A stretch of 64,000 nucleotides of DNA, from contig CAJFRY010000006.1 in NCBI GenBank assembly GCA_904419545.1, positions 26,609-90,608 of the forward strand. Direction: 5' to 3'. The stretch's first letter is position 1; each line of letters begins with the position of its first letter. The position numbers were made by a program, and so were the translations under genes. The stretch is from Candidatus Woodwardiibium gallinarum (GTDB lineage Bacteria; Bacillota; Clostridia; Oscillospirales; CAG-382). This document shows, piece by piece, positions 1 through 64,000 of this stretch. Below the pieces are notes generated by a model. The model saw nothing but the letters and a program-made list of their open reading frames with translations, had not been told where the DNA came from and ran no database searches.

Positions 1-269
1 AAGCCGGTGACGCCGTTTTCCACAATGCCGGCTGCAATTTTACGGATCCCGTCGGGATTGCAGTCGCAGACATCCTGGCCGAGATAGCCGTGGATATGAA
101 CGTCGATGAGTCCGGGCGCAACATATGCGCCGGCGGCGTCCATAACCTCGGCGCCTGCGGGAACATCGTCGTTATCGACGAATCCGACGATGCGTCCGTC
201 ATAAGCAAGCGCTTTGCCGGTCAGAATCCTGTCCTTGAGAATAAGCCGGCCGTTTTTGATAAACTTCAT
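1..269 (-). CDS. nagA: N-acetylglucosamine-6-phosphate deacetylase-like amidohydrolase, N-terminal part (gene runs off the window start)
   Basis: Reverse translation from the ATG at 269 gives MKFIKNGRLILKDR...APGLIDVHIHGYLGQDVCDCNPDGIRKIAAGIVENGVTGF. The HxH metal motif and layout are typical of the NagA N-terminus. It is absent from the ORF track because it is truncated by the window edge. Confidence 0.6.
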   Translation of the reverse strand, partial: MKFIKNGRLILKDRILTGKALAYDGRIVGFVDNDDVPAGAEVMDAAGAYVAPGLIDVHIHGYLGQDVCDCNPDGIRKIAAGIVENGVTG

Positions 270-540
270 AACCTTTACCCCTACCTTTTTACCTTTATTA
301 TGAAAATTCCGTTTTTCGTCCATGGTGACGTGCAGGCGGCGGGCAAGTCCGACGCGGCACCGTGCAATCCCATGTCAGTAAAGCGCAAATCCTTTTGCGC
401 TTTGCATCTGCAGGGAAAAGGTCAGACCCCCGCCAAAGCCGAAATCCCGCCGGATAGATGCACAAAGCATATCGGATGCTTTGTATTTCTCACGTTATCT
501 TTCATTATAACAGAAATCGCTTCAAATGCAAGATTTATTT

Positions 541-1200
541 TCAATCACCGGTAATTTTTTCAATTTCAGCGTTGCCGCCGATAAGAATGAGCGTCTCCTC
601 CGGAAGAAGCACACGGTCGGGATCGGTAAAAATTTCAAAATCATCATTACTGCCAGCCTTGCTGATGGCAATGATATTGATGCCGTATTTTTTTCGCACA
701 TCCAGATCCTTAATCGACTTACCGGCCCAGCGGCGCGGCGTTTTCAACTCGACAACGGAGCAATTCCGGGAAAAATTGATAAATTCAAGCACGTCGGTTT
801 TGGAAAGTATATACGCGAGGTTTTGTCCCATATCCTTTTCGGGAAATACCACTTTGTCCGCACCGACCTTAGCCAATACCTTACGGTGCTGCTCGCTGGA
901 GGCACGCGCCACGATCTTGGGAATGCCCAGTTCCTTAAGCGTAAGCGTAACAAGGATGCTTTCCTGCATATTGTCGCTGCCCAGACAAACGACGCAGCAG
1001 CCATAGCTGGTCACGCCCGCCGCGCGAAGAACCATTTCATTGGTCGGGTCCCCGCAGACGGCATTGGTCACCTGATCGGCAATGGCGTCGATATCCGACT
1101 CCACATTGTCGATGACAAGCACCTGATTGCCGTTCTGCGCAAGCGTCAGCGCCAGATTCTTTCCAAAGTTGCCCAATCCTATAATACAAAAGGATTTCAT
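541..1200 (-). CDS. trkA: TrkA/KtrA-type K+ uptake regulatory subunit (RCK N and C domains)
   Basis: 219 aa. Rossmann motif IIGLGNFGKNLA at the N-terminus and a TrkA-C-like C-terminus. RBS aggaa lies upstream. It sits directly downstream of trkH. Confidence 0.85.
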   Translation of the reverse strand: MKSFCIIGLGNFGKNLALTLAQNGNQVLVIDNVESDIDAIADQVTNAVCGDPTNEMVLRAAGVTSYGCCVVCLGSDNMQESILVTLTLKELGIPKIVARASSEQHRKVLAKVGADKVVFPEKDMGQNLAYILSKTDVLEFINFSRNCSVVELKTPRRWAGKSIKDLDVRKKYGINIIAISKAGSNDDFEIFTDPDRVLLPEETLILIGGNAEIEKITGD

Positions 1201-1230
1201 TGTTTCCTACCGTTCCTTTCCGCATTCTTT

Positions 1231-2652
1231 TCAGCCGATCAGAAATTCGGCTTTCGGCCGGCGCAGCGGTTCCTTTTCGCTGTGCAAACCGATCATAATC
1301 TCATAAGTGATGGTCAGGATGCCGACCCGACCGAAAAACATCATTGCCATCAGCAGCAGCTTTCCAAAGTAAGAAAACTGCGTTGTGACACCCGTCGTCA
1401 CACCCACCGTGCCGAACGCCGAGAAGGTTTCAAACAGCACGTCCTCAAACGTTATACCGTCAACAAGCGAAATCAGAAACGCGCCGAAGCAGATGATCAT
1501 CAGACTGATGACGGTGATCGACAGCGCCCGCAACAGCGAGCCGGTATCGACACGACGCTTCATAACCACGACGTCCCTGTTGCCGCGCGCAACGCGGAAA
1601 GCGGCAATAATCAACAGCCCGAAGGTAACGGTTTTGATGCCGCCCGCCGTCGAACCGGAGGAACCGCCGATGAACATCAGAAGCATCGACGCAGCCTTGC
1701 TCATCCCTGTCATCGCGCCCAGATCGATGGTGTTGAAACCCGCCGTGCGGAAGGTGACCGACTGGAAAAAGCCGCACAGCAGCTTTTCCGGCACAGGCAT
1801 CGGCCCGAGCGTTTCGGGATTGTTCCACTCCGCCGCGGCGATAACGGCCGTGCCCAGCACGACCAGCAGGCCCGTAATCAGCAGCACGAGCCGGGAGTAC
1901 ACGTCCAGCCGTTTTTTTTCACAGATGCGCCGGCGGATATTCTGCCAGACGACAAAACCCAGACCGCCGCAGATGATCAGCAGCGCAATGATGATGCTGA
2001 CATACGCATCGCCGGAAAACGCGGTCAGCGAGCTGTACGGACCGCTGAAGCTTCCCATCGTGTCGAAGCCGGCATTGCAGAAGGCACTGACGGAATGAAA
2101 CACACTTTTCGTCAGTCCTTCCCAAAAGCCGAACATCGGGATAAATCGGAAGGAAAGCAGCAGCGCACCTGCCAGTTCAAACGTAAAAGTAAAGGCAAGC
2201 ATATGATGCAGGAACCGAAAGAGACGGTCATAAGCGCTCAAATTCATCGATTGGGCAAAAATGACCCGCTCACGCGGAGTAACGGTCCGCCGCATCAGTG
2301 CCGAAACGAGCATTGCCACCGTCATAAAGCCGAGCCCGCCGATTTGGATGAGCGCAAGGATCACGCCCTTGCCGAACATGCTCCATTCCGTCGCGGTGTC
2401 GCGCACAACCAAACCGGTCACACAGGTGGAGCTTGTGGCCGTGAAGAGCGCATCGATCGGGTCGGTAAACTTCCCGTCAGCCGATGAAATCGGCAGCGTC
2501 AGCAGCAGGCCGCCGATCAGCACAACCGACAAGAAGCCCAGAATAATCGTCTTTGTCGGAGACATAGCCGTCTTATAAATTCTCTTTCTGAACAATCTTC
2601 CGAACCTATGCGCCGAAGGCTGCGTATGTATGTTTTGCGTGTTTTCGTTCAT
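1231..2652 (-). CDS. trkH: TrkH/KtrB family potassium transporter membrane subunit
   Basis: 473 aa, polytopic, with repeated pore-loop-like TAGF/NAGF/GSSGSTAGGIKT motifs characteristic of the TrkH family. Confidence 0.85.
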   Translation of the reverse strand: MNENTQNIHTQPSAHRFGRLFRKRIYKTAMSPTKTIILGFLSVVLIGGLLLTLPISSADGKFTDPIDALFTATSSTCVTGLVVRDTATEWSMFGKGVILALIQIGGLGFMTVAMLVSALMRRTVTPRERVIFAQSMNLSAYDRLFRFLHHMLAFTFTFELAGALLLSFRFIPMFGFWEGLTKSVFHSVSAFCNAGFDTMGSFSGPYSSLTAFSGDAYVSIIIALLIICGGLGFVVWQNIRRRICEKKRLDVYSRLVLLITGLLVVLGTAVIAAAEWNNPETLGPMPVPEKLLCGFFQSVTFRTAGFNTIDLGAMTGMSKAASMLLMFIGGSSGSTAGGIKTVTFGLLIIAAFRVARGNRDVVVMKRRVDTGSLLRALSITVISLMIICFGAFLISLVDGITFEDVLFETFSAFGTVGVTTGVTTQFSYFGKLLLMAMMFFGRVGILTITYEIMIGLHSEKEPLRRPKAEFLIG

Positions 2653-2712
2653 AGCCGTTTTTCGGCTCCTCGCTTTCTGAAAATGTCAAACCATATTTTC
2701 ATTATTTTTAAT

Positions 2713-3570
2713 TTATGAATTTACATTTACAGGCTCATCCGGCACATAATCCAGCGCCGAGTCAATTACGACACGAATGAGCGAAATGTCCTTTTGTATC
2801 CGGTCAAGCGTTTCTTTCCGCCGCAGAGAACGAAAAATCGGGAGCTTAAATGCATTCTTCCGGTTTTCGACGCCCACATGAAGCCGGCTGCCGAGCACGC
2901 CGGAAATCAGGTCGCAGTCCAACTGCTCGCGCGCATTCCACAGGCTTCTTGCCGGCGGTATTTTCATCCCCTCCGGAAAATCAAAAATCATCCACCGGCC
3001 GCGGAAGCAGGTTCCGCCATAAATCAGATAATCGATGAAGCCCTTGAAGGAGTGCGTATAAAATCTGTATTCCGGTCTGGGTTCTATGCGCACCTCATAT
3101 TCGTCTATACCGGTGACATAACACCGATCCGCGCCGCCGGCAAAATGCTCGCGCATGTGACGATGCCGGGGAGCGTAATAAACATGGAGATCACACTGCT
3201 CGAACCTCACGTCCCGATACGCACCTGTAATATAATCTTCCATTTTATATACGTTCCCTCTCCGGATCAGGTTCGTCCGCCGGATCGCAGCCGACGGAAT
3301 GCCCGCAATATGACAGACGTTCGGCCTCTCAAACACCTTTTCCAATTCAGGCAGGACAATTTCCTGCATAAACCGTTCACGGTGACGAACACGCGTCCGA
3401 ACCGCGAAAAAAGCTGAAATGCCCGCACCGGCAAAACACAGAAGCATCAGTTCGACCTGTCCGACGGTAAAGCAAAGGACCCCGCAGACCAGCAGCGCCG
3501 GCGCCGCCGCCCACAGAAGCAGGACGCGCACGCGCATCAAATTCAAGCGCATAAAAGCATCGTTTGTCAT
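2713..3570 (-). CDS. DUF3137-like membrane protein (paralog 1)
   Basis: 285 aa with two N-terminal TM helices. Core motifs NVYKMEDYITGAYRDVRFEQCDL and FRGRWMIFDF match the second paralog at 4142-5080. The DUF3137 assignment is from memory of LemA-neighbour families. Confidence 0.6.
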   Translation of the reverse strand: MTNDAFMRLNLMRVRVLLLWAAAPALLVCGVLCFTVGQVELMLLCFAGAGISAFFAVRTRVRHRERFMQEIVLPELEKVFERPNVCHIAGIPSAAIRRTNLIRRGNVYKMEDYITGAYRDVRFEQCDLHVYYAPRHRHMREHFAGGADRCYVTGIDEYEVRIEPRPEYRFYTHSFKGFIDYLIYGGTCFRGRWMIFDFPEGMKIPPARSLWNAREQLDCDLISGVLGSRLHVGVENRKNAFKLPIFRSLRRKETLDRIQKDISLIRVVIDSALDYVPDEPVNVNS

Positions 3571-3608
3571 CGGTTTCGACTTTCTCTCCCAAATTGTAAT
3601 GCGAAGTG

Positions 3609-4145
3609 TCAGAATCGCATTTTCACATCGTCTCTCTGCTCGGCGTCCGCCCGGAAAAACGGGCGCGGCTTCGCCTTTGCAAAGGCAGCGGCAAGGCTGG
3701 AGGGGAAGGTCACAAGCCTTTCATTGTATGCAGCCACGTTGCCGTTGTACAGCCGGCGCGCCGCCTGCAAATGCTCCTCGGTGTCCATCACCGCAAGCTG
3801 CAGCGTTTTGAAGTTTTCGCTGCTTTTCAGTTCGGGATAACTTTCAGCCATCAGTGTCAGGCCCCGCGCGGTTTCATCCATCCGCGCACCGGCCTCTTCC
3901 TTCTCGGCCATCGTCATCCCGCCGCGCAGCTCGACAACGCGTTCCAGCGTTTCTCGCTCATGGGAAGCGTAACCCCTGGTAATGTCCAGCAGCTTGGTCA
4001 GCGCATCATAACGCTTTGCCAGCGCCGCGTCGATCCCCGCCTCGGCCTCGTCGACTTTCAAAGCGGCACGCCTGACGCCGTTGTAGAGTACGACGAACCA
4101 AACCAGCAGCAAAACAACGGCGGCGCCCAAAATAATCCAAATCAT
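3609..4145 (-). CDS. lemA: LemA family protein
   Basis: 178 aa. An N-terminal TM helix is followed by VDEAEAGIDAALAKRYDALTKLLDITRGYASHERETLERVVELR and YPELKSSENFKTLQ, which are typical LemA signatures. Confidence 0.85.
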   Translation of the reverse strand: MIWIILGAAVVLLLVWFVVLYNGVRRAALKVDEAEAGIDAALAKRYDALTKLLDITRGYASHERETLERVVELRGGMTMAEKEEAGARMDETARGLTLMAESYPELKSSENFKTLQLAVMDTEEHLQAARRLYNGNVAAYNERLVTFPSSLAAAFAKAKPRPFFRADAEQRDDVKMRF

Positions 4146-5080
4146 AAATCCAATCCTTTCCGTTCCGCCCCTTCCGTATCGAACAGCCGCCGGTCAAGCG
4201 CAAGCATTTCCGCGATGACACGGACAAGCTCGGCTTCCCGCCGGATTTTTTCCAGCGCAGCCTCGGGCTTCGGCTGCGAAAGCAGCGACGGCTCGAACGC
4301 ATCGCCGCCGTTCGGAACGGCCACGTGCAGCCGATTGCCGCAGAAGCCGAACAACATCCCGCAGCCCAGCCGCGCGTTCAGCGCCAGAAGCCGCTCCATC
4401 AGCGGCGGAGTGAGAATATAATACGCCTCGTGTGCATCCTGCGCGTAAACCTTGAATGCGTCGTTGAACGCCTCGCTCTCCATCGAAAGCCGTTCCGAGC
4501 GGTCCTTCCCGAAGAAGCCGCCCGGCCGCTTGGCATACGAAAAGGAATCCGACACGACCAGCAGATTATGCGTAAAGCGTTTATTGAAAGCAAAAATCAG
4601 CCAACGGCCCCGAAAATAAGTGACAGTCGACGTTGACTTGCCGTTGGAGGTAACGTTCTGGATACAGACATCGCTCTGCTCGAACGGCACGCCGCCGGCC
4701 GTACCGGACAGATAGTCCTCTGCGTGGTAGCGGTTTCCCATCCGCATCATTCCGGTCTGTTCGATACTCGACGCGGGGATACCCGCCTCCGGCAGATAGC
4801 GCAGGTCGCCGAACTGCTTTTCCAGCTCGCTGCGAACCAGCCGCTCCTTGAAAAGACGGCGGTAGGCTTTTTGACTGCGCATGATAAAAAACAGATCGCC
4901 GGCAAAGCCAAGCATACAAAGCACCAGCCCGACGGCAAAGCCACTCGTCACGGAAAGCACCGCGCAGATGACAAATACGGCCAGCAGCCCCCAGCCGAGC
5001 AGGATACGCCGCCGCAGACAGCGCAGCCGTGCAAACAGTATGTTCGATGTATCGTCCAAAGCTCTATCCTCTTTGTGCAA
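4142..5080 (-). CDS. DUF3137-like membrane protein (paralog 2)
   Basis: 312 aa with two TM helices. Carries NRYHAEDYLSGTAGGVPFEQSDV and FRGRWLIFAF. There is a 4-nt ATGA overlap with lemA. Confidence 0.6.
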   Translation of the reverse strand: MHKEDRALDDTSNILFARLRCLRRRILLGWGLLAVFVICAVLSVTSGFAVGLVLCMLGFAGDLFFIMRSQKAYRRLFKERLVRSELEKQFGDLRYLPEAGIPASSIEQTGMMRMGNRYHAEDYLSGTAGGVPFEQSDVCIQNVTSNGKSTSTVTYFRGRWLIFAFNKRFTHNLLVVSDSFSYAKRPGGFFGKDRSERLSMESEAFNDAFKVYAQDAHEAYYILTPPLMERLLALNARLGCGMLFGFCGNRLHVAVPNGGDAFEPSLLSQPKPEAALEKIRREAELVRVIAEMLALDRRLFDTEGAERKGLDL

Positions 5081-5732
5081 ACAAAGCCGTCAGCCGGTTG
5101 TACAGCGCCTCGGGCGTTTCAAAGACTTCCTTCGCGCCGTTCTCACGCAGAAACGCAGCCGTCCGATATCCCCAGCCGACCGGACAGCAGGGAATACCGG
5201 CCGCTTGAGCGGTCTGTATATCCACATCGGAGTCGCCGATATAGACGGTGTGCGCCTCGTCGGTCCCCAGCAATTCTATCGCGCGCAGCAGCATTGAGGG
5301 ATTCGGTTTGCGCTCGCTGTCGTCCCGTGCGCCGAGCGCGCAGCCGAGCAGTGCGCCGAAGAACCGGCGGCAAAGCGGCTGCGTGGCGTCGTGCTTCTTG
5401 TTGGAAACGACGCCCAGCCGGACGCCATCCTCCGAAAGGCGCTCCAAAAGCCACGGTATCCCCGGATAGGGCGCCGTGGTTTTGGTCATGTTTTCTCCGT
5501 AATAAGCGGAAAAGAGTGCCATCGCCTGCCGGTGCATCTCCTCATCCGCGCCCGCAGGCAGGCTGCGGCGCAGCAGCGTGGGAACGCCGTTGCCGATGAA
5601 GGAGCGCACCTCCTCCCGTGTACGGCGCGGACAGGACAGTTCCCCGAGCGCATAGTTGACCGCAGCGGTCAAATCCCCGAGGGTGTCAAGCAGTGTGCCG
5701 TCGAGATCGAAGATCGCGGCAAGGGCAGCCAT
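5064..5732 (-). CDS. HAD-superfamily phosphatase (phosphoglycolate phosphatase-like)
   Basis: 222 aa with HAD motif I, AIFDLDGTLLDT, and motif IV, GDSDVDIQ. It overlaps the downstream DUF3137 start by 17 nt. Confidence 0.7.
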   Translation of the reverse strand: MAALAAIFDLDGTLLDTLGDLTAAVNYALGELSCPRRTREEVRSFIGNGVPTLLRRSLPAGADEEMHRQAMALFSAYYGENMTKTTAPYPGIPWLLERLSEDGVRLGVVSNKKHDATQPLCRRFFGALLGCALGARDDSERKPNPSMLLRAIELLGTDEAHTVYIGDSDVDIQTAQAAGIPCCPVGWGYRTAAFLRENGAKEVFETPEALYNRLTALFAQRG

Positions 5733-5957
5733 TTACGCGTTCGCCTCGATATAGTCGGCCACGTCGCGCACGGTTTTGAGCTTGACGGCATCGTCGTCGG
5801 AAATAATGACGCCGAGATTGTCTTCAATAGCCATCAGCATCTCGACCACGTCGAGCGAATCCGCGCCGAGGTCCTCGATTATGTTCGCATCATCCTCAAT
5901 GGTGTTTATGTCGATTCGGAGCTGTTTTGCAAGCAGTTCTTTGATTTTTTCCAGCAT
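5733..5957 (-). CDS. acpP: acyl carrier protein
   Basis: 74 aa. Carries the phosphopantetheine attachment motif LGADSLDVVEMLM. Its stop abuts the HAD start codon. Confidence 0.85.
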   Translation of the reverse strand: MLEKIKELLAKQLRIDINTIEDDANIIEDLGADSLDVVEMLMAIEDNLGVIISDDDAVKLKTVRDVADYIEANA

Positions 5958-6077
5958 CGTTTCTTCTGCCTTTCCGCAATTAAATTTTATGTACCCCTAC
6001 TATAATGCATTTTGTCGTCCAATACAAGTACTTTGAGAAAAATTTTCGCTTTTTTCATAAAAACGGTCGGCGCTTTC

Positions 6078-6106
6078 TTGACTACGAAATCAGAGTGTGC
6101 TACAAT
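6078..6106 (+). promoter_or_regulatory. sigma-70-like promoter upstream of ruvC
   Basis: TTGACT, then a 17-nt spacer, then TACAAT. It lies about 50 nt upstream of the ruvC start. Confidence 0.5.
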
Positions 6107-6154
6107 AAGGTGTTTCATTATATCTAAATTATGGTTTTCGGAAAGAGGACATGC

Positions 6155-6640
6155 ATGGTCATTCTCGGCATCGATCCGGGCATCGCCACCGTCGGCTTCG
6201 GTATCATTGCGGCGGCGGACGGACGATACGGCGCAATTGAATACGGTGCGGTCATTACCAAGCCGCATCAGCTTCTGGAAACGCGGCTTTGCGAGATCTA
6301 CGATGCCGTGACCGAGTTGATCGAGCGGTACAAGCCCGACTGCATGGCGATCGAAGAGCTGTTCTTCAACATCAACCTCAAAACAGCCGTCGACGTCTGT
6401 CACGGCCGCGGCGTTATCCTTCTGGCGGCGGCCAAGAAAGGGCTGGACGTTTACGAATACACACCGCTGCAGATCAAACAGTCGGTTGTCGGCTACGGCC
6501 GTGCGGAAAAGCAGCAGGTAATGTATATGACCAAGCTGCTGCTCGGTTTGAACGAAACGCCGAAGCCGGACGACACAGCAGACGCGCTCGCCTGCGCCAT
6601 CTGCCACGCCAACCATATGATGCACAACTACGGGCGGTAA
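6155..6640 (+). CDS. ruvC: crossover junction endodeoxyribonuclease RuvC
   Basis: MVILGIDPGIATVGFGII... with the catalytic DPG motif. RBS gaaagagg sits 7 nt upstream of the ATG at 6155, so the ORF-track start at 6131 is probably an N-terminal over-extension. Confidence 0.9.
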   Translation: MVILGIDPGIATVGFGIIAAADGRYGAIEYGAVITKPHQLLETRLCEIYDAVTELIERYKPDCMAIEELFFNINLKTAVDVCHGRGVILLAAAKKGLDVYEYTPLQIKQSVVGYGRAEKQQVMYMTKLLLGLNETPKPDDTADALACAICHANHMMHNYGR

Positions 6641-6930
6641 AGCTGCGCTGACGGCGGGAAATGCCCCGAACGCATTTTGTCAGCCGTCCAATCGGACGTG
6701 CGGTCCCCGCCGCAGCCCGACGCCCGTTTCCCGTGGGAAAGACGGACTGCGTATCAAAAGTCGGGTCAATGATTCGCGCATACATATGAGCTGCGGCTTT
6801 CCCTGCCCGACCGGCGCCATACGTCATATCGGCAGAAATCGCCAAATCCGGCATCCATAGAATGTTGAACCTGTACCCACTGAATCCCGAAAGGAGAGCG
6901 CTTTCGTTCCGCGAGAGCGTCAGTCATAAA

Positions 6931-7524
6931 ATGTACGATTATTTCAAGGGGACGCTGGCGAGCCTGAAACCCGACGCCGCCGTCATCGACTGCGGCGGCA
7001 TAGGCTATAAGCTGACGGTCAGCGCCTCAACGCACGCGAAGCTATCACCCCTGCTGGGTCGGGAAGCGACGCTGTTTGCCCACCTCGCCGTACGGGAGGA
7101 CGCAATGGAGCTATACGGCTTCTTTGACGAAACCGAGCGGTCGCTGTTCATCCACCTGCTGTCGGTCTCGGGCGTAGGCCCGAAGGCAGCGGTTTCGGTG
7201 CTGTCCACCCTGTCGGCGGACAAGCTGGCCTTTTGTGTGGCCTCCGGCGACGCCAAAGCGATTGCCTCTTCGCCCGGCGTGGGCTTGAAAACGGCGCAGA
7301 AGATTATTCTTGAGCTCAAGGACAAGCTGGCCAAGGAGTTCTCGTCCGCCGAGCCGCTGCCCGACGGACTCCCCGCAGGCGAAGCGAACGACGCCTCCGA
7401 TGCGGTCAACGCGCTGCTGGTGCTCGGATATTCACGCGCACAGGCACTCGGCGCGCTCAAGGGCCTCGACCCGGCGCTGCCTCTGGAAATCCGCATCCGG
7501 GAAGCGCTCAAAAAGCTCTATTGA
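6931..7524 (+). CDS. ruvA: Holliday junction DNA helicase RuvA
   Basis: MYDYFKGTL...IDCGGIGYKLTVS, plus HhH motifs (SVSGVGPKAA, SPGVGLKTAQKI). The internal Met at 6931 was chosen over the ORF-track start at 6862. Confidence 0.9.
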   Translation: MYDYFKGTLASLKPDAAVIDCGGIGYKLTVSASTHAKLSPLLGREATLFAHLAVREDAMELYGFFDETERSLFIHLLSVSGVGPKAAVSVLSTLSADKLAFCVASGDAKAIASSPGVGLKTAQKIILELKDKLAKEFSSAEPLPDGLPAGEANDASDAVNALLVLGYSRAQALGALKGLDPALPLEIRIREALKKLY

Positions 7525-7583
7525 ATTTTTGCTCTACTTAAAAAAATAGTTAACATGAATCCGATAAAAGGAGGTGCAGGGCG

Positions 7584-8675
7584 ATGCCGATCAACGCAGC
7601 CCACGGCAATATCCGCGAGCCGTCCGGCGAGGGGTGGGACAGCCTTGAAAGCCGGCTGACCGGGCCGGAATACGGTCCCGCAGACGGCGAAAACGAATTT
7701 TCGCTGCGGCCGCGCAATTTTGACGAATACATCGGGCAGGACGCAATCAAAGAGAACCTTTCGGTTTTTATCGCGGCCGCGCGCGAGCGGGGCGACTGTC
7801 TTGACCATGTGCTGCTGCACGGCCCGCCCGGGCTGGGCAAGACGACGCTGTCCTGCATCATCGCCTCGGAGCTGGGCGTAAATTTGAAGATCACTTCCGG
7901 CCCGGCCATCGAGAAGGCCGGTGATCTGGCCGCGCTGCTGACCACGCTCAACCGCAACGACGTGCTGTTCATCGATGAAATCCACCGACTGCCCCGCGCG
8001 GTCGAGGAGGTCCTATACCCGGCGATGGAGGATTTTGCGCTCGACCTGATGATGGGCAAGGGCCCGTCGGCGCGCTCCATCCGCATTCCGCTCCAGCCCT
8101 TCACCCTCATCGGCGCGACGACGCGTTCGGGACAGCTTTCCTCCCCGCTGCGCGACCGGTTCGGTATGCTGTTCCGGCTGGAGCTGTACACGCCGGAGGA
8201 GCTGGCCGTCATTGTCACCAATTCGGCCGGACGGCTGTCCATGCCCATCACGGCCGACGGCGCGGCGGAGATCGCGCGCCGCTCACGCGGCACGCCCCGC
8301 ATCGCCAACCGCTTCCTGCGCCGCGTGCGCGATTTTGCGCAGGTGATGGGAGACGGGGTGGTGGACGGCGCCATCGCGCGCAAGGCGCTGACCGCGCTCA
8401 ATGTCGACGCACTGGGATTAGACGCGACTGACCGCCGGATGCTTTCGACGATCGCCAAGAGCTTCGGGGGCGGCCCCGTCGGGCTGGAAACGCTCGCCGC
8501 CGTCATCGGTGAGGAATCCGTCACGCTTGAGGACGTCTATGAGCCCTACCTTCTGCAGCTCGGCTTTCTCAACCGCACGCCGCGGGGACGCTGCATCACG
8601 CCGGCAGCCTACGCGCACATCGGCCTGCGGCCGCCGAGCGCGCCGGAGGACGGGCAGCAACAACTGGATCTGTAG
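7584..8675 (+). CDS. ruvB: Holliday junction DNA helicase RuvB
   Basis: 363 aa. Walker [18 protein letters not shown], and sensor motifs. RBS aaaggagg. Confidence 0.95.
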
Positions 8676-8685
8676 AGGAAAAGGC

Positions 8686-9549
8686 ATGTTTATATCCGAT
8701 AACTGGACCGATTATCAGCTTCTCGACGCCGAGGGCGGCGAGCGGCTCGAGCGCTGGGGCGACTATGTGCTCATCCGTCCCGACCCGCAGGTCATCTGGC
8801 ACAGCGAGCGCGTCAACCCGTTCTGGAGGAAGGCGCAGGGAATCTACCGCCGCTCGTCCTCGGGCGGCGGCGCGTGGGTGCGCCGGCAGATGCCCGACGA
8901 ATGGCAGATTACCTACCGCGACCTGACCTTCGCGGTCTCGCCGATGGGGTTCAAGCACACCGGCATCTTCCCCGAGCAGGCCGTCAACTGGGATTACATC
9001 GCCGGGCAGATTCAAAACGCCGGGCGGGAGATCCGGCTGCTGAACCTGTTCGCCTACACCGGCGGCGCGACAGTCGCGGCGGCCAAGGCGGGCGCGTTCG
9101 TCTGTCATGTCGACGCGTCGAAGGGCATGGTCGCCAAGGCGCGGCAGAACGCGTCCCTGTCGGGCATCGCGTCCGACCGCATCCGCTACATTGTGGACGA
9201 TTGTTTCAAGTTCGTCGCGCGCGAGGTCCGGCGGGGCAGCCGGTACGACGCGGTCATCCTCGACCCGCCCTCCTACGGGCGCGGGCCGAACGGCGAAAAA
9301 TGGCTCATCGAAGAGAACCTCGACGGACTGGTGCGGCTCATCACGCAGGTACTGTCCGACGACCCGCTGTTCGTCATTCTCAATTCCTACACGACGGGGC
9401 TGTCACCCTCGACCTGCGGGTTCATTCTGGACAACAATATCACCCGCCGCTTCGGCGGCCATACCGAGAGCGGTGAATTGGGACTGCGGCTGGCCGAAAA
9501 CGGCTTCTGTCTGCCCTGCGGCGCTGCGAGCCGTTGGGCAAGAGTTTGA
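8686..9549 (+). CDS. class I SAM-dependent methyltransferase (RlmI C-terminal-domain-like)
   Basis: Starts MFISDNWTDYQLLD after RBS gaggaaaagg. SAM-binding LNLFAYTGGATVAAA and DAVILDPPSYGRG motifs are present. The ORF-track start at 8509 overlaps ruvB and was rejected. Confidence 0.75.
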   Translation: MFISDNWTDYQLLDAEGGERLERWGDYVLIRPDPQVIWHSERVNPFWRKAQGIYRRSSSGGGAWVRRQMPDEWQITYRDLTFAVSPMGFKHTGIFPEQAVNWDYIAGQIQNAGREIRLLNLFAYTGGATVAAAKAGAFVCHVDASKGMVAKARQNASLSGIASDRIRYIVDDCFKFVAREVRRGSRYDAVILDPPSYGRGPNGEKWLIEENLDGLVRLITQVLSDDPLFVILNSYTTGLSPSTCGFILDNNITRRFGGHTESGELGLRLAENGFCLPCGAASRWARV

Positions 9550-9603
9550 AGGGTGAAGTCCTTCAAACTCTGCAAGTTTCCGCCTGCGGGCGGAAACTTG
9601 CAG
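9541..9603 (+). repeat. two abutting perfect hairpins (12-7-12 and 15-4-15) overlapping the methyltransferase stop codon; a diverged member of the three-hairpin element family
   Basis: AGAGTTTGAAGG-gtgaagt-CCTTCAAACTCT and CTGCAAGTTTCCGCC-tgcg-GGCGGAAACTTGCAG. The geometry and the CTGCAA...TTGCAG arms resemble the elements at 37697 and 60892. Confidence 0.6.
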
Positions 9604-9660
9604 ACTTAAATCCACCGCTGCGCAAAGCGGCAAAATCCATTATACCGAAGGGACCACAAG

Positions 9661-10518
9661 ATGTCTTTCATACAAGCCGAAAACCTGTCCTTCGCCTACC
9701 GCGAGGGGGAGGAACCGGTCATCCGGAACATAAGCCTGTCGATTGAAGAAGGCACCTATACGGCGATCATCGGCCACAACGGCAGCGGCAAGAGCACGCT
9801 GGCCAAGCTGCTCTGCGGCATCCTGCCGCCGACGGGCGGCCGCGTGACCGTCGGCGGCATCGATACGACCGACGAGGAGAGGGCGTTTGCGCTGCGGCAG
9901 CTTTGCGGGATGGTGTTCCAGAACCCCGACAACCAGATTGTCGCCTCCGTCGTGGAGGAGGACGTGGCGTTCGCTCCCGAAAACCTCGGAAGGCCGCCGG
10001 AGGAAATCCGCCGCACGGTGGACGAATGCCTGAAGGCCGTCGGGATGACCGAATACGCCAAGCACTCCGCGGCCAAGCTCTCGGGCGGCCAGAAGCAGCG
10101 CGTGGCCATCGCCGGCATTCTGGCAATGAACCCGAAATGCATCGTGTTTGACGAAGCGACCGCCATGCTCGACCCCGCCGGACGGCGCGACATCGCCGCG
10201 GCGATGCGGCATCTGAACCGCGAAAAAGGCATTACCGTCATCACTATCACCCATTATATGAACGAAGCCGTCGAAGCCGGCCGCGTGATCGTGCTCAACC
10301 GCGGCGAGGTCTACAAGGACGGTACGCCGAAGGAAATTTTCTCCGATGTCGCCGGCCTGCAGGAAATCGGTCTGTCGGTCCCGCAGGTGACGGAGTTCGC
10401 CTACCTGCTCGGGCAGGCGGGCTATCCGCTGCCGAAAGGGCTGCTGCATACGATGGAAACCGCCGACGCAGTCGAAGCGCTTCTGCGCGGCCTGCGGAAG
10501 GGAGGGACGTTGCAATGA
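9661..10518 (+). CDS. ecfA1: ECF transporter ATPase component EcfA1
   Basis: 285 aa. Walker A GHNGSGKST, signature LSGGQKQR, and Walker B IVFDEATAMLD. It is first in the ecfA-ecfA-ecfT-truA arrangement. Confidence 0.9.
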   Translation: MSFIQAENLSFAYREGEEPVIRNISLSIEEGTYTAIIGHNGSGKSTLAKLLCGILPPTGGRVTVGGIDTTDEERAFALRQLCGMVFQNPDNQIVASVVEEDVAFAPENLGRPPEEIRRTVDECLKAVGMTEYAKHSAAKLSGGQKQRVAIAGILAMNPKCIVFDEATAMLDPAGRRDIAAAMRHLNREKGITVITITHYMNEAVEAGRVIVLNRGEVYKDGTPKEIFSDVAGLQEIGLSVPQVTEFAYLLGQAGYPLPKGLLHTMETADAVEALLRGLRKGGTLQ

Positions 10519-11378
10519 GCCTGACGCTGGAAAATATCGGCGTCGTGTACGGCGAGAACACCCCCTTCCGTCACACTGCGCTCGAGAATATCAGCATCGC
10601 TTTCCCCAAGGGGAAGGTGACCGGCATCATCGGGCACACCGGCAGCGGCAAGAGCACGCTGGCGATGCTGCTCAACGGACTGCTCAGGCCGACATCCGGC
10701 CGCGTCCTGCTGGACGGCGAGGACATCTGGGCCAAGCCGAAGGAGATGCGCGCGGTCCGCTTTCGGGTGGGACTGGTGTTCCAGTACCCCGAATATCAGC
10801 TTTTTGACGAGACCGTGCGGGCGGACATCGCCTTCGGGCCGAAAAATATGAACCTGTCTGCCGAGGAATGCGACGCGCGCGTCGCGCGGGCGGCGGCCTT
10901 CTGCGGCATCGACGAGACGGTGCTATCCCGCTCGCCGTTCGAGCTGTCGGGCGGACAGAAGCGTCGCGCGGCCATCGCCGGCGTTCTGGCAATGGACCCG
11001 GAGGTGCTCGTGCTCGACGAACCGGCTGCGGGGCTGGACCCGCGCGGACGCGAGGAAATCCTCGGCGGGCTGATGGAATACCAGAAGCAGCGCCAAAGCA
11101 CGATGCTGATCATCTCGCACAGCATGGAGGACATCGCCAAATACGCCGATTCAATCCTTGTGCTCAAAAACGGTAAAGTCTTCCTCTTCGGTACGGTCGG
11201 AGAGGTCTTTGCCGATGCGCAGAAGCTGTTCGACTCCTCGCTCGACCTGCCGCAGATCACGAAGCTCTTCGTCGAGCTGCAAAAACGCGGCCTTGCCGAC
11301 CGCACCGACGTCTACACCGTCGGATATGCGGTAAAAACGGCGGCAAAGCTCGCCGAAAACGCTGCAAAGGAACTATAG
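10515..11378 (+). CDS. ecfA2: ECF transporter ATPase component EcfA2
   Basis: 287 aa. GHTGSGKST, LSGGQKRR and LVLDEPAAGLD. There is a 4-nt overlap with ecfA1. Confidence 0.9.
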   Translation: MSLTLENIGVVYGENTPFRHTALENISIAFPKGKVTGIIGHTGSGKSTLAMLLNGLLRPTSGRVLLDGEDIWAKPKEMRAVRFRVGLVFQYPEYQLFDETVRADIAFGPKNMNLSAEECDARVARAAAFCGIDETVLSRSPFELSGGQKRRAAIAGVLAMDPEVLVLDEPAAGLDPRGREEILGGLMEYQKQRQSTMLIISHSMEDIAKYADSILVLKNGKVFLFGTVGEVFADAQKLFDSSLDLPQITKLFVELQKRGLADRTDVYTVGYAVKTAAKLAENAAKEL

Positions 11379-11382
11379 ATTC

Positions 11383-12198
11383 ATGCTCAAAGACATCACC
11401 TTCGGTCAGTTTTTCCCGGGCGGCAGTCTGCTGCACAGGACCGACCCGCGTTTCAAAATCATTATCCTGCTGGTCTTCCTTGTGCTGGTTCTGCTGGCAA
11501 AAAGCGCTGCGGCGTTTGCCTTTGTCGTGCTGCTGACGGCTGCTCTGCTGCTCTGCTCGCGGCTTTCGTGGCGCATTCTGCTCAAGGGTCTCAAACCGCT
11601 TCTTTTCATCCTCCTGTTCACCGCGCTCATCAACCTTTTTGCTACGCAGGGACATACGGTGCTCTGGCAGTGGTGGATCATCCGAATCACTCGCGAGGGC
11701 CTTGTCAATGCCGTCTTTATGCTCTGCCGGCTTCTTTCGCTTTTTCTGGGAAGCTCGGTCATTCTCACCTATACCACCTCCCCGCTCGACCTGACCGACG
11801 GCATTGAACGGCTGCTGTCGCCGCTGCGGCACTTGCATGTGCCGGTACACGACTTTGCGATGATGATGACCATTGCACTGCGCTTCATTCCCACGCTGAT
11901 TGAGGAAACCGACAAGATCATGTCCGCACAGAAGGCGCGCGGATCGGACTTTGAAACCGGCAGCCTGCTGCGCCGGCTCAAGGCGATGATCCCGATTCTC
12001 ATCCCGCTGTTTTACTCGGCCATCCGCCGTGCCTATGATTTGGCGGAAGCAATGGAATGCCGCTGCTACAACGGCGGCGCCAACCGGACGCGGATGAAGG
12101 TGCTCAGGGCGAAGTTTTCCGATTTCGCGTTTCTCGGCTTTATGCTTGCCTGCACGGCGGCCGTCGTGCTGCTCAACGGGGTCGCGCTGCCGTTATGA
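11383..12198 (+). CDS. ecfT: ECF transporter transmembrane component EcfT
   Basis: 271 aa, polytopic. Carries the conserved EcfT (CbiQ family) motif ARG..FE (SAQKARGSDFETG). Confidence 0.85.
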   Translation: MLKDITFGQFFPGGSLLHRTDPRFKIIILLVFLVLVLLAKSAAAFAFVVLLTAALLLCSRLSWRILLKGLKPLLFILLFTALINLFATQGHTVLWQWWIIRITREGLVNAVFMLCRLLSLFLGSSVILTYTTSPLDLTDGIERLLSPLRHLHVPVHDFAMMMTIALRFIPTLIEETDKIMSAQKARGSDFETGSLLRRLKAMIPILIPLFYSAIRRAYDLAEAMECRCYNGGANRTRMKVLRAKFSDFAFLGFMLACTAAVVLLNGVALPL

Positions 12199-13055
12199 AG
12201 GTCGCACTGACAATCGCCTTCGACGGCACGAACTACTGCGGCTGGCAGGCGCAGAAAAACGGCAACGCCATCCAGACCGCCGTCTGCGAGGCCGCCGCGC
12301 GGGTCTATGGGACGGACGTCCCCGTCACCGGCTGCTCACGGACCGACGCGGGCGTGCACGCCTACGGATTTGTCTGCCATCTCGAGGCTCCGTTCATCAT
12401 TCCGGCAGATGCGCTGCCGCTGGCCTTCAACCGCGTGCTGCCGCCCGACATCGCCGTCCGAAGCGCCTGCGAAGTCGGCGAGGACTTCCACGCCCGCTAC
12501 AGCGCTGCAGGCAAGGAATATCTTTACCGCATCCGCAACAGCCGTCTGCGCGACCCGTTTGAAAACGGACGCGCGCTGCTCTGGCCGCACCCGCTTGACG
12601 AAACGGCTCTCGACCGCGCCGCGCAGGCCTTCGTCGGACGGTATGACTTCCGCGCTTTTATGGCCTCCGGCTCGAAGATCACCGACACGGTGCGGCGCGT
12701 GTTCCGCTTCCGTGTCCGGCGAGAGGGTGAGGACGTCACAATGGCAGTAGCCGCCGACGGCTTTTTATACAATATGGTCCGCATTATGGTCGGGACACTG
12801 CTGTGTCCGGGCATGACGGCAGAAAAAATCACGCATATACTGGAATCGTGCGACCGCGGACAGGCCGGCGCCACCGCGCCGGCGCATGGCCTCTACCTGC
12901 GATGCGTCTTCTATCCGAACGGCGCATTAGCGCCGCCGTTTCCCACGACACCGAAAGGACATACAAACGATGGGCGTTTTTTCCATCTTCCGCGAGCCGG
13001 GGAAGAAAACCGACCCGGCGAAGGTCAAAATCCCTACGAGGGAAGCATATTATGA
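12195..13055 (+). CDS. truA: tRNA pseudouridine(38-40) synthase TruA
   Basis: MKVALTIAFDGTNYCGWQAQ... and the catalytic GCSRTDAGVHA. The ATG at 12195 overlaps the ecfT stop. The ORF-track start at 12057 was rejected. Confidence 0.9.
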   Translation: MKVALTIAFDGTNYCGWQAQKNGNAIQTAVCEAAARVYGTDVPVTGCSRTDAGVHAYGFVCHLEAPFIIPADALPLAFNRVLPPDIAVRSACEVGEDFHARYSAAGKEYLYRIRNSRLRDPFENGRALLWPHPLDETALDRAAQAFVGRYDFRAFMASGSKITDTVRRVFRFRVRREGEDVTMAVAADGFLYNMVRIMVGTLLCPGMTAEKITHILESCDRGQAGATAPAHGLYLRCVFYPNGALAPPFPTTPKGHTNDGRFFHLPRAGEENRPGEGQNPYEGSIL

Positions 13056-14232
13056 AACGATCGCCCGGCGCGTGTCGTTCGTCAAATACGCGGTCATCCT
13101 GCTGAGCGTCTGTTTCGCCGCGTTTGCATTCACCTTTTACGGCGACGAGCTGACGATTGAAAACTTTCGTTATATGCTGAAATTCGTTTCCTTCGATTCC
13201 GTCACCGTCGGCTCCGACGGGTCGCGCGTCGCCTACGACTACGACACGGGAAACATCGGCGCGGTGGTTCGCGGCGATCTGGCGGTAATCAACAGAAGCG
13301 GTATTTGTGTATACGATTTCAATTCCCGCCGCGTGCTTAAAAGCAGCTTTTTCTATACAAATCCGCTCGTGCGCACATCCGACCGCAATGTCTATGTCTG
13401 CGATCTGGGCGGGAAGGAGCTGGAGGTCTTTACTTCCTATTCCTCAGTGCTCAAGCAGACCTATGAATATCCGATCCTCGGGCTGGATGTGACAGACAGC
13501 GGCGCGTTCGCAGTCATTTCCAAAAAACGCAACTACCGCTCGGGCGTCTGGGTGTACGATGAAAATTTCAATACGATTTACACGGCCTTCTTCGGCGCCG
13601 GCGACGACGACCGTGACCGCGAAATTCTGGACGTCGCGCTGCGCGACGACAAAGGCGAGCTGCTCGCTGCAGCCTTTTATACCACCGAAAGCGGCGAGTT
13701 CGAGACCTGCCTGATGCGGCTGGATCTGACTGCGGAGGACAGCTACACGACGCTCACTTACACCGGAGAACTGCCCTGGAAGGCCGTCTACCGCGACGAC
13801 GGCGGCTTCTGGCTGCTGACCAACAAGGCGCTGCGCTCATTCGCCGCCGACGGCAGTTTGCTGTTTGAGGAACGCTACGGCACGCGCACGGTGCAAAAAT
13901 TTGAGCTGGGCGAAAAATACGCGTCTCTTGCATACGGAGGCAGCGGTTTTGGCAACGATATGGATACCGAATTCTTTACGGCAAACGAAGCATGCAGAAC
14001 GGTCGCCGGACCGGCGGTCACAGACATCGCCTTTTTCGGCGATCAGGCCTTCCTGCTGCGGGACGGCGAGCTTCAATCCGTCTCGCTCAGCGGCGGGTCG
14101 GATGCAACGCAGTCCCTTTCACAGACCTACACGTCGCTGCTGCTTGCGCCCGAGACCACACAGCTCGTGCTTTTTTCCGGCGCGGAGGCTGTGATATTAG
14201 ATATCGACGGCATCGGACAGACCGAAGAATAA
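12970..14232 (+). CDS. hypothetical membrane-anchored protein (single N-terminal TM helix, large extracytoplasmic domain)
   Basis: 420 aa with coding-like composition and TM helix VKYAVILLSVCFAAFAFTFY. No recognisable catalytic motif. The start is uncertain: the ATG at 12970 overlaps truA by 86 nt, and an in-frame GTG at 13072 avoids that overlap. Confidence 0.55.
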   Translation: MGVFSIFREPGKKTDPAKVKIPTREAYYETIARRVSFVKYAVILLSVCFAAFAFTFYGDELTIENFRYMLKFVSFDSVTVGSDGSRVAYDYDTGNIGAVVRGDLAVINRSGICVYDFNSRRVLKSSFFYTNPLVRTSDRNVYVCDLGGKELEVFTSYSSVLKQTYEYPILGLDVTDSGAFAVISKKRNYRSGVWVYDENFNTIYTAFFGAGDDDRDREILDVALRDDKGELLAAAFYTTESGEFETCLMRLDLTAEDSYTTLTYTGELPWKAVYRDDGGFWLLTNKALRSFAADGSLLFEERYGTRTVQKFELGEKYASLAYGGSGFGNDMDTEFFTANEACRTVAGPAVTDIAFFGDQAFLLRDGELQSVSLSGGSDATQSLSQTYTSLLLAPETTQLVLFSGAEAVILDIDGIGQTEE

Positions 14233-14251
14233 TCAACAGACGGAGGGTGTT

Positions 14252-14950
14252 ATGAGCGCTATATTGGACATTCTGATTGTCGTCATTATCGGCGTGACGA
14301 TTTTATTTGCAGTTAAAAACGGCTTTGTTAAAACCGTGCTGTCGGCAGCGAGTTTCCTTATCGCGCTGGTGGTCGCTTTCCTGTTTGTCTCCCCGGTACG
14401 CGACGCATTTCTGGAAAGCGGAATGGCCGTCAAGGTGCGTTCGGCAGTAGACGAGAGCATTACCTCCTTCGTCACCGGCGCGTCGGCCGAGCAGGAGGAG
14501 CTGCCCGAATTCCTGACCAAACTGGAGTTCATCGGCATCGACCGGGCCGAGCTGGAGGAAAAATGGAACGATTGGCGCACCGAAAACACCGAAACGCTCA
14601 AAAACGAGCTGGTCGGCTACGTCTCCGAGCCGGTGCTGCGTGCGGTGGCGACCTTTACCGCATTCGTGCTGCTCTACCTTGGCTCAGTGCTGGTCCTGCG
14701 GCTGGCCGCCTATCTGCTCGACAAGCTGACCGACCTGCCCATCCTGCGGCAGGCCAATAAGCTGCTCGGGCTGGTCGCGGGCGTCGTGCTGGCGCTGCTG
14801 CGCGTCTGGCTTTTCTGTGCGGTGGTGCAATTGCTCCTGCCCTGCGCCGACACGCTTGGCTTAGGCATCGTCTCCCATATCGATCCCGCAAATACCTTTT
14901 TGTTCAAATTCTTTTATGAAAACAATTTCTTCAGCCTTTTCTTCGCCTGA
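14252..14950 (+). CDS. cvpA: CvpA family membrane protein
   Basis: 232 aa. The N-terminus ILDILIVVIIGVTILFAVKNGFVKTVL is typical of CvpA. Four or more TM helices. Confidence 0.7.
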   Translation: MSAILDILIVVIIGVTILFAVKNGFVKTVLSAASFLIALVVAFLFVSPVRDAFLESGMAVKVRSAVDESITSFVTGASAEQEELPEFLTKLEFIGIDRAELEEKWNDWRTENTETLKNELVGYVSEPVLRAVATFTAFVLLYLGSVLVLRLAAYLLDKLTDLPILRQANKLLGLVAGVVLALLRVWLFCAVVQLLLPCADTLGLGIVSHIDPANTFLFKFFYENNFFSLFFA

Positions 14951-15069
14951 ACCGGCAGATGTGTCGGCTGCTTCCGGGGATTCCCTCCCCTGCCGACGCC
15001 ATACCAAACCGGCGGGCAATATCCCTGATTGAACCTGCTGCCTGCGGCGGCAGCGGAACGGAGTGCGGA

Positions 15070-15651
15070 ATGGAAAAAAGACAGATTCCCAATATACTTT
15101 CGGCGATCCGGCTGCTGGCGGTGCCTGTTTTCGTCGCCGTCTTCTTCTCGGACATCGCCAATGCAAACATATGGGCGCTGGTCATCTTCGTAGCGGCAGA
15201 GCTGACCGATATCCTCGACGGATATCTTGCGCGCCGGAACGGATGGATCACCGACGTCGGGAAGATTCTCGACCCGCTCGCCGACAAGCTGATGCAGGCG
15301 GCCGCCATCATATCGCTGGCCGTTAAGCAGCCCGTGCTGATCTGGCTGACGGTCCTCTTCGCGGTCAAGGAAACCTGCATGCTCATCGGCGCTTATCTGA
15401 TCCTGAAAAAACGCAAGGACATCGTCGTCTCCTCGTGGTACGGCAAAGCGGCCTCGGCCATCTTTGCCTGTACGGTCACCGCGCTGCTGCTGCTTTGGGA
15501 GAACTACGTCGTCACGCTGACGCTGAGCATCCTGCTCGGGATCGTGATCCTGTTTGCGTTTACCATGTATTATATCAAAATTTTTCGCGGCAAATACGGG
15601 CTGAAAAAGCCGAATCCGTCCGCGAAGCATACGAAAGGCAGAACTGAATGA
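15070..15651 (+). CDS. pgsA: CDP-diacylglycerol--glycerol-3-phosphate 3-phosphatidyltransferase
   Basis: MEKRQIPNILSAIRL... with the CDP-alcohol phosphatidyltransferase motif DILDGYLARRNGWITDVGKILDPLADK. The internal Met at 15070 was chosen. Confidence 0.85.
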   Translation: MEKRQIPNILSAIRLLAVPVFVAVFFSDIANANIWALVIFVAAELTDILDGYLARRNGWITDVGKILDPLADKLMQAAAIISLAVKQPVLIWLTVLFAVKETCMLIGAYLILKKRKDIVVSSWYGKAASAIFACTVTALLLLWENYVVTLTLSILLGIVILFAFTMYYIKIFRGKYGLKKPNPSAKHTKGRTE

Positions 15652-17918
15652 TGCAAATGAAGCTGTGTTCCCGCTGCAAAAAACGTGTGGCGGTGATTTA
15701 CGTGACAAAAACCGAAAACGGTCAGACCACCTCGGAGGGTCTGTGCCTGCGCTGCGCGAAGGAGCTGGGCATCAAGCCGATGAACGACATCATCCGCAAG
15801 CTCGGCATCTCGGAGGAGGAATTCGACGCGATGGCCGATGAAGTGGCGGGGATGATCCCCTTCGCCGAGCCGCAGGATGAGAACGACAACGAGGGCCGCG
15901 CGCCCGCGCTGGATTTCAACGCCATTATGGGTGGCGGCGGGCTGCCCGTCGAGCGGCAGACCGAGTCCGAGCGTGGCACTAAGGGAGACGGCAAGCCCAA
16001 GCGCAAGTACCTCAGCCAATTCTGTATGGACCTGACCGGCAAAGCGCGCGAAAAGAAGCTGGACGCCGTCGTCGGCCGCGAAAAAGAGCTTGAGCGCGTG
16101 ATGCAGATTCTCTGCCGCCGCCAAAAGAACAACCCCTGCCTCATCGGCGAACCCGGCGTCGGCAAAACAGCCGTAGCCGAGGCACTTGCACAGCGCATCG
16201 TTGACGGGAAGGTTCCCGGCAAGCTGGCCGACAAGGAGGTCTATCTGGTGGATATGACCGCCATCGTCGCCGGCACGCAGTTCCGCGGACAGTTTGAGAA
16301 TCGGATGAAGGGACTCATCGACGAAGTGAAAAAGTTAGGCAATATCATTCTTGTCATCGACGAGATCCACTCCATCGTCGGCGCGGGCGACGCGGAGGGC
16401 GGCATGAACGCAGCCAACATCCTCAAGCCGGCGCTCTCGCGCGGCGAGATTCAGGTTATCGGCGCGACCACGCTGACCGAATACCGCAAGCATATCGAAA
16501 ACGACTCGGCGCTCGAGCGGCGCTTCCAGCCGGTTATGATCAACGAACCTTCCATCGAATCGACGGTCGAGATCCTCAAGGGAATCAAAAAATATTATGA
16601 GACCTTCCACGGCATCAAGATTTCCGACGAGCTCATCCGCAAGATGGTCGTCCTCTCCGAGCGCTATATCACCGATCGTTATCTGCCCGACAAGGCCATC
16701 GACATTATGGACGAAGCCTCCTCCTACATGGCGATGCATTCACCGCTCATCAACGAGCTCAATTCGCTTTCGCGCGAGCTGACGGCGCTGAACGAGCGGA
16801 AGAGCGCCATCGAGTCCCAGGAGAACAAGACTGAGGAGGACTACCGCCAGCTCGCTGAGGTGACGACGAAGATCGCCCAGAAGAGCGGCCGGTTCGACGG
16901 CCTTTCCGCCGAGCGCGATTCGCTGTGGCTGGACGAAGCCTCAGTCGCAAAGGTCATCGAGAACTGGACCGGCATCCCCGCGACGAGCATCAGCGAAAAT
17001 GAGTACCAAAAGATGCAGTCGCTCGAGTCGGCACTCAAAAAGCGCATCATCGGACAGGACGAGGCCATCGGCAAAATCGCACGCGCCATCCGCCGCAGCC
17101 GCGCGGGCATCTCGTATAAGAAAAAGCCGGTCTCCTTCATCTTCGCCGGCAGCACCGGCGTGGGAAAGACCGAGCTGGTCAAGGTTCTGGCCTCCTACCT
17201 GTTCGATTCGCCCGAGTCGCTCATCCGGCTGGATATGTCCGAGTTTATGGAAAAGCACTCGGTCTCGCGCATCATCGGCTCGCCTCCGGGCTATGTCGGC
17301 TATGACGATGCCGGGCAGTTGACCGAAAAGATCCGCCGCAAGCTCTACTCGGTCATCCTCTTCGACGAGATCGAAAAGGCGCACCCCGACGTGCTCAACA
17401 TCCTGCTGCAGATCCTGGACGACGGCCGCATCACCGACGCGCACGGCAAGACCGTCAATTTTGAAAACACCGTGCTTATTATGACCACCAACGCCGGCAG
17501 CTCGGCCGACGGCACGCCCGCCGGGTTTACGATGACGGCACATTCAGCCGACGAAGTGAAGGTCAAGGCCGCGCTGGAGGACTTCCTCCGGCCCGAATTC
17601 ATCAACCGCGTCGACGACATCGTCGTCTTTAACCGGCTCACACGTGAGAACTTCGGCTTCATCTGCCGCATTATGCTCGACGACCTTAAATCGGTGCTGG
17701 CCGAGAAGAACGTGGCTTTCACCTACGACGACGCAGCCGTGGCGCTGCTGGTCGAGAAGGGCTACTCCGAAAAATACGGCGCGCGCAACCTGCGCCGCCT
17801 CATCCAGACTGACGTGGAGGACGCGGTCGCCGCCGTTATCATCGAGAGCTACCAGAACGCGGTCACCTCCGTTTCGCTGACCGCCGAAAACGGCGCGCTC
17901 AAGCTCGAGAGCCGTTAG
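15648..17918 (+). CDS. clpE: ClpE-like Clp/Hsp100 AAA+ ATPase with N-terminal zinc ribbon
   Basis: 756 aa. The N-terminus [35 protein letters not shown] has a CxxC...CxxC pattern, as in ClpE. Two Walker A motifs ([16 protein letters not shown]). A possible ClpP-docking loop, PAGFT, is present. No Clp_N repeats were seen. Confidence 0.8.
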
Positions 17919-17924
17919 CGCGCG

Positions 17925-20693
17925 ATGGCACGCAGCTTTTTGAAGAAGTCGGAGGAAGGACCGAGCATCCGCACGATCACCTCGGCCTCTGCGCGGGAAT
18001 ACACGCGCGAGTTCCTCTCGCCTTCCGAAATGCAGCCCTACGAGGTCGCCGAAATTCTGGGCAGCGACATCGACAACGGGCTGACCAAGGCGGGCGTGGC
18101 GCACGCGCGTCGAAAGTACGGCAGCAACATCATCAAAGAAGAACTGTCGCTCTCCTTCGGACAGAGCCTGAAGAAGCAGCTTCTGGGCATTCACGGGCTG
18201 CTGGTGCTGCTGTGCGCAGTCATTTTGTATATTTTTACGCCTGACCCGCTGTATATGCTGCTGGCCGTCTGTGCAGCGGCGGTGACGCTGGTCAACGCCT
18301 ATCTGGAGAGCCGCTCGCAGAAAGCGATCAAAAGCACGCTGCGCCGCGTCTCGCCGAAAGCCATCGTCATCCGCGACGGCCGCGAGTTCTCGGTGGACAG
18401 CCGCGCGCTCGTTCCCGGCGACGTCATCCGGCTGGAGGTCGGCCGCATCGTCCCCGCGGACGCACGGCTGATCGAAGCCAACAGCCTGACCGTGCTCGAA
18501 ACGCCGGTCACGCGTGCCAAAGCCTCCGTCGGCAAGGACGCTTCCTATATCGCCGACGGAACCGGCGACGCCATCGCGCTGAATATGGTCTGCGCTCTCT
18601 CAGTCGTCACCGGCGGCAGCGCGAAGGCCATTGTCACCGCAACCGGCAAGGACACAGCCGTCCGCCTGCTTTCGGGCGATCGCACGCGCGACCCGATGCC
18701 GGCGCTGCTGAAATACATCCGCAGCACGGGCCGGTTCGTGTCGCTGGCGGCGGTAGTGACCGACTTCGTTCTCATCCTGCTCGGCCTGCTGACAAACCGC
18801 GACATCGTCAACGTGTTCACTATGGCGCTGACAATCGGCTTCGTCTCGCTTTCGGACAGCGCCTTCGCGCTCGCCTCGGCAGCCATCGGACTGGGGATGA
18901 AAAAGGCGTCGGCTGCGGGCGCTTCGCTCAAGAACCTCAACAGCATCGCCAAGCTCTGCTTCATCGATACAGTAATGTGTGAAAAGAACAGCGCCTTCCC
19001 GCCCCGGCAGCTCACGGCGCAGACCGCCTTTGTCGATTTCCGCCGCGTACCGGTCGAAAAGCAGAACCGCGATGCGCTTGAACAAGTATTGACGCTGTCG
19101 CTGGTCTGTTCAAACTTCCGCGAAAAGTTTGAAAACCCCTCGCTCTACCGCCGCCGCCGGAACCTCGACTTGTTTTACGAGGGCAGCCAGAGCGATTTGG
19201 CGCTCATCAAGGCCTGCGGCGAGCTGGATATCGAGCTTTCAGGGCTGAAAAACGATTACTTCAAAATTGAAACCGAATATACCACAGGCGGAGAAGCGCT
19301 GCGCACCCTCGTGCTGCACGAGGGAAAAAACCTTGTCGTCCTCAAGGGTGCGCCCGAGATGGTCGTCAGCCGGTGCGCGGGCTACGAAATCGGCGGCGAA
19401 GCAAAAAAAATGACGCCGGCCGCTGCGAAACGCCTGCTGGACGAAGCCGCGCAGCTCTCGCGCGAATCAATGACAGTCTACGCCGTCGCCGCCGGCATAA
19501 CCGAATGCGACAGTCTGAAAAGCATCGATGTGGAGAAGCGTCTGATCTTCAAAGGCTTCATCGGCTGCTATATGTCGGTTTACGTCGATTCCGCCTCAGC
19601 CGTATTCAAGTGTACGCAAGCCGGCATTGAGCCGGTCGTGCGGACCGACGAATCCTTTTATACCGCAGTCAGTCACGCAAAAAACGCAGGTATCATCACC
19701 GACGAATCGCAGGTCATCACCGGTGAGCAGCTCAGGAGCATGGACGAAGGGCTGTACATCGCCAACAGCCCGGACTATAAGGTCTACCGCGGCGTTACCG
19801 ACGCCGAGTGGCTGCGTGTGCTGCGGCTGCGTAAGGAGGACGGCAAGGCCGTCGCAGTGACCGCCGAGCGGATGGAGGACCTGACGCTGATGAGCGAAGC
19901 GGACGCAACCTTTGTCTCCAACAGTCAGGCGCCCGAGACGATCCTCCAGTCAGCCGACGTGCTCATCGACGCGGGCGGATTCGACGTGATCACGCGCGTG
20001 CTCGAATGCGCGCGCAGCATCTACAAGCGCGTGTACTCCGTTGTGCAGTATCTGACCGTTGCGTATGCGATGCTGGTGTTTTCGGCGCTGCTGTCGCTGT
20101 GTTCGGGGATGGCGTTCCCCGCGCGGGTGAGTGAAATCGTATTCGCGGGCTTTGGCGCCAACCTGCTGTTCGCACTGGCGCTGGCGTTCGCACCCACGCA
20201 CCGTAAAATTCTGACCGACAGGATCCCACGCTACACCGCGCGTCCCAAGCTGTCCGACTTTGCGGTGCCGCTGGCCTACGCGGGCGGCGGCGCGCTGGCG
20301 CTGCTGCTTTCCTATCTGGCCGGAAACGCGGAAGGCGCGCACTCACGCGTGCTCGTCACGTTCGTGCTGCTGCTTGCGATGTTCGCTTTCTCGGGCTCGT
20401 CAAAGCAGAGTCTGGTTACCAGCCGTGCCTACCGCAACTATCTGCTGCTGCCGGCGCTCGGCATATCCCTCGTGGGTATGGCGCTGCTGCTGTACGAGCC
20501 GTCGGCGCGCGCCGCATTCGGCTATCGCGCACTCGGTGCGGCCGATCTGCTGACGGCCGTCGGCATTGCTTTACTGAATTTCGTATGCCTACAGCTCGCG
20601 CTGTTTGCCATAAACAAATGTAAAATCAAAAAATCGCGTGCGCGGACCTTCCCGAAGTCGGGGCGCGGCGCGGCAGAAAAGGAGAATGTATAA
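17925..20693 (+). CDS. P-type cation ATPase homolog with degenerate catalytic motifs (probable pseudo-enzyme)
   Basis: 922 aa. It retains a Cation_ATPase_N-like start, the A-domain core VPGDVIRLEVGRIVPADARLI, KGAPE, and about 10 TM helices. However, DKTGT reads DTVMC, the TGES loop is absent (LTVLETPVTRAK), PEGLP reads SDSAF, TGDN reads RTDES, and GDGxND reads AERMED. Confidence 0.75.
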   Translation: MARSFLKKSEEGPSIRTITSASAREYTREFLSPSEMQPYEVAEILGSDIDNGLTKAGVAHARRKYGSNIIKEELSLSFGQSLKKQLLGIHGLLVLLCAVILYIFTPDPLYMLLAVCAAAVTLVNAYLESRSQKAIKSTLRRVSPKAIVIRDGREFSVDSRALVPGDVIRLEVGRIVPADARLIEANSLTVLETPVTRAKASVGKDASYIADGTGDAIALNMVCALSVVTGGSAKAIVTATGKDTAVRLLSGDRTRDPMPALLKYIRSTGRFVSLAAVVTDFVLILLGLLTNRDIVNVFTMALTIGFVSLSDSAFALASAAIGLGMKKASAAGASLKNLNSIAKLCFIDTVMCEKNSAFPPRQLTAQTAFVDFRRVPVEKQNRDALEQVLTLSLVCSNFREKFENPSLYRRRRNLDLFYEGSQSDLALIKACGELDIELSGLKNDYFKIETEYTTGGEALRTLVLHEGKNLVVLKGAPEMVVSRCAGYEIGGEAKKMTPAAAKRLLDEAAQLSRESMTVYAVAAGITECDSLKSIDVEKRLIFKGFIGCYMSVYVDSASAVFKCTQAGIEPVVRTDESFYTAVSHAKNAGIITDESQVITGEQLRSMDEGLYIANSPDYKVYRGVTDAEWLRVLRLRKEDGKAVAVTAERMEDLTLMSEADATFVSNSQAPETILQSADVLIDAGGFDVITRVLECARSIYKRVYSVVQYLTVAYAMLVFSALLSLCSGMAFPARVSEIVFAGFGANLLFALALAFAPTHRKILTDRIPRYTARPKLSDFAVPLAYAGGGALALLLSYLAGNAEGAHSRVLVTFVLLLAMFAFSGSSKQSLVTSRAYRNYLLLPALGISLVGMALLLYEPSARAAFGYRALGAADLLTAVGIALLNFVCLQLALFAINKCKIKKSRARTFPKSGRGAAEKENV

Positions 20694-20896
20694 TGAAAGA
20701 GATCACCAAAAACACCGTCATCGGCGATATCCTCGATCTGAACGAGGAGCTTGCCCCCTACTTCCTCGAAATCGGCATGCACTGCCTCGGCTGCCCGTCC
20801 GCACGCAGCGAAACCGTAGAAGAGGCCTGCCAGGTCCATGGTGTAGATGCCGACGAGCTGGTTAAAAAGCTCAACGCAGCCATCAACGGCAAATAA
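20693..20896 (+). CDS. DUF1858 domain protein (hybrid-cluster-protein-associated redox disulfide domain-like)
   Basis: 67 aa. VIGDILDLNEELAPYFLEIGMHCLGCPSARSETVEEAC carries the CxxC-type motif typical of this small family. The ATG shares one nucleotide with the upstream TAA. Confidence 0.7.
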   Translation: MKEITKNTVIGDILDLNEELAPYFLEIGMHCLGCPSARSETVEEACQVHGVDADELVKKLNAAINGK

Positions 20897-20961
20897 AAAT
20901 ACGAATCCGGCCCGTGAAGACAAGTTCGCGGGCCGGAATGATACGAAAAGAGGACAAGAAT

Positions 20962-21429
20962 ATGGGCAAAAGCACCTTTTTCAAGGATTTCAGAGCCTTT
21001 ATTATGCGGGGGAATATCATTGATATGGCCGTCGGCGTGATCATAGGCGGTGCGTTCAGCAAGATCGTGTCGTCACTCGTCGCGGACATCATCACGCCGC
21101 TCATTTCCCTGGCGCTCGGCAAGACTGATTTTTCCGACATTGTCTGGACGCTGAGAGCCGCGACCGATGACAGCGAGGCCATTGTGATGAACGGCGGTGC
21201 GTTCATCCAGACTGTCATCGATTTTCTGATTATCGCGCTCTGTATTTTTGTTGCGCTGCGCATAGCCGTCAAAGCCAGACATAAGGCTGAAGCCCTGCTG
21301 CACAGAGAAAAGGAAATGGAAGCGGAAGCGAATACAGCTCCGCCCGCCCCCACGCCCGAGCAGGAGAGCGCCGCCGCACTCAAGGAAATCCGCGACCTAC
21401 TGGCCGAGATGAAAGAGCAGTCCAAATGA
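20962..21429 (+). CDS. mscL: large-conductance mechanosensitive channel MscL
   Basis: FKDFRAFIMRGNIIDMAVGVIIGGAFSKIVSSLVADIITP is the canonical MscL N-terminus. The Met at 20962 was chosen over 20914. Confidence 0.9.
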   Translation: MGKSTFFKDFRAFIMRGNIIDMAVGVIIGGAFSKIVSSLVADIITPLISLALGKTDFSDIVWTLRAATDDSEAIVMNGGAFIQTVIDFLIIALCIFVALRIAVKARHKAEALLHREKEMEAEANTAPPAPTPEQESAAALKEIRDLLAEMKEQSK

Positions 21430-22328
21430 ACAAACAGCGATACATAATCGGTGCCGACGGCGGCGGCTCGAAAACCGCTATGATCCTCGCGCACGAGGAC
21501 GGCAGCGAGGCCGCACGTCTGACAGCCGGCGCTTCCAACCCAACCGACCTCGGCATTGAAAACAGCGCCTCGTTCCTGACCGAAACGGCATCCCGCCTTT
21601 GCGCAGAGAATAACATTGCGCCCGAACAGGTGTCCGCGATCTTTTTAGGAATCGCGGGCGGCTCGCATGAGGGCTTCCGCGCGCTGACGAACCGCAAGCT
21701 GCGCGCGCTTTTCCCGCAAGCGATTACGGAGGTGTCGCATGACGCGGTAAACATCTTCTACGCCGCATTCCCCGATGAGGACGGCACGGCCGTCATCTGC
21801 GGCACAGGCTGCTCGTGCTTTGTCAAAAAAGGAAACCGGCTGCATCGCATCGGCGGCTATTCGATTTTTGACGTCTCCGGCAACGGCTACGAAATCGGCA
21901 AACGCGCCATTTCACATGCACTCGCATGCGGAGACGGCCGCGCGGAGCCGGACGCACTCTACAGGCTGGTGCGGGAGCAAACGGGCGAGGAGATGCTTGA
22001 CGCACTGCCCCGCCTGCTGCTTGCCTCCAAAACCGAAATCGCTCGCTACGCGCCGCTGGTGTTCGAAGCCGAGCGGCAGGGCTCTGAGGCGGCGGCAGGC
22101 ATCCTCCGCGAGAACATTGCACGCATCGCCGAGTACATCAACTGTGCGGGTCGCCGCTTTTTCGACGCCCCCTTCCCCACCGCCATTGCCGGCGGCATCT
22201 TTCGCGACACGCGCGCAATGGAGCTGCTCCTGCCCATGCTGACCTGCGCCTGCCGCGTGTCCGTCCTGACGCGCGAGCCGGTGTTCGGCGCAGTGGAAAA
22301 GGCGCGGCGGCTGTTGACAAACGGCTGA
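21426..22328 (+). CDS. BadF/BadG/BcrA/BcrD-type ATPase (N-acetylglucosamine kinase-like)
   Basis: 300 aa. Carries YIIGADGGGSKTAMIL and GTGCSCF phosphate-binding motifs of the ASKHA fold. Confidence 0.7.
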   Translation: MNKQRYIIGADGGGSKTAMILAHEDGSEAARLTAGASNPTDLGIENSASFLTETASRLCAENNIAPEQVSAIFLGIAGGSHEGFRALTNRKLRALFPQAITEVSHDAVNIFYAAFPDEDGTAVICGTGCSCFVKKGNRLHRIGGYSIFDVSGNGYEIGKRAISHALACGDGRAEPDALYRLVREQTGEEMLDALPRLLLASKTEIARYAPLVFEAERQGSEAAAGILRENIARIAEYINCAGRRFFDAPFPTAIAGGIFRDTRAMELLLPMLTCACRVSVLTREPVFGAVEKARRLLTNG

Positions 22329-22378
22329 AAAGCGTGCTATAATCATGTTTGCCGAATCAACTGCGCTGCGGGTGATTC

Positions 22379-22412
22379 GCGCGGCAATTGCCGCGCAATT
22401 TCATTGTTTTTT
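22379..22412 (+). terminator. rho-independent terminator (or 5' attenuator of the thrS leader)
   Basis: GCGCGGCAATTGCCGCGC stem, followed by aatttcattgTTTTTT. Confidence 0.7.
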
Positions 22413-22626
22413 GAACCGTCTTGATGAAACTCAAGCCTGATTCCGACGCGAAAGCGCAAGGCTTTTAAGCATAGCCCCGCAAAGTCCTTGCGCCTGAGCA
22501 AAGCCCGGCTTGCCTTGAAAGACTTGGCCGATAAGGCTTCGACTTCTTAGCCGGTACGATAAAATTATATGCGCTGCCGCACGGCCATTTCGGAGCCGCG
22601 GGCAGCGGAAAGAAGGACAGATACCA
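22413..22626 (+). promoter_or_regulatory. structured, unclassified 5' leader of thrS
   Basis: About 210 nt with several helices (GCGCAAGG/CCTTGCGC, CCGGCT/AGCCGG, GCTGCCGC/GCGGGCAGC next to the RBS). A GATGAAA K-turn-like start is present, but no clear T-box 14-mer was seen. Confidence 0.35.
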
Positions 22627-24381
22627 ATGGACAACGAGCTGCAAACGCTCAGACACACAGCCGCGCACATTCTGGCGCAGGCAGTCAAGCGCCTGTACCC
22701 GCAGGCGAAGCTGGCGATCGGGCCGGCGATTGAAAACGGGTTCTATTACGACATCGACATGCCTGTCTCGGTTACGCCGGAGGTCTTGGCGCAGCTTGAA
22801 GCGGAGATGAAGAAAATCGCCGCCGAGAATCTGCGCATTGAACGCTTCACCCTGCCGCGGGACGAGGCGCTGGCTCTGATGAAGGACGAACCCTTCAAGA
22901 CAGAGCTGATCCAGGACCTGCCGGAGGGAGAGGAAATCTCCTTCTACAAGCAGGGAGAGTTCACCGACCTGTGCGCCGGCCCGCATGTCGCGTACACAAA
23001 AAAGCTCAAGGCCTTCAAGCTCACGCAGGCGACGGGCGCCTACTGGCGCGGAGACAGCACAAAGAAAATGCTTACGCGCATCTACGGCACGGCATTTGCG
23101 ACCAAGGAGGAGCTGGAAAGCTACCTCGCCGCCGTCGAAGAAGCCAAAAAGCGCGACCACAACAAGCTCGGCCGTCAGCTCGGCCTGTTTACCACCTCCG
23201 AGGAAATCGGACAGGGCCTGCCGATCATCCTGCCGAAGGGCACGGTCGTCCTGCGCACCCTCCAGCGCTGGGTGGAGGACGAGGAGGAAAAGCGCGGCTA
23301 TCTGCAGACAAAAACGCCGTTTATGGCCAAGCGCGAACTGTATAAGATCAGCGGACATTGGGACCACTACCGGGACGGAATGTTCGTTATGGGCGACCGC
23401 GCCGAGCAGGACGACCCGGAAAAGGAGATTCTTGCCCTGCGTCCGATGACCTGCCCGTTCCAGTTCCAGGCCTATCTGACCCAGACGCATTCTTACCGCG
23501 ACCTGCCGCTGCGTTACAACGAGACGAGCACGCTCTTCCGCAATGAAGCCAGCGGCGAGATGCACGGGTTGATCCGCGTGCGCCAGTTCACGATTTCCGA
23601 GGGGCATATCGCCTGCACGCCCGAGCAGCTTGAAGGTGAGTTCGCCGGCTGTCTGGAACTGGCAAAGTATATGCTGACCACACTCGGCTTGGAAGAAGAT
23701 GTGTTTTACCGCTTCTCGAAGTGGGACAAGAACAACCGCGAAAAATACATCGGCTCGGAGGAAGCATGGGAAGCCGCGCAGGACACGATGCGCCGCATCC
23801 TCAACGACCTGAAGATCGATTATTACGAAGCGGACGGCGAGGCGGCCTTCTACGGACCGAAGCTCGACATTCAGATCAAGAACGTCCATGGCAAGGAGGA
23901 CACGCTCATCACCATTCAGATCGACTTCCAGCTCGCCGAAAAATTCGGGATGGAATACGTCGACCGTGACAACAAGCGAAAGTACCCCTATGTCATCCAC
24001 CGCACCTCGATCGGCTGCTATGAGCGCACGCTGGCGCTGCTGATTGAGAAATATGCCGGCGCGTTCCCGCTCTGGCTCGCACCCGAGCAGGCGCGTGTGA
24101 TCCTGATTTCCGACGAGCAGAAGCCCTATGCCGAGAGCGTTCTGCAAACGCTTCGGGACGCCGGCATCCGCGCCACGCTCGACGACCGGAACGAAAAGCT
24201 CGGCTTCAAGATCCGCGAAGCACAGCTTGAAAAGCTTCCGTATATGCTTGTCGTCGGCGGCAAGGAAGCCGAGTCCGGCACCGTCGGCGTCCGCAGCCGC
24301 AAGGAGGGAGACCTCGGCAGCATGACGATCGATGCTTTTATCGGCAAGGCCGCGGAGGAAATCCGTACCAAAGCGAAATAA
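22627..24381 (+). CDS. thrS: threonine--tRNA ligase (short form beginning in the editing domain; no TGS domain)
   Basis: 584 aa. Starts at LRHTAAHILAQAVKRLYP, the HxxxH of the editing domain. Class II motifs are present (FRNEASGEMHGLIRVRQF, GPKLD). A C-terminal anticodon-binding domain is present. Confidence 0.95.
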   Translation: MDNELQTLRHTAAHILAQAVKRLYPQAKLAIGPAIENGFYYDIDMPVSVTPEVLAQLEAEMKKIAAENLRIERFTLPRDEALALMKDEPFKTELIQDLPEGEEISFYKQGEFTDLCAGPHVAYTKKLKAFKLTQATGAYWRGDSTKKMLTRIYGTAFATKEELESYLAAVEEAKKRDHNKLGRQLGLFTTSEEIGQGLPIILPKGTVVLRTLQRWVEDEEEKRGYLQTKTPFMAKRELYKISGHWDHYRDGMFVMGDRAEQDDPEKEILALRPMTCPFQFQAYLTQTHSYRDLPLRYNETSTLFRNEASGEMHGLIRVRQFTISEGHIACTPEQLEGEFAGCLELAKYMLTTLGLEEDVFYRFSKWDKNNREKYIGSEEAWEAAQDTMRRILNDLKIDYYEADGEAAFYGPKLDIQIKNVHGKEDTLITIQIDFQLAEKFGMEYVDRDNKRKYPYVIHRTSIGCYERTLALLIEKYAGAFPLWLAPEQARVILISDEQKPYAESVLQTLRDAGIRATLDDRNEKLGFKIREAQLEKLPYMLVVGGKEAESGTVGVRSRKEGDLGSMTIDAFIGKAAEEIRTKAK

Positions 24382-24485
24382 CGAAATATTGCCCGCAAAA
24401 GTGCGGCATGGGGAAAACGCCGATGCCGCAGCATTGTTTCATTGGTTTTGCACGGCGGCCTTGCCGCCGTACCCTATAAAAGAAA

Positions 24486-24518
24486 ACAGCCGACGAGTGC
24501 TTCGTCGGCTGTTTTTTA
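24486..24518 (+). terminator. rho-independent terminator of thrS
   Basis: CAGCCGACGA-gtgc-TTCGTCGGCTG followed by TTTTTT. Confidence 0.85.
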
Positions 24519-24644
24519 TCTTTTTCAATCCGCCCTCTGCTTTTCTATGCACGATTTACTCCGGTCCGGATGCCGCAGACAAAGCCTGTGTTCGGTGCCG
24601 TTTCACACCCGCATCCATGTGCATACGTTTTTGCAAATCTCCTA

Positions 24645-24673
24645 TTGCTTTGACCGAAATTATGGTATATAAT
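24645..24673 (+). promoter_or_regulatory. sigma-70-like promoter of the histidine kinase gene
   Basis: TTGCTT, 17-nt spacer, TATAAT. Confidence 0.45.
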
Positions 24674-24747
24674 GAAAATGTATATCCGTTTCTCCGGGAT
24701 AAAAAGCAAGGGATATACGAAACACAACGGGAAGGACAGGAAAAACG

Positions 24748-26193
24748 ATGTTCAAAAGCCTCTTTTCCAAATACATCACCGCATTTACAGCGATCATTGC
24801 CGTCAGCTTTCTGATTCTGGTGCTGGCGATATCCTCGATGGTCTCCAATTACTCCATTGAAACAAAAAAAGCGCTGATGGACAGCAGTGCACGCTACACC
24901 TCCGAGATCATTGATACCTACCGCGTGTTCGACAACACCGGCTTCAAGGGCACGGTCGAAAAATACGCTTCACGCATCCGCGACGCCTTGGAGGAATACG
25001 CCTCCACCGCCGATTCGGTGATCTTCGTGATGGAGCCAGACGGCAGACTGCTGCTCGTCAGCTCGCATACGTACGATGCGCTCGTCGGCAACGTGCTGTT
25101 GCCGCAGACGGTGGTCAGCGACGTTATCAACGGCGTAAACCAGTACGAGCTGAGCAATCTGGAAAACACCTTTTCCGAAAAGCGGCGCAACCTGTTCTCG
25201 GTCGTCCGCGAAGACGGCGGCGAAGCGGAGGGGTTGATTCTTGTTTCTTCTCCGTCGGTGGGCAATCCGCTGCTCATCGGCACGATGCAGAAAACAATGA
25301 TTGCCGCCTCGCTCTGGGTGCTGCTGGCCGCGATCATTGCGGTGTACGTTATCAGCCAGCGCATCAGCGAACCGATTAAAAGCATCAGCAAGGCAGCCAA
25401 GAGCTTTGCATTGGGCGACTTCAGCGTGCGTGTGAACGTGACCAGCCACGACGAGGTCGGACAGCTCGCCGCAGCCTTCAACAATATGGCCGCGTCGCTG
25501 GCCAAAACAGACGAGCTGCGCAGCGCCTTCGTCGCCAATGTCTCGCATGACCTGCGCACGCCGATGACGGTCATTTCCGGCTATGTGGACGGCATCCTTG
25601 ACGGCACGATTCCCGAGGAAAAGCGCGACTACTATCTTGAAATCATCTCCGATGAGGTACGGCGGCTGTCACGGTTGGTCAACTCGCTGCTGGAAATTTC
25701 ACGAATGCAGAGCGGCGACCGCAAATTGACGATGACCAATTTCAACATCACCGAAAAAGCGCGGCAGGTGCTTTTGAGCTTTGAGCAGAAAATCGACGAA
25801 AAACATTTTGAAATCGAGTTCAATTCTCCTGAGGATATCTTCGTCAACGCAGACACCGATGCCATCCATCAGGTGCTTTACAACCTGTGTGATAACGCGG
25901 TGAAATTTACGCCGGAGGGCGGCACCATCCGTTTCACCATCGAAAAGCGCGATAAAAAGGCTTATATTGCCATCCGCAACAGCGGCGACGGCATTCCCGA
26001 GGAGGAGCTGCCGTATGTATTCGAACGCTTTTACAAATCCGACCGTTCGCGTGGTCTGGACAAGACCGGCACCGGGCTGGGTCTTTACATTTCCAAGACC
26101 AACGTCAATATGCACGGCGAGGAGCTGAACGTACAGTCGGTCTACGGAGAATTCTGCGAGTTCAGCTTTACTTTGCCGCTGGCACAGAAATAG
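24748..26193 (+). CDS. sensor histidine kinase (2 TM, HAMP, HisKA, HATPase_c)
   Basis: 481 aa. H-box SHDLRTPMT, N-box LCDNAVKFTP, and G-boxes DGIPEE and GTGLGLYI. Confidence 0.9.
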   Translation: MFKSLFSKYITAFTAIIAVSFLILVLAISSMVSNYSIETKKALMDSSARYTSEIIDTYRVFDNTGFKGTVEKYASRIRDALEEYASTADSVIFVMEPDGRLLLVSSHTYDALVGNVLLPQTVVSDVINGVNQYELSNLENTFSEKRRNLFSVVREDGGEAEGLILVSSPSVGNPLLIGTMQKTMIAASLWVLLAAIIAVYVISQRISEPIKSISKAAKSFALGDFSVRVNVTSHDEVGQLAAAFNNMAASLAKTDELRSAFVANVSHDLRTPMTVISGYVDGILDGTIPEEKRDYYLEIISDEVRRLSRLVNSLLEISRMQSGDRKLTMTNFNITEKARQVLLSFEQKIDEKHFEIEFNSPEDIFVNADTDAIHQVLYNLCDNAVKFTPEGGTIRFTIEKRDKKAYIAIRNSGDGIPEEELPYVFERFYKSDRSRGLDKTGTGLGLYISKTNVNMHGEELNVQSVYGEFCEFSFTLPLAQK

Positions 26194-26295
26194 AGGGCGG
26201 AAAAAATTTTTCCAAAAATTTTTGCGCTTTCAGAAAATTTTAAGTATATCGCGCTATACTATGGGCACAACAAAAGAGAAGGGAGAAAGCAATCG

Positions 26296-27600
26296 ATGAA
26301 CGATAATTTCGAACACAACGATAGAGAGAACACCACCCCTCAAGAGACGCAATCGTCTCTTACGCCGCCGCAGGTTCCCGAGGTGCAGCCGAATTACACC
26401 TACGAATGGAACGGCGCACCTGCAAACGGACGCAGGCGGAAGAGCCGGAAAGGCATTTTCATTGCCGTGACCGCCGTCGTTCTGGCGGTGTTAACGATTA
26501 CGTTATCCTGCGCGCTGCTCTTTGCCGACGATAACGGCGGCGGATTGTTTACGCCGGGCAGCACGCAGGGGACGACAAGCGGCGGAACCGCAGGCGAGGT
26601 CAACCAGACTGTCGGGATTACCGAGGAACAGGGCGAGACCTACGACCTGAAAACGCTGTATGAAAAATGCTCGGTTTCCTGCGCGACGATCCGCACTACG
26701 GTTCGCAACGGCTATTCGATCGGCAGCGGCTTCGTGATCACTTCCGACGGCTATATCGTCACCAACCACCATGTGATTGAGGACTATGTCTCCATCGAGG
26801 TCATCTTTTATGACGGTACTGAATATGATGCCGAGCTCATCGGCAGCGACGACGCTTCCGACCTGGCGGTGCTGAAAATCGACGCAAATGACCTCACGCC
26901 CATCGAGCTGGGCAATTCGGATGCGCTTTCGGTCGGCGATCCGGTCGTAGCCATCGGCACACCGTACGGCATCAATCTTGCCGGCACGCTCACACAGGGC
27001 GTCATCTCTGGCGTCAACCGTGAAGTGACCGTTTCCTCCGGCACAGGTACAAAGACGATGCGTCTGCTGCAGACCGACTCGTCCATCAATCCCGGCAACA
27101 GCGGCGGTCCGCTGCTGAATATGCAGGGACAGGTTGTGGGCATCAACACGCTTAAGCTGAAGGATGAATATGAGGGAATCGGCTTTGCCATCCCGATGTC
27201 AAACGCAGTGGAAATCATCAATATGCTTATCCAGGACGGCGAGGTCATCAATCGGCCGGATAACGATTACGTGACCGTCTCAGCTTTTCTCAACATCACC
27301 GTTTCCGAGATCAATGACCAGACCATCGCGCTTTACCGTCTGCCCGAGGATGTGCCTGAGGGCGTTCTGGTCGTAAACATCGGCAGCCGCACCGCCGCTA
27401 TCTACCGTGCCGGCGTAGAGGTCTATGACATCATCACCGAATTCAACGGACAGGCGATTACAAGCAATGAATCGCTGAAAACAGCGCTGGCTGCCTGCCA
27501 GGCCGGTGACGAGGCAACCATCAAGGTCTACCGCATCTCGCGGGACGGCAGCACCGGCACCGAGCTGACCTTCACCTTCAAGCTCGACGCGGCACAATGA
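26296..27600 (+). CDS. htrA: HtrA/DegP-family serine protease with PDZ domain, membrane anchored
   Basis: 434 aa. TM anchor, catalytic VTNHHV, DLAVLKI, GNSGGPL, and a C-terminal PDZ-like region. Confidence 0.9.
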   Translation: MNDNFEHNDRENTTPQETQSSLTPPQVPEVQPNYTYEWNGAPANGRRRKSRKGIFIAVTAVVLAVLTITLSCALLFADDNGGGLFTPGSTQGTTSGGTAGEVNQTVGITEEQGETYDLKTLYEKCSVSCATIRTTVRNGYSIGSGFVITSDGYIVTNHHVIEDYVSIEVIFYDGTEYDAELIGSDDASDLAVLKIDANDLTPIELGNSDALSVGDPVVAIGTPYGINLAGTLTQGVISGVNREVTVSSGTGTKTMRLLQTDSSINPGNSGGPLLNMQGQVVGINTLKLKDEYEGIGFAIPMSNAVEIINMLIQDGEVINRPDNDYVTVSAFLNITVSEINDQTIALYRLPEDVPEGVLVVNIGSRTAAIYRAGVEVYDIITEFNGQAITSNESLKTALAACQAGDEATIKVYRISRDGSTGTELTFTFKLDAAQ

Positions 27601-27655
27601 TAATAAGTCCGAGGCAGCATTGCCGAGGCTTTCATATAGATCCCCGATCCGGATC

Positions 27656-27700
27656 CGAAAAACCGAAGGCGCTGCTCATTTTGCAGCGCCTTCGGTTTAT
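27656..27700 (+). terminator. terminator hairpin after htrA
   Basis: AACCGAAGGCGCTGC-tcatttt-GCAGCGCCTTCGGTT, a 15-bp perfect stem followed by TAT. Confidence 0.7.
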
Positions 27701-27715
27701 TGAACACTTTATACT

Positions 27716-27817
27716 AAAAAACTGTACAAAAACCGAGCATAAACAGATTTTGAGCTGCCTTTTGCCGAGTATAATTATATGGATTATGCAAAGGTCTTTG
27801 TATTATTGCGTTTAAGT
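27716..27817. repeat. dispersed intergenic repeat family 1, copy A (one 32-bp core unit)
   Basis: aaaaaactgtacaaaaaccgagcataaacagattttgagctgccttttgccgagtataattatatgg...attgcgtttaagta aligns with 38522-38701 and 41399-41436. Confidence 0.7.
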
Positions 27818-27826
27818 ATTTATATG

Positions 27827-27860
27827 AAAAAACTCCCCGCTGTTTTTCCAGCGAGGAGTT
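27827..27860 (-). terminator. rho-independent terminator of murA
   Basis: The minus strand reads AACTCCTCGCTGG-aaaaa-CAGCGGGGAGTT followed by TTTTTT. Confidence 0.75.
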
Positions 27861-27882
27861 CCGATACGTTGTTTCAATCCGC

Positions 27883-29175
27883 TCAGGAAACATTCGCGGA
27901 TGCACCGACATCGGCCATTGTCACACGGTGGATATCCGCGCCCACGCTTTGCAGCTTTTCCACAATGCACTCGTAGCCGCGTTCGATGTGATAAATATCG
28001 CTGATAACCGTCTCGCCCGGCGCCGTCAGCGCAGCGATGACCATCGCCGCACCCGCGCGCAGGTCGACCGCGCGGACATGCGCACTGCGAAGCGTCTCCA
28101 CACCTTCTACGATGGCAGTGCGGCCGTCCACCTTGATGGAGGCCCCCATACGGATAAGCTCCTCGGTATACTTGAATCGCCCGTCCCATACGCCTTCGGT
28201 TAATATGCTCATTCCATCCGCAAGGCAAAGCAGCACGCACATCTGCGGGTTCATATCCGTAGGGAATCCGGGGTACGGCAGCGTCTTGACGTTCACACGC
28301 CCCAGACGTCCGTGCGGAATCACAGTGACCGACTCATCATGCTCTTCAATGCCGACGCCCATCTCCTCCAGCTTCGCGGTGATCGATTCAAGGTGTTTGG
28401 GGATCACGTTGGAAACGGTCAGCCGGCTTCCGGTTGCCGCCGCAGCCATCATATACGTGCCGGCCTCGATCATATCCGGAATGATCGCATAAGTCACGCC
28501 GTGCAACGCATCCACGCCCTTGATTTTGATGATATCGGTACCCGCGCCGACGATGTTGGCGCCGCACGCGTTGAGGAAGTTGGCCAGGTCGACCACATGC
28601 GGCTCCTTTGCCGCATTCTCGATTACCGTCTGCCCCTGCGCTTTGACAGCGGCAAGCATAATGTTGATCGTGGCGCCGACGGTAACAACATCCATATAGA
28701 TATTGGCTGCCTTAAGCCCCGATTCGGTCGCATCGCAGCGCACATAGCCGCTGACCACGCTCACCTTTGCGCCGAGCGACTCAAAACCCTTCACATGCTG
28801 GTCGATGGGACGCACGCCGAAGTCGCAGCCGCCCGGACATGCGGCCGACGCCTGACGAAAACGCCCCAGCTCCGCACCGAGCACATAATAGGACGCACGC
28901 ATATTCCGCGCCAGATCATAGGGTGCGCTGCCACAGCGAATAACAGTGGTATCAATCTCAATTGTCGTTTTATTGACCATATGTATTTTGGCGCCCATCG
29001 CCTGTAAAATTTCCAGAGCAGTCGTGACATCGCTGATCGGCGGCAGGTTTTCGATCACACACTTGCCCTCAACCAGAATCGTCGCAAAAAGAATGGGCAG
29101 CGCCGCATTTTTCATCCCGCCGACCGTGATGCTGCCGGACAGAGGCTTACCACCGTTGACCACTAAGCAATCCAT
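27883..29175 (-). CDS. murA: UDP-N-acetylglucosamine 1-carboxyvinyltransferase
   Basis: 430 aa. Carries GGKPLSGSITVGGMKNAALPIL and an active-site region CPGGCDFGVRPIDQH. Confidence 0.95.
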   Translation of the reverse strand: MDCLVVNGGKPLSGSITVGGMKNAALPILFATILVEGKCVIENLPPISDVTTALEILQAMGAKIHMVNKTTIEIDTTVIRCGSAPYDLARNMRASYYVLGAELGRFRQASAACPGGCDFGVRPIDQHVKGFESLGAKVSVVSGYVRCDATESGLKAANIYMDVVTVGATINIMLAAVKAQGQTVIENAAKEPHVVDLANFLNACGANIVGAGTDIIKIKGVDALHGVTYAIIPDMIEAGTYMMAAAATGSRLTVSNVIPKHLESITAKLEEMGVGIEEHDESVTVIPHGRLGRVNVKTLPYPGFPTDMNPQMCVLLCLADGMSILTEGVWDGRFKYTEELIRMGASIKVDGRTAIVEGVETLRSAHVRAVDLRAGAAMVIAALTAPGETVISDIYHIERGYECIVEKLQSVGADIHRVTMADVGASANVS

Positions 29176-29593
29176 CAGTATATCCCCTTATATGTATATC
29201 AAATCGAAGTTAAAAACCTCGCACATTTTCTATTATAGGATACCAGCCCGCGCACAAAAAGTCAAGGGCAAAACGCCGCCGGCAGAAAGTTTTAACAATA
29301 TCAATATATGCCTATACGCCGATTGCGGTGTTAAACTTCGCGAAATCGGTCAACCCTAAATACGCGGGGAGAACGCTATGCATCATCGCGCCTCTTGATT
29401 CCGTATATGAATTTCGGGATTTATTAAAATTCTGTTTTTTATTGACTTGCATTTAATCACATGTTATGCTTTAGATAATAATATTTTGGTAGAAATTGCC
29501 TCATCTGCAAATTACGGCTATCGCCGATTACACATAACAAATCTTATGATTTGAAAGAAGGATGCTTTCGCTGCGCGAAAGCCATCGCACATT

Positions 29594-30705
29594 ATGATAA
29601 AATCAGTTTTTTCTTGCCGTAATCATTCTCTTATCTTTTGGCGCAGCACCCGCATCCGCTATGCCGGTCACATCGGACATTCCTATTTCCGACATAAACG
29701 AAACGTATTACAAAAAAGATTATATAACCTCTGCAACATCTGAAATTTCTGTATTGGCAAATAGAATACCCCTAAGCGGTTCAACTGTATCTGTTCAAGC
29801 CATATCCAACGACATTGTATTTTCAACCCCGGAATATGTTCCGAACAGCAACGACTGTTTAACATCAGAGCAGATTGCATATAATTATAGAAGAGGCGCC
29901 GCCTTTTGAAGAAATTGCCCCATACCTTGTCGAAGGCGGCGAGGACTACATAGACGCGGATACCGTATGGAACAGCTTGATGACCGAAACAGTAGCGATT
30001 TCGGATAATCGTACAAGAGTCAATCCAACAAATACAAGTCCGTATAACCGAATCGGGCTGGTCGTCGCTTGGTATGACAAAAATGAGAACGGTCAGTGGG
30101 ATGCCGGCGAGATATCCAAGGGCTCAGGTTCTTTGCAAGGCCCGGATGTTGTTTTAACTGCCGGACATGTAATCATGACGGATGGCGTATGGTCGCATAG
30201 AGTCTATTATTATCCGGCTAAAAACGGAACCGGTTCAGACGCTGCAGGCGAACCGTACGGACAGGCGACTTCTATTGCATGTTATGTCAGTTCAAATTGG
30301 GCCGTTGTCGGCGGAAACTCGAATTACGATTACGGCATTGTGGTGATCAATCGCAACATAGGCGCATTAACAGGCTACAACGGGAAAGCCTGGACCAGCG
30401 GCTCGCTGGTCAATAAAGCCGTCACGATGACGGGTTATCCCGCCGATAAGACCGGCAGTCTTTCCGAGACGATGTGGAAAATGTCCGGTACAATAAAAAG
30501 TGAAACGGCTTACAAAATTTATTACGACATTTACTCAGCCGGCGGCAGCAGCGGTTCGCCCGTTTACGACTCCTCCAATGTTGTGTGGGGTGTTCATACG
30601 TTCGGAAGCTCGCCCTACAACGGAGGCATACGGATCACGGAAAGCATATACAACTTATTGCAGACAAAGCTCGAAGAGGGCTTAAACCGGTATTACGGAT
30701 CATAA
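29594..30705 (+). pseudogene. secreted V8/glutamyl-endopeptidase-like (S1B) serine protease split over three reading frames
   Basis: Frame A: ATG at 29594, MIKSVF. Frame B (after the T6 run at 29607-29612): (F)LAVIILLSFGAAPASA signal peptide plus a pro-region, to the stop at 29907-29909. Frame C (open from 29863; TTG at 29875): catalytic domain with LTAGHV and GGSSGSPV. Both junctions need a +1 shift. The region is low in GC. Confidence 0.5.
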
Positions 30706-30711
30706 GGGAGC

Positions 30712-31278
30712 GTGTTGAAATTGAAAAAAACAATCCTCCTCACAATGCTCATATGCGTTCTTTCGTGTCTGCTGCTTGCAGGCTGCGCTTTGTCGGACGG
30801 CAATGACGCAAGCAGCGCAAACCCGGACGGTACCGAATCGCGCTCCGACGGCACGCAAGCCCAAAGTCCCGGCAGCGCAAGCGCGGAGCACATGGAATCC
30901 GCCGACGGCGTTCCGCAAGACACAAGCAGTTCGAATTTATCGCTGGCCGAGAACGCCGATTCGCTCACAATGGAGATCAATCCGTCACAAGCAGCCCTTT
31001 CCGATAAGGAGTTTCTCCTAACCTTCCGGAATTCCGAAGACACGCAGTTTTACTACGGTCTGGAATACACTCTGGAGCATTATGACGGCGGCGAATGGAA
31101 AAGCGTCGGCTTCGTGCCCGGCTTTGAAATCCGATCAGCCGCATATTTAGGCGCCGACGGCACCGAGCTGGAAATCTCGCTCGACAACCACGACTACGCC
31201 TTCGAAGCCGGACGCTACCGGGTCGCCAAAACCATTCTCGGCAAAACGCTGTACGCCGAATTTGAGATTCTCGGATAA
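30712..31278 (+). CDS. lipoprotein with C-terminal Ig-like beta-sandwich-type domain (hypothetical)
   Basis: Signal peptide with lipobox LLAGC, then a low-complexity linker. The C-terminal pattern LLTFRNSEDTQFYYGLEYTLEHYDGGEWKSV...GRYRVAKTI is present. The start is ambiguous (GTG 30712, TTG 30715 or TTG 30721), with RBS aagggag ending at 30710. Confidence 0.65.
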   Translation: MLKLKKTILLTMLICVLSCLLLAGCALSDGNDASSANPDGTESRSDGTQAQSPGSASAEHMESADGVPQDTSSSNLSLAENADSLTMEINPSQAALSDKEFLLTFRNSEDTQFYYGLEYTLEHYDGGEWKSVGFVPGFEIRSAAYLGADGTELEISLDNHDYAFEAGRYRVAKTILGKTLYAEFEILG

Positions 31279-31360
31279 TGACCGCCGAAGACTGCAAAAC
31301 CCTGCGGCACAGGGTATTCCAAGCAAGCGACAGCAAAATACGAACATAAAGATAACGAAC

Positions 31361-31403
31361 AAAAACATAGCGGCCCGGCCTGCGTCCGGTGCCGCTATGT
31401 TTG
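31361..31403 (+). terminator. terminator-like hairpin after the lipoprotein gene
   Basis: ACATAGCGGC...GCCGCTATGT stem enclosing CCGG-cctgcgt-CCGG, followed by TTG. Confidence 0.45.
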
Positions 31404-31488
31404 CCGTATGACGCAGGACGGCCTTTGCATTTCCGACAGGAATCCGGCTGTCCCGTCCCCGAAAGCACGGCCTGCACGCGATTGCCCC

Positions 31489-31517
31489 TTGACAAAGCGA
31501 AAAAAATAGTACATAAT
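31489..31517 (+). promoter_or_regulatory. sigma-70-like promoter of rnj
   Basis: TTGACA, 17-nt spacer, CATAAT, about 48 nt upstream of the start codon. Confidence 0.55.
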
Positions 31518-31564
31518 AATATGATGACTTTGGATTTTACAATTGAAAGGATATATAGATTTTT

Positions 31565-33238
31565 ATGCCAAACAAGAAAACCGAAAAGCTGCGTGTGATA
31601 CCGCTCGGCGGCGTCAACGGCATCGGAAAGAACATCACGGTGTTCGAATACGGACCGGATATGATCGTCGTCGACTGTGGGCTTGCCTTCCCGGAGGACA
31701 GCATGCTCGGCGTGGATCTGGTCATACCCGACATGTCCTATATCGAATCCAACAAGGACAAGCTGCGCGGTCTTTTCATCACCCATGGGCACGAGGACCA
31801 CATCGGTGCGGTACCCTATTTTCTAAAAAAATTTGATTCACCCGTCTACGGCACGCGTCTGACCCTCGGCATCATCGAAGGAAAATTTGAAGAACACGAC
31901 ATCAGCAGCGCCAACCTTGTGGAGGTCAAGGCCGGACAGACAATCAAGGCCGGCGTTTTCTCCGTTGAATTCATCCGTGTCAACCACTCGATTGCGGACG
32001 CCTGCGCGCTCTGTATCACCACTCCGGTCGGCCGCGTGATCCACACCGGCGACTTCAAAATCGACCTTACGCCCCTGAACGGCGAGCCGATCGATCTGGC
32101 GCGCTTCGCAGAGCTGGGCTCGAAGGGCGTGCGGCTGCTGCTGTGTGATTCGACCAACGCGGAACGTCCGGGCTACACGCCGACCGAAAAAATCGTTTCT
32201 TCTTCGCTCGACCGCATCTTTCAGGGCAACGAAAAACGCGTGGTGGTGGCGACCTTCTCGTCCAACATCTACCGCGTGCAGCAAATCATCAACGCCTCCG
32301 CCAAAAACGGGCGCAAGGTCGCCGTAACGGGACGCAGTATGCTCAACATCCTCTCGGCCGCTACGCGACTGGGATACATGGACATCCCCGAAGGGCTGAT
32401 GATCGATGTGACGGATATGAAGCGCTACAAGCCCAGCCAGCTTACACTCATCACCACCGGCAGCCAGGGCGAGCCGATGAGTGCGCTTTACCGGATGGCA
32501 TTCGGCGGCCATGCACAGATTTCGCTCGGGCCGACCGATCTGGTCGTGCTTTCGTCATCGTCGATTCCCGGCAATGAGAAGGCGATCTCCAATATCATCA
32601 ACGAGCTGTATAAGCGCGGCGTCAACGTGCTGGACGACAATATTGCCGACGTGCACGTCTCGGGACATGCCTGCCGGGAAGAACTGAAGCTCATCCACGC
32701 GCTTGTCAAGCCCGACAATTTTGTTCCTGTACACGGCGAATACCGCCATCTTGTCAAGCACGCCTCCATCGCGCGCGAACTGGGGATGCCCGAAAACCGC
32801 ATCCTCATTCCGGAAACCGGCCGCGTCATCGAGCTGGACAAGCGCAGCATGCGGTTCGGGCAGACGGTGCCCTCCGGCCAGATCCTTGTGGACGGCTACG
32901 GCGTGGGCGATGTGGGCACCTCGGTGCTGCGCGACCGCAAGCATCTGGCGGAGGACGGCATCCTCATCGTAGTCGCCGCCATCGATTTTTACACCAATAC
33001 CATCGTCAGCGGACCGGACATCACCTCCCGCGGCTTTGTTTACGTCAAGGAGGCGGAGGCGCTGATGGAAGATGTCCACAAAGCCTGCACCAAAATCATC
33101 GAGCGCTGCCTGAAGCGCGGCGCAAAGGATGTGGAAGTCATCAAAACGCGGATGAAAGATGAGTTGGCCGGTATGATCGTGAACAGAACCAAACGCAAGC
33201 CCATGATCCTTCCCCTGCTGATGGCGGCGGACCTGTGA
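31565..33238 (+). CDS. rnj: ribonuclease J
   Basis: 557 aa. RVIPLGGVNGIGKNITVFEY, metallo-beta-lactamase motif HGHEDHIGA, a beta-CASP region, and an RNase J C-terminal domain. Confidence 0.9.
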   Translation: MPNKKTEKLRVIPLGGVNGIGKNITVFEYGPDMIVVDCGLAFPEDSMLGVDLVIPDMSYIESNKDKLRGLFITHGHEDHIGAVPYFLKKFDSPVYGTRLTLGIIEGKFEEHDISSANLVEVKAGQTIKAGVFSVEFIRVNHSIADACALCITTPVGRVIHTGDFKIDLTPLNGEPIDLARFAELGSKGVRLLLCDSTNAERPGYTPTEKIVSSSLDRIFQGNEKRVVVATFSSNIYRVQQIINASAKNGRKVAVTGRSMLNILSAATRLGYMDIPEGLMIDVTDMKRYKPSQLTLITTGSQGEPMSALYRMAFGGHAQISLGPTDLVVLSSSSIPGNEKAISNIINELYKRGVNVLDDNIADVHVSGHACREELKLIHALVKPDNFVPVHGEYRHLVKHASIARELGMPENRILIPETGRVIELDKRSMRFGQTVPSGQILVDGYGVGDVGTSVLRDRKHLAEDGILIVVAAIDFYTNTIVSGPDITSRGFVYVKEAEALMEDVHKACTKIIERCLKRGAKDVEVIKTRMKDELAGMIVNRTKRKPMILPLLMAADL

Positions 33239-33948
33239 AGCGCGTACTGGTCACCGGCGGGTCGCGCGGCATCGGCGCGGCTGCGGTCCGCCTGTTTGCT
33301 GCACACGGCTGGCAGGTGATCGCCAACTACCGATGCAGCGAGGAACAGGCGCGCACGCTGGCGGCCGAAACCGGCTGCTCACTCTGCCGCGCCGATGTGT
33401 CCGAAGCGGAAGATCGTAAAAAGCTGCTGGAATTCACGGAAAACACCTTCGGCGGCATCGACGTGCTGGTCAACAATGCCGGCATCTCCCTGTTCGGCCT
33501 GTTCGATACGATTCCCGCGGCCGAGGTACGGCAAATGTACGGCGTCAACCTCACCGGCACAGTTGAGCTTTGCAGGCTGTTCCTGCCGCAGATGCTGAGG
33601 CGGAAAAGCGGCTGCATCGTCAACGTGTCCTCTGTTTGGGGCATTTCCGGCGCTTCCTGCGAGGTGGACTATTCGGCGGCAAAAGCGGCGGTGGCGGGAC
33701 TGACGCGCGCACTGGCGCGGGAGGTCGGCCCGAGCGGCGTCCGCGTCAACTGCGTTGCACCCGGCGTCATCGACACGGATATGAACAGCCAACTGACCTA
33801 CGAGGAGATGCTTGCGCTCACCGACGAAATTCCGCTGATGCGTCTGGGTACGGCGGAGGAGGCCGCGAAAGCGATTTTTTTCCTCGCCTCGGACGACAGC
33901 GCCTATATCACGGGGCAGGTGCTCGGCGTAGACGGCGGCTTTTGCTGA
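33235..33948 (+). CDS. SDR-family oxidoreductase (3-oxoacyl-ACP reductase-like)
   Basis: 237 aa. TGGSRGIG, NNAG, and the catalytic YSAAK. The GTG start overlaps the rnj stop. Confidence 0.75.
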   Translation: MKRVLVTGGSRGIGAAAVRLFAAHGWQVIANYRCSEEQARTLAAETGCSLCRADVSEAEDRKKLLEFTENTFGGIDVLVNNAGISLFGLFDTIPAAEVRQMYGVNLTGTVELCRLFLPQMLRRKSGCIVNVSSVWGISGASCEVDYSAAKAAVAGLTRALAREVGPSGVRVNCVAPGVIDTDMNSQLTYEEMLALTDEIPLMRLGTAEEAAKAIFFLASDDSAYITGQVLGVDGGFC

Positions 33949-34060
33949 AAAACGAAAAATTTCCTGCAAGAAAACAAAAAAGGACTTGCAATCCCCGCGG
34001 CTTTATGGTAACATAGAGGCGCTTTCTGGCAAAAACAGCGCAATAAAGGGGAAGTATGGC

Positions 34061-35071
34061 ATGAAAACCTACGGGATCGTACTCATCGGCTGCGGGCATA
34101 TCGGGCTGGCGCATCTGACGGATATTTACTACCGCGATAATATCCGCATCATCGCGTGTGTAGACACCAACCTCGCTCTCGCCCGCGAGGCGGCACGGCG
34201 CTTCGGCGCACTCGCCTTCGGCACCGATTACCGTCCCTTTCTGGAGCGCACGGACGTGGACATCTGTATTATTGCGACCTACACCGCCACCCACCTGCCG
34301 ATCATGCAGGACTGCTTTGCACACGGCAAGCACGTCCTCTGCGAAAAGCCGATTGCCGGCTCGCTCGAAGAAGGCGAAGCGTTTGTCCGCGCCGTCAAGG
34401 CGGCAAAGCAGAAGTGTCTCGTCGCGCACATTCTGCGCCATAATGATTCCTACCGTAAAATCAAAACGCTCATTGACGGCGGCGTTATCGGACGGCCGGT
34501 GCTTATCCGTATGGCGCAGAACCACCATACGATGAACTGGGAGCGTTATAAAAAGCTGCTGGCAGACTGCTCGCCGATTATCGATTGCGGCGTGCACTAT
34601 ACTGACGTCGCACAGTGGTTCACCGGTCAGAAGATTACCAGGGTTTGGGGCATGGGTACGACCATCGAGGCTGACGCGCCCACCTACAACTACGGAATCA
34701 TGAACTTCGAGATGGACGGCGGCTGCCGCGGCTATTATGAAGCCGGCTGGTCGAAGAACACCGCAAGCTGCAACCTCAAGGAATTCATCGGCACCAAGGG
34801 CCGTATTTCCCTCACACTGGGTGAAATGCGCTCCCACGACCGTGAAGAGGGCGATTTGATTGAGATTTACCATTCCGAAACCGGCGTTTACGAGACGATC
34901 AACAACGTCTCCGTATATAAAAATATGTATGGTCAGCTAATGACTCTCATCGATATGATCGAAAACGACGGGGACGGCGACCCGACCATCGACGAGGTGT
35001 TCTCCGCCTTCAAAGCGGCGCTGACCGCCGACAAGGCCATCCGTGAAAACCGTATCCTCACCGTGGATTGA
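34061..35071 (+). CDS. Gfo/Idh/MocA family oxidoreductase
   Basis: MKTYGIVLIGCGHIG Rossmann start and the CEKP motif. RBS aaagggg upstream of the ATG at 34061. Confidence 0.8.
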   Translation: MKTYGIVLIGCGHIGLAHLTDIYYRDNIRIIACVDTNLALAREAARRFGALAFGTDYRPFLERTDVDICIIATYTATHLPIMQDCFAHGKHVLCEKPIAGSLEEGEAFVRAVKAAKQKCLVAHILRHNDSYRKIKTLIDGGVIGRPVLIRMAQNHHTMNWERYKKLLADCSPIIDCGVHYTDVAQWFTGQKITRVWGMGTTIEADAPTYNYGIMNFEMDGGCRGYYEAGWSKNTASCNLKEFIGTKGRISLTLGEMRSHDREEGDLIEIYHSETGVYETINNVSVYKNMYGQLMTLIDMIENDGDGDPTIDEVFSAFKAALTADKAIRENRILTVD

Positions 35072-35846
35072 AGCCCTGCCCGACCCTATACGCGCATCTC
35101 TCGGCCCGGGGCCGTTCACGCGCTGCCGCATCGGCCTTTCGGGCGCCGAGGTCTGGCTTTCGGAGGCACAGGCACTTAAAATCGCTCCTGTTTCCATCGA
35201 ATCAGAAACCGAACGGACAGCGCTGCGCTGGCTTCAAGGCCGGCTGCCTGTGCCCGCTTTGCTTGCCGACGCGCGCGAGAACGGCAAAGACTATCTGCTT
35301 ACAAGCCGGCTGGACGCCGTCCCTGCAATCGACGATGCGCTGCTGGACGACCCCGACAGGCTGCTTATCTTTCTCTCCGGCGCACTGCGCGCCCTGCGAA
35401 GCGTGAAAACCGACGGTTGTCCGCTGCCGGATGCAACCGGCGCGAAGCTGCGCGCCGCCCGTGAAAATGTCTTGCGCGGACTCTGCGAGCCGGATGAAGC
35501 GCTGCTGACCGCATATGGCTTTCCCTCCGCCGCTTCCCTGCTCGATTGGCTCGAACGAAACCGCCCGCCCGAGGAACCCGCGTTCACACACGGCGACTGC
35601 TGTCTGCCGAACCTCTTTTTGGATCACGGCGGCAGCGCCTGGTTCCTCGACCTCGGCCGTGCGGGAATCGCCGACGCATATACCGACATCGCACTCTGTC
35701 TGCGCAGCCTGCGGCAGAACCTTGCAGGCGTTTACGGCGGCAAAATCCGTCCGACCATTTCGGAGCAAGTATTTTTCAGCGCGCTGGGGCTGCGGCCGAA
35801 TGAAGAAAAGCTGCGCTATTACACCCTGTTGGACGAATTGCTGTAA
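35043..35846 (+). CDS. aminoglycoside 3'-phosphotransferase family protein (APH(3')-like)
   Basis: 267 aa. FTHGDCCLPNLFLD and FLDLGRAGIADAYTDIALCLRSL match the Brenner and activation motifs of APH(3') kinases. The GTG start overlaps the previous gene by 29 nt. Confidence 0.7.
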   Translation: MKTVSSPWIEALPDPIRASLGPGPFTRCRIGLSGAEVWLSEAQALKIAPVSIESETERTALRWLQGRLPVPALLADARENGKDYLLTSRLDAVPAIDDALLDDPDRLLIFLSGALRALRSVKTDGCPLPDATGAKLRAARENVLRGLCEPDEALLTAYGFPSAASLLDWLERNRPPEEPAFTHGDCCLPNLFLDHGGSAWFLDLGRAGIADAYTDIALCLRSLRQNLAGVYGGKIRPTISEQVFFSALGLRPNEEKLRYYTLLDELL

Positions 35847-35910
35847 TCCTGTTCAGCGGCGGGTGCAATCGCAGAAAACAAATAAAAAAATTTTCCGCAT
35901 TTCTGCGGGG

Positions 35911-35958
35911 CGGCAAACAGAAAATCGGCTTGGAGCCGATTTTCTGTTTGCCGAATAA
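35911..35958 (+). terminator. 19-bp perfect hairpin after the APH gene
   Basis: GGCAAACAGAAAATCGGCT-tgg-AGCCGATTTTCTGTTTGCC. The downstream U-tract is weak. Confidence 0.5.
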
Positions 35959-36032
35959 AACAACGTTTTCGTAAAAAACCGAATGCTGCGTCATCCGCTT
36001 TTTCCGATGACGTGCAAATCGAAAGGAAACCT

Positions 36033-36536
36033 ATGGAATTAAGACTTATAAAACTGTCCGACCAGCCAGATGCCGGCATTTACAATATGCTTCAGGAAAT
36101 ACCGCCGTTTGAAAACGGGTTCGTCAACCCGATGCACGGAAAACCGTTCGGCGAATTCCGCGGATGGCTGCAAAGCTGCAAAGCCGACGCAGAGCAAAAA
36201 GGGCTGTTGGACGGCTGGAAGGTACCCGAAAGCACCTATTGGCTCTATGACGGCGACAGGCCTGTCGGATACGGAAAAATACGTCATTTTTTAACCGAAA
36301 AGCTGCGCAAGGACGGCGGAAGCATCGGTTATGCAGTCCGTCCCTCCGAGCGACGGAAAGGATACGGTACAGCCTTCCTTCACCTGCTGCTTGTACAGTG
36401 TGCAGAGCTCAATGTCCCGGAGGTCCTCCTCACCATCCGCAAAGACAACCTGCCCTCACAGAAAGTCGCTTTGGCCAATTCCGGCATCATCGAACGCCTC
36501 TCGGACGAAACCTGTTATATCCGAATCCCTCGCTGA
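36033..36536 (+). CDS. GNAT family N-acetyltransferase
   Basis: MELRLIKLSD... and the acetyl-CoA-binding stretch RPSERRKGYGTAFL. RBS aaaggaaac. Confidence 0.75.
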   Translation: MELRLIKLSDQPDAGIYNMLQEIPPFENGFVNPMHGKPFGEFRGWLQSCKADAEQKGLLDGWKVPESTYWLYDGDRPVGYGKIRHFLTEKLRKDGGSIGYAVRPSERRKGYGTAFLHLLLVQCAELNVPEVLLTIRKDNLPSQKVALANSGIIERLSDETCYIRIPR

Positions 36537-36581
36537 CAAGCCGGGACGTTGTAACAGATTGCAGAAAAATTTGCACTCCTA

Positions 36582-36610
36582 TTGACAATCGTTTGCATTT
36601 ATGCTATACT
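36582..36610 (+). promoter_or_regulatory. strong sigma-70-like promoter of perR-rbr
   Basis: TTGACA, 17-nt spacer, TATACT, 36 nt upstream of the perR ATG. Confidence 0.6.
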
Positions 36611-36646
36611 TATGCGTGAAGAAAACAAAGCAAGGAGGCTGAGCGC

Positions 36647-37081
36647 ATGGCCTTTGAACGGATGACCGGGCAGCGCAGGCTGATCCTCGAAGCCGTTTTG
36701 CGGGCGGACGACCATCCGACCGCGATGCAGATCTATGAGCGCGTAGCAGCAGAGATGCCGAACGTGAGTCTGACGACGGTCTACCGCAACCTGAACCGGC
36801 TGACCGCAGACGGCAAGATCCGCCGGATCACCATTCCCAACGAGCCGGACCGCTTCGACAAAACCGTTTATGACCATTACCACATCGCGTGCGAGGTCTG
36901 CGGTTTCTTCGGGGACGTTACGAGCGTCCCGTTCGACAGCTCGATCCCAAGGCGCGTCGCAAAAGAGAGCGGCTACGCGCTGCGTGCAAACGAAATCATC
37001 TTTCGGGGCGTGTGCCCGAGCTGCCAGGCAAAAATAAAAAAAGAAAAGGAGCTTATGCATTATGGAACTGAAAGGATCTAA
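36647..37081 (+). CDS. perR: Fur-family regulator, PerR-like
   Basis: 144 aa. A winged-helix N-terminus ([24 protein letters not shown]), plus [10 protein letters not shown] and CPSC metal sites. It overlaps the rubrerythrin start. Confidence 0.8.
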
Positions 37082-37601
37082 AACCGAAGCCAATTTGATG
37101 ACCGCCTTCTCCGGCGAGAGCCAGGCGCGGAACAAGTATACCTTCTATGCAAGTAAGGCGCGCAAGGAGGGCTACGTACAGATCGCGGAGATTTTTGAAG
37201 AAACCGCGAATAACGAGAAGGAACACGCGAAGATCTGGTTCAAGCTGCTGCACGGCGGCGAGATGCCGGATACCGCTGCCAACCTGCTGGACGCGGCCAA
37301 CGGCGAGAATTACGAGTGGACGGATATGTACGCCACTTTCGCCAAAGAAGCCAAAGAGGAAGGCTTCACGAAGATCGCCGCCCTTTTTGAGATGGTCGGC
37401 AACATTGAAAAGGAGCACGAGGAGCGTTACAGAAAGCTGCTTTCCAAGGTAGAAGGCGGCACGGTGTTCATCAGCGAAGACGTCGCCATCTGGCAGTGCG
37501 GCAACTGCGGTCACATCGTCGTCGGCAAGAAGGCGCCCGAGATCTGCCCCGTCTGCGAGCATCCGAAGGCATACTTCCGCATCAAGGCAGAAAACTATTA
37601 A
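37062..37601 (+). CDS. rbr: rubrerythrin
   Basis: 179 aa. Ferritin-like diiron ExxH motifs and a C-terminal rubredoxin CGNCG...CPVC. Confidence 0.9.
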
Positions 37602-37604
37602 ATG

Positions 37605-37644
37605 CAAAAAAGCGTATGGAGCAACCGTCTCCATACGCTTTTTA
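37605..37644 (+). terminator. rho-independent terminator of rbr
   Basis: AGCGTATGGAG-caaccgt-CTCCATACGCT followed by TTTT. Confidence 0.85.
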
Positions 37645-37696
37645 CCGTAGGCAGCCCTGTTCTCCAAAGCAAAGCCGCACGAAAAAATGTCATGCT

Positions 37697-37800
37697 ATTT
37701 CTTGATAAAACGGTTTTCAGCCGTTTTATCAACCGCGGCAAATGTCGCGGCCTGCAAATCCGAACGGATTTGCAGGAAATAAATATTGTACGGCATATTC
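37697..37800 (+). repeat. three-hairpin intergenic element, copy a (candidate structured RNA or regulatory cassette)
   Basis: P1 TTGATAAAACGG-ttttcag-CCGTTTTATCAA. P2 CCGCG-gcaaatgt-CGCGG. P3 CCTGCAAATCC-gaac-GGATTTGCAGG. Then AAATAAATATTGTACGGCATATTC. About 85% identical to 60892-60998. Confidence 0.75.
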
Positions 37801-37911
37801 CGCCGCGTTTCATGCCGGGAGCGGAAAAACGGACCGGATACCAAGCGCACGTTTCAGGCTGCACAGGATGAAAAAGACAACGGCTCAACAATCCGCAGGG
37901 GGACACTGGAT

Positions 37912-38484
37912 ATGCATTCTATTATCAACCCTTGCACTGGAATCAGGATTGCGGTGCACAAAGGATAAAAAATTGAAATTACCGATATAAAGGGCGGACA
38001 GGTTGTCGATTTCTTCGCTGAAATGCAATGCGACGATGCCGAATTTCTGTCTCCGGGGGTTACCATCGACTGCAATGCGTCATTGCGCATACGGGTCGGA
38101 GATCTGCTCTATTCCAATAAATACAGACCGATGCTCCGCGTTTTATATGACGACGTCGGGGAGCACGACCTACTGCACCCCTGTTGCCGGCCTGAGATGT
38201 ATGATTTCTTTTATCACAATGGCAAGGGACACCCGAACTGCTTGGACAATATCAACAAGGCGCTGGGAAAAACGCGCCCCAATCTGCTTCCCGTTAATTT
38301 ATTCATGCACACAAGGATCAACGCAGACGGAAGCATCGAAGTGTGCGAGCCTTTATCCGAAGCAAACGATAAAATTGTCCTTGAAGCACTGGAGGATATG
38401 GACCTGGGAATCGCCGCGTGCAGTGTTTCTGAAAGCGCCTGCAACGGCGGAGCCTGTACCGCCGTTGCGGTCAAGGTAGAGTAA
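37912..38484 (+). pseudogene. DUF1989 (urea-carboxylase-associated-like) gene with an in-frame TAA at 37966-37968
   Basis: MHSIINPCTGIRIAVHKG-TAA-KIEITDIKGGQVVDFFAEMQCDD... is continuous in a single frame. RBS aggggg lies before the ATG at 37912. The downstream 153-aa ORF (38023-38484) lacks the family N-terminus. Confidence 0.55.
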
Positions 38485-38540
38485 CACGCCAATTTTTACG
38501 GCATTTGCTTAAGCGTAATGCAAAATTGCACAAAGCCTAC

Positions 38541-38644
38541 GCATAATCAGATTTTGCGATGGCTTTTGCCGAGCATAATCAGATTTTGCGATGGCTTTTG
38601 CCGAGCATAATCAGATTTTGCGATGGCTTTTGCCGAGCATAATC
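38541..38644. repeat. perfect 32-bp tandem repeat, 3.25 copies (core of repeat family 1, copy B spanning 38522-38701)
   Basis: The unit gcataatcagattttgcgatggcttttgccga starts at 38541, 38573 and 38605 with no mismatch. A partial fourth unit (8 nt) runs into cttatataatggg. Confidence 0.95.
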
Positions 38645-38899
38645 TTATATAATGGGCCATACGAAGGTTTTGCGCCTTACCGTTTGATTGCGTTTTAAGT
38701 AACGGATACAGTTTCCGAAAAGGCCTCCCTGTGAAAAAAGCTGTCAGCGAAGCGGACTGAGAGATTTACGCCCCCTTTCGTCCCTGCGAGGCGCCTCACC
38801 TTATACACAGGAGGCTTTGGGGCAGCGGTATACTGCACGGCATACGCAGTAAGTGTATAATAAAGCGCCTTTATAATCTGTTCGATAAATAAGAAGTGG

Positions 38900-39370
38900 T
38901 TAAATCATTCTAATCGGGAAAAACATATAATTCTTTCCGTTTAGGGGACAGCAAAAATCGCATACGGCTCCAACCAAGGTGAGATTATTCGCCTTCATAT
39001 AGTCTAATACCTCCGAAAATGTATTATCATTTTCAACCTCAGCGTAAATGGATTCATAGCCCGGAATTGTCCATTTTGTCCATCCCTCGGGCGCTTCGGC
39101 ATCATCAATACATTCAACGCCGGCAAGGTATAACCCTTTGCTGAAGTTATCTTCCCACGGTTTGTATAAACGGGAAAAATCGGACATTGCGCCCCAAATA
39201 CCAACCAAATTGCCATTTTCGTCTTTTTTGGCTAACGGCTGAACTTCACTGAAATGAGAGTTTGCATCCGACCATAATTTTTGAATAAATCCTTGACCCT
39301 CCAAAGTTGAACCTTCTTTACCAATCACAACAAAAGCATTCTTCGTGTATTTTTCAATCCTCATACGCAC
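38900..39370 (-). CDS. GyrI-like (AraC effector-binding/SOUL-type) small-molecule-binding domain protein
   Basis: 156 aa. MRIEKYTKNAFVVIGKEG...WTKWTIPGYESIYAEV pattern. The gene is low in GC relative to its flanks. Confidence 0.6.
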   Translation of the reverse strand: MRMRIEKYTKNAFVVIGKEGSTLEGQGFIQKLWSDANSHFSEVQPLAKKDENGNLVGIWGAMSDFSRLYKPWEDNFSKGLYLAGVECIDDAEAPEGWTKWTIPGYESIYAEVENDNTFSEVLDYMKANNLTLVGAVCDFCCPLNGKNYMFFPIRMI

Positions 39371-39408
39371 TCCGTCAATTTCAAAAGTTTATCAGTCTGT
39401 TTATCACA

Positions 39409-39454
39409 CAAAAAAATACAAGCGCAGCCACAGCAGAATCAACTGTTGTGGCTG
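39409..39454 (-). terminator. rho-independent terminator of paaK-ACT operon
   Basis: The minus strand reads GCAGCCACA-acagttgattctgc-TGTGGCTGC, followed by gcttgtaTTTTTTT. Confidence 0.7.
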
Positions 39455-39567
39455 CCAACTGTCTTATGGCTCCTGCTCATTATGTCAGGGGATTTGCGTT
39501 CCTTGCTTTTTTGTGCGGTTATGATGCAAAAGGCGGGATTCCCTCGATATCATACGAGTACGCGTGG

Positions 39568-39963
39568 TTAGGCCGTTTCAGCGAGCAGTGCGGCGGCTTT
39601 TTCCGTATCATCGACGCGCATGACGACGACGGCGCCGTTTTCCTCATGCGTCAGATAAGCATAAAGATATTCCACATCAATGCCGTTCTCGGTCAGCTTT
39701 GCGAGGATGCGCGCCAGCGCGCCCGGCCGGTCGCCGAGCGGGACGGCGAGCACGTCGGTCAGCGTAGCGGTGACGTTGTTTTCCGCCAGTATGGCAGCCA
39801 CCTCCTCAGGCTTGTCGGCAATCAGCCGCAGGATTCCGAAGCTGGTCGTGTCGGCGATTGAAAGCGCACGGAGGTTGATATGCTTTTCCGCCAGCAGCCC
39901 TGTAACAGAGGCGAGCCTGCCCTTGCGGTTCTCCAAAAACACGGATACCTGTTTGATGATCAT
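39568..39963 (-). CDS. ACT domain-containing protein
   Basis: 131 aa. MIIKQVSVFLENRKGRLASVTGLL is typical of the tandem-ACT proteins found downstream of paaK. Confidence 0.8.
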   Translation of the reverse strand: MIIKQVSVFLENRKGRLASVTGLLAEKHINLRALSIADTTSFGILRLIADKPEEVAAILAENNVTATLTDVLAVPLGDRPGALARILAKLTENGIDVEYLYAYLTHEENGAVVVMRVDDTEKAAALLAETA

Positions 39964-39999
39964 ACCCCAAAAGCTCCTTTCCGTTTTAACCTGCGCCCT

Positions 40000-41301
40000 T
40001 CAGCGCAGCGTGCGGTTGTCAATGACGCGCTTGGCCTTGCCCTCGCTGCGCGGCAGCGACGACGGCTCGACAAACGTGACCTTGGCCGCAATGCCCAGTG
40101 TCGATTCAATGGACGCGCGGATCTTCGCTTCCAGCTCCTCGATGCCGCGCATGCTGTCGGAAAATGCATCCGCCGACAGTTCAACCTTGATCTCCATAAC
40201 ATCAAGGTTGTTGACACGGTCAACATGGATCATATAATACGGTTCCACCTGTCCGACGGACAGCAGAACGCTCTCGATCTGCGACGGGAACACGTTGACC
40301 CCACGGATGATCAGCATATCGTCGCTTCGGCCGGTGATGCGCGCCATCCGTGTCAGCGTGCGGCCGCAGGCGCATCGCTCGTGCGTGATGCTGGAAATAT
40401 CGTGTGTATTGTAGCGCAGCAGCGGCAGCCCGCGCTTGGTCAGCGTGGTGAATACGACTTCTCCCTTTTCACCGTCAGGCACGTTCTTCCCTGTCGCCGG
40501 ATCGACAATTTCGATCAGGAAGTGATCGTCGTTCACATGCAGACCGTCCGAGCCGTCACAGCCAAAGGAAACACCCGGTCCGCTGATCTCCGAAAGACCG
40601 TAGATATCATAGGCCCTGATGCCCAGCCGCTTCTCGATTTCCTCCTTCATCCGTACTGTCCACGGTTCAGCGCCGAACAGGCCGGCCTTGAGATGGATCG
40701 AGGAAACCGGAATATTGTTTTTTTCCATTGTATCGCCGATATACAGCGCATAAGACGGCGTGCAGCAGAGCATCGTCGAGCCGTAATCCTGCAGCATCGT
40801 GATCTGACGTGCGGTATTGCCCGTTGATGCGGGGATGACCGTCGCTCCGATGCGCTCAGCGCCGCCGTGCAGGCCCAGCCCGCCGGTGAACAGGCCATAG
40901 CCGTAGCAGACCTGAATAATGTCCTTCCTTGTGCCGCCGGCGCAGGTCAGCGCGCGCGCCACACATTCGTCCCACAGTGCCAAATCGCCCGCCGTATAGC
41001 CGACGACCGTCGCCTTCCCCGTCGTGCCGGAAGAAGCATGAATACGAACAATTTCTTCCATCGGAACGGCCAGCAGGCCATAGGGATAGTTATCGCGCAG
41101 ATCGGTCTTGGAGGTAAACGGCAGCTTCTCCAGATCCTTTGCCGTGCGGATGTCCCCGGGCTGCGCGCCGGCTTCGTCAAACATCTTTTTGTAGAACGGA
41201 ACGCGGTCATATGTATAGCGCACCTGCTCGCGCAGCCGTTCATCCTGCAGCGCACGCAGGCGCTCGGCATCCATCGTTTCGATTTCTTCGTTCCAGTACA
41301 T
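40000..41301 (-). CDS. paaK: phenylacetate--CoA ligase
   Basis: MYWNEEIETMDAERLRALQDERL..., AMP-binding SSGTTGK, and YDIYGLSE. The Met at 41301 was chosen over the ORF-track start at 41364. Confidence 0.9.
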   Translation of the reverse strand: MYWNEEIETMDAERLRALQDERLREQVRYTYDRVPFYKKMFDEAGAQPGDIRTAKDLEKLPFTSKTDLRDNYPYGLLAVPMEEIVRIHASSGTTGKATVVGYTAGDLALWDECVARALTCAGGTRKDIIQVCYGYGLFTGGLGLHGGAERIGATVIPASTGNTARQITMLQDYGSTMLCCTPSYALYIGDTMEKNNIPVSSIHLKAGLFGAEPWTVRMKEEIEKRLGIRAYDIYGLSEISGPGVSFGCDGSDGLHVNDDHFLIEIVDPATGKNVPDGEKGEVVFTTLTKRGLPLLRYNTHDISSITHERCACGRTLTRMARITGRSDDMLIIRGVNVFPSQIESVLLSVGQVEPYYMIHVDRVNNLDVMEIKVELSADAFSDSMRGIEELEAKIRASIESTLGIAAKVTFVEPSSLPRSEGKAKRVIDNRTLR

Positions 41302-41398
41302 TGAAAATCCCCACACCCTATCTTTCCAAGCTATATAGGTGCAGTATACCAAATTTCGCACCAAAAGTCAAGAAAATCCCTTATACGAAACTCAGGCA

Positions 41399-41436
41399 GA
41401 ACTGTACAAAAAGCCGAGCAAAATTTTATATATAGA
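41399..41436. repeat. dispersed intergenic repeat family 1, copy C (no full 32-bp unit)
   Basis: gaactgtacaaaaagccgagcaaaattttatatatag matches the 5' and 3' ends of copies A and B, without the internal unit. Confidence 0.55.
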
Positions 41437-41488
41437 TTCAGTGAAGTTTTTTATCAACCGTTTTTCGGGCTTTCGTATTTTATCCGCT

Positions 41489-41516
41489 TTACAGCGCCGT
41501 TCGGATATGATATAAT
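41489..41516 (+). promoter_or_regulatory. candidate promoter of ahcY leader
   Basis: TTACAG, 16-nt spacer, TATAAT. This implies a leader of about 220 nt. Confidence 0.45.
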
Positions 41517-41742
41517 AATATTTGTTAGAGAACCGCTCAATTCATACAATGCGTATTTCCCGCCGGGACGCCGCAGCGCTTCAGCGCAAGGTTCAAGGAT
41601 TCCGGGCCGTTTTGCCCAATCGCCCTGTACTTGAACAAAGCTGATTGTCCTCGAAATCCTTCGCGTTCAAGGCTTGCTGCTTTGTTCGGTACGCATTGTA
41701 ACAACAGAAAAGCAATATTTCGGAAAGGAAGCGTAAATCCAT

Positions 41743-42978
41743 ATGAGCAAAATTAAAGACGTCGCCCTCGCGCCGTCGGGTGAGCTGAAAATAGACTGGG
41801 TCAAGCGCAACTGCCCGCTGCTGCGCACGCTGGAAAGCGAGTTCACCGCCGAGAAGCCGTTCGCCGGGCTGCGCATCGCGCTGTCGGTACACCTGGAAGC
41901 CAAGACCGCCTACCTCTGCCGCGTACTGGCAGCAGGCGGCGCGGAAATGTACATCACCGGCTCCAACCCCCTCTCCACGCAGGATGACGTGGCCGCCGCG
42001 CTTGTACAGGGCGGGCTGGAGGTGTTCGCCGCTTACGGCTGCTCCGAAGCCGAATATGAGGCCAACATCCGCGCCGTTCTTGCCAATAACTGCAACATCA
42101 TCATCGACGACGGCGGCGACCTCGTCGGCACGCTGCACGAGGAAATGCCCGATAAATTGCAGTACGTCCTCGGCGGCTGCGAAGAGACGACAACCGGCAT
42201 CATCCGTCTGAAGGCGATGGCATCCAAAGGGACTCTGCGCTTCCCGATGATCCTCGTCAACGACGCCGACTGCAAGCACCTGTTCGACAACCGCTACGGC
42301 ACCGGGCAGTCGGTCTGGGACGGCATCAACCGCACAACCAACCTCATCGTGGCGGGCAAGACCGTCGTCGTCGCCGGCTACGGCTGGTGCGGCAAGGGCG
42401 TGGCGATGCGCGCAAAGGGGCTGGGCGCGAAGGTCATCGTCACCGAGGTCGACCCCGTCAAGGCCATCGAGGCGGTGATGGACGGGTTCGAGGTAATGAA
42501 GATGAACGACGCGGCCCGGCTGGGCGACTTCTTTGTCACGGTCACCGGCTGCTCGGAGGTCATCACCGAGCGCGACTTCGCCGTGATGAAGAACGGTGCG
42601 CTGCTGTCCAACGCGGGGCATTTCAACGTCGAGGTGGACGTGGAGGCGCTCGAGCGCGTCGCCGTGGAGAAAAAGGAAATGCGCAAGAACATCTGCGGCT
42701 ATAAAATGCCCAACGGCAACTGGCTCTACCTGCTGGCCGAGGGACGGCTGGTCAATCTCGCCGCGGGAGACGGCCATCCGGCGGAAATTATGGACATGAG
42801 CTTCGCCATCCAGGCGCTGAGCGCGCGCTATCTCGCGCAGCACAAGGGAGAGCTGACCGAAAAGCTCGTCCCCGTCCCGACCGAGGTCGACCGCCGCGTG
42901 GCGTCGATGGAGCTGGCGTTTATGGGCAAGGAGATCGACACGCTCACCGACCGGCAGAAAGCCTATCTGGCGCAGTAG
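41743..42978 (+). CDS. ahcY: adenosylhomocysteinase
   Basis: 411 aa. NAD-binding GYGWCGKG, plus EVDPVKAIEAVMDGF and GHFNVE motifs. Confidence 0.95.
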   Translation: MSKIKDVALAPSGELKIDWVKRNCPLLRTLESEFTAEKPFAGLRIALSVHLEAKTAYLCRVLAAGGAEMYITGSNPLSTQDDVAAALVQGGLEVFAAYGCSEAEYEANIRAVLANNCNIIIDDGGDLVGTLHEEMPDKLQYVLGGCEETTTGIIRLKAMASKGTLRFPMILVNDADCKHLFDNRYGTGQSVWDGINRTTNLIVAGKTVVVAGYGWCGKGVAMRAKGLGAKVIVTEVDPVKAIEAVMDGFEVMKMNDAARLGDFFVTVTGCSEVITERDFAVMKNGALLSNAGHFNVEVDVEALERVAVEKKEMRKNICGYKMPNGNWLYLLAEGRLVNLAAGDGHPAEIMDMSFAIQALSARYLAQHKGELTEKLVPVPTEVDRRVASMELAFMGKEIDTLTDRQKAYLAQ

Positions 42979-43819
42979 GATGGAGCTTGCCGCCCGGCTC
43001 GTCGGCTTCTGCGGCACAGTGGGACTGTTCCTCTCCTGCCAATAAACGCGAAAAGCCGCACCCTGCTGTTTCAGCGGCTCGGCATCCTGATGCGCACGCT
43101 GCACTTATCCGGCTCTCGGCGTGGTCGGGCCGGCATAATGAACCTGCTCGGCGTCGGGCGCGCCCGGTTTTGCTATTACATGAAAAAGCCCTGCGCGCCC
43201 GCCGGCTCTGGCCGGTGTGCTCGCGTAGGAGGACGCATTCTCGCTGCTGCCGAGCGCGGCAATTCTGCCGTCCACCTGCGCTTACGCAAAAAGACAGCCA
43301 AAAGCCTTTTGACAGCTGGTGTTCCCTGCTCGCCGCTGTGGTTGATCCGCAGCATCCACTCCGGCTCGATTTCCGGCGCGGAAACGGAAATGTTTGCGAT
43401 GCTCTTACTCGGCATCGCCATGTGGCGCTACAGCCGCGCGCCGAAAACCAGACCCGAGTAAACAGGGAAACGACATATAGCTGTATTTTCGAGATTCCGG
43501 CGCCGGCTGCATCGTCAGGCAAGTCCTCATCTTCAAACCGAAGAGCGCAGTCCCTTCCGGGCCAAACCGTTCTACCGCTTTCATCCGGTGCAGAATCTAC
43601 CCTTTCCCTCACGGCGAGAGCGAAAGCGTACATGCTCGGCAACAGGACTGTAAGGCGCACTTTGTGCGATGTACCGCGCAAAGCCCATCGACGCGTTTAT
43701 GAGGGAAAGATACGTCTGTCTCCGAACGCACGAGGACGCCGTCCACGCAATATCCGCAAAGCGGAGGGAGCAGATCGGGCGTCCGAAGCCATTCCGTTTC
43801 CGAAAAGGGGGATTCCTAT

Positions 43820-44329
43820 ATGACATACACTTCCGCACAGGCAGCAAAGCTGCTCCGCAAGCTGAATGATGAATATGCCGCGCTTCTGGGCAAAGAAGCT
43901 AAAAGCAAAGAATTCAACGCGGCTGTCGGTGAAAATGTCGAATCAGTGCGGCCCGAATACAGCTATACCGACGCGCAGGAAAGTCAAAAAGAACTTGAAG
44001 GCAAAATCCGCAAGCTCAAGCACGCCGTCAATGTATTCAACGCCACACATGTCGTCCCCGGCTTCGACATGACCATCGACGAAATGCTCGTTTACATCCC
44101 GCAGCTGACCAGACGAAAAGCCAAGCTCGCCGAAATGAAGGCCAAGCTGCCGAAATCGCGCGTATCGGAGGTCGGCGCACGGATTTCCAATGTCATCGAC
44201 TACACTTATCTCAATTATGACCTCGCCGAGGTGGAGGCCGATTACGAACGCGTGTCCGACGAGCTGTCCGACGCGCAGCTTGCGTTGGACGCTGTCAACA
44301 GCAGCGAGACTTTTGAATTCGACTTCTAA
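43820..44329 (+). CDS. hypothetical coiled-coil protein
   Basis: 169 aa. RBS aaggggg 8 nt upstream. Composition is coding-like and the sequence is helical and charged (KLRKLNDEYAALLGKE...IPQLTRRKAKLAEMKAKL). No family was recognised. Confidence 0.6.
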   Translation: MTYTSAQAAKLLRKLNDEYAALLGKEAKSKEFNAAVGENVESVRPEYSYTDAQESQKELEGKIRKLKHAVNVFNATHVVPGFDMTIDEMLVYIPQLTRRKAKLAEMKAKLPKSRVSEVGARISNVIDYTYLNYDLAEVEADYERVSDELSDAQLALDAVNSSETFEFDF

Positions 44330-44638
44330 AATCTTTTTCCGTCGCATAGAGAGCAGTGCTGTCAGAGCTTTTGCCGTTTGGGATCAGGTTCATCGTTTTT
44401 GATCCGGTTGTTTTACGGTTATCCGTTATCCCGCTTATGTTCAAGGATGCGGGAAAGCATAAAAAATCTGCTTCTTGGTGTGAAAAAACTTGCGCAGCAC
44501 CGCTGCGCGTTTGCGGCTGAAGTTCGGTTACAGGCCGCGCCTGAATCATTCCGACGCGGCGGAAAACAGATATGGATCGGCAAATCCCCGGCATTTTACA
44601 CGGGACCCAATCAAAACGCTCCATACGTTTGTTTATTC

Positions 44639-44700
44639 GTACGATTTCTTGATAAAACGATCTGAAACCGTTTGATTCCCTGCGACAAAGGCCGCCAAAA
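44639..44700 (+). repeat. degenerate copy (c) of the three-hairpin element
   Basis: gtacgatttcttgataaaacgatctgaaaccgtttgattccctgcgacaaaggccgcc shares the 5' flank tacgatttcttga(c/t)aaaacg with copy b, but its stems are decayed. Confidence 0.45.
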
Positions 44701-45044
44701 AAAATCATCTTCCGGGCCCGTATTCTTGCAAGACTTCGCAAACGGGTGCGGACGAAGGATAAAACCGATTGCACAAGCGTTTCAAAAAGTGAAAGCGCAT
44801 AACGTTTCTGCAATCTCATCAGACGAAAGCGTGCCACCTTTTTTCAAACGGCGGAGGGGCACGGACAACGGAAAGATCTGCCGTAAAACAGCACCCTCGA
44901 CGGAACGTTCACCGCAGGGCGGCAAACCTCGCAAGCAAATCGGGGAATGATAAAGCCTTCACCGCAGGTTCCCTGATGTGCCTCGCTGAAATGGAATGCT
45001 TATACGCTCTTCATCATTTCCGCTTGGCTTCAGGCAGACAGATC

Positions 45045-45079
45045 AAAAAACGGTATGCAAAAACTGCATACCGTTTTTA
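45045..45079 (-). terminator. bidirectional terminator hairpin downstream of the GH89 gene
   Basis: AAAAAA-CGGTATGCA-aaaac-TGCATACCG-TTTTTAT. Confidence 0.8.
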
Positions 45080-45089
45080 TTCTTTTCTC

Positions 45090-47249
45090 TCACAGCAGCG
45101 TTTCAAAAAAGCGCTCGGAAACAGCCGCCGCCTCGTCCCTGCAAAGCGCACGGAAATCCAGAGGTCCCGTATGCTTGCGCAACGCCTCAAACAGCAGCTT
45201 CTGCTCAGGCAGATAGACGTCACGCACCAGCTCGGCGATGTACGAGCGGCAGTACATATTGTTCGCGTTTTCCTTAAGCGTCCGCTCGAACTGCGGATTG
45301 ACCGGCGAAACCGCCTTCAGCTTTTCCAGCGACGCACGCAGCGAATAGTCCTCATGTTCCGCCAACAGCGCAGCCAGCGCTTCGGTTTGTTCGAGACAGG
45401 ATTCGCAGAGCGGCGCGACATCCCCGCCCGTCAGATACGCACGGCGGAGCTTGAGGATCGTCAGCGAGATACGGCGGCCGAGCAGCGTGCGGCGGATGTC
45501 CCACACATCGCGGCGGACGCGCGGATCGGCCAAATCGATTCCCGCCAGCGCATGTTCGATCTCAGGCGCACGGAACAGCGCTTTTTCAAGCAATTCGATC
45601 AGTCCATCATAGCGTTCGGCGGATTCGTTTTCCTTGAACGCAAAATGGTCGAAAATATTGAAGAACAGGTCGGTCGTCAGCTTCCTGCCGTCGTCCGCAC
45701 TCCAAACCGCAGCGGCGGAGATATCCAGCATCGCCAGACGCACGGGCAGCATCGCATCGCTCTGCGCGCCGTAGCGGCGGCGGCAGAAATCCGCAGCGAA
45801 GCGGCGCGCGTCGATTACCCCGTCCGCCCACGCGTTGGCAGCGGCGTACTCGAGCATAAACGTGTCGGCGTGCGACAGCTCGGGCCAGAGAACAAAGCCG
45901 ACGCAGAGCGGGTCTGCTTTGGCTTTTTCCATCACGCGTTCGATGAAAGCGTAGTCGTTGCGGATCTCCGAGTTCGGCTCATAGGCCTGAAAGATACCGA
46001 AAATCCAAGGAAAGCGGCCTATTACATCCCAGTTGAGCACCGAATTCTCGGTCTGCGAATCGGAGGTATAATCAAGCAGGAGAACCTGCTCTTTGTCCAG
46101 CTCGTCCAGCAGGCGGCGAACTTCGTCATTGGTATAGGTAAAGTACAAATCCCACGAAGCCAGCAGCAGCTTGCTTCCGGGATAGTTTTCCCTGATATAC
46201 CTGCAGATACGACGGTAAACGTACAGCTTCAGCCGCAGATTGGCCTCACGGTCCTCGGAATAGGTGCGCTCGGCCAGGCCGATGGTATGAAACAGCCCTG
46301 CCTGCCCGTAATTCCGAATGTGCGCGGCGGTGAGCGCGAAATAGTTATCCAGATTCGCGTCGTCGGCAATGTCCCAGACCAGCCCGGTCTGCTCGCTGTA
46401 GATGCCGCTGTTCTGCGAAAGCAGCCGGGGTTGCTTGGCACGCAGGAAGTCCAGCGGCGTGCGGGAGTACCAGTGCGTCATCGTGCCGCAGTCCTCGGGG
46501 TGCATCAGGTCGCGCTCGAAGGCGTAGGACAGCACCCGTTTGCGCAGCACGCCTCGGTACTCGAGAGACCAGAAGAGCGTGCGGTCGTCAAACCCCTTCC
46601 CCGCCTCGGGAAGCCTGTCCACGGCGGAGGGATAGGAAACGCAGTCGGGGAACGCCTTCTGGAACAGGTCGTCCAGCCCCAGCCGCAGCATAAACAGGTT
46701 CATCCGCTTTTTCAGCAGCCAGTCAATTTCACGCTCCCAATCCTCCGGTCCCCACATTTCGGCCTGAAACCGGTGCAGCGAGCGATGTGCAAAATACCGT
46801 GTGCCGCGGTACGCAAAGCGCGGCGTCTCGGCGAGCGACACGCCCTCCCACACGATGTCCGCGCGCTTCGGCACGGTGTCGCCGTCCCAGAAATATGAAC
46901 AGCCGCAATACTGCTCGAAATAGCGGTAAACGGCATAAATCGCCGACCGGCCGCGGCCGGACGCAAGGTAAAGCACCCTGCGCCCGTCCTCGGCTGCGCT
47001 TTTGATCGTATAGCCGTCGCCGCCATAAACCAGCGGCGCAAAATCCAGCCGTCCGTCCAGCACGCGCTCGGCCGCAAAGCGGTTGACGCTGTCCGAGCCG
47101 ATGACGACAAGATCGCCCGTTCCCGGGACGTCTCCGTCGCCGGCAAAAGCGGCCGGACGACCGGTGCTCTCCTCATACAGCCGCGCAAACTCGCGCGCGG
47201 CGATACCGTAGGCGCTGTGTGCGCGATGCGGCCTGACGATGGTCAGCAT
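45090..47249 (-). CDS. alpha-N-acetylglucosaminidase-like glycoside hydrolase (GH89/NAGLU family)
   Basis: 719 aa. WGPEDWEREIDWLLKKRMNLFML matches the NAGLU TIM-barrel entry motif (W.REIDW). A later PWIFGIF segment and an all-helical C-terminus fit the family layout. Confidence 0.65.
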   Translation of the reverse strand: MLTIVRPHRAHSAYGIAAREFARLYEESTGRPAAFAGDGDVPGTGDLVVIGSDSVNRFAAERVLDGRLDFAPLVYGGDGYTIKSAAEDGRRVLYLASGRGRSAIYAVYRYFEQYCGCSYFWDGDTVPKRADIVWEGVSLAETPRFAYRGTRYFAHRSLHRFQAEMWGPEDWEREIDWLLKKRMNLFMLRLGLDDLFQKAFPDCVSYPSAVDRLPEAGKGFDDRTLFWSLEYRGVLRKRVLSYAFERDLMHPEDCGTMTHWYSRTPLDFLRAKQPRLLSQNSGIYSEQTGLVWDIADDANLDNYFALTAAHIRNYGQAGLFHTIGLAERTYSEDREANLRLKLYVYRRICRYIRENYPGSKLLLASWDLYFTYTNDEVRRLLDELDKEQVLLLDYTSDSQTENSVLNWDVIGRFPWIFGIFQAYEPNSEIRNDYAFIERVMEKAKADPLCVGFVLWPELSHADTFMLEYAAANAWADGVIDARRFAADFCRRRYGAQSDAMLPVRLAMLDISAAAVWSADDGRKLTTDLFFNIFDHFAFKENESAERYDGLIELLEKALFRAPEIEHALAGIDLADPRVRRDVWDIRRTLLGRRISLTILKLRRAYLTGGDVAPLCESCLEQTEALAALLAEHEDYSLRASLEKLKAVSPVNPQFERTLKENANNMYCRSYIAELVRDVYLPEQKLLFEALRKHTGPLDFRALCRDEAAAVSERFFETLL

Positions 47250-47260
47250 AAGCTCCCGCT

Positions 47261-48409
47261 TTACAGACGGGTCGCGCGGAACACACGCGCCGAATGCGGC
47301 TCAACGACAGCATACATACCGTGTACGAATTCACCCATATCCACATGCGCAATCACATCGCGCAGCTTTACGCGGTCGGTCATTTCCCAGCCGCAGTACT
47401 GCCACGAGAGGATCATTTTCTTGGGCGAATCGCCCTCGTTAAGCAGACAAAAGGCAATATCGCCGTTCTGGAGCGGCTTGGCGAGGATAATGTCGCCGTT
47501 GCTCATCGGCGGCAGCGCATAGCCCTGAACGCCCAGGTCATCCTGATTGATGGCAATAAGCTCCTTGTTCAGCAGAATCCTGGCAATCTCGGGACGCGTC
47601 TTACGGACGTCATGTCCCATCAGCAGGGGCGCGGCGAGAATACACCAGAGCGAGAAGTGCGCGCTGTACTCGTTGTCCGTGCAGCCCTTGCAGACGTCCT
47701 CCGGCTTCATCCAGCCCACGCCCGACGCCCAGCCCTCACCATCCAGACCGACAACCATCATATCCGGATCGTTCCAGCCGTTCGGACCCGAGAAGGGCGC
47801 CACAGACATCGCATTCTTCGCCACATGCACGATCGAGGACCACTGGTCCGTAATATCGCCCGACAGCCGCCACATATTTGCGCCCACGCTGCGCATCCAC
47901 TCGGTCACTTCAGTACGGCCGAGACAGCCGGAGAAAAGGATATCCCTGCCGCTCTCGCGCAGCGCCTGTCCCATCCGGCGGAACAGCTCAGGCGCGTTGG
48001 TGCCCGGCGCAACGTAGCCGAAGTCATATTTCAACAGGTCGACGCCCCACTCGGCAAATTTGCGCGCATCCTGCCGCTCGTAGCCGTAGCTGCCCGCGCG
48101 GTTGGCGTAGGTCAGGACGCCCGCGCCGGCATAAAGGCCGAATTTCAGCCCGCGCTCGTGGATATAATCGCCCAGTGCCTTCATCCCGGACGGAAACGTC
48201 TCCGGATTGGCCTGCAGATCGCCGTTTGCGTCGCGCTCAAGCGCCATCCAGCAATCATCCACAGAAACATACGTATAGCCCGCGTCGCGGAAGCCCTGTT
48301 CCACCATCGCGTCGGCCGTCTCGCGCACGACCTGCTCATTGATTTTCCCCGGCCCGAAATAATTCCAGGCGTTCCACCCCATCGGGGGCTTTGGTGCCAT
48401 TAATGCCAT
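47261..48409 (-). CDS. alpha-galactosidase/alpha-N-acetylgalactosaminidase (GH27)
   Basis: MALMAPKPPMGWNAWNYFG, VSVDDCW and LLKYDFG are GH27 signature segments. RBS gaggga lies before the Met at 48409. Confidence 0.85.
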   Translation of the reverse strand: MALMAPKPPMGWNAWNYFGPGKINEQVVRETADAMVEQGFRDAGYTYVSVDDCWMALERDANGDLQANPETFPSGMKALGDYIHERGLKFGLYAGAGVLTYANRAGSYGYERQDARKFAEWGVDLLKYDFGYVAPGTNAPELFRRMGQALRESGRDILFSGCLGRTEVTEWMRSVGANMWRLSGDITDQWSSIVHVAKNAMSVAPFSGPNGWNDPDMMVVGLDGEGWASGVGWMKPEDVCKGCTDNEYSAHFSLWCILAAPLLMGHDVRKTRPEIARILLNKELIAINQDDLGVQGYALPPMSNGDIILAKPLQNGDIAFCLLNEGDSPKKMILSWQYCGWEMTDRVKLRDVIAHVDMGEFVHGMYAVVEPHSARVFRATRL

Positions 48410-48892
48410 CGTTATTTCCCTCGCTTTTTTATTTTTCTCCGTCGTTCGTACGGACAGAGACCGTTTACGGCGATTGTAACACAAAGAACAGCGAATTACA
48501 AGTAGGCACGCGCGAAAAACGAAAAATCTTTTTTAGGCTTCCTGCGCTGAGAAGTCCGGCACAAAGTGACATACATATGCAAAGAAATCCATACCCACCC
48601 ACGCATCTGCAATTTTCCGAACAGGTCAGAACGCTTTTCCAAATTGCGGCGAATCAAGATAAAAGCAATCCATCCTCCGGAGTGAAGGCACAAGGCTGTA
48701 TCCCGCATCCGCTGATGTAAAATCCGCCTTGCTTTTCATCTGCGGAAATATTCCGCGTATTCCGCACGGCTGCTCCATAACAAAACGGCGGCAGGGAAAA
48801 ATCCCTGCCGCCGGAATGTGGCACGCCGGTCAGCCCTGCGATTTGCCGCCGCGGCGTCTTATCTCCATCGGAAGATCTGTTTTCAGACTTTG

Positions 48893-50785
48893 TTATTCCC
48901 CGACGGTGAACGTCCAGGTAGACTTGTTGCTCGTGCGGCGGCCGGCCTCCATCAGCGTCGGCGCACCGGTGTCAAACTTGGAGAAGTAGACTTTATTATG
49001 GGACGAATTCATATCCCAGATAAAGGTCTTATCGCCGTTGGAGAAGAAGTCGCTTGCATCCTCCAGCGAGTATACCTGTACGTCGAATTTATAATCCGGA
49101 TTCTTCGGACCGTACAGCACCACGCGCATCGCGTCCGTCTGCCCGAGGAAGGGGCCGGAATAATCGGGCTTGACCCCTTCAAGCGTGGTTTCGACCTTTT
49201 CAACGCTGCCGTCCAGTCTGTAGAATTCCGCAAACTGCCCGTACTGCTTGGAAACAGGGAACATGCAGGTGTACGAGCGGCCCATATAGACATCGCGGAT
49301 AAATTCGCAGTCAGCCTCGAAGGTAATGGTATTGCCCGCCACACGGTATGTGCGCGTCACATTGGCGTACGGCTTCGACGCGTCGGTCGTATACAGCTCG
49401 GTATGCTCGACGATCGTCAGGTTGCGGATTTCCGCGGATTGCCCGTTGGCAAGCACCAGCTCCTCGCCCGTTGAGCCGTCGTAGAAACGGATGTCCACAA
49501 GCGTCTCCCTGCCATGGTTTCCGCCCGACCAGTCGAGTCCGCCGTCGGAATCGCCGACCATATTCACATATTCCCAGTCGGTGCCGCCGCCGGCGAGCGC
49601 CTCGCCGTCATAGCGCCACGTACCGATATTCCACGTCCCCCAGGATTTCTTATCAAAGGTCAGGGTAAGAGGCTTACCCGCATAGGTGCAGGACAGGGTG
49701 TACTGCACATCGCTGCTGCGTTTGAATTCCATCTCATATTCTCCGATCGGATCGCGGTACTTATCGACGATTGCGCCAAGCTTCAGTACGTCGCGCTTTA
49801 TACGCAGATAATCAGACGGCATCAGTTTCTCGCCGTTGGCCATACAGACGCTGAGCTTCTGCATATCGGTCAGCTCGGTTTTCCGGATCACGGCGCGCTT
49901 GGCCTGCAGATAATCCAGAGCCGTTACATTGCCGTTGCCGTCGAAATCGCCCTCAATGACAATTGTCAGGCTTTCCAGCAGCGAGCCGTAAAAATATTTT
50001 TCAATCACATCGCCGGTGACAAGCGTTTCATCCGCGCCGCATACCGTACCGTCCGCATGACGGACGACAATGCTTTCATCCGGATTGATATACGCGGCCA
50101 AACCCTCGGCTGTCGTGCCGTGCTTGATGCCGCGGAGGTATTCCCCGTCCACCGTGGCGGTGGAATTACAGAGGAAGTTCAGCTCGTCACGCTCGGACGG
50201 CTGAAGCTCGACCATCTCCGCGGTCATGACCTCAAATTCCGAAACAAAAACGAACATGCCGCTCGCCGGCTTGATCCTGGCGCGGGCCACAGTCACCTCG
50301 GAAGGCTCGGACAGGTCAAGCACATAATCGACATAAGTCCCGTTGCCCTCCTTCTCGGCCAGGCCAACCGAGACAAGGCTTTCTTCGTCCGCACCGATGA
50401 AAAATTCCACCGACTCCGGGAGAACGACACTTGCGCCCGAATTATCGCAGCACTGAATTGAAAGCCGTTCAATTTTCTCGGCCGTCTCGGCAAGCTCGAC
50501 GGTGATGTAGTAATACCCGTCCTCGGCAGCACCGTTATAGAAGGCGTGCCACTCGGTTCCGTAGAGCGACGAGCCCTTGACGCCGTCGGTCAGCTCCTTG
50601 CCGTCAATCTGCACATACGCATTCGGATTTGGCTCGGTATACGGCGTGGTCGCCGTATACGGGCTGCCGACCGCGACGTTGACGTAAGTCTCCACCTCGA
50701 CGGCCGATGCCGCCGCAGACAGCGCAGGCAGCAAAAGCGCAAGCGCCAGCAGCGCCGGAAGCAATCTTTTTTTGTTCATATACAT
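48893..50785 (-). CDS. secreted protein with discoidin/CBM32-like module, dockerin-like repeat and uncharacterised C-terminal beta-rich domain
   Basis: Signal peptide MYMNKKRLLPALLALALLLPALSAAASA. An LTDG-containing N-module. GDFDGNGNVTALDYLQAKRAVI is a dockerin-type Ca-binding repeat. The C-terminal ~270 aa are unassigned. Confidence 0.65.
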   Translation of the reverse strand: MYMNKKRLLPALLALALLLPALSAAASAVEVETYVNVAVGSPYTATTPYTEPNPNAYVQIDGKELTDGVKGSSLYGTEWHAFYNGAAEDGYYYITVELAETAEKIERLSIQCCDNSGASVVLPESVEFFIGADEESLVSVGLAEKEGNGTYVDYVLDLSEPSEVTVARARIKPASGMFVFVSEFEVMTAEMVELQPSERDELNFLCNSTATVDGEYLRGIKHGTTAEGLAAYINPDESIVVRHADGTVCGADETLVTGDVIEKYFYGSLLESLTIVIEGDFDGNGNVTALDYLQAKRAVIRKTELTDMQKLSVCMANGEKLMPSDYLRIKRDVLKLGAIVDKYRDPIGEYEMEFKRSSDVQYTLSCTYAGKPLTLTFDKKSWGTWNIGTWRYDGEALAGGGTDWEYVNMVGDSDGGLDWSGGNHGRETLVDIRFYDGSTGEELVLANGQSAEIRNLTIVEHTELYTTDASKPYANVTRTYRVAGNTITFEADCEFIRDVYMGRSYTCMFPVSKQYGQFAEFYRLDGSVEKVETTLEGVKPDYSGPFLGQTDAMRVVLYGPKNPDYKFDVQVYSLEDASDFFSNGDKTFIWDMNSSHNKVYFSKFDTGAPTLMEAGRRTSNKSTWTFTVGE

Positions 50786-50963
50786 TCGCTTTCCTTTCCT
50801 TCGCGCAGAAATCGTGCACAAATGATGGTTTCTTCCGGTATTATAGCACACTCTGTTCCGAAAAGCAACGGTATATTTGTGCGACCTGCGATGTTTTTTC
50901 CCTTACGACCGATCCCGTGATGCAAACGGCAAGCTGCTTTGCAAAAAAGTTTGCCCCAATCTC

Positions 50964-50991
50964 TTGACAAAAAGAAAAAGTTGTGTATAAT
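50964..50991 (+). promoter_or_regulatory. promoter of tRNA-Leu
   Basis: TTGACA, 16-nt spacer ending in TGTG, then TATAAT. It lies 40 nt upstream of the tRNA. Confidence 0.6.
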
Positions 50992-51031
50992 AGTAATGTA
51001 ATCCCGGCGGATGCCGCCGGAACGGCAATAT

Positions 51032-51114
51032 GCGATTGTGGCGGAACTGGCAGACGCGCACGTTTGAGGGGCGTGTGGGTAACCGTATGGGTTCAAGTCC
51101 CATCAGTCGCACCA
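51032..51114 (+). tRNA. tRNA-Leu (anticodon GAG), class II with long variable arm, CCA encoded
   Basis: Acceptor GCGATTG/CAGTCGC. Anticodon stem CACGT/GCGTG with loop TT-GAG-GG. T arm ATGGG-TTCAAGT-CCCAT. Ends in ACCA. Confidence 0.9.
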
Positions 51115-51442
51115 TAAGAGGGCACTAAAAAAGATGCCCAAGCGAAAAGCCTTGATTTATCAAGGCTTTTCAGCATTTTTAGGGCAAGTTTTTCAGCATG
51201 GAGTCTATAGATGCCAAACGGCAAAAATCCTATACTGACAGGACTTGAACCCACAAATAGCAGAAATCACACCGAAAGGCGTATGGAAAGTTAAAATCCA
51301 TACGCCTTTTTCTTTTGCCCAAAATCCCTATTCTCCTCTCTGTTTTCATGCGGTAATTAAATATTAACACATCATTTAGAGCCTTCGGTTTTTGATTATC
51401 ACAACAAAAACCGAAGGCTTTTTTTATTGAAAGGAAAAAGTC

Positions 51443-51655
51443 ATGTATTTTACGGAGACACCTTCCCTACGGGAAATTGAAAAGGCTATGAAAATGATTC
51501 CGAATTTTACTCCAAGAGGACACGGCGTAGTAATTCTCTGCAAACATGAATTTGCCGAAAAGAGTTGCATTGGCGATTCTCAAAAAGAAATACTTGCAAG
51601 AACTGTGTCGCGGATAAATAATCCGCTGTTTCAAAAGCGGTTCAAAAATATATAA
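51443..51655 (+). CDS. hypothetical small protein
   Basis: 70 aa. RBS aaaggaaaaag upstream. Low-GC islet. Confidence 0.45.
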   Translation: MYFTETPSLREIEKAMKMIPNFTPRGHGVVILCKHEFAEKSCIGDSQKEILARTVSRINNPLFQKRFKNI

Positions 51656-51675
51656 ACGAAAGTGAGACGATCCCT

Positions 51676-52053
51676 ATGAATTTTAGAAATTCAAAACACA
51701 GTATCAGCTTTACAGACACAATCAGAAAAAAGAACAAAAAGGATTATGCCCTCATGTCCGCCCTTTATCTTCTAACAGCAGAGTTTGCATTGTGGCAAAC
51801 CGCTAAACGATATGCCACAGACAATTCAATTGATTTTAAAAGTCTGCAGCCTGCCGGAATCAGTGAAAACGGCTACACTTTGTTTTGCGCCGCCAAAGAT
51901 TTATACCTTGGTACTAATTATCTCACAATCAGCGACCTCGCAGACACACAGCTGATACCTCCGAGAATGTTTGCCCTTATTTGTAACGCTATGGCAATCA
52001 GAAGATTCGGGCTTAGTGCAATTCATTTTGAGCAAAGGAGTGATAAAGAATGA
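51676..52053 (+). CDS. hypothetical protein of the kind seen in Firmicutes conjugative elements (possibly DUF6075-like; family name from memory, unverified)
   Basis: 125 aa. MSALYLLTAEFALWQTAKRY...YTLFCAAKDLYLGTNYLTISDLAD...AMAIRRFG. Confidence 0.5.
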   Translation: MNFRNSKHSISFTDTIRKKNKKDYALMSALYLLTAEFALWQTAKRYATDNSIDFKSLQPAGISENGYTLFCAAKDLYLGTNYLTISDLADTQLIPPRMFALICNAMAIRRFGLSAIHFEQRSDKE

Positions 52054-52526
52054 TTACAGCAACGGTGAAACACAACGACAATTATGCAGATATTGAATTC
52101 CCCTGTAGTGAGGCGTACCTGTCAGCTAAACTTATGGAAATTCATGTTGATGACTTAAGCAGCATAACACACTATATTTCAGCCATTACAGAGCCAAAGG
52201 AACTGTCGTTTTTAAAAGACCGGTTGGTCAATCTGGATGAGCTGAATTACCTTGCGAAGCGCATGGATAGTTTTTTCGGAGATGAAGAAACTCAATTTTT
52301 TGAGGCGATAAAACTGGAACATTTTACGGAGATGAAAGATTTAATCAATCTGACTTTTAATCTCGACAAATATACCCTGATAAAAGATGTCAGCGATATT
52401 GGACAGCTCCGTATTCTTCGATATGCCGGACGGCGTCTTTGCCCTGTGCCGAGAAATCATAAAAGGAAATCTTTCTCCACACCGTTTGTCGGAAGAACAG
52501 AAATTTCTTTTTTCCAAAGCGCTTGA
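52050..52526 (+). CDS. hypothetical protein; the C-terminal ~46 aa look non-native (possible recombination scar)
   Basis: 158 aa. 4-nt overlap with the upstream ORF. The tail RILRYAGRRLCPVPRNHKRKSF is Arg-rich and overlaps the next ORF in another frame. Confidence 0.4.
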   Translation: MITATVKHNDNYADIEFPCSEAYLSAKLMEIHVDDLSSITHYISAITEPKELSFLKDRLVNLDELNYLAKRMDSFFGDEETQFFEAIKLEHFTEMKDLINLTFNLDKYTLIKDVSDIGQLRILRYAGRRLCPVPRNHKRKSFSTPFVGRTEISFFQSA

Positions 52527-52848
52527 AAATAAGCTGTTCATCAAAAACGGGGACGGATTCCGGCAGAACTACTACTTTATTGAAAAGCAAGAACGGAAGC
52601 AATTGGAACAGCTTGCATATGCCTTTTATCCGCAGGCAAACAGGTACTTTGATAAGGCATATCGGCAGATATTCAATGCATACAAAACGATGGTTCCGAA
52701 GCGTCTGCATTGGCAGATGGGAAATTTTTTGTCCAATTTCCTCGGGCATTTCATCACCTGCTCGCTCTACGAAGGCATCCGAAACCATATCCTATCCGAA
52801 CCGGATGAAGCCAACAGGGAGTGGCTGAGCCTCTTCGCGTCCGAATAA
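52387..52848 (+). CDS. hypothetical protein
   Basis: 153 aa. The ATG follows tandem in-frame stops TGA TAA immediately. Composition is coding-like. Confidence 0.45.
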   Translation: MSAILDSSVFFDMPDGVFALCREIIKGNLSPHRLSEEQKFLFSKALENKLFIKNGDGFRQNYYFIEKQERKQLEQLAYAFYPQANRYFDKAYRQIFNAYKTMVPKRLHWQMGNFLSNFLGHFITCSLYEGIRNHILSEPDEANREWLSLFASE

Positions 52849-52982
52849 CACGTGCATCTGTACGGCAGTGAAAAGCTGCGGACTGTCCCGTATAATGAAC
52901 GGCTTCTTTCCCGAAATTATAAAATGGTGGTCGGATGCGGCTGCACCGTACAGGAAAACAGATATTGGATTTTAACAGCAAG

Positions 52983-53011
52983 AGCCCCGTGCAGAAGCGC
53001 GGGGCTTTTTT
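52983..53011 (+). terminator. rho-independent terminator at the islet boundary
   Basis: GCCCCG-tgcagaag-CGCGGGGC followed by TTTTTT. Confidence 0.75.
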
Positions 53012-53260
53012 GCGCTGCGCATCGCGCGGCAGGGAGCCTTTCTGCTCAGAACGCGTCTCCCGTATATGTTCCTGTACGGCAAATTGCAAAAATCTGCGCC
53101 AAAGGGATTGATATATTCATAGAATTAAGGTATACTTTTCCCTAAGAAACAACGCGCATTCCGCCGTATTCACCGGATCGGTGACGAAAACGCGGCGAAG
53201 GAAGGCAGACGGTTTGCTCTGCAAGAAAAATCAAAAGACAGGAAACGGAGTGGATACGCA

Positions 53261-55843
53261 ATGCAAATACTGGTAATCGGCGGTGTTGCGGCAGGGACAA
53301 AAGCCGCCGCGAAGCTCAAGCGGGAGGACAGGGGTCTGGAAGTGACCCTGATCACGAAGGATCAGGACATCTCCTATGCGGGCTGCGGACTTCCCTATTA
53401 TGTCGGCGGCCTGATCGAGAGCCGGGACGCGCTCATTGTCAACACGCCCGAAAAGTACGCCGCCCTGACCGGCGTCCGTGTGCTGACCGGCCGGGAAGCC
53501 ATAGAGCTGAACAGCGCGGAAAAAACAGTGAAGGCCAAAAACCTGCTCTCCGGCGAAACAGAATCCTACCGCTACGACCGTCTGGTGATTGCCACCGGCG
53601 CGTCCGCCGTGGTTCCGCCGCTCGAAGGGGTGGAGCTGAAGGGCGTCTTCAAAATGCGGACGCCCGACGACGCCATCCGCATACGAGCCTACATCGAAGC
53701 CGCAAACGTGAAAAAAGCCGTCGTAGTCGGCGGCAGCTTCATCGGCCTGGAGGCAGCGGAGAACCTGCACGCGCAGGGCGTAGAGGTGACCGTAATCGAC
53801 TTTGCCTCCCAGCTCCTGCCCAACGTTTTGGATCCGGAAATGGCCGACTACGCCAAGCGGCACCTGCAAAAGCAGGGCATCCGCGTCCTGACCGGCACCA
53901 AAGCGGAAAAGCTGCTCGGCGACGGCCGGGTAACGGCGGTCAGGACCGATACCGCCGCCCTGCCGGCCGAGCTGGTCGTACTGTCGGCAGGCATCCGGCC
54001 CAACACGGCATTTCTGGCGGACAGCGGAATGGAAATGTACAAGGGGACCATCCTCGTAGACGAACGGCTTCGTACCAACCTGCCTGACGTATATGCCGCA
54101 GGCGACTGCGTCATGGTGACCAACCGCATCACCGGACGGCGGCAGTGGTCGCCGATGGGCTCCTCCGCCAATCTGGAGGGACGCACACTGGCGCAGATCC
54201 TGACCGGGCAGGACAAGACATATCCCGGCGTCCTGGGCACCGGCGTTGTCAAGCTGCCCGGCCTGAACTGCGGCCGCACGGGCCTTACCGAGCTGCAGGC
54301 CAAGGAAGCAGGATACGACGTGGTGACTGCGCTGGCCGTCACCGATGACAAGGCGCACTATTATCCGGACGCGGCATTTTTCATCACCAAGCTGATTGCC
54401 GACCGCAGGACGCACAAGCTGCTCGGGGTACAGGTCTTCGGCCCGGGCGCGGTGGACAAAATGGTAGACATCGCCGTCATGGCCATCAATATGGGGGCCG
54501 TTTTAGAGGATTTTGAAAACGCCGACTTCGCCTACGCGCCGCCGTTTTCCACGGCAATTCATCCGCTGGTTCAGGCGGTATACATCCTGCTGAATAAGCT
54601 GAACGGCACTCTGGTGAGCATGACGCCGGCCGAATATGCAGCGGGCGCCGCAGAAGGCTACAGGGTCATCGATGCGGCGCCGGCACCGTCCATTCGGGGC
54701 GCAACGTTCGTGGATCCGGCATCGGTGAACGGCGAAATCCCGGGCATCGGCAAAGAAGAAAAGCTCCTGCTGGTTTGCGTCCGGGGCAAACGCGCCTATT
54801 TCCTGCAAAATCGGCTCCGGTATTTCGGCTATAAGGACACCGTTGTGCTGGAAGGCGCTACATTCTTCAACGAAGTCAGGGTCAAAGACGCGCAGAGCGC
54901 TGTTTCGCCCGAGGAAAAGACCCGGGTGAAGGGGTTGGGCTTCCTGTTTGACAAACGTTCGCAGGACCGCTTCAATGCGCGTGTCATCACCCGCAACGGA
55001 AAGATTACCGCCGAGGAAAGCAAAGCAATTGCCGAGGCAGCGGAACGGTTCGGCAGCGGTGAGATCGCTATGACCTCGCGCCTGACGGTGGAAATCCAGA
55101 GCGTGCCCTTCGACAACATTGAGCCGCTGCGGGAATTCCTCGCGCAGTACGGTCTGGAAACCGGCGGTACCGGCTCCAAGGTACGCCCGATTGTTTCCTG
55201 CAAGGGCACGACCTGCCAATTCGGACTGATCGACACCTTCGCTTTGTCGGAGGAGATTCACGAGCGCTTCTATCATGGCTACCGCGACGTGAAGCTGCCG
55301 CATAAGTTCAAGATCGCAGTCGGCGGATGTCCCAACAACTGCGTCAAGCCCGACCTGAACGACGTAGGCATCATCGGCCAGCGGGTGCCGCTGCTTGACC
55401 TTGAAAAATGCCGCGCCTGCAAGATATGTCAGGTGGAAAAGAGCTGTCCGATCCATGTGGTGCATATGAAGGACGGCAAGCCGGTCATCGACGAGGCCGC
55501 CTGCAACCACTGCGGCCGCTGCATAAGCAAATGTCCTTTCCAGGCAATCCGTTATGCGCAGGACGGCTACCGGATCTATATCGGCGGCCGCTGGGGCAAA
55601 AAGGTCGCACAGGGCAAGTATTTAAACAAGGTCTTTACCGACAAGGACGAAGTGCTGGACGTGCTGGAAAAAGCGATTCTCCTGTTCCGCGAGCAGGGCA
55701 TCACCGGCGAACGGTTTGCGGACACGGTCGCACGGCTGGGCTTTGATAACGTTCAGGAGCAGCTTCTTTCCGATCAGCTTCTGGAACGGAAGCGGGAGAA
55801 CCTTTCCGCGCAGAAGCATATGAAGGGCGGAGCGACTTGCTGA
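53261..55843 (+). CDS. three-module fusion: CoA-disulfide reductase/NADH oxidase-like flavoprotein + rhodanese + siroheme-type sulfite/nitrite reductase beta-domain with 2x[4Fe-4S] ferredoxin insert
   Basis: 860 aa. FAD GxGxxG (VIGGVAAGTKAA), redox Cys SYAGCGLPYYVGG, and NAD site VVVGGSFIGLE. The rhodanese active site is CVRGKR (residues ~505-510). SiR cluster/siroheme cysteines are CKGTTCQ and GGCPNNC. Ferredoxin motifs are CRACKICQVEKSCP and CNHCGRCISKCP. Confidence 0.8.
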   Translation: MQILVIGGVAAGTKAAAKLKREDRGLEVTLITKDQDISYAGCGLPYYVGGLIESRDALIVNTPEKYAALTGVRVLTGREAIELNSAEKTVKAKNLLSGETESYRYDRLVIATGASAVVPPLEGVELKGVFKMRTPDDAIRIRAYIEAANVKKAVVVGGSFIGLEAAENLHAQGVEVTVIDFASQLLPNVLDPEMADYAKRHLQKQGIRVLTGTKAEKLLGDGRVTAVRTDTAALPAELVVLSAGIRPNTAFLADSGMEMYKGTILVDERLRTNLPDVYAAGDCVMVTNRITGRRQWSPMGSSANLEGRTLAQILTGQDKTYPGVLGTGVVKLPGLNCGRTGLTELQAKEAGYDVVTALAVTDDKAHYYPDAAFFITKLIADRRTHKLLGVQVFGPGAVDKMVDIAVMAINMGAVLEDFENADFAYAPPFSTAIHPLVQAVYILLNKLNGTLVSMTPAEYAAGAAEGYRVIDAAPAPSIRGATFVDPASVNGEIPGIGKEEKLLLVCVRGKRAYFLQNRLRYFGYKDTVVLEGATFFNEVRVKDAQSAVSPEEKTRVKGLGFLFDKRSQDRFNARVITRNGKITAEESKAIAEAAERFGSGEIAMTSRLTVEIQSVPFDNIEPLREFLAQYGLETGGTGSKVRPIVSCKGTTCQFGLIDTFALSEEIHERFYHGYRDVKLPHKFKIAVGGCPNNCVKPDLNDVGIIGQRVPLLDLEKCRACKICQVEKSCPIHVVHMKDGKPVIDEAACNHCGRCISKCPFQAIRYAQDGYRIYIGGRWGKKVAQGKYLNKVFTDKDEVLDVLEKAILLFREQGITGERFADTVARLGFDNVQEQLLSDQLLERKRENLSAQKHMKGGATC

Positions 55844-56820
55844 AACGATGGACGGCATTCCTGCTCGCCGCAGCTCTGGCGGTTTCTCTTGCCGCCTGCC
55901 GGAGCGGGCAGGAAGCGGACGAAACGCAACCCTCTCAAGCGCCCGCCGACGCGGGCTGGGGCGAATATACGTTTTCGGACGCCTCCGGCGCTGCGGTTAC
56001 GCTGACCGAACGGCCCGAACGGGTGGCAGTGCTGTTTTCCTCCTTTGCCGACATATGGCTGACCGCCGGCGGCCGGGTGGACATCACCGTCGGGGAAAGC
56101 GTAGAGCGGGGCTTCGTACCGGAGGGAACGCTTCTTGTGGACGACGGCGCGGGAAAAACGATCAACCGGGAACTTCTTCTTTCCTACGCGCCGGACTTCG
56201 TCATCTGCTCGGCAGATCTGGAGGAACAGGTTCAGACGGCGGCGTTCCTGCGGCAGCAGGGTATTCCGGCAGCGGTGTTCCATGTCGAAAGCTTTCAGGA
56301 GTATCTGAATATGCTGAAAATCTGCACGGACATCACCGGAGACCAAGGCGCCTACGAAACCTACGGCACGCAGGTTCAGGCGGAGATCCGCGACGTCCTG
56401 ACATCGGTGCCGGAAGCAGAGAAGGACGGTCAAAAGCGGATCCTGTTTGTCCGGGCGGGCTCCAAATACAGCGCCACCAAGGCCAAGACCGCCGAGAACA
56501 ATTTCGTATGCGTGATGCTCAACGAGCTGGGCACCTACAACATCGCGGAGAACGCGCCGGTGCTGCTGGACGGTCTGAGTCTGGAGGAAATCCTGTTGGA
56601 AAACCCCGACTTTATCTTTATTTCCACTATGGGAGATGAAGCGGCCGCAAAAGCCTATATGGACGGCGTACTCCGCGAGGATGCCTGGCAGCATCTGGAC
56701 GCAGTACGGGACGGACGGTACGCCTATCTGCCGAAGGAACTGTTCCAGTTCAAGCCGAACAAGCGCTGGAGCGAAGCATACCGCTATCTGGCAGGCCTGC
56801 TGTACCCCGGGGAGAACTGA
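55837..56820 (+). CDS. ABC transporter substrate-binding lipoprotein (FecB/BtuF-type, iron-chelate/corrinoid class)
   Basis: The TTG start overlaps the upstream stop by 7 nt. Signal peptide with lipobox LAAC. The cluster-A SBP pattern (PERVAVLFSSFADIW...PDFVICS) is present. Confidence 0.8.
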   Translation: MLKRWTAFLLAAALAVSLAACRSGQEADETQPSQAPADAGWGEYTFSDASGAAVTLTERPERVAVLFSSFADIWLTAGGRVDITVGESVERGFVPEGTLLVDDGAGKTINRELLLSYAPDFVICSADLEEQVQTAAFLRQQGIPAAVFHVESFQEYLNMLKICTDITGDQGAYETYGTQVQAEIRDVLTSVPEAEKDGQKRILFVRAGSKYSATKAKTAENNFVCVMLNELGTYNIAENAPVLLDGLSLEEILLENPDFIFISTMGDEAAAKAYMDGVLREDAWQHLDAVRDGRYAYLPKELFQFKPNKRWSEAYRYLAGLLYPGEN

Positions 56821-56826
56821 AACCAT

Positions 56827-57846
56827 ATGGAAAAAGGAACAGAAACAAAAAACCGTTACTTTTGCAGAACCAAAGCCGGTTGGCTGACGCTCATTCTGCT
56901 GCTTTTGTGCGTCGTGCTGCTCTCCCTGCGGTTTGGAAGCGCGGCAATGGACGGGCAGGCCTTTTGGGGCGGACTGCTTCGGCAGGAGGGCTTCGAGACA
57001 CAGTCGCTGATCCTGTATTCCCTGCGGCTCCCGAGATTGCTGCAGGGAATTCTGGCCGGCGTCGGGCTTTCCGTCTCCGGCGTCCTGCTGCAAAGCGTAA
57101 CCGGCAACGATCTGGCCAGTCCAAGCATCATCGGCGTCAATGCCGGCGCAGGCTTTGCGGTGATCCTGCTTTTAAGCTTTTTCCCGCACGCCGCTGCAGG
57201 ACTGCCGCCGGCTGCTTTTCTGGGCGCCTTCCTGACGACGCTGCTGATCATGGCGATCGCCGGCCGGATGGATGCCTCAAAGGCCACCGTCATTCTGGCA
57301 GGGATCGCCGTGCAGGCGCTTCTGAATGCGGGGATTTCCTTCCTTTCTCTGCTGGACACCGATGTGCTCGTGTCTTATAGCTACTTCTCCGTAGGCGGGC
57401 TGTCTAATACCGATATCCGCCTGCTTTGGCTCCCGGGCGGGATCATCCTGCTGGGGTTCGCTGCGGCGCTGGCCTTCTCCGGACAGATCCGGCTCCTGTG
57501 CCTGGGAGACGGTATGGCGCTCTCGCTGGGCGTCCGGGTCAAACGGGTGCGGATGCTTTGTCTGGTGTGTGCCAGCGCCTGTGCGGCGGCTGTCGTAAGC
57601 TTTGCCGGGCTGCTTGGGTTCGTCGGGCTGATCGTACCGCACATTTCCCGCAGGCTGGCAGGCACGAAAACGGGGCCGCTGCTCGCAGTTTCCGCAATGA
57701 CGGGCAGCATTCTGGTTCTGACGGCAGACCTGCTGGGAAGAGTGGTCTTTGCGCCGTCGGAGGTACCGGTGGGCATCGTGATGGCCTTCATCGGCGCGCC
57801 GTTTTTCTTTTTTCTGCTGCTGCGAAGGAGGAAAACGTCATGCTGA
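56827..57846 (+). CDS. FecCD-family ABC transporter permease
   Basis: 339 aa, about 9-10 TM helices. LRLPRLLQGILAGVGLSVSGVLLQSVTGN is a typical FecCD motif. Confidence 0.9.
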   Translation: MEKGTETKNRYFCRTKAGWLTLILLLLCVVLLSLRFGSAAMDGQAFWGGLLRQEGFETQSLILYSLRLPRLLQGILAGVGLSVSGVLLQSVTGNDLASPSIIGVNAGAGFAVILLLSFFPHAAAGLPPAAFLGAFLTTLLIMAIAGRMDASKATVILAGIAVQALLNAGISFLSLLDTDVLVSYSYFSVGGLSNTDIRLLWLPGGIILLGFAAALAFSGQIRLLCLGDGMALSLGVRVKRVRMLCLVCASACAAAVVSFAGLLGFVGLIVPHISRRLAGTKTGPLLAVSAMTGSILVLTADLLGRVVFAPSEVPVGIVMAFIGAPFFFFLLLRRRKTSC

Positions 57847-58604
57847 GCTTTCATCAGGTATGCGCCGGATACGGAAAAACGTTGGTGCTCGACCGCATCG
57901 ATTTCTCGCTTGCGCCGCACGCGATGACGGCCGTGGTGGGCAGGAACGGCAGCGGCAAATCCACGCTGGTTTCCTGCGTCAACCGAAAGCTCCCGTACAC
58001 CGGGGAGATCTCCTTCTCCGGCCGCAGTCTGGCGTCGATGACGCCACGGGAGCAGGCAAAGCGGATCGCCATCCTGCCGCAGACGCTTCCTTCACCTGCG
58101 GTCACCGTGGAGGAACTGGCGGCTTTCGGGCGGAGTCCCTATCTGGATTTCGGCAAACGGTTGTCTCCGAAGGACAAGCAGCTTGTTCGTGAAGCTCTGG
58201 AGACGGTCGGGATCGCCGGCCTGCGGCACAAGCTGCTCACCGAGCTTTCGGGCGGCGAGCGCCAAAAGGCGTATCTGGCTATGATGCTGGCGCAGGATAC
58301 AGATGTTTTACTTCTGGACGAGCCGACCACGTATATGGATATACAATACGAATCCGCTTTCTTCCGGCTTCTGGAACGGTTGAAGACCGAAAAGGGAATC
58401 ACGCTGCTCGTCATCCTGCATAATCTCTCGCAGGCGGTGCGGTATGCCGACCGCATCGTCGTGCTGGACGGAGGCCGTGTCTGTTATCAGGGAGATGCAC
58501 AGTCCTGTGCAGACAGCGGCGTTCTCGAATCGGTGTTCCATGTCAAGCGGCATTCGGTCGTCGAAAACGGCAGACGGTTGGATTTTTATACCGCCGGAGA
58601 ATGA
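57840..58604 (+). CDS. ABC transporter ATP-binding protein (FepC/FecE-type)
   Basis: MLSFHQVCAGYG..., Walker A GRNGSGKST, signature LSGGERQK, and Walker B LLLDEPTTYMD. There is an ATGCTGA overlap with the permease stop. The ORF-track start at 57426 was rejected. Confidence 0.9.
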   Translation: MLSFHQVCAGYGKTLVLDRIDFSLAPHAMTAVVGRNGSGKSTLVSCVNRKLPYTGEISFSGRSLASMTPREQAKRIAILPQTLPSPAVTVEELAAFGRSPYLDFGKRLSPKDKQLVREALETVGIAGLRHKLLTELSGGERQKAYLAMMLAQDTDVLLLDEPTTYMDIQYESAFFRLLERLKTEKGITLLVILHNLSQAVRYADRIVVLDGGRVCYQGDAQSCADSGVLESVFHVKRHSVVENGRRLDFYTAGE

Positions 58605-58680
58605 GACGCCCCGTCACGAGTGTATATAACGGAACGGCAGACAAGGCAGCCGTTGCAGCATTAAGCGGAGGGGATATCGT

Positions 58681-59187
58681 ATGGTCATGAGCGTCCGAAA
58701 AGCCGATTCGCCGGGCGCGGCTGTTCTTCTGACGGTGCTCGGCATCGTTATGGGAATCGTTTTTACCTCCAACGCACTGTTTTTGATTACAGACGTCGAA
58801 CGCAGCGAATGCGCAGCAGTCGAAACACGGCTCCTTTCCAACAGCAGAAAACAAAACACTTCTTCCCGAACCCGAATCAGACTCGACTGTGCAGACGGGC
58901 AAAGGTATTTCATCAACGCTTCATGCGCAACGGAAGCGCTGTGGGAGTCTTTGTGCGATCTGGAGCCGCAAACACGGATCAACCTGCTTATCCATCCGCA
59001 CAGCAGGCAGACGGTTGTCGAACTTGACGCCGGCGGCTCCGTTTTGCTCTCATTTGACGACTCGATGCGCAAACTGGAAAAGGAAGGACAAGGCTTTCTG
59101 CTCCTCAGTGCCCTTATGTACGGATGCGCCGTCCCTGGCATTTGCCTGCTCATCCGATATGGCATACGCAGGTCGAACGTGCGCTGA
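58681..59187 (+). CDS. hypothetical membrane protein (TM helices at both ends)
   Basis: 168 aa with coding-like composition. No recognisable family. Confidence 0.45.
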   Translation: MVMSVRKADSPGAAVLLTVLGIVMGIVFTSNALFLITDVERSECAAVETRLLSNSRKQNTSSRTRIRLDCADGQRYFINASCATEALWESLCDLEPQTRINLLIHPHSRQTVVELDAGGSVLLSFDDSMRKLEKEGQGFLLLSALMYGCAVPGICLLIRYGIRRSNVR

Positions 59188-59326
59188 AGCCGCGTCACGC
59201 GCCGGAGCGGAGACTGCTCCAATGCGAAATAGGTCCGATACACATACTCTCCGGGCGCTTTCCAAGGCTGGCAGGAAACAAAACGCCTTCGGCGGCTTCG
59301 ATAACGATTCATATTGCGTCCCTTTC

Positions 59327-59361
59327 CCCTGCGGCACTGCCTCTGCCGCAGGGCGTTTTTT
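59327..59361 (+). terminator. rho-independent terminator
   Basis: CCCTGCGGCA-ctgcctc-TGCCGCAGGG, followed by cgTTTTTT. Confidence 0.8.
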
Positions 59362-59474
59362 CCGATTTTCTATTGACGGCCGGGCCCTCTTTATGCTACA
59401 CTTAAAGAAAAAAGCGGCCATCCGGCAGTGCTCCGCCACGGCCGCACATCAAAACAGAGGAGGACCTGCCTAAG

Positions 59475-60785
59475 ATGAAAAAAATCATTTTATCCGTATC
59501 CGTCATCCTCGCACTGCTCTTTTCCGGCTGCGCGCCCGTCGGAGACGATTCCTCCGCTGCACCCTCCGCCGCTCTTGAAAGCGCCGCTCCGGACAACACG
59601 CGCCCGACCATCCGCATTCAGACGACCGAAGTGGTCATCGGCGTCGGCGAAACGTATGACCTTCTGGACGGCGTCACGGGCAGCGACGACGTCGACGGCG
59701 ACATCACCGGCCGCATTGTAATCGAAAAAGGCGGCTATGATCCCGACATCGCCGGGAAATACACGGTCACCTACAACCTGACCGACAGCGCCGGCAATAC
59801 AGCCGCGCCGAAGCAAAGAACAATCCTTGTAAGGGAGACAAACGTTATGCAAAAACCTCCGATCCGGACAGGCGCCATTGACGGCGAAAAGAAAAACCCG
59901 CCCGCCCCCGCCGTATACGGCGGCGCGTGGTACCACAAGGTCGTGTCCTCAAAGGACAAGTGGGTAGGCATCGAGACGACGGTCACACTGCCCGAATTTG
60001 AAATCGAACGCTACGACGGCGCCTTTGATACGTCGCTTCCTGCCGACCCGTCGTTCAAGAATCTCGACAACCCCTCGGTATACCTCGGCGGCCACGCAGA
60101 GAACGAGTCCGACGTCGGCCTTTCGCTTTCCCGCGCGCTCATCGATGTGGAAAAACAGACGCTGAGCACGGGCAGCATTGCGTTCCGTCCGTTCTGGCGC
60201 TATATCACCGACGAGGAGCAGGACGTGGGCGGCTACGATGTCCACGACGGCGAGTATGCTGTCTCCGCAAACGGAAACAACTGCATCGCAAACTACCATT
60301 GGCGCTATACAGAGTACTACTATCTTCCCGGCGATACGCTTCGCATCCTTGTGTACAGTCCCGAACCGGACAAATTGCAGCTGATGATCGAGGTGGTCGA
60401 GGTCTCTGCGCTTCCCTCCTCCGTTGCAATGCGTGAAGCCTACGGCTGGAAGGCGCCGGCCAACTTTATCAGCCCGATTTTCCGCTCGCCGGGACACGGG
60501 ACCGACACCGACGCGGAGTTCAAGCGCGTCAACGCCATCGACCAGTCGAACAACGAGGGCAAAACGGCACTTCCCACCGATACCGAGGTCCGAAACGTGA
60601 TCTGGCACGAAACCTTTCTCTACCGCGAGATCGACGGAACGCTTTACCGCGTCCCGATGGACGAAAGCCGCCGCGGCGTAACCAGCGCGCCTGAGGAAGC
60701 GTACTTTACCGTCACCTTTGACGGCGTGGACAGCGCGCTTGGCGGCGAAGTTGTTTCCATCCACCCCGGATATACAAACGAATGA
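59475..60785 (+). CDS. lipoprotein with Ig-like (DUF5011/HYR-type) domain and large uncharacterised C-terminal domain
   Basis: Signal peptide with lipobox LFSGC. An Ig-like segment VVIGVGETYDLLDGVTGSDDVDGDITGRIVIEKGGYDPDIAGKYTVTYNLTDSAGN. RBS ggagga. Confidence 0.7.
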   Translation: MKKIILSVSVILALLFSGCAPVGDDSSAAPSAALESAAPDNTRPTIRIQTTEVVIGVGETYDLLDGVTGSDDVDGDITGRIVIEKGGYDPDIAGKYTVTYNLTDSAGNTAAPKQRTILVRETNVMQKPPIRTGAIDGEKKNPPAPAVYGGAWYHKVVSSKDKWVGIETTVTLPEFEIERYDGAFDTSLPADPSFKNLDNPSVYLGGHAENESDVGLSLSRALIDVEKQTLSTGSIAFRPFWRYITDEEQDVGGYDVHDGEYAVSANGNNCIANYHWRYTEYYYLPGDTLRILVYSPEPDKLQLMIEVVEVSALPSSVAMREAYGWKAPANFISPIFRSPGHGTDTDAEFKRVNAIDQSNNEGKTALPTDTEVRNVIWHETFLYREIDGTLYRVPMDESRRGVTSAPEEAYFTVTFDGVDSALGGEVVSIHPGYTNE

Positions 60786-60891
60786 GCCTTGCCCTGCGGC
60801 GGCCGATAGGGCCGCTCCAGTCCGTACGCCCATGTTTCAACACGGTTCCGCACCGAAGAACGAACAGCAATTCTATGTTTTGGGATAATAA

Positions 60892-60998
60892 TACGATTTC
60901 TTGACAAAACGGTTTGAAGCCGTTTTGTCAACTGCGGCAAATGCTGCCGCTTGCAAATCCAAAAGATTTGCAGGAAATAAATATTGTACGGCATATTC
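60892..60998 (+). repeat. three-hairpin intergenic element, copy b
   Basis: P1 TTGACAAAACGG-tttgaag-CCGTTTTGTCAA. P2 GCGGCA-aatgc-TGCCGC. P3 CTTGCAAATC-caaaa-GATTTGCAGG (one U-G pair). Then AAATAAATATTGTACGGCATATTC. Confidence 0.75.
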
Positions 60999-61048
60999 AC
61001 CGGCTTCGACCAGGGCGTCATTCGAATGAATCCGGAGGTGCAAATTGG

Positions 61049-61630
61049 ATGCATACATTCAGACATTGTCCATATTGCGGGGGAACTCTAAAATTTTCCC
61101 ATAAACACACCTGTCCGCACTGCCGGCAGCGCTACGGGATTCTGTACAGCCACTGGCCGGCGGTGCTGCTTCTGCTGAGCGGTTGTCTCCTCATAGACTG
61201 GCTCGGTCTGGTTTACACGAGGTGGATCTGGCTGGGGATGCTTCCCTATGCAGCCTTCTGCCTGCTTTTCATCTTCCCGCGGATCTGTCCCAAATATTCC
61301 AAAGCGTCCGTTCAAATGTCGGAATTCGAAAGAGCCGGAACGCCGGGCGCACAAGCGCTGCGTTTTGTTCCCGCATACCGCGCCGAAGCGAACACCGTAA
61401 AGCGGCTGCGGCGCGGCGACGTGCTTCTGCCGACAGGAGACCTGCGCTATGTATTACCACCGGTCTTGATCGCCCGTATAGAACGCAGACACAAGACTGT
61501 CTACTTCGCCTATTCGGATCATTCGGACAGAGCGGAAACGTCCGTAACGTTTCAAAATGAATACGGAACGTATCGGTTTGCAAAAATACAGCGCTTCTGT
61601 CCGCAGGGTCAAACCGGCCTGTCTGCATAA
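61049..61630 (+). CDS. zinc-ribbon membrane protein (hypothetical)
   Basis: MHTFRHCPYCGGTLKFSHKHTCPHCRQRYG (CxxC...CxxC), followed by two TM helices and a soluble C-terminus. RBS ggaggtg 10 nt upstream of the ATG at 61049. Confidence 0.6.
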   Translation: MHTFRHCPYCGGTLKFSHKHTCPHCRQRYGILYSHWPAVLLLLSGCLLIDWLGLVYTRWIWLGMLPYAAFCLLFIFPRICPKYSKASVQMSEFERAGTPGAQALRFVPAYRAEANTVKRLRRGDVLLPTGDLRYVLPPVLIARIERRHKTVYFAYSDHSDRAETSVTFQNEYGTYRFAKIQRFCPQGQTGLSA

Positions 61631-61717
61631 CCATAACGCCGAAAAGCCTCTGTCGATGTATAGGGGCGACGTTCCTGTTCCGCACCGCAAAGCATAATAC
61701 CTCGCATCCCGAAATGG

Positions 61718-61762
61718 CAAAACCGCCGACAGAGGCTTACTCCGCCGGCGGCATATTTTTTC
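61718..61762. terminator. bidirectional terminator between convergent genes
   Basis: AAAA-CCGCCG-acagaggcttactccgc-CGGCGG-catATTTTTT. U-tracts are available on both strands. Confidence 0.6.
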
Positions 61763-61851
61763 TATTGCGGACTTTATCCGGCAAACAGTTCAGACAGCAC
61801 CGCAGCAGTGGTTGCCAAAGGCAGTCCGGAAATAGTCCGTACGGAAAACAG

Positions 61852-62973
61852 CTAACGGATCTTAACGCCGATACCGTTGACCTCCACGCCGTCTCCGGCG
61901 CGGACGAGGATGTATTTTACCCCGTCAAGGACGCGCGTTTCGATCAGGTCTGTCCGCTCGGGATTGACGCGGATGGTCACGTCGGGCGTCTTCAGCTCGA
62001 ACTTGCCGGTATCGACGACCGCGTCGGGGCAAAGCACAGCGCCGGCGCCGAAGGCCTCGTCGAATTGCGCGCCGAACGCGGCGACGCGTTCCTCGGGCAC
62101 GCCGCAGGCGGTCAGCACCTCGGCCACGGCCTCCTTGGTGACGGTGACTTCGCCTCCCTCCTCCTTCGCATCGGCCGCAAGCACGGCCAGCCGTCCGCAG
62201 AGGGTTGAAACCACCTCGCAGCCGCAGCCGTCCTCAACCGCTTCCTCCAGCACGCGGCTGAAGGCTTCACGCTGGACCTCAGACGGAACGGGCAGCGGTG
62301 CGTGAAAGAGTGCTTCCGCCAGTTCGGGATGGTTGTCTGCGGGATTTTTCGAATAATAAAGCGCGCCGTAGATGTTGGCGCTGCGGTCGTCGAACGCGGG
62401 AAACAGGAAGCCTGCCTCGGGCGCGGTCAGCGCCCAATCGGAACCCACGCTGCGGAAACGGCGCTCGTGCGCCTGATAGCCGAGCGCGGATTTGGTCAGC
62501 TTCATCGGGCAGACGCCGCAGACGATGTAGGAGAACACCTCGTCCCCGTCCTCGCTGCGCGCACCGTCCTTGCCGTAGGCGGGAACGTCATAGCGGTCCG
62601 CCGCCAGCAGGATCATATAACTGCCTTCAAAAAAGACGTTTTCGGCAATTTTGGCGTAAAGCTTATGTACCGCTTCGTCGTCTCCGAGCGCCGAGTCCCG
62701 CAGCGCCATCAGCAGACGGTGCTCATCCGAGTCCAGTACCTGCTGTGTCGAGAACTCGACGTCCGAGAGCGTGCGGCCGCGCTTGCCGGAGAGCGTCTTT
62801 TTCAGGATAGCGAGCAGGCTTTCCGCCTCCTGCTCGGGCAGCATACCGAGCGGCTGATCAAACTCGGATACAAGCTCCTTCTTTTCGTTGACGCAGCAGC
62901 CGCGGATACGCGAGATACAGCTTTTTTCGGGGCGGAAGCGGCGGCGCAGCTCTGCGATTTCTTTTTCGTTCAT
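61852..62973 (-). CDS. DUF4317 family protein
   Basis: 373 aa. The N-terminus MNEKEIAELRRRFRPEKSCISRIRGCCVNEKKE is typical of this Firmicutes family, recognised from memory. Confidence 0.6.
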   Translation of the reverse strand: MNEKEIAELRRRFRPEKSCISRIRGCCVNEKKELVSEFDQPLGMLPEQEAESLLAILKKTLSGKRGRTLSDVEFSTQQVLDSDEHRLLMALRDSALGDDEAVHKLYAKIAENVFFEGSYMILLAADRYDVPAYGKDGARSEDGDEVFSYIVCGVCPMKLTKSALGYQAHERRFRSVGSDWALTAPEAGFLFPAFDDRSANIYGALYYSKNPADNHPELAEALFHAPLPVPSEVQREAFSRVLEEAVEDGCGCEVVSTLCGRLAVLAADAKEEGGEVTVTKEAVAEVLTACGVPEERVAAFGAQFDEAFGAGAVLCPDAVVDTGKFELKTPDVTIRVNPERTDLIETRVLDGVKYILVRAGDGVEVNGIGVKIR

Positions 62974-63096
62974 AATGGAAACTCCGTTTCTGTTCTATGT
63001 TTTTGGAATTTATGCAAATCGGTTCCCGTGCGGCCTCTCAACGCATATAAGCCGTGCACAGTCTATTTTTTACCCGTATCGGGGCGTAACTTTTCA

Positions 63097-63735
63097 TCAA
63101 TTTCTATGCGGCGAAGATTCCGGCGGCGAAACGGCAGCAGCATTTTCCCTTTCTGCGGCCGCTTGTACAGCCATTCGGAAACCATCCATCGTATATCCCA
63201 TGCCAAGCTGATTCCACAGATGCTCGGGATCGCTGTGATTGCTCGCGACACCGCGGGAATACCCTTCCGTATGGGAAAGGATCACACCGTCCCCCAAAGG
63301 GTCAAGGCCATACCGCCGGCACAGAACGGCAAAGAGTTCGACCGCCGTTTCATAGGTTCGCTTTGCCACCGCTTTTGCAGCGGGCAGGTCAGTGCAAACG
63401 AAAGTGAAGCTCGTCCCGCCGGTGTATGCGATGCAGGCCGGTTCGCACATTTCGATTCCGATGTGGGTGTTGTTGGCACTTTGGCCGCTGGTACCGGTGC
63501 CGCAATGCCAACCGCGGTAATCCCAGGGGAGGGTTTGATACACGTCCCCGGTGCTGCCGTCAATAAAGGCATGCACACAGGCGCGCTCATAACCGGGGTT
63601 ATTCCATTCCCTGACGAATACAGAAGCGGAAGGCTGGGAACACCCCACAGAATGAAGCATCAGCCCCTTTATGGCAATTGTACGCCCCGCCGCATAGCAG
63701 GGATGCCGGGTTAGAATGGATTCGATTCGTTTCAT
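63097..63735 (-). CDS. N-acetylmuramoyl-L-alanine amidase (Amidase_2/PGRP fold)
   Basis: 212 aa. The GLMLHSVG...AFIDG...WHCG...IGIEMCEP pattern of zinc amidases is present. Confidence 0.75.
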   Translation of the reverse strand: MKRIESILTRHPCYAAGRTIAIKGLMLHSVGCSQPSASVFVREWNNPGYERACVHAFIDGSTGDVYQTLPWDYRGWHCGTGTSGQSANNTHIGIEMCEPACIAYTGGTSFTFVCTDLPAAKAVAKRTYETAVELFAVLCRRYGLDPLGDGVILSHTEGYSRGVASNHSDPEHLWNQLGMGYTMDGFRMAVQAAAERENAAAVSPPESSPHRN

Positions 63736-63972
63736 TGCCTTTTGCCTCCCGAGCAGCTTGGTATTTCAGGAAAAGTTCCCGCGGTTTTACGGGAAGTCGC
63801 AACAAATATGCTTGCTGGCAAGGGTATTTTTGCGACCCCGTCAATGCGGTGCGGCGGACGAATGTCCGTCGAAGCCGGCACGGCTTCCGGTTCTGTTTTA
63901 CAGAACCGCACCGCTATTATAACACACCGCAGTCGATTTTGCAATCCCGCCCAACGGAGGAAACACGATTTT

Positions 63973-64000
63973 ATGAGCTGCTACAGGTACATGCCGCATA
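63973..64000 (+). CDS. start of an unidentified ORF truncated by the window end
   Basis: RBS ggaggaaac 8 nt upstream of the ATG. Only 9 codons are visible (MSCYRYMPH). Confidence 0.2.

Follow-up and report, generated by a model that had tools for sequence, protein, structure and literature searches.

A P2A-type ATPase homolog with degenerate catalytic motifs is maintained next to clpE in uncultured Clostridia

The gene located immediately downstream of clpE in the DNA stretch analyzed in this work (hereinafter the window, 64,000 nucleotides in its whole length) codes for a protein that, judging from its aligned motifs, is a pseudoenzyme: a full-length descendant of the P2A Ca2+ pumps of the PMR1/SPCA/LMCA1/YloB type, predicted to be unable to run the Post-Albers cycle and with an apparently neutralized Ca2+ site. 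The idea that this protein (the pseudo-pump) is maintained for a non-catalytic role, and is not decaying, is strongly supported, and we tentatively suggest that it might act as a membrane partner of ClpE, that is, as an anchor, an adaptor or a regulated client. Few membrane enzymes are understood as well as the P-type ATPases, and a conserved family of dead pumps suggests a task at the membrane, other than pumping, that has yet to be described. No description of the family or of its function was found in the literature searched (on pseudo/dead P-type ATPases, DUF5711, DUF1858 and ClpE membrane partners), nor of any bacterial, stand-alone, catalytically dead P-type ATPase under selection; the initial annotation, likewise, knew of no described function for a dead P-type ATPase scaffold paired with an unfoldase.

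Results

Family Membership and Fold

The pseudo-pump belongs to the P-type ATPase superfamily by homology and fold and, within it, to the P2A subgroup (PMR1/SPCA/LMCA1/YloB-like). Pfam matches were obtained for Cation_ATPase_N, E1-E2_ATPase, Cation_ATPase (N domain) and Cation_ATPase_C, and none for HAD/Hydrolase (PF00702); the top NCBIfam model was that of the PMR1-type Ca-ATPase, with 185 bits against a cut-off of 798, all NCBIfam P-type models scoring far under their own cut-offs. The protein was aligned end-to-end with SPCA1 (3e-45, residues 33-893) and with LMCA1 (2e-40); significant full-length similarity is thus accompanied by A, P and N domains and ten TM helices. The AF2 model (pLDDT 83, pTM 0.77) matched E1-state SERCA and Na,K-ATPase in Foldseek with TM values of 0.72-0.76. 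Profile alignment and structural superposition had been proposed as checks in the initial annotation; the motif registers were fixed by the full-length alignments, and the Pfam and Foldseek matches agree with its claim that the whole architecture of a P2-type pump is kept.

The P2A Ca2+-ATPases (YloB of B. subtilis, LMCA1 of Listeria, human SPCA1/PMR1) are the best sequence and structure matches and share with the pseudo-pump the architecture, the fold, the A-domain core and KGAPE. However, they possess DKTGT, the TGES Glu, TGD(N), GDGxND, K684 and the M4/M5/M6 Ca2+-site residues, which are lost or neutralized in the pseudo-pump; the latter, unlike them, has an N-terminal tail specific to its family, as well as an xKxxAFP motif, and is encoded in an operon with clpE. 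The coordinates of all the features are reported in Table 1.

Table 1. Genes, motifs and other features of the pseudo-pump locus (positions in the window).
Feature	Position	Strand	Remarks
DUF5711 protein, membrane-anchored extracytoplasmic beta-propeller	12970..14232	+	Pfam; AF2 pLDDT 77; BamB/WD40-like Foldseek matches
cvpA	14252-14950	+	Conserved upstream membrane gene
pgsA	14959-15651	+	Conserved upstream membrane gene; overlaps the clpE start by 4 nt
ClpE-type double-ring AAA+ unfoldase	15648..17918	+	N-terminal CxxC...CxxC zinc ribbon; Pfam
Pseudo-pump (putatively catalytically dead P2A-type ATPase homolog)	17925..20693	+	922 aa; 10 TM helices plus A, P and N domains
N-terminal tail, aa 1-35, predicted disordered	17925..18029	+	Family-specific; pLDDT <50 for aa 1-29
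A-domain loop, TGES to TRAK (T196-R-A-K)	18510..18521	+	Dephosphorylation Glu lost
M4 ion-site motif, PEGLP to SDSAF	18852..18866	+	Full-length alignments
Phosphorylation-site motif, DKTGTLT to EKNSAFP	18981..19001	+	Full-length alignments
N-domain KGAPE, retained	19344..19358	+	Family form [KR]-G-x-P-E
TGD(N/H) equivalent, to TDES	19644..19655	+	Full-length alignments
GDGVND equivalent, to AERMED	19863..19880	+	Full-length alignments
M6 NLVTD equivalent, to GFGAN	20148..20162	+	Ca2+-liganding Asp to Asn in 72/73
DUF1858 / TIGR03980 CxxC protein, 67 aa	20693..20896	+	PF08984 and TIGR03980 profile matches
13-bp G+C-rich hairpin without U-tract	20906..20937	+	-27 kcal/mol, z = -6.6; just after DUF1858
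mscL	20962-21429	+	Downstream neighbor in most of family A only
BadF/BadG-type ATPase gene	21426-22328	+	Downstream neighbor in most of family A only

Degeneration of the Catalytic and Ion-Binding Motifs

The motif registers were the same in the phmmer alignment to PDB and in the MAFFT alignments with 4 and with 29 real pumps, and the agreement of these three independent alignments rules out an alternative register with intact motifs. Two readings of the initial annotation had to be amended: the TGES loop, thought to be deleted, is in fact substituted, and the phosphorylation site, read as DTVMC, corresponds to E353-K-N-S-A, DTVMC lying five residues upstream. The full-length alignments returned the same replacements for PEGLP and GDGxND and an altered TGDN (TGD to TDE(S)), and KGAPE is present in the N domain, as had been proposed.

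The residues by which a functional enzyme is recognized (the DKTGT Asp, the TGES Glu, TGD/GDGxND/K684, PEGLP and the M5/M6 ligands) are altered in the pseudo-pump, and a survey of the 73 family members revealed none with an intact motif set. The TGES Glu is retained in only 8 of the 73 and the T-G-T of DKTGT in none; at least eight different residues occupy the phospho-Asp position, where Gly is the commonest (29 of 73), followed by Asp (18), Ser (7), Pro (5) and Glu (4), the last being the residue of the window protein (Glu353). The T353 and K684 equivalents are lost throughout the family (the K684 region of the window protein reads TDAEW), as is, in all members, the first Mg2+-coordinating Asp of GDGxND (D703 equivalent), while the second (D707) is kept in only 13/73. 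As for the ion site, the Pro of the M4 motif is replaced by Cys, Ser or Thr and its Glu by Asp (58/73), the N/E Ca2+ ligands of M5 are lost and NxxxD of M6 has become GxxxN in 71-72/73; the only conserved polar residues of the TM core are Asp311 (M4), Asn746 (M6) and Gln890 (M10). The TGD Asp (60/73) and, largely, the adenine-stacking aromatic (Phe to Tyr) are retained.

The family also shows invariant motifs of its own, such as DTVMCxKxxAFPP, where the AFP that follows the phosphorylation-site equivalent is family-specific (72-73/73). The N-terminal tail, missing from the real P2 ATPases in the alignment, contains two motifs revealed by column conservation over 73 orthologs, I-[KRN]-T-[VIF]-[TS] (IRTITS, aa 15-20) and F-x-P-x-E-M.

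Distribution, Selection and Phylogeny

Orthologs were retrieved from at least 76 species-level genomes of uncultured gut and environmental Clostridia (32-68% identity), all the carriers being metagenome-assembled genomes. Neither stops nor frameshifts interrupt the match at any of the 76 ortholog loci, each of which is read in a single frame; at 68 of them the ORF is complete (855-1057 aa). The dN/dS value of 0.11 is the same as that of the neighboring genes; domain by domain it ranges from 0.04 to 0.21, the dead P and N domains included, with the strongest constraint on the A domain and TM1-2. Hence, the features of a pseudoenzyme, i.e., loss of catalytic residues, purifying selection and conservation across species, occur together. 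The initial annotation had recommended an ortholog search with dN/dS estimates; the result, degenerate motifs and purifying selection family-wide, bears out its view that the protein is maintained.

The dead lineages were all separated from 28 real pumps with a bootstrap of 100/100; the window family (at least 76 species) belongs, together with at least three further lineages, to a larger clade of dead pumps, apparently monophyletic, from uncultured Clostridia. The named public records, all of family B, read "cation-transporting P-type ATPase", so that the ion-transport capacity of gut and rumen Clostridia is being over-called. The gene rqcH is found three genes away in several dead-pump loci and adjoins a real YloB-type pump in L091-93; in B. 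subtilis the gene order is yloA-yloB.

Structure and Organization of the Genes

The clpE stop codon (TAG, 17916-17918) is separated from the pseudo-pump ATG by six nucleotides (cgcgcg), and the last A of the pseudo-pump TAA (20691-20693) doubles as the first base of the DUF1858 ATG, whose Shine-Dalgarno sequence (AAGGAG) is embedded in the 3' end of the pseudo-pump gene. These junctions agree with the initial annotation, according to which the gene starts close behind clpE, shares one nucleotide with the DUF1858 gene and is followed by mscL, located after the 13-bp hairpin. The "stop-rich context" that it had invoked does not stand, since the GC content of the region is 55-63% and long spurious ORFs are plentiful in the window (e.g., one of 560 aa antisense to thrS); on these grounds, ORF length alone is weak evidence, and it is homology, orthologs and dN/dS that establish the gene as real. 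The genes from ecfA to the BadF/BadG-type one (9661-22328) all share the same strand and either overlap or leave tiny gaps, and this uniformly tight packing implies that close spacing is not specific to the clpE/pseudo-pump pair. The promoter and terminator scan revealed a single strong promoter, before thrS, and a single strong terminator, after thrS, with no convincing internal signals; no T-box or other Rfam element was detected around the locus, the thrS leader included.

The assignment of the upstream gene to a ClpE-type unfoldase with an N-terminal zinc ribbon is upheld by Pfam and by a match to PDB 29hb ("ClpE") over the full length, N-terminus included. The protein has two AAA+ modules, no Clp_N repeats and a G-F ClpP-docking loop conserved in 66 orthologs; ribbon, modules and loop are shared with ClpE of Bacillus, Lactococcus and Streptococcus. 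In those genera, however, clpE is a stand-alone heat-shock gene, whereas here it sits in a long cluster of membrane genes; a search of the window for CtsR operators gave only matches with three mismatches, at chance level, none of them near the locus. The downstream CxxC protein was also assigned correctly: it scores above the cut-offs of both PF08984 (6.8e-23; 81 bits vs. 32.2) and TIGR03980 (89.9 bits vs. 44.95) and its motif GMHCLGCP, of which HCLGCP is invariant in 66 orthologs, provides the conserved CxxC of this redox-disulfide domain. Strong hairpins follow DUF1858 in 32% of the loci vs. 7-10% after clpE or the pump gene, and it is possible that the one in the window represents the 3' boundary, or a stabilizer, of a clpE-pump-DUF1858 unit.

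The comparative analysis of gene order substantiated the linkage of these three genes proposed at the outset. ClpE is encoded directly upstream of the pump in 73/73 family loci (median gap 34 nt) and in seven of the eight loci of more distant dead lineages (80/81 overall), and DUF1858 downstream in 66/69 and 4/8, respectively. In the distant loci with ClpE (L083/84, L085, L086/87, L088, L089, L094 and L095/96), ClpE is 57-64% identical, the pump only ~25%, and the downstream genes are wholly different; the exception, L090, has DUF1858 downstream and lacks ClpE upstream. No breakpoint falls between clpE and the pump, and gene gains and losses occur on both flanks (pgsA, mscL, thrS). Around P0031 and P0144, the real pumps with the best scores, the synteny check revealed neither clpE nor DUF1858. 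The upstream block ecfT-truA-DUF5711-cvpA-clpE is common to every lineage examined, with DUF5711, whose homolog search returned only eight proteins, in the block of families A and B and of the P0142 lineage.

The pseudo-pump evolves about three times faster than ClpE. Residual distance covariation, given without a significance test, is 0.46 between pump and ClpE and 0.69 between pump and DUF5711, the highest for the pump. No ClpE-pump fusion (Rosetta-stone) was detected among the unusually long matches: P0243 and P0252 are fusions with an HMA domain, P0259 is a real pump whose N-terminal extension is unassigned, and the others are tandem real pumps or extended family B members. An anti-phage defense reading was also discarded, since PADLOC gave no match for the pump, DUF1858 or DUF5711, and for ClpE nothing more than generic AAA+ matches.

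Discussion

According to the hypothesis that we tentatively favor, the pseudo-pump would be retained as a non-catalytic membrane scaffold working with ClpE, a reading based on the adjacency of the two genes in all the family loci and in distant ones, on the absence of breakpoints between them, on their weak covariation and on the distribution of the hairpins. Most likely it would serve as a membrane anchor or adaptor, positioning ClpE(-ClpP) at the membrane or presenting clients to it; alternatively, it might be a dedicated regulated client. The contact with ClpE might involve the cytosolic headpiece and/or the conserved motif of the disordered N-terminal tail, and DUF1858 might represent an optional redox- or metal-sensitive accessory. 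Nevertheless, since the upstream block is itself syntenic, the clpE-pump adjacency could be gene order inherited within a slowly rearranging housekeeping region, and the linkage alone is no proof of the partnership, which we infer. The syntenic block, the lineage without ClpE, the lack of fusions and the stronger covariation with DUF5711 all speak against it.

The block, the lineage without ClpE and the covariation with DUF5711 would fit a non-catalytic membrane role independent of ClpE, the adjacency to clpE being simply inherited; the protein might serve as a passive conduit, sense cations, voltage or lipid state, or form a structural part of the envelope together with the DUF5711 beta-propeller and CvpA. 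Indeed, the conserved unit is the whole block truA-DUF5711-cvpA-(pgsA)-clpE-pump, beyond the clpE-pump pair, and its members are mostly membrane/envelope proteins. We consider this possibility somewhat unlikely: ClpE has remained directly upstream in 80 of 81 loci while pump identity dropped to ~25% and the downstream contexts varied, and a canonical ion site largely neutralized in family A speaks against a classical cation sensor or conduit.

A more ambitious version of the partnership, which we regard as quite unlikely, is that the dead pump forms the membrane part of an ERAD-like machine in bacteria, by which membrane proteins would be extracted or remodeled. In such a machine the P-type TM domain would lie in the bilayer as an adaptor or conduit, the ClpE double ring (with ClpP) would supply the ATP-driven pulling force lost from the pump fold, and sensing or accessory functions would fall to the DUF5711 beta-propeller and the CxxC DUF1858 protein as further subunits. 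Membrane-tethered partners of double-ring AAA+ unfoldases are exemplified by Cdc48/p97 with its Hrd1/Der1/UBX adaptors, and here too a multi-spanning membrane protein is paired, genetically, with a Cdc48/ClpC-like double-ring unfoldase, a functional analogy only. That a P-type fold is able to handle TM helices is shown by the P5A-ATPase dislocases (PMC11541931). Unlike the Cdc48/p97 and P5A systems, the one described here has a dead pump fold and no ubiquitin system.

A regulatory role, in which the pseudo-pump would control an active P-type paralog of the same cell by joining it in a heteromer or by serving as a decoy, appears improbable. Many pseudoenzymes do regulate their active relatives, real P2A pumps are present in related MAGs, and both headpiece domains and TM helices are under selection; yet in none of ~84 loci is an active pump gene linked, and nothing in the data points to heteromerization. 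Still more doubtful, to the point of being very improbable, is an enzyme or transporter with unconventional chemistry (e.g., via Glu353 or other residues, or with ATP bound through KGAPE and the aromatic and hydrolyzed by another route). The [KR]GxPE motif, the aromatic and the TGD Asp are largely retained, and the window protein has Glu at the Asp position; however, that position holds Gly in 29/73 members and at least eight residues overall, the T353, K684 and D703 equivalents are lost throughout, D707 persists in only 13/73, and a related P-type module does not tolerate the replacement of D by E (PMC13466520). Finally, a decaying pseudogene or a chance ORF, which GC-rich DNA, frequent spurious ORFs and the loss of all catalytic motifs might have suggested, is refuted by the 76 single-frame orthologs, the dN/dS of 0.11, the confident fold and the family's own invariant motifs.

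A degenerate P-type module has been reported in alveolates, where P4-ATPase-like modules are fused to guanylate cyclases (P4GC; e.g., Cryptosporidium, Plasmodium GC-beta), with the DKTGT Asp and the A-domain Glu altered and a supporting, non-pumping role thought likely (PMC13466520). As in the pseudo-pump, the module is retained although both residues are changed; however, the P4GC modules are eukaryotic, of the P4 (flippase) type, covalently fused to the cyclase and degenerate in some lineages only, whereas the pseudo-pump is bacterial, stand-alone and of the P2A type, every member of its whole clade being dead.

If the pairing with ClpE, our preferred reading, reflected a physical partnership, no partner embedded in the membrane would have been known before the pseudo-pump for any unfoldase of the ClpE or ClpC type, and a pump fold would have been reused as a scaffold. 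The family also shows, as a natural experiment, where the P-type fold stays constrained after catalysis is gone.

Fold and catalytic motifs

Homology and fold place the pump homolog in the P-type ATPase superfamily (P2A branch), and it possesses none of the functional features that define membership of this enzyme family. The Pfam domains (see the table) and the ten transmembrane (TM) helices of an AlphaFold2 model bear out the P2-type architecture, with about ten helices, read in the initial annotation. No Pfam match to HAD/Hydrolase PF00702 was found in the protein, and all the NCBIfam P-type models scored far under their cut-offs (the best, PMR1-type Ca-ATPase, 185 bits vs 798). In phmmer searches, residues 33-893 aligned to human SPCA1 (3.4e-45) and residues 50-898 to Listeria LMCA1 (2.2e-40). 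The model, built with 20 family sequences, is confident (pLDDT 83, pTM 0.77); M4 is still broken at the SDSAF position, and P2 ATPases are matched best in open E1-like states (TM 0.72-0.76 to SERCA-phospholamban, SERCA E1-Mg and Na,K-ATPase E1).

The register of the motifs is the same in the phmmer alignments and in two MAFFT alignments, which included 4 and 29 genuine pumps. The changes previously read at PEGLP, TGD and GDGxND recur in this register, as does the retained KGAPE of the N-domain; the TGES loop, described as deleted, is instead substituted, and the counterpart of DKTGT is EKNSA rather than DTVMC. The only conserved polar residues left in the TM core are Asp311 (M4), Asn746 (M6) and Gln890 (M10). 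These data show that the canonical Ca2+ site is neutralised and that the protein is unable to use the aspartyl-phosphate cycle.

Features of the window and of the pseudo-pump (nucleotides of the window, or residues of the pseudo-pump where marked aa)
Feature	Position	Strand	Basis
Twelve-gene same-strand cluster	9661-22328	+
DUF5711 gene	12970-14232	+
ClpE-type ORF upstream of pump, 756 aa	15648..17918	+	ORF call; Pfam two-module Clp/Hsp100 ATPase
Pump ORF, uninterrupted, 922 aa	17925..20693	+	ORF call
IRTITS tail motif	17967-17984	+
DUF1858 ORF downstream of pump, 67 aa	20693..20896	+	Pfam, 6.8e-23
Hairpin, 13 bp	20906-20937	+
Promoter-like site before thrS	22314-22343	+
thrS leader	22314-22626	+
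ORF antisense to thrS, 560 aa	22465-24147	-
Oxidoreductase fusion, 860 aa	53261-55843	+
Cation_ATPase_N	aa 36-100		Pfam
E1-E2_ATPase	aa 143-329		Pfam
Cation_ATPase (N-domain family)	aa 418-485		Pfam
Cation_ATPase_C	aa 738-891		Pfam
TGES -> TRAK	aa 196-199		alignment register
PEGLP -> SDSAF	aa 310-314		alignment register
DKTGTLT -> EKNSAFP	aa 353-359		alignment register
KGAPE retained	aa 474-478		alignment register
TGD -> TDE	aa 574-576		alignment register
GDGVND -> AERMED	aa 647-652		alignment register
K684 region SPEHK -> TDAEW			alignment register
M6 NLVTD -> GFGAN			alignment register

Conservation and selection

Of 5.8 billion proteins searched, 30 clusters matched the pump at 32-100% identity, all devoid of PF00702. 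The scores then fell from 422 to 215 bits, where hundreds of ordinary pumps began, all of which have this domain. Scanning one genome per GTDB species, we found members of this family (family A) at 76 loci (32-68% identity), all in uncultured Clostridia, Eubacteriales, Oscillospiraceae or 'Ruminococcus sp.' MAGs, many of them from ruminant, rabbit, horse or chicken guts. Every locus gave a single unbroken HSP, and 68 ORFs are complete (855-1057 aa), the other 8 being cut by contig ends. No intact motif set was found among the 73 near-full-length members: the phospho-Asp position is occupied by Gly in 29, Asp in 18, Ser in 7, Pro in 5 and Glu in 4, with T-G-T never kept; the TGES Glu is kept in 8; the first Asp of GDGxND is never kept and the second in 13; and the M6 Asp is Asn in 72. 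The family has near-invariant features of its own (xKxxAFP, DSRxLVPGD, VPADARL, LETPV, [KR]GxPE and QWLDVLxLRK).

Between the window gene and one 90%-identical ortholog (locus L081), dN/dS is 0.11, with values of 0.04 for TM1-2, 0.055 for the A domain, 0.10 and 0.056 for the two segments of the P domain, 0.09 for the N domain and 0.21 for TM5-10. No domain escapes selection, which is strongest in TM1-2 and the A domain, and the neighbours have similar values (DUF1858 0.09, MscL 0.11, the BadF/G-type gene 0.20, the ClpE C-terminus 0.10). The 76 single-frame loci, a dN/dS like that of the neighbours and the family's own near-invariant motifs exclude a decaying pseudogene, and the initial proposal of a protein maintained without its catalytic motifs is thereby sustained. 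The "stop-rich context" on which that proposal had leaned was wrong: GC is 55-63%, and spurious ORFs often run to hundreds of codons, as does the one antisense to thrS, besides many more wrong-frame ORFs of 100-260 aa. Since these are typical of about 60% GC, ORF length alone is no evidence here.

A short conserved motif, I-[KRN]-T-[VIF]-[TS], lies in the N-terminal tail of the pump, a tail predicted to be disordered, and is followed by an acidic stretch and then F-x-P-E-E-M; this tail motif is absent from real P2 pumps.

Further lineages of dead pumps

Two more searches, one with a profile against 1.84 billion representative proteins and the other by word index, placed one dead pump (P0139) inside family A and revealed a group beyond it (P0141, P0142, P0119, P0161), as well as a large family B, of the P0143 and P0094 type, with about 41 clusters, 910-1319 aa long apart from three truncated entries. 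None of these family B clusters has PF00702, and NCBI names them 'cation-transporting P-type ATPase' or 'cation transporting ATPase C-terminal domain-containing protein'. According to the motif tables, all these proteins are dead. DKTGT is kept in 28 of the 29 sequences picked as genuine-pump references; the remaining one, P0161, turned out to be dead and was reassigned accordingly, leaving 28 real pumps. In a neighbour-joining tree all the dead sequences split from these 28 (100/100 bootstrap), which is compatible with a single loss of catalysis, long-branch attraction being also possible.

In the membrane core of family B, the M4 Glu and M6 Asp are kept and an Arg occupies the position of the usual liganding Glu of M5 (NIGE to QxAR; e.g., P0280 and P0158; loci L086 and L088); it may represent a built-in tethered cation mimicking an occupied ion site. 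Several members bear long C-terminal extensions (up to 1319 aa) without a Pfam match. Two references, P0147 and P0165, have an intact DKTGT, altered GDGxND (GDSLSD, GDTVSD) and altered M4 (PESLA, PEVIV), with IGEN for TGES in P0165; they could be active pumps of an unusual kind or intermediates that have degenerated in part.

Gene context

In the window, the clpE stop (TAG, 17916-17918) lies six nt before the pump ATG at 17925, and the last A of the pump TAA (20691-20693) is the first base of the DUF1858 ATG, preceded nine bases 5' by AAGGAG; both junctions are as first described. The 67-aa protein scores over the NCBIfam cut-off for TIGR03980, and the next gene encodes MscL (Pfam). The label ClpE-type, with the zinc ribbon initially noticed, is justified by an N-terminal CxxC...CxxC ribbon, a conserved G-F ClpP-docking loop and a match from the very N-terminus to solved ClpE (PDB 29hb), the only query region to give one.

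The order conserved in family A is truA-DUF5711-cvpA-(pgsA)-clpE-pump-DUF1858-(mscL-badFG-thrS). ClpE is directly upstream in 73/73 loci having upstream DNA (stop to ATG: median 34 nt, range -4 to 435) and DUF1858 directly downstream in 66 (median gap 0 nt, 31 overlapping), being missing at three loci with enough downstream DNA (L018, L052, L058); the synteny that the initial annotation had proposed to look for in other Clostridia is thus conserved. On the left flank pgsA is absent at about 14 loci; on the right, insertions of 0.8-2 kb separate DUF1858 from mscL, some loci are without mscL or badFG, and thrS is inverted in some. No rearrangement inside clpE|pump was found among family A loci. 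One subclade (L002, L006, L041, L043, L046-L049, L057, L062, L065, L071, L077) harbors an inserted gene of about 0.8 kb, whose product begins M-(K/Q/L)-Y-T-A-V-W-A-H-R-G at L046-L048, L062 and L077 and, judging from its sequence, looks like a glycerophosphodiester phosphodiesterase; at L044 and L050 the insertion is about 2 kb.

Outside family A the pump is only about 25% identical and the adjoining ClpE 57-64% identical. The order is clpE-pump-DUF1858-trmK-NIF3-rqcH at L085 (P0119) and L095 (P0161), ecfT-truA-DUF5711-cvpA-pgsA-clpE-pump-DUF1858-trmK-NIF3-rqcH at L094 (P0142), ecfT-truA-DUF5711-(cvpA)-clpE-pump followed by unrelated genes at L086, L088 and L089 (family B), and clpE-pump-SASA-RelA/SpoT at L083/84 (P0094). 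The sole exception is L090 (P0141), where a lipocalin-like gene, without clpE, precedes pump-DUF1858-trmK. Neither clpE nor DUF1858 was found beside the real pumps scoring highest against family A. One of these (L091-L093) adjoins rqcH (NFACT) and precedes remA-gmk-rpoZ, the surroundings in which yloA-yloB lie in B. subtilis. This setting, together with rqcH lying three genes downstream of several dead pumps (L085, L094, L095), hints at an origin of the dead clade in the yloB locus and at its descent from a YloB-type pump, YloB being a sporulation Ca2+ pump (PMC12999246).

Possible extent of the transcription unit

The same-strand cluster (ecfA, ecfA', ecfT, truA, DUF5711, cvpA, pgsA, clpE, pump, DUF1858, mscL and the badF/G-type gene) has tiny gaps or 4-nt overlaps, e.g., at pgsA/clpE and mscL/badFG. 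No convincing promoter or terminator was found inside it; possibly the usual ecf-truA cluster has been extended here into a very long operon. A strong promoter-like site was seen only before thrS, and a strong terminator only after it. Hence, the tight clpE-pump-DUF1858 junctions of the proposed translationally coupled unit stand, whereas their specificity does not, the whole cluster being likewise tightly packed. The thrS promoter is a perfect sigma-70 consensus (TTGACA-18-TATAAT with a TG extension), about 280 nt upstream; no T-box or other Rfam family was found in the thrS leader, even at E <= 1.

The hairpin between DUF1858 and mscL (-27 kcal/mol, z = -6.6) has no U-tract. Since the mscL ORF, if extended to a GTG start, would run into it, the ATG at 20962 is the probable mscL start. 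In 32% of loci DUF1858 is followed by a strong hairpin, vs 7-10% for clpE or the pump gene, which lends some support to a sub-unit ending after DUF1858.

Possible role of the pseudo-pump

We classify the dead-pump clade as a pseudoenzyme clade derived from Ca2+ pumps, and we infer that the window protein is a folded, non-catalytic membrane scaffold. The function of this clade, whose carriers are uncultured, is potentially important. In agreement with the initial remark that no function had been described, full-text literature searches for a bacterial dead P-type ATPase, DUF5711 or a ClpE membrane partner found no description, and a recent review of open problems in the field does not mention such proteins (PMC10654040). 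As a precedent of a P-type module kept though degenerate, the closest one described is in alveolate guanylate cyclases, whose P4-ATPase-like half (PMC13466520) is, however, eukaryotic, cyclase-fused and of another subtype.

As the position after clpE is kept across deep divergence and a changing downstream context, our best single guess is, tentatively, a ClpE-related role: the scaffold might serve ClpE as a membrane anchor or, alternatively, act as its adaptor or regulated client, and the disordered tail motif would be a candidate docking or degron element. The main rival, which we regard as somewhat less likely, is that the protein works in the envelope independently of ClpE, possibly together with DUF5711 and CvpA. 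This alternative is favored by the synteny of the upstream truA-DUF5711-cvpA-clpE block wherever the pump occurs and by a crude covariation analysis (pairwise distances from 49 loci, residuals after removing the mean of the other genes), to be read as a lead only, since the pairs are not independent, in which the pump covaries most with DUF5711 (0.69), then with ClpE (0.46), and hardly with DUF1858, MscL or TruA. For DUF5711, an extracytoplasmic beta-propeller (BamB/WD40 type) with an N-terminal membrane anchor is predicted; in families A and B and in the P0142 lineage, its gene belongs to the conserved block that includes clpE and the pump. That the pseudo-pump regulates an active paralog is conceivable, though nothing supports it. 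It is unlikely to have kept some unconventional catalysis, the position of the acceptor being Gly in a plurality of family A members and a D-to-E change not being tolerated in a related module (PMC13466520). A defence-system reading of the locus was without support.

Other observations

Among the homologs, P0155 and P0223 (1549-1608 aa) consist of two tandem P-type ATPase units, apparently intact, P0155 having in addition an N-terminal HMA_2 domain, and in P0259 (1418 aa) the one P-type unit is preceded by about 500 aa of N-terminal extension without a Pfam match. Elsewhere in the window, the oxidoreductase fusion joins a pyridine-nucleotide-disulfide oxidoreductase (Pyr_redox_2 and dimerisation domain) to a nitrite/sulfite-reductase 4Fe-4S/sirohaem domain, with a ferredoxin-type 4Fe-4S motif inserted.

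Follow-up and report, generated by a model that had tools for sequence, protein, structure and literature searches.

A repeated three-hairpin module with an invariant AU-rich tail in intergenic DNA of a gut Clostridia lineage

The window studied herein, a 64-kb stretch of DNA from Candidatus Woodwardiibium gallinarum taken at its full length, belongs to the ordinary core chromosome and encodes, among others, RuvAB, an ECF transporter, TruA, a Clp ATPase, ThrRS, and RNase J. The bacterium is prevalent in the gut, and 558 blocks of the assembly collection list its rubrerythrin protein. Two intergenic spaces of the window carry copies (A and B) of one module, arranged as plus-strand direct repeats 23.2 kb apart, and a third space carries a partial copy (C). 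The module comprises a short ATTTC end, three hairpins (P1, P2, and P3), and a 24-nucleotide (nt) tail. The relevant features are as follows, where R1 denotes a covariance model built from four full copies.

37605 to 37645, plus strand: hairpin and T-run (aaaaaagcgtatggag...ctccatacgcttttt), read by hand as the rubrerythrin terminator; unflagged by the terminator scan
37697 to 37800, plus strand: copy A, full module (fold z -7.6; R1 131.6 bits), consisting of ATTTC 37697-37701, P1 37702-37732, P2 37733-37750, and P3 37751-37776, followed by the tail
37777 to 37800, plus strand: tail of copy A, AAATAAATATTGTACGGCATATTC, single-stranded
37913 to 38484, plus strand: DUF1989 gene downstream of A (Pfam, translation)
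38495 to 38504, plus strand: a weak lead, the core-like motif TTTACGGCAT, 10 nt past the stop codon of DUF1989
38834 to 38843, plus strand: core-like motif TGCACGGCAT, the same variant as in sister lineage L166; a weak lead
44640 to 44715, plus strand: copy C, a decayed partial copy (blastn, alignment, R1)
60881 to 60889, plus strand: possible extended -10 box TGgGATAAT, read by hand by analogy with locus L140; unflagged by the promoter scan
60892 to 60998, plus strand: copy B, full module including TACG (fold z -7.1; R1 133.7 bits), consisting of TACG 60892-60895, ATTTC 60896-60900, P1 60901-60931, P2 60934-60950, P3 60951-60974, and tail 60975-60998
61049 to 61630, plus strand: gene for a 193-amino acid (aa) protein of no Pfam family, downstream of B (gene call)

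Copy A lies behind a Fur-family/rubrerythrin gene pair (rubrerythrin being assigned by Pfam). It begins ~50 nt past the rubrerythrin hairpin and T-run, and its tail ends 112 nt before the start codon of the DUF1989 gene (37913). This gene is interrupted here by an in-frame TAA at 37967-37969; an intact 190-aa form occurs in the same context in a few strains. Copy B is found ~107 nt past a gene for an Ig-like surface protein, and its tail ends 50 nt before the start codon of the 193-aa gene, which has a strong GGAGG ribosome-binding site. The original prediction placed the copies just upstream of plus-strand genes and downstream of terminators. The former is right for A and B but not for C, which sits between convergent genes; the latter is right for A, judged from the hand-read hairpin that the scan left unflagged, but not for B, upstream of which no terminator-like site was found. 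Neither pair of flanking genes is related: rubrerythrin and the Ig-like protein gave a BLASTP E value of 1.6, and the DUF1989 and 193-aa proteins one of 0.044 over 19 aa. At all five loci known for the element (A, B, C, a ferredoxin-linked copy, and L140, a locus of another species), it is preceded by the 3' end of a co-directional gene. The genes adjoining the copies include those for rubrerythrin, ferredoxin, a Clp ATPase, an Ig-like surface protein, and DUF1989.

Aligned by blastn, A (37697-37800) and B (60896-60998) are 88.5% identical over 104 columns (E = 2e-33), in line with the ~85% first estimated. The segment 60892-60998 initially assigned to B is indeed homologous, but the alignment starts at 60896, and the four extra nucleotides are the TACG that B has in common with copy C and the short form of the element at L140. 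The 24-nt tail, which had been recognized as identical in both copies, occurs exactly twice in the window (none expected from shuffles). The identical stretch at the 3' side in fact reaches 34 nt rather than 24, because it takes in the 3' arm of P3. All differences between A and B (11 substitutions and one indel) fall within the first 70 nt.

Both copies are predicted to fold into three adjacent hairpins, at -52.2 kcal/mol for A (z -7.6) and -43.6 kcal/mol for B (z -7.1), and none of 200 shuffles was as good in either case. The shared three-hairpin layout described earlier is thus borne out. Stem lengths in A and B are 12-14 bp for P1, 6-7 bp for P2, and 8-12 bp for P3. In the best fold of B, 5' GAUUUC additionally pairs with GGAAAU located after P3, thereby closing a cloverleaf-like junction. 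The fold of the minus strand is slightly weaker than that of the plus strand. In P1, two changes lie in the loop and one pair (columns 26/48) is converted from U-A to C-G; this is the paired T-to-C and A-to-G change noticed at the outset, and it is a true double change. In P2, the 5' arm is kept and three changes in the 3' arm shift the register, so that a 6-7-bp hairpin persists in both copies despite the altered sequence, as had been claimed. In P3, three changes open the top of the stem and one creates a U-G wobble in B. The C-to-T change behind this wobble had been taken to make sense as plus-strand RNA only; the pair is there, but the wobble asymmetry does not give a strand, and the balance of G-U against A-C cells in the element alignment favored neither strand.

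Random placement of 11 substitutions and one indel in the 5'-most 70 nt of A gave folding energies averaging -26.9 +/- 4.8 kcal/mol, with just 1.0% of the trials reaching the -38.5 kcal/mol of B for that region. Starting from B, 0 of 3000 trials reached the -47.1 kcal/mol of A. Since random changes rarely keep the fold, the hairpins are retained well beyond neutral expectation (p ~0.01 and <0.001, respectively). Palindromes can correct themselves through template-switch ("quasipalindrome") mutation, for which no RNA function is needed, so retention of hairpins is in itself no proof of RNA. Moreover, a covariation test on six sequences found one pair changed on both sides, and 388 of 500 shuffles did as well. 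The proposal that the compensatory changes represent RNA covariation is therefore not upheld. Nonetheless, a three-hairpin module with an invariant AU-rich tail is real, and its hairpins are kept. A coding function was rejected: reading frames are open on both strands, yet the copies differ in frame owing to a 1-nt indel in P3, and the frame shared by B and the L140 homolog is lost directly after the tail.

Two more diverged relatives had been proposed in the window. That at 44639-44700 corresponds to copy C (44640-44715), which is related to B (79% over 57 nt, E = 6e-9 by blastn) but partial and decayed. It retains TACGATTTC, the 5' arm of P1, and a remnant of P2; P3 is absent, the tail is degenerate, R1 scores it at 17.5 bits (E = 0.2), and it has no stable fold (z -0.5). 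The other, at 9541-9603, gave no blastn match to the element even at E = 10; the region 9541-9607 forms two to three very stable hairpins of unrelated sequence. Altogether, three copies were found in ~71 kb, and about five loci overall. The original prediction had looked for additional copies and for statistically supported covariation; additional copies exist at these few loci, and the covariation is not significant.

The element was compared with known families. Rfam 15 at the gathering score detected only a tRNA (51032-51111) in the whole window, and scans with relaxed thresholds, run on the A and B regions as well as on homologous loci, returned sub-threshold noise alone. No hairpin of the element was flagged as an intrinsic terminator on either strand by the scan; P3 is followed by AAAUAAAU. 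These results agree with the early impression that no known riboswitch or terminator class is matched. By inspection, the tail did not fit the consensus sequences of sigma-54, sigma-H, sporulation sigma factors, or ECF factors, and no fit was seen to Rex, cre, PerR/Fur, or CodY operators. A promoter inside the tail, on either strand, was also discarded: on the minus strand, TACAAT is accompanied by a -35 box at A alone, and inspection showed no such box at B, L140, or L166. The Bacillus-type Ter/RTP consensus is KMACTAANWNNWCTATGTACYAAATNTTC (PMC3317982); the tails match 17 of its 25 specified positions, a score equaled by three unrelated sites in the window, no GC-skew switch was found, and this candidate was dropped.

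All same-species assemblies fetched that span copies A, B, and C match them at 100% identity (four assemblies for B), and no presence/absence polymorphism was seen among these assemblies. In lineages with 86-87% rubrerythrin identity, no module was found in 120 kb of loci. There, rubrerythrin is directly followed by a convergent ortholog of the Ig-like gene that precedes B. Orthologs of the genes upstream of A and of B thus adjoin in relatives, which places A and B at the two sides of a synteny break. A lineage with 92% rubrerythrin identity also contained no module, and R1 found no more distant copies in 295 kb of related loci. The 193-aa gene has nine homologs among 5.8 billion proteins. Its sister-species ortholog (77% identical in aa) is part of an operon, with a 22-nt spacer and without the element. 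Because this ortholog has no such leader, and because A and B precede unrelated genes, a gene-specific riboswitch or leader was rejected. Searches of genome, viral, plasmid, and phage collections yielded no further copies: the 16-mer ATTTCTTGAYAAAACG, a pattern too short for a genome collection of 596 Gb, gave chance matches alone; the tail and P1 had no matches in viral collections, where a 16-mer gave only chance matches in unrelated phages; and blastn of the element found no matches in plasmids and phages. L141, a JGI contig with a 21-nt stretch of the tail, was set aside, since it represents a low-GC unrelated context at a contig end and ~0.5 chance matches were expected. The module, found at few loci, is probably low-copy, and it is lineage-restricted. 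The unrelated flanking genes, together with the absence from related lineages and from the sister ortholog, suggest that it was copied into intergenic sites rather than inherited with its neighbors.

A short form of the element occurs in another species (loci L140/L138), whose adjoining Clp gene is 76% identical in DNA. It has the ATAATACGATTTC start, the 5' arm of P1, a P2-like hairpin, and the identical tail, followed by 26 further nt in common with B; P3 is missing, as is the 3' arm of P1 at L140. The tail is identical across species although the adjoining conserved gene is only 76% identical. At L140, the short form starts 7 nt past a sigma-70-type promoter matching at 11 of 12 positions (TTGAAA-18-TATAAT). 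A hairpin and T-run lie ~110 nt past the tail and ~185 nt from the start, and no convincing open reading frame is present. The promoter-proximal part of this homolog shares with B the stretch ATAATACG, which contains the possible -10 box of B. The scan flagged no promoter upstream of B, and none that is convincing was found immediately upstream of A or the ferredoxin-linked copy.

The core of the tail can also be found without hairpins. In a lineage with 97% rubrerythrin identity (L165-L169), CTTG(T/C)ACGGCATTTTCCCCGCATTTC lies 40 nt past the rubrerythrin stop codon; the core TTGYACGGCAT is present, and the hairpins and AAATAAATA are not. The ~30 nt after this core resemble the post-tail DNA of A and of a second core copy at L140. 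The hairpin-less core occupies an apparent 3' untranslated region, after rubrerythrin in L166 and after the Clp ATPase gene at L140 site 1. These comparisons indicate that at the rubrerythrin locus the core is older than the hairpins. Given the presence of the core without hairpins in the 97% lineage, the hairpin module looks to have been added later beside a pre-existing core, or converted from a B-like donor. No conserved structure was found within the 30-60 nt following the core in A-type flanks, and in B-type flanks only a UUGUAC/GUGCAA pairing, with no covariation.

We favor, tentatively and with somewhat less than even confidence, the view that the element is a leader or small-RNA module transcribed from the plus strand and copied between intergenic sites, like a putative mobile promoter. 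This view is suggested by the invariant unpaired core, by hairpins that vary yet persist, by the constant co-orientation with the gene upstream, and by the promoter and terminator at L140. Of the options offered originally, a mobile leader cassette or a small RNA fits best, considering the unrelated downstream genes, the absence in relatives, and the L140 signals. Putative mobile promoters (PMPs) were defined, operationally and with no mechanism implied, by non-coding homology over 50 nt or more at 80% identity or more, where neither the upstream nor the downstream genes are homologous; most PMPs have no Rfam match (Matus-Garcia, Nijveen and van Passel 2012, PMC3488235). A and B reach this identity (88.5% over 104 nt) with non-homologous flanks, and the element likewise has no Rfam match. 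Relative to the PMP window of -150 to -50 (PMC3488235), B spans -157 to -51 and A spans -216 to -113 (start codon at 37913). Unlike PMPs in general, the element has a conspicuous three-hairpin architecture, and its promoter activity is putative. A second parallel is provided by the aprE and ermC leaders, 5' stem-loop stabilizers of mRNA in Firmicutes that are gene-specific and not repeated. As in these leaders, a stable hairpin lies a few nucleotides from the presumed 5' end, upstream of a ribosome-binding site; in contrast to them, the element is repeated, and its transcription start site is a predicted one.

A possible but rather unlikely alternative is a selfish, non-autonomous interspersed DNA repeat comparable to BOX, RUP, or REP elements or to a MITE, spread by transposition or illegitimate recombination. 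Any effect at the RNA level would then be incidental, and the hairpins would reflect recognition at the DNA level or self-correction of palindromes. Orthologous sites in three related lineages are without the element, copies lie at synteny breaks, and copy C is decaying, as such a repeat would have it. Moreover, unrelated left flanks (those of A, of B and C, and of the ferredoxin-linked copy) share a 5' boundary within ~2 nt, and modules vary, with P3 missing in C and L140 and the 3' arm of P1 missing in L140. Against this, the element has neither terminal inverted repeats nor a clean target-site duplication, no transposase or recombinase occurs in the 64-kb window (Pfam-scanned open reading frames, with gene tables for the remainder, gave no transposase, integrase, or resolvase), there are only about five loci, and same-species assemblies are not polymorphic for its presence. 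Nor would a selfish repeat account for the unpaired tail being better conserved than any other part, even between species. The sequences at the two ends, ATTTCTTGA and GGCATATTC, do not form an inverted repeat, and all inverted repeats are internal hairpins, so a classical MITE was rejected. With regard to target-site duplication, the left flank bears an imperfect direct resemblance to the core, and the relatives without the element are too diverged to align as empty sites.

REPs are single palindromes of 20-40 nt with a conserved 5' tetranucleotide, present in high copy and linked to a RAYT gene. The element resembles REP, BIME, and REPIN sequences (REPINs are also covered in PMC8049555) in being extragenic palindromes after gene ends, with an orientation bias and possibly recognized as hairpins. 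A REP/BIME system with RAYT was rejected, as there are three copies in ~71 kb and about five loci overall, and window scans revealed no transposase. The pneumococcal BOX, RUP, and SPRITE repeats are reported to have spread extensively through the chromosome (Croucher et al. 2011, PMC3049150). Like the element, they are short intergenic sequences of strong secondary structure and modular build, in which individual copies combine different sets of modules. They also resemble it in their restriction to one species and its closest relatives, their slow transposition, and the likely effects of their structure on co-transcribed genes. The element differs in the small number of loci found (~five) and in having an unpaired tail as its most conserved part, and no likeness in sequence would be expected.

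It is less probable still, and in our judgment distinctly unlikely, that the copies form a family of trans-acting small-RNA genes, of which the invariant tail is the seed for target mRNAs and the hairpins are scaffolds. An invariant unpaired core joined to variable, structure-preserving hairpins is the usual small-RNA pattern, and the L140 homolog is stand-alone, with the promoter, the terminator, and the lack of a convincing open reading frame that would be expected of such a gene. A and B do not share these properties; in neither does a terminator lie within the 112 nt (A) or 50 nt (B) that separate the tail from the following start codon. In addition, complementarity to targets in the window is limited to short matches, and the core also occurs hairpin-less in the apparent 3' untranslated regions of L166 and L140 site 1.

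Evidence of another kind comes from variants (L142, L143, and L144) that a metagenome scan recovered along with L140 and L138. L142, a 95.6%-identical strain version of the B locus, has four differences in the element, located in the P1 loop, the 3' arm of P1, and the P1-P2 junction or P2 loop; P3 and the tail are invariant. At 96.3% identity, the element is no better conserved than its flanks, and one difference leaves a C-A mismatch in P1. L142 B also carries a 20-nt patch identical to copy A. In L143 and L144, a ferredoxin gene and a terminator take the place of rubrerythrin in front of copy A and the DNA downstream of it, with the switch point inside P1; past P1, there is one difference from A in ~700 nt (99.9%). 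These contigs are ~1.3 kb long (L143 at ~1.9x coverage) and differ from each other inside the ferredoxin gene, and the junctions may reflect true recombination or, alternatively, chimeric assembly through shared k-mers. The motif TNYACGGCAT has five matches in the window versus 1.03 expected, a number reached by none of 100 shuffles, and four of the five (A, B, 38495, and 38834) are intergenic and on the plus strand. The match at 38834 (TGCACGGCAT) lies ~60 nt past the 3' end of a minus-strand gene (38900-39370). The product of this gene has a weak match to Cass2 (E = 0.003, below the cut-off), which denotes a GyrI-like fold only.

Such observations could be accommodated by a DNA-level site, in which the core TTGYACGGCAT with its flanks is a protein-binding or att-like recombination sequence, the palindromes are accessory binding sites, and recombination would shuffle neighboring accessory genes; we regard this as very unlikely. 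In one version, to which we likewise attach little credence, (GGAAAT)AAATATTGTACGGCATATTC as core together with the hairpins would be an att-like site for swapping accessory genes behind terminators in this lineage. An att-like site would explain the position of A and B beside a synteny break relative to relatives, the ferredoxin junction within P1, the A-type patch in L142 B (as expected from gene conversion), and the enriched motifs, whose plus-strand copies bracket DUF1989 and the next intergenic segment. The left flanks also weakly resemble the core (TACG..ATTTC versus TACGGCATATTC). However, the window encodes no recombinase, homology between loci runs 26-30 nt past the core instead of stopping there, L143 and L144 could be chimeric, and the core lacks dyad symmetry. 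Taken individually, moreover, the two extra motif copies are within chance, as an 11-mer core with one mismatch is expected about once per window. If true, the cassette system would lack an integron-type attC site and, in the window, any nearby recombinase. An integron attC consists of one imperfect palindrome between RYYYAAC and GTTRRRY boxes and is accompanied by a nearby IntI integrase; the three separate hairpins, which by inspection show no such boxes, and the lack of an integrase in the window speak against it. No resemblance was seen to the dif/Xer site of Firmicutes. A and B were also rejected as the ends of an integrated island, since the intervening genes are of ordinary metabolism and no integrase is present. 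A simple A/B inversion was rejected because the copies are direct repeats and the Ig-like-adjoining end of B is wrong for that model. The element is not a gene-tied riboswitch, a terminator, a classical MITE, a REP element, or an attC site.

Under the favored reading of a mobile leader or small-RNA module, the element would be transcribed from the plus strand, the same as that of its flanking genes, and would form the 5' part of a leader or small RNA, with transcription starting at or just before the ATTTC end. The RNA would possess three stable 5' hairpins, in which pairing but not sequence is kept, and an exposed, invariant, single-stranded AU-rich core, AAAUAAAUAUUGUACGGCAUAUUC. In Firmicutes, 5' stem-loops shield mRNAs against 5'-end-dependent decay, and the hairpins may insulate and stabilize the transcript. 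The core might then be recognized in cis by a protein or another RNA, and within copy B its UUGUAC would be able to pair with GUGCAA beside the ribosome-binding site.

The number of copies is small and the phylogenetic range narrow, and the finding opens no long-standing question. The 24-nt invariant core is a possible bait for a binding protein or RNA. If the favored reading is true, the element would be a structured non-coding module not described before, carried by a prevalent, uncultured lineage of human-gut Clostridia, and a concrete case of a regulatory or leader sequence being re-used before unrelated accessory genes.

The DNA around copy B of the three-hairpin element (60892-60998), which lies upstream of a gene for a 193-aa protein (61049-61630, plus strand), contains the motif (T)GCAAAT at three places:

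60937-60942, P2 loop of copy B
60952-60958, 5' arm of P3 of copy B
61040-61046, after the ribosome-binding site of the 193-aa gene and ahead of its start codon

As the motif is present next to this start codon as well as in the P3 5' arm, the translation-initiation region of the 193-aa gene could be an alternative pairing partner for the 3' arm of P3.

The gene downstream of copy A (37697-37800), which encodes a DUF1989 protein (37913-38484, plus strand), is interrupted in the window strain by an in-frame TAA at 37967-37969. The truncated product, 153 aa long, has entries in 550 blocks of the assembly collection. In a few strains the gene is intact and encodes a protein of 190 aa (P0121), in an unchanged gene context. 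The following features lie beyond this gene or are related to the repeat found there:

38541-38644, perfect tandem repeat of a 32-nt unit, GCATAATCAGATTTTGCGATGGCTTTTGCCGA, with three full units in the window
27737-27776, related copy of the repeat (85%), about 10 kb from the array
29563-29598, inverted partial match to the repeat (75%), about 10 kb from the array
38900-39370, minus strand, gene for a 156-aa protein in a low-GC stretch just beyond the array

As the number of units ranges from one to at least four among same-species assemblies, the intergenic array after DUF1989 is a variable-number repeat. The 156-aa protein has a sub-threshold match (E 0.003) to the Pfam family Cass2, which has a GyrI-like fold and is described as an "integron-associated effector binding protein".

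Elsewhere in the window, a second, apparently broken gene and further hairpins were found:

51676-52828, three short ORFs of low GC3 (counterpart in the same-species assembly L137, 1763-3373)
51032-51111, tRNA gene just upstream of these ORFs
9541-9640, three strong hairpins in a row (z -7.1) in the gap that separates a SAM-methyltransferase gene from ecfA, which encodes an ABC ATPase
35911-35953, inverted repeat, CGGCAAACAGAAAATCGGCT/AGCCGATTTTCTGTTTGCCG, with perfectly matching 20-nt arms around a 3-nt loop, between APH and acetyltransferase genes

The three ORFs match a single 536-aa protein of L137 with sigma-70 region 4 domains, and the gene appears to be broken in the window strain. The hairpins at 9541-9640, none of which (0/3) is followed by a T-run, bear no sequence relation to the three-hairpin element and may constitute a second hairpin array. 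The inverted repeat is the longest hairpin of the window.

In the sister lineage (L166-L169), a systematic assembly break directly adjoins the core motif, TTGYACGGCAT. The region of interest spans about 220-430 nt past the rubrerythrin stop codon, and all contigs shown (up to 140 kb) stop at most about 430 nt past rubrerythrin, inside or just short of an extremely GC-rich, hairpin-rich stretch. One of these contigs contains poly-G/poly-C artefacts.

A relative of the 193-aa protein is found in another assembly (L161, 4957-5358) as a 133-aa ORF, the C-terminal part of which is 77% identical to that protein and is preceded by an N-terminal serine-recombinase domain (Resolvase, PF00239). This fusion suggests that the family of the gene downstream of copy B travels near recombinases in other genomes.

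Follow-up and report, generated by a model that had tools for sequence, protein, structure and literature searches.

A gut clostridial protein that fuses a CoADR-type flavoprotein, a rhodanese and a siroheme sulfite reductase and ends in a conserved cysteine

Introduction

Inflammatory bowel disease and colorectal disease have both been linked to hydrogen sulfide produced in the gut, and surveys of H2S producers at present count dsrAB and asrABC genes (e.g. bioRxiv 10.64898/2026.06.24.733704). A gene in the window (the whole stretch of 64,000 nucleotides analysed here) raises the question of what a single chain does that joins a CoADR-type flavoprotein, a rhodanese and a siroheme sulfite reductase (SiR). 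Databases name this protein only as 'FAD-dependent oxidoreductase', and our literature search found no paper on the flavoprotein–rhodanese–sulfite reductase architecture. Surveys with asrA or dsrA markers would miss both this fusion family and a sister family in which the SiR is joined to a C-GCAxxG-C-C domain, and the fusion enzyme may contribute gut hydrogen sulfide that marker-gene surveys leave uncounted. The family also bears on the use of sulfite or thiosulfate as an NADH sink by fermenters.

Results

The fusion is real and widespread

The reading frame (53,261–55,843, plus strand, stop codon included) starts with ATG and encodes 860 residues in the order CoADR-type flavoprotein, rhodanese, siroheme sulfite reductase, Cys tail. 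The earlier note had described it as a single 860-residue polypeptide and proposed a check for assembly error. Related sequences answer this point: more than 100 protein clusters at 75–100% identity are all full length, as is the fusion in 80 of the 80 best loci from reference genomes, which rules out an assembly artefact. Hosts include C. leptum, Blautia and Mediterraneibacter, and many Lachnospiraceae and Oscillospiraceae/Ruminococcaceae carry the fusion family and its C-GCAxxG-C-C sister family. Present in many gut Clostridia, the fusion is a real but uncharacterised enzyme.

The N-terminal 545 residues match CoADR-rhodanese persulfide reductases

Residues 1–445 (53,261–54,595, plus strand) are an FAD/NAD(P)H pyridine-nucleotide-disulfide oxidoreductase of the CoADR/Npsr/Nox class, as judged by Pfam and structure alignments: Pyr_redox_2 (residues 1–287, E 6e-66), Pyr_redox and Pyr_redox_dim (residues 335–434) all score above the Pfam cut-offs, and the cofactor motifs are intact, with the GxGxxG motifs and the GD motif conserved. 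An Asp ending β-2 (VTVIDF) suggests that the flavoprotein prefers NADH. Cys42 (codon 53,384–53,386), within SYAGCGLPYYVGG, is invariant in 83 of 83 sequences; in this class S-x-x-x-C-G-L-P-Y is the motif of the redox-active Cys42/43 beside the flavin, and SYAGCGLPYY is in register with SFANCGLPYY of 3icr and 8a56 and with slgrCglpyy of 6pfz.

Residues 446–540 (54,596–54,880, plus strand) form the rhodanese domain. Scanned alone, it reaches 17.5 bits, below the Pfam cut-off of 22.2. The region can nevertheless be aligned position by position to the rhodanese domains of persulfide reductases of known structure, and its Cys506 (codon 54,776–54,778; loop C-V-R-G-K-R), invariant in 83 of 83 sequences, falls on the catalytic rhodanese Cys of 6pfz, 3icr and 8a56. 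Residues 1 to ~545 of the AF2 model fit onto 8a56, 6pfz, 3icr and 3nta as a single unit (target TM 0.87–0.93). On this alignment and predicted fold, we regard the rhodanese assignment as well supported despite the sub-threshold Pfam score. The earlier note had placed a disulfide-reductase-fold flavoprotein with a single redox Cys at residues ~1–445 and a rhodanese with an intact CVRGKR loop at ~450–545, and had likened the pair to CoADR-rhodanese persulfide reductases; all of this stands.

The likeness to the Npsr/CoAPR/CoADR-RHD enzymes (PDB 3nta, 6pfz, 8a56, 3icr) is end to end over residues 1 to ~540, with both cysteines in register. The route in these persulfide reductases runs from the rhodanese Cys to CoA and on to Cys42/FAD (PMC7969121, PMC9405070). 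The fusion differs from this class in ~320 additional C-terminal residues, which make up a complete siroheme enzyme, in its redox motif (SYAGC against SFANC/SYANC) and in the CxKGKR rhodanese loop, which is unusually basic and stays strongly basic across the family (C-[AV]-[KR]-G-K-R). Curated NCBIfam CoADR equivalogs are not reached: TIGR03385 gives 380.4 bits against 578.8, and NF007123 373.9 against 458.

The siroheme module is Fsr-C/AsrC-like

After a linker (residues 541–552; 54,881–54,916, plus strand) that has low model confidence (pLDDT <50 at residues 543–546) and is less conserved than the remainder (0.73 against 0.85 overall), residues 553–849 (54,917–55,807, plus strand) form a siroheme sulfite reductase of the Fsr-C/AsrC-like, group III Dsr-LP type, with Pfam matches to NIR_SIR_ferr (residues 566–629) and NIR_SIR (residues 638–835, E 3e-31). 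For residues ~565–835, Fsr comes out on top both by sequence (E 1e-39) and by fold (TMq 0.70). The anion-binding residues R574, R642, K682 and K684, together with R607, the equivalent of Fsr Arg388, make up an invariant, sulfite-type active-site set (roles of the pocket residues per PMC10229431 and PMC9295563). The siroheme-[4Fe-4S] ligands are Cys 647, 652, 690 and 694, and an inserted ferredoxin domain (residues 710–770; 55,388–55,570, plus strand), which aligns with the inserted ferredoxin domain of Fsr and has Fer4 matches inside residues 716–770, carries two [4Fe-4S] motifs (Cys 717, 720, 723, 729 and Cys 748, 751, 754, 758) whose eight cysteines are all invariant. The earlier description of residues ~550–860 as a Dsr-like siroheme module with an inserted 2x[4Fe-4S] ferredoxin is borne out, every quoted motif being found and the siroheme-ligating cysteines retained on alignment, with the small correction that the first motif is C647-x4-C652 (CKGTTC), one residue short of the canonical CX5C. 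The comparison with Fsr that the note had drawn likewise holds, down to the same anion site.

Four known systems resemble the fusion without containing it. F420-dependent Fsr of methanogens (PDB 7np8, 7npa) has the same plan, a donor flavoprotein and a small Dsr-like SiR with an inserted 2x[4Fe-4S] ferredoxin in one chain, and the same R/R/K/K anion site and Arg388 equivalent. Its N-terminal half, however, is an FrhB/FpoF-type F420H2 oxidase with three extra clusters, whereas in the fusion this half consists of a CoADR-type NADH flavoprotein, which has a redox Cys, and a rhodanese; its first cluster motif is CX5C, not CX4C; it has no Cys-terminated arm, and its host is archaeal, not a gut clostridial bacterium. 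Given the CoADR-rhodanese nature of the N-terminal 545 residues, we reject membership in Fsr, while an Fsr-like working may still hold. Nor is the siroheme site of the DsrAB type: Arg607 is invariant where DsrA has Thr, and the ligands read CX4C...CX3C, not the CXnCCX3C of DsrB. AsrABC of Salmonella and Clostridia has in common with the fusion NADH-linked sulfite reduction in fermenters and the same gut ecological setting (bioRxiv 10.64898/2026.06.24.733704), and AsrC is of the same broad SiR type, group III Dsr-LP (PMC3448663). The fusion nonetheless scores 104.5 bits against a TIGR02912 cut-off of 324.1, has no asrA or asrB and takes its NADH module from another family; no AsrA/AsrB-like gene is a recurrent neighbour in the 80 clustered reference loci or appears among the annotated window neighbours or metagenome loci. 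NirB, overlooked in the earlier reading, is the closest known precedent for a pyridine-nucleotide flavoprotein and a siroheme NIR_SIR module in a single chain, its flavoprotein being of the pyridine-nucleotide-disulfide-oxidoreductase family. Neither the redox Cys nor the rhodanese is present in that flavoprotein, and NirB has a [2Fe-2S] BFD-like link and a siroheme module of the assimilatory NiR/SiR type. We reject NirB at 245.7 bits against a TIGR02374 cut-off of 578.35, the pocket of the fusion being sulfite-type R-R-K-K.

A C-terminal cysteine co-varies with a thiol partner

The chain ends in an arm (residues 850–860; 55,808–55,840, plus strand) that closes with GGATC in 83 of 83 sequences, Cys860 (codon 55,838–55,840) being the final residue. 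With a pLDDT of ~41 in both models, the arm is predicted to be flexible. The same GGATC end is found in a second clade of fusions, in the C-GCAxxG-C-C fusions and in split operons. This cysteine, unremarked in the earlier note, co-varies with a thiol partner: among loci chosen by similarity and clusters dereplicated at 95%, partner and tail occur together in 58 clusters, a partner without the tail in none, the tail without a partner in one and neither in eight (raw counts, ignoring phylogeny), that is, the tail is missing from eight of nine partner-less SiR clusters. Tailed and tail-less members are interleaved in the SiR tree. In one pair of loci with 89% identity (L110 and L117), one member has both the CoADR gene and the tail and the other has neither. 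The partner sits on the N-terminal side of the SiR in each of the three fused architectures, so that the C-terminus is free.

The same SiR lineage was fused more than once

Sequence comparison indicates that the same SiR lineage has been joined to a CoADR-rhodanese twice, independently: between the two fusion clades the SiR modules are 59–68% identical and the flavoproteins only ~35%, and the nearer relatives of both clades' flavoproteins are stand-alone proteins. Cys42 and the rhodanese Cys are invariant across both fusions, and the linker of clade 2 is far longer and variable. Four distinct loci have split operons in the order LysR, CoADR-RHD, SiR-GGATC, where a stop codon, a ribosome-binding site and a fresh ATG separate the genes. 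The same SiR with the same tail is also fused to a C-GCAxxG-C-C thiol domain, which has no NAD(P)H site; close SiR relatives without any NAD(P)H module stand alone or are joined to this domain. In three of four distinct contexts a gene for a TauE/SafE-family permease lies ahead of the C-GCAxxG-C-C-SiR gene, a hint that the substrate is a sulfur oxyanion. Genes for LysR-type regulators, which are typical of sulfur assimilation, adjoin loci of the SiR lineage.

Discussion

A relay of sulfur to the flavoprotein is the preferred reading

How, then, might the modules work together? The partner-free SiRs, the invariance of Cys42 and the rhodanese Cys in both fusions and the co-variation of tail and partner together suggest that the modules are linked by a relay of sulfur or thiols, perhaps alongside electron transfer. 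The reading that we prefer, which we hold to be possible but short of probable, is that the fusion works in the cytoplasm, reducing sulfite to sulfide, and that a swinging Cys860 couples its modules by relaying sulfur, which NADH frees as H2S. For its substrate, the direction and chemistry of its relay and its electron donors, we infer the following. The single-chain enzyme of anaerobic gut Clostridia would turn into sulfide sulfite that is taken up, synthesised in the cell or released from thiosulfate. One centre would be the Fsr-C/AsrC-like siroheme-[4Fe-4S] site, supplied via the two [4Fe-4S] clusters of the inserted ferredoxin domain; the other would be an NADH-dependent CoADR/Npsr-type persulfide-reductase site made up of FAD, Cys42 and rhodanese Cys506. 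The ~11-residue Cys860 arm would swing between the siroheme pocket and the rhodanese/CoA/Cys42 site, carrying sulfur as a persulfide or mixed polysulfide from which NADH would then free H2S. On this reading the arm would be the soluble equivalent, within the chain itself, of the DsrC arm, and the flavoprotein would correspond to the DsrC-trisulfide reductase. Low-potential electrons for the siroheme would most likely come from a soluble donor via the ferredoxin domain, as must be so for the partner-less and C-GCAxxG-C-C forms, and the FAD may contribute electrons too.

Several observations speak against such a relay through Cys860. The siroheme site has assimilatory/Fsr traits (Arg607 and CX4C...CX3C, with neither the Thr of DsrA nor the CCX3C of DsrB), which are tied to complete six-electron reduction without a DsrC-like co-substrate (PMC10229431), and the 89%-identical tail-less SiR presumably functions alone. 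Furthermore, the arm has one Cys where DsrC has two, AF2 docks the tail nowhere, and one tailed SiR (locus L108) has no adjoining partner gene. Finally, no ferredoxin or other electron-donor gene is conserved in the operons, which is awkward for a soluble donor and fits a supply from within the chain.

Taken further, and here we are more doubtful, the enzyme would be a soluble, self-contained counterpart of the DsrAB–DsrC–DsrMK trisulfide pathway: the siroheme would pass partly reduced sulfur to its own Cys arm, an NADH persulfide reductase (fused, adjacent or replaced by the C-GCAxxG-C-C domain) would finish the reduction, and the six electrons would be split between ferredoxin and NADH. DsrAB, DsrC and DsrMK(JOP), the template for the proposed mechanism (PMC10229431), combine, as the fusion would, a Dsr-lineage siroheme SiR with a flexible, Cys-bearing C-terminal arm and another catalyst that reduces the Cys-bound sulfur. 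DsrC, however, has two Cys and is separate from the SiR, whereas the arm of the fusion lies within the SiR chain and has one, terminal Cys; the reductase of the Dsr system is a membrane-bound Hdr-like complex, that of the fusion a soluble NADH flavoprotein. If this reading is true, the enzyme would represent a mechanistic class of sulfite reductase unrecognised until now, in many gut Clostridia. The cooperation of siroheme sulfite reductases with cysteine sulfur carriers has been studied so far mainly in the membrane-linked DsrAB/DsrC/DsrMKJOP; this soluble, genetically compact family is well suited to its study because it offers fused, split and partner-less natural forms, among them the 89%-identical pair of which one member lacks both partner and tail.

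Alternative readings

Electrons might instead run straight through the chain, from NADH to FAD, one at a time across the two [4Fe-4S] clusters and on to the siroheme, with all six coming from NADH as in Fsr or NirB and the cysteines and rhodanese being accessory; we consider this unlikely. The architecture does parallel that of Fsr, a donor flavoprotein attached to the same SiR type with an inserted ferredoxin (PMC10229431), and that of NirB, a Pyr_redox_2 flavoprotein with a siroheme module (the TIGR02374 score is spread over three stretches); the NADH and FAD motifs are intact, and related flavoproteins such as AorC (8c0z_E) do supply Fe-S chains. Against it, flavoproteins of the CoADR/Npsr/Nox class hand their hydride equivalents on to sulfur substrates or to a Cys, and no member is known to reduce Fe-S clusters. 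The linkers are long and variable, and the AF2 model (pTM 0.61) gives no confident interface between modules. Such a path also leaves unexplained Cys42, Cys506 and the entire rhodanese, kept in two independent fusions, the C-terminal Cys that tracks the partner, and the C-GCAxxG-C-C partner, devoid of an NAD(P)H site, on the same tailed SiR. The earlier note had proposed that electrons run from NAD(P)H via the flavin to the siroheme within the one chain; this is neither demonstrated nor, in view of the partner-free SiRs, the invariant cysteines and the co-varying tail, the best comparative fit.

That the fusion is a thiosulfate reductase seems improbable to us, although this would give every module a role: Cys506 would split thiosulfate into a Cys persulfide and sulfite, Cys42/FAD/NADH would reduce the persulfide and the siroheme the sulfite, yielding two H2S per thiosulfate. 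The host produces thiosulfate in the gut, and the strongly basic rhodanese loop would suit this substrate. There is precedent in fermentative Halanaerobium, which turns thiosulfate into sulfide as a reductant sink via rhodanese-like proteins and an anaerobic sulfite reductase (PMC5497025). The Cys860 tail and the rhodanese-less C-GCAxxG-C-C fusions would, however, go unexplained, no thiosulfate transporter is found near the fusion gene, and the siroheme of Fsr refuses thiosulfate (PMC10229431), though its acceptance is not required here. This reading overlaps with the Cys860 relay, the main difference being the substrate that enters.

We give still less weight to a role in maintenance or regulation, in which the SiR would be a complete ferredoxin-dependent sulfite reductase, Cys860 would cap or guard the siroheme or become persulfidated or oxidised on the side, and the partner would use NADH solely to reset it, for protection, repair or on/off control. 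The 89%-identical tail-less relatives imply a self-sufficient core enzyme, the siroheme site has assimilatory-type traits, the same tail goes with two thiol partners of different chemistry, and the rhodanese Cys of CoAPR is persulfidated in vivo (PMC9405070). A permanent fusion that arose twice independently and persists in 80 or more sampled reference genomes at species level is nevertheless a heavy cost for repair, and we found no precedent for a Cys-capped siroheme. Lastly, while siroheme sulfite reductases commonly also reduce nitrite (PMC10229431) and relatives are named 'NAD(P)H-nitrite reductase' or 'nitrite reductase' in JGI and NCBI, physiological reduction of nitrite or another anion, as by NirB and FsrII, is very improbable: the invariant R-R-K-K fits DsrA/FsrI and not the K/G substitutions of nitrite-reducing FsrII, the partner modules handle sulfur, and TauE/SafE (in the sister family) and LysR-type regulator genes adjoin.

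The locus

A consensus scan places a promoter-like site (TTGATA-17-TATACT; 53,108–53,136, plus strand) ~125 nt upstream of the start codon, in a leader that matches no Rfam family. Downstream, a gene for a Peripla_BP_2 ABC substrate-binding protein by Pfam (55,837–56,820, plus strand), with just weak similarities to IsdE, F420-0 and iron-complex proteins, shares its first 7 nt with the end of the fusion gene and adjoins the same SiR lineage in several architectures. It is followed by a FecCD-family ABC permease gene (56,827–57,846, plus strand; Pfam E 2.5e-83, NCBIfam) and an ABC transporter ATPase gene (57,840–58,604, plus strand; ATG at 57,840 after AAGGAGG), with which the synteny shared with C. 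leptum and relatives ends.

The fusion of persulfide reductase and sulfite reductase modules is intact

The open reading frame at 53261–55843 on the forward strand is intact, starts with ATG and encodes a product of 860 amino acids. That this single chain combines a CoADR-type flavoprotein, a rhodanese and a siroheme sulfite reductase (SiR) with an inserted ferredoxin, as the earlier note had described, is confirmed by Pfam, PDB alignments and superposition of AF2 models. The Pfam matches are Pyr_redox_2 (residues 1–287, E 6e-66), Pyr_redox, Pyr_redox_dim (335–434), NIR_SIR_ferr (566–629), NIR_SIR (638–835, E 3e-31) and several Fer4 models within residues 716–770. In the PDB, residues 1–536 match CoADR-rhodanese persulfide reductases (6pfz, E 5e-98; 3icr; 8a56; 3nta), and residues 565–835 match the F420-dependent sulfite reductases 7np8 and 7npa (E ~1e-39). 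In the AF2 model of the whole protein (pLDDT 81, pTM 0.61), residues 1 to ~545 superpose as a single unit on the same four persulfide reductase structures (target TM 0.87–0.93, ~540 columns). The nearest fold to a second model, covering residues 540–860 (pLDDT 86.8, pTM 0.85), is that of Fsr (TMq 0.70, E 1e-22), followed by DsrB/DsrA and then by the assimilatory sulfite and nitrite reductase hemoproteins.

The motifs reported previously stand as observations with two amendments: the first motif of the siroheme cluster reads C-x4-C, and the rhodanese has a divergent sequence, its segment alone scoring 17.5 bits, below the Pfam cut-off of 22.2. Nevertheless, Cys506 aligns in register with the catalytic rhodanese cysteine of 6pfz, 3icr and 8a56. 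Across 83 family sequences Cys42, Cys506, Cys860 and the eight ferredoxin cysteines are invariant, as are the siroheme-cluster cysteines 647, 652, 690 and 694, which thus hold on proper alignment. The FAD and NAD motifs are also intact, and the Asp that closes β2 suggests that NADH would be the preferred nucleotide.

The sulfite site of related enzymes is formed by four basic residues (R98, R170, K211 and K213 in AfDsrA; R355, R423, K460 and K462 in MtFsr); the nitrite-reducing FsrII has Lys and Gly in place of the two arginines, and six-electron aSir/Fsr sites combine Arg388 with CX5C...CX3C, whereas DsrA has Thr and DsrB CCX3C (PMC9295563, PMC10229431). The corresponding R574, R642, K682 and K684, together with R607, are invariant across the family and all related SiRs that were examined. 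As judged from these residues, the set favours sulfite rather than nitrite, in what would be an Fsr/assimilatory-type site.

The fusion recurs among gut Clostridia

A search among 5.8 billion proteins yielded more than 100 clusters of ~860 amino acids at 75–100% identity, several of them found on dozens to hundreds of contigs, complete Blautia genomes included; the databases name these clusters only 'FAD-dependent oxidoreductase'. In GTDB, with one genome per species, relatives are encoded in 305 stretches, the best 80 of which are all full length at 73–85% identity and include Clostridium leptum DSM 753, Blautia hansenii, Faecalicatena orotica, many Mediterraneibacter and Lachnospiraceae bacterium 10-1. 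Because full-length orthologues recur in this way, and the genuine split versions come with a stop codon, a ribosome-binding site and an ATG of their own, an artificial fusion through an assembly error or frameshift, about which the earlier note had been cautious, is ruled out. With clustering at 50%, only P0121 and P0122 are left to represent the entire architecture. Among bacterial Dsr-LP homologues the AsrC/group III type predominates (Susanti and Mukhopadhyay, PMC3448663); a description of the present architecture was not found in the open-access PMC and bioRxiv literature, where absence is not proof.

A C-terminal cysteine accompanies thiol partners

The chain closes with an invariant GGATC, of which Cys860 is the final residue. 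This tail was overlooked in the earlier note; the last ~10 residues are disordered in both AF2 models, including that of the SiR alone.

The same SiR occurs with thiol partners in several arrangements. In a rare second fusion clade (clade 2: P0122 and P0271–P0275, 866–891 amino acids), the SiR module is 59–68% identical to that of the window protein, while the flavoprotein is only ~35% identical, no nearer than unrelated stand-alone CoADR-rhodaneses, and a BLAST comparison of the two rhodaneses gives no match. Since each flavoprotein has nearer stand-alone relatives (52–60% identity for the window type, 50–55% for clade 2), the same SiR lineage either joined a CoADR-rhodanese at least twice or had its partner swapped. 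Split operons are found in five metagenome loci (L110, L129, L157, L160 and L172), in the order divergent LysR gene, CoADR-rhodanese gene, a 25–132 nt spacer with a ribosome-binding site, and a ~317-residue SiR ending in GGATC; their CoADR-rhodanese is 54–59% identical to the window protein's N-terminal portion and keeps the SYAGCGLPY and C[AN]KGKR motifs. Finally, in a large sister family of ~450 amino acids (P0130, P0390–P0508), an N-terminal domain of the C-GCAxxG-C-C (seleno)protein family (TIGR01909, 74.1 bits against a cut-off of 47.4), which has no nucleotide-binding site, is fused to the same SiR. Its hosts are gut Clostridia (Subdoligranulum, Lawsonibacter, Pseudoflavonifractor, Anaerotignum and others); the query P0130 ends in VVGGATC, and VVGGA[ST]C closes all 14 further members sampled. 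Annotation of these proteins goes no further than 'C-GCAxxG-C-C family protein' or 'nitrite reductase'. Each of the three fused architectures has its partner on the N-terminal side, leaving the C-terminus free.

Stand-alone SiRs of this lineage that have no partner also have no tail. The stand-alone SiR P0131 has no metagenome relative above 67% identity. When all 173 fetched loci were dereplicated at 95% identity, the tail was present in 58 and absent from none of the SiRs with a partner, and present in one (L108) and absent from eight of those without (Fisher p = 1.4e-9, a value that ignores phylogeny and comes from loci sampled with similarity bias). A neighbour-joining tree that leaves out the tail columns shows SiRs with and without the tail interleaved, from which the tail appears to have been gained or lost repeatedly. 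A natural control is provided by L110 and L117, whose SiRs are 89% and LysR neighbours ~78% identical: L110 has both the CoADR-rhodanese gene and the tail (...HTKGGATC), and L117 has neither.

L108 encodes the only tailed SiR without an adjoining thiol partner (3392–4366; 324 amino acids, ...HMKGGATC), between nusG-rplK-rplA and a transporter on a contig of low coverage (1.4x); a partner gene may sit at another site of that genome, or the contig could be a chimera. A further conserved cysteine, in a 'PCG(V/L)' motif after the rhodanese, is seen in the linker of some clade-2 fusions (P0273–P0275) and C-terminally in common stand-alone CoADR-rhodaneses (P0367/P0369, ...RPAYPCGLPIK); the window clade does not have it.

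Genes adjoining the sulfite reductase

Directly 3′ of the fusion gene, with boundaries that overlap or nearly abut, lies a Peripla_BP_2/FecCD/ABC-ATPase transporter (55837–58604), and synteny with C. leptum and relatives comprises precisely this four-gene cassette and nothing beyond. The same transporter type adjoins the fusion in seven other loci of the window-type clade (L001, L002, L023, L042, L046, L061 and L071), occurs in clade 2 with the genes ordered differently and a LysR gene running divergently, and adjoins the stand-alone SiRs of L106, L107 and L108; its binding protein is 40–81% identical across the window, the seven loci, L081–L083 and L106–L108. The transporter therefore follows the SiR module. 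The similarities of the binding protein are limited to weak, generic ones with heme, iron-complex and F420-0 binding proteins. That iron or a tetrapyrrole cofactor (siroheme itself, a precursor of it, or heme) is taken up for the enzyme is a conjectural possibility.

In 49 of the 80 loci (e.g. L021, 1027–1416) the gene immediately upstream, on the same strand, encodes a Cys-rich DUF134 (PF02001) helix-turn-helix protein of ~129 amino acids; a LysR-type regulator replaces it in other loci and in the split operons, and the window has neither. The Lachnospiraceae fusion is flanked by rpsF-ssb-rpsR on one side and DHH-rplI-dnaB on the other, and apart from these recurrent genes and the DUF134 regulator, no conserved functional neighbours were found there. 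In ~20 loci (L003–L080) it is the DUF134–fusion pair that occupies this place, the DHH-family gene being GdpP-like, and the core chromosomal setting suggests long vertical residence of the pair. Near the fusion and SiR loci, neither a ferredoxin gene nor one for another donor is conserved, and the rest of the window is housekeeping, with no further sulfur or siroheme genes.

For the C-GCAxxG-C-C–SiR gene, a TauE/SafE-family permease gene precedes it in three of four distinct neighbourhoods, which supports a sulfur oxyanion as the substrate. The two usually form a two-gene operon (L087, L089 and L092, ~5190–7360 in each), and the permease is 71–73% identical between loci. In L110 the SiR gene is followed by a gene that on visual inspection resembles one for an Mrp/ApbC-type Fe-S carrier (6873–7709; N-terminal CxxC motifs, then ...VVSGKG), not conserved in L129.

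A possible sulfur relay

In Npsr/CoAPR, the rhodanese cysteine takes up sulfane sulfur, which passes via bound CoA to Cys42 by the FAD, and NAD(P)H frees H2S (PMC7969121, PMC9405070). The C-terminal Cys arm of DsrC receives a sulfur intermediate from DsrAB, and this sulfur is then reduced by a further enzyme; in Fsr, [4Fe-4S] clusters wire the flavin to the siroheme across the dimer (PMC10229431). The reading that we favour, tentatively, is that Cys860 would physically link the SiR to its thiol-based partner: its arm would swing and relay sulfur, NADH would drive the release of that sulfur as H2S, and the siroheme would be fed by a ferredoxin-type input. We favour it because the fusions, the splits and the co-occurrence of tail and partner are as expected if Cys860 has this linking role. 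Against it, the siroheme site shows six-electron 'assimilatory/Fsr' traits, the 89%-identical tail-less relative is presumably self-sufficient, the arm has only one cysteine, the models show no docking of the tail, and no partner adjoins one of the tailed SiRs.

Direct wiring from NADH through FAD and Fe-S to the siroheme, as the earlier note proposed, is somewhat less likely; it leaves the cysteines, the rhodanese and the tail unexplained. A thiosulfate-splitting variant has a precedent (PMC5497025) and is unlikely here; that the tail serves for protection or regulation is, if anything, slightly less likely. Nitrite reduction is very improbable, given the R-R-K-K pocket. These readings, the relay included, are partly compatible with each other.

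The predicted working of the fusion protein partly resembles that of Fsr, NirB, AsrABC and DsrAB/DsrC, and its N-terminal part is a bona fide Npsr/CoAPR-like module. As a whole, however, the protein falls outside each of the Fsr, CoADR, AsrC, NirB and DsrAB families: it lacks the F420H2-oxidase half of Fsr, falls short of the CoADR, AsrC and NirB cut-offs of NCBIfam, and has no DsrA/DsrB motifs. The modules are known, their combination, which occurs across many gut Clostridia, is uncharacterised, and the distribution of the newly recognised Cys arm suggests a new mode of coupling. The enzyme is not categorically new, yet it is surprising for sulfur enzymology, directly testable and relevant to gut H2S.

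The region upstream of the fusion gene

A leader of ~125 nt (53137–53260) separates a promoter-like site from the start codon, with no match to an Rfam riboswitch or other known RNA family. The sole Rfam match in the window is tRNA-Leu(GAG) at 51032–51114; within the interval 51032–52850 it is followed by a low-GC stretch (~0.40–0.48 against 0.57 for the window) whose four to five small forward-strand ORFs have no Pfam or PHROGs match. This stretch, which takes the place of the DUF134 regulator gene upstream of the C. leptum fusion (L001), may be what is left of an integrated element. Further upstream, on the opposite strand, 45090–50851 holds a run of glycoside-hydrolase-type genes: a 652-residue ORF without a Pfam match, a NAGLU-like protein of 719 amino acids and an alpha-galactosidase (Melibiase_2).
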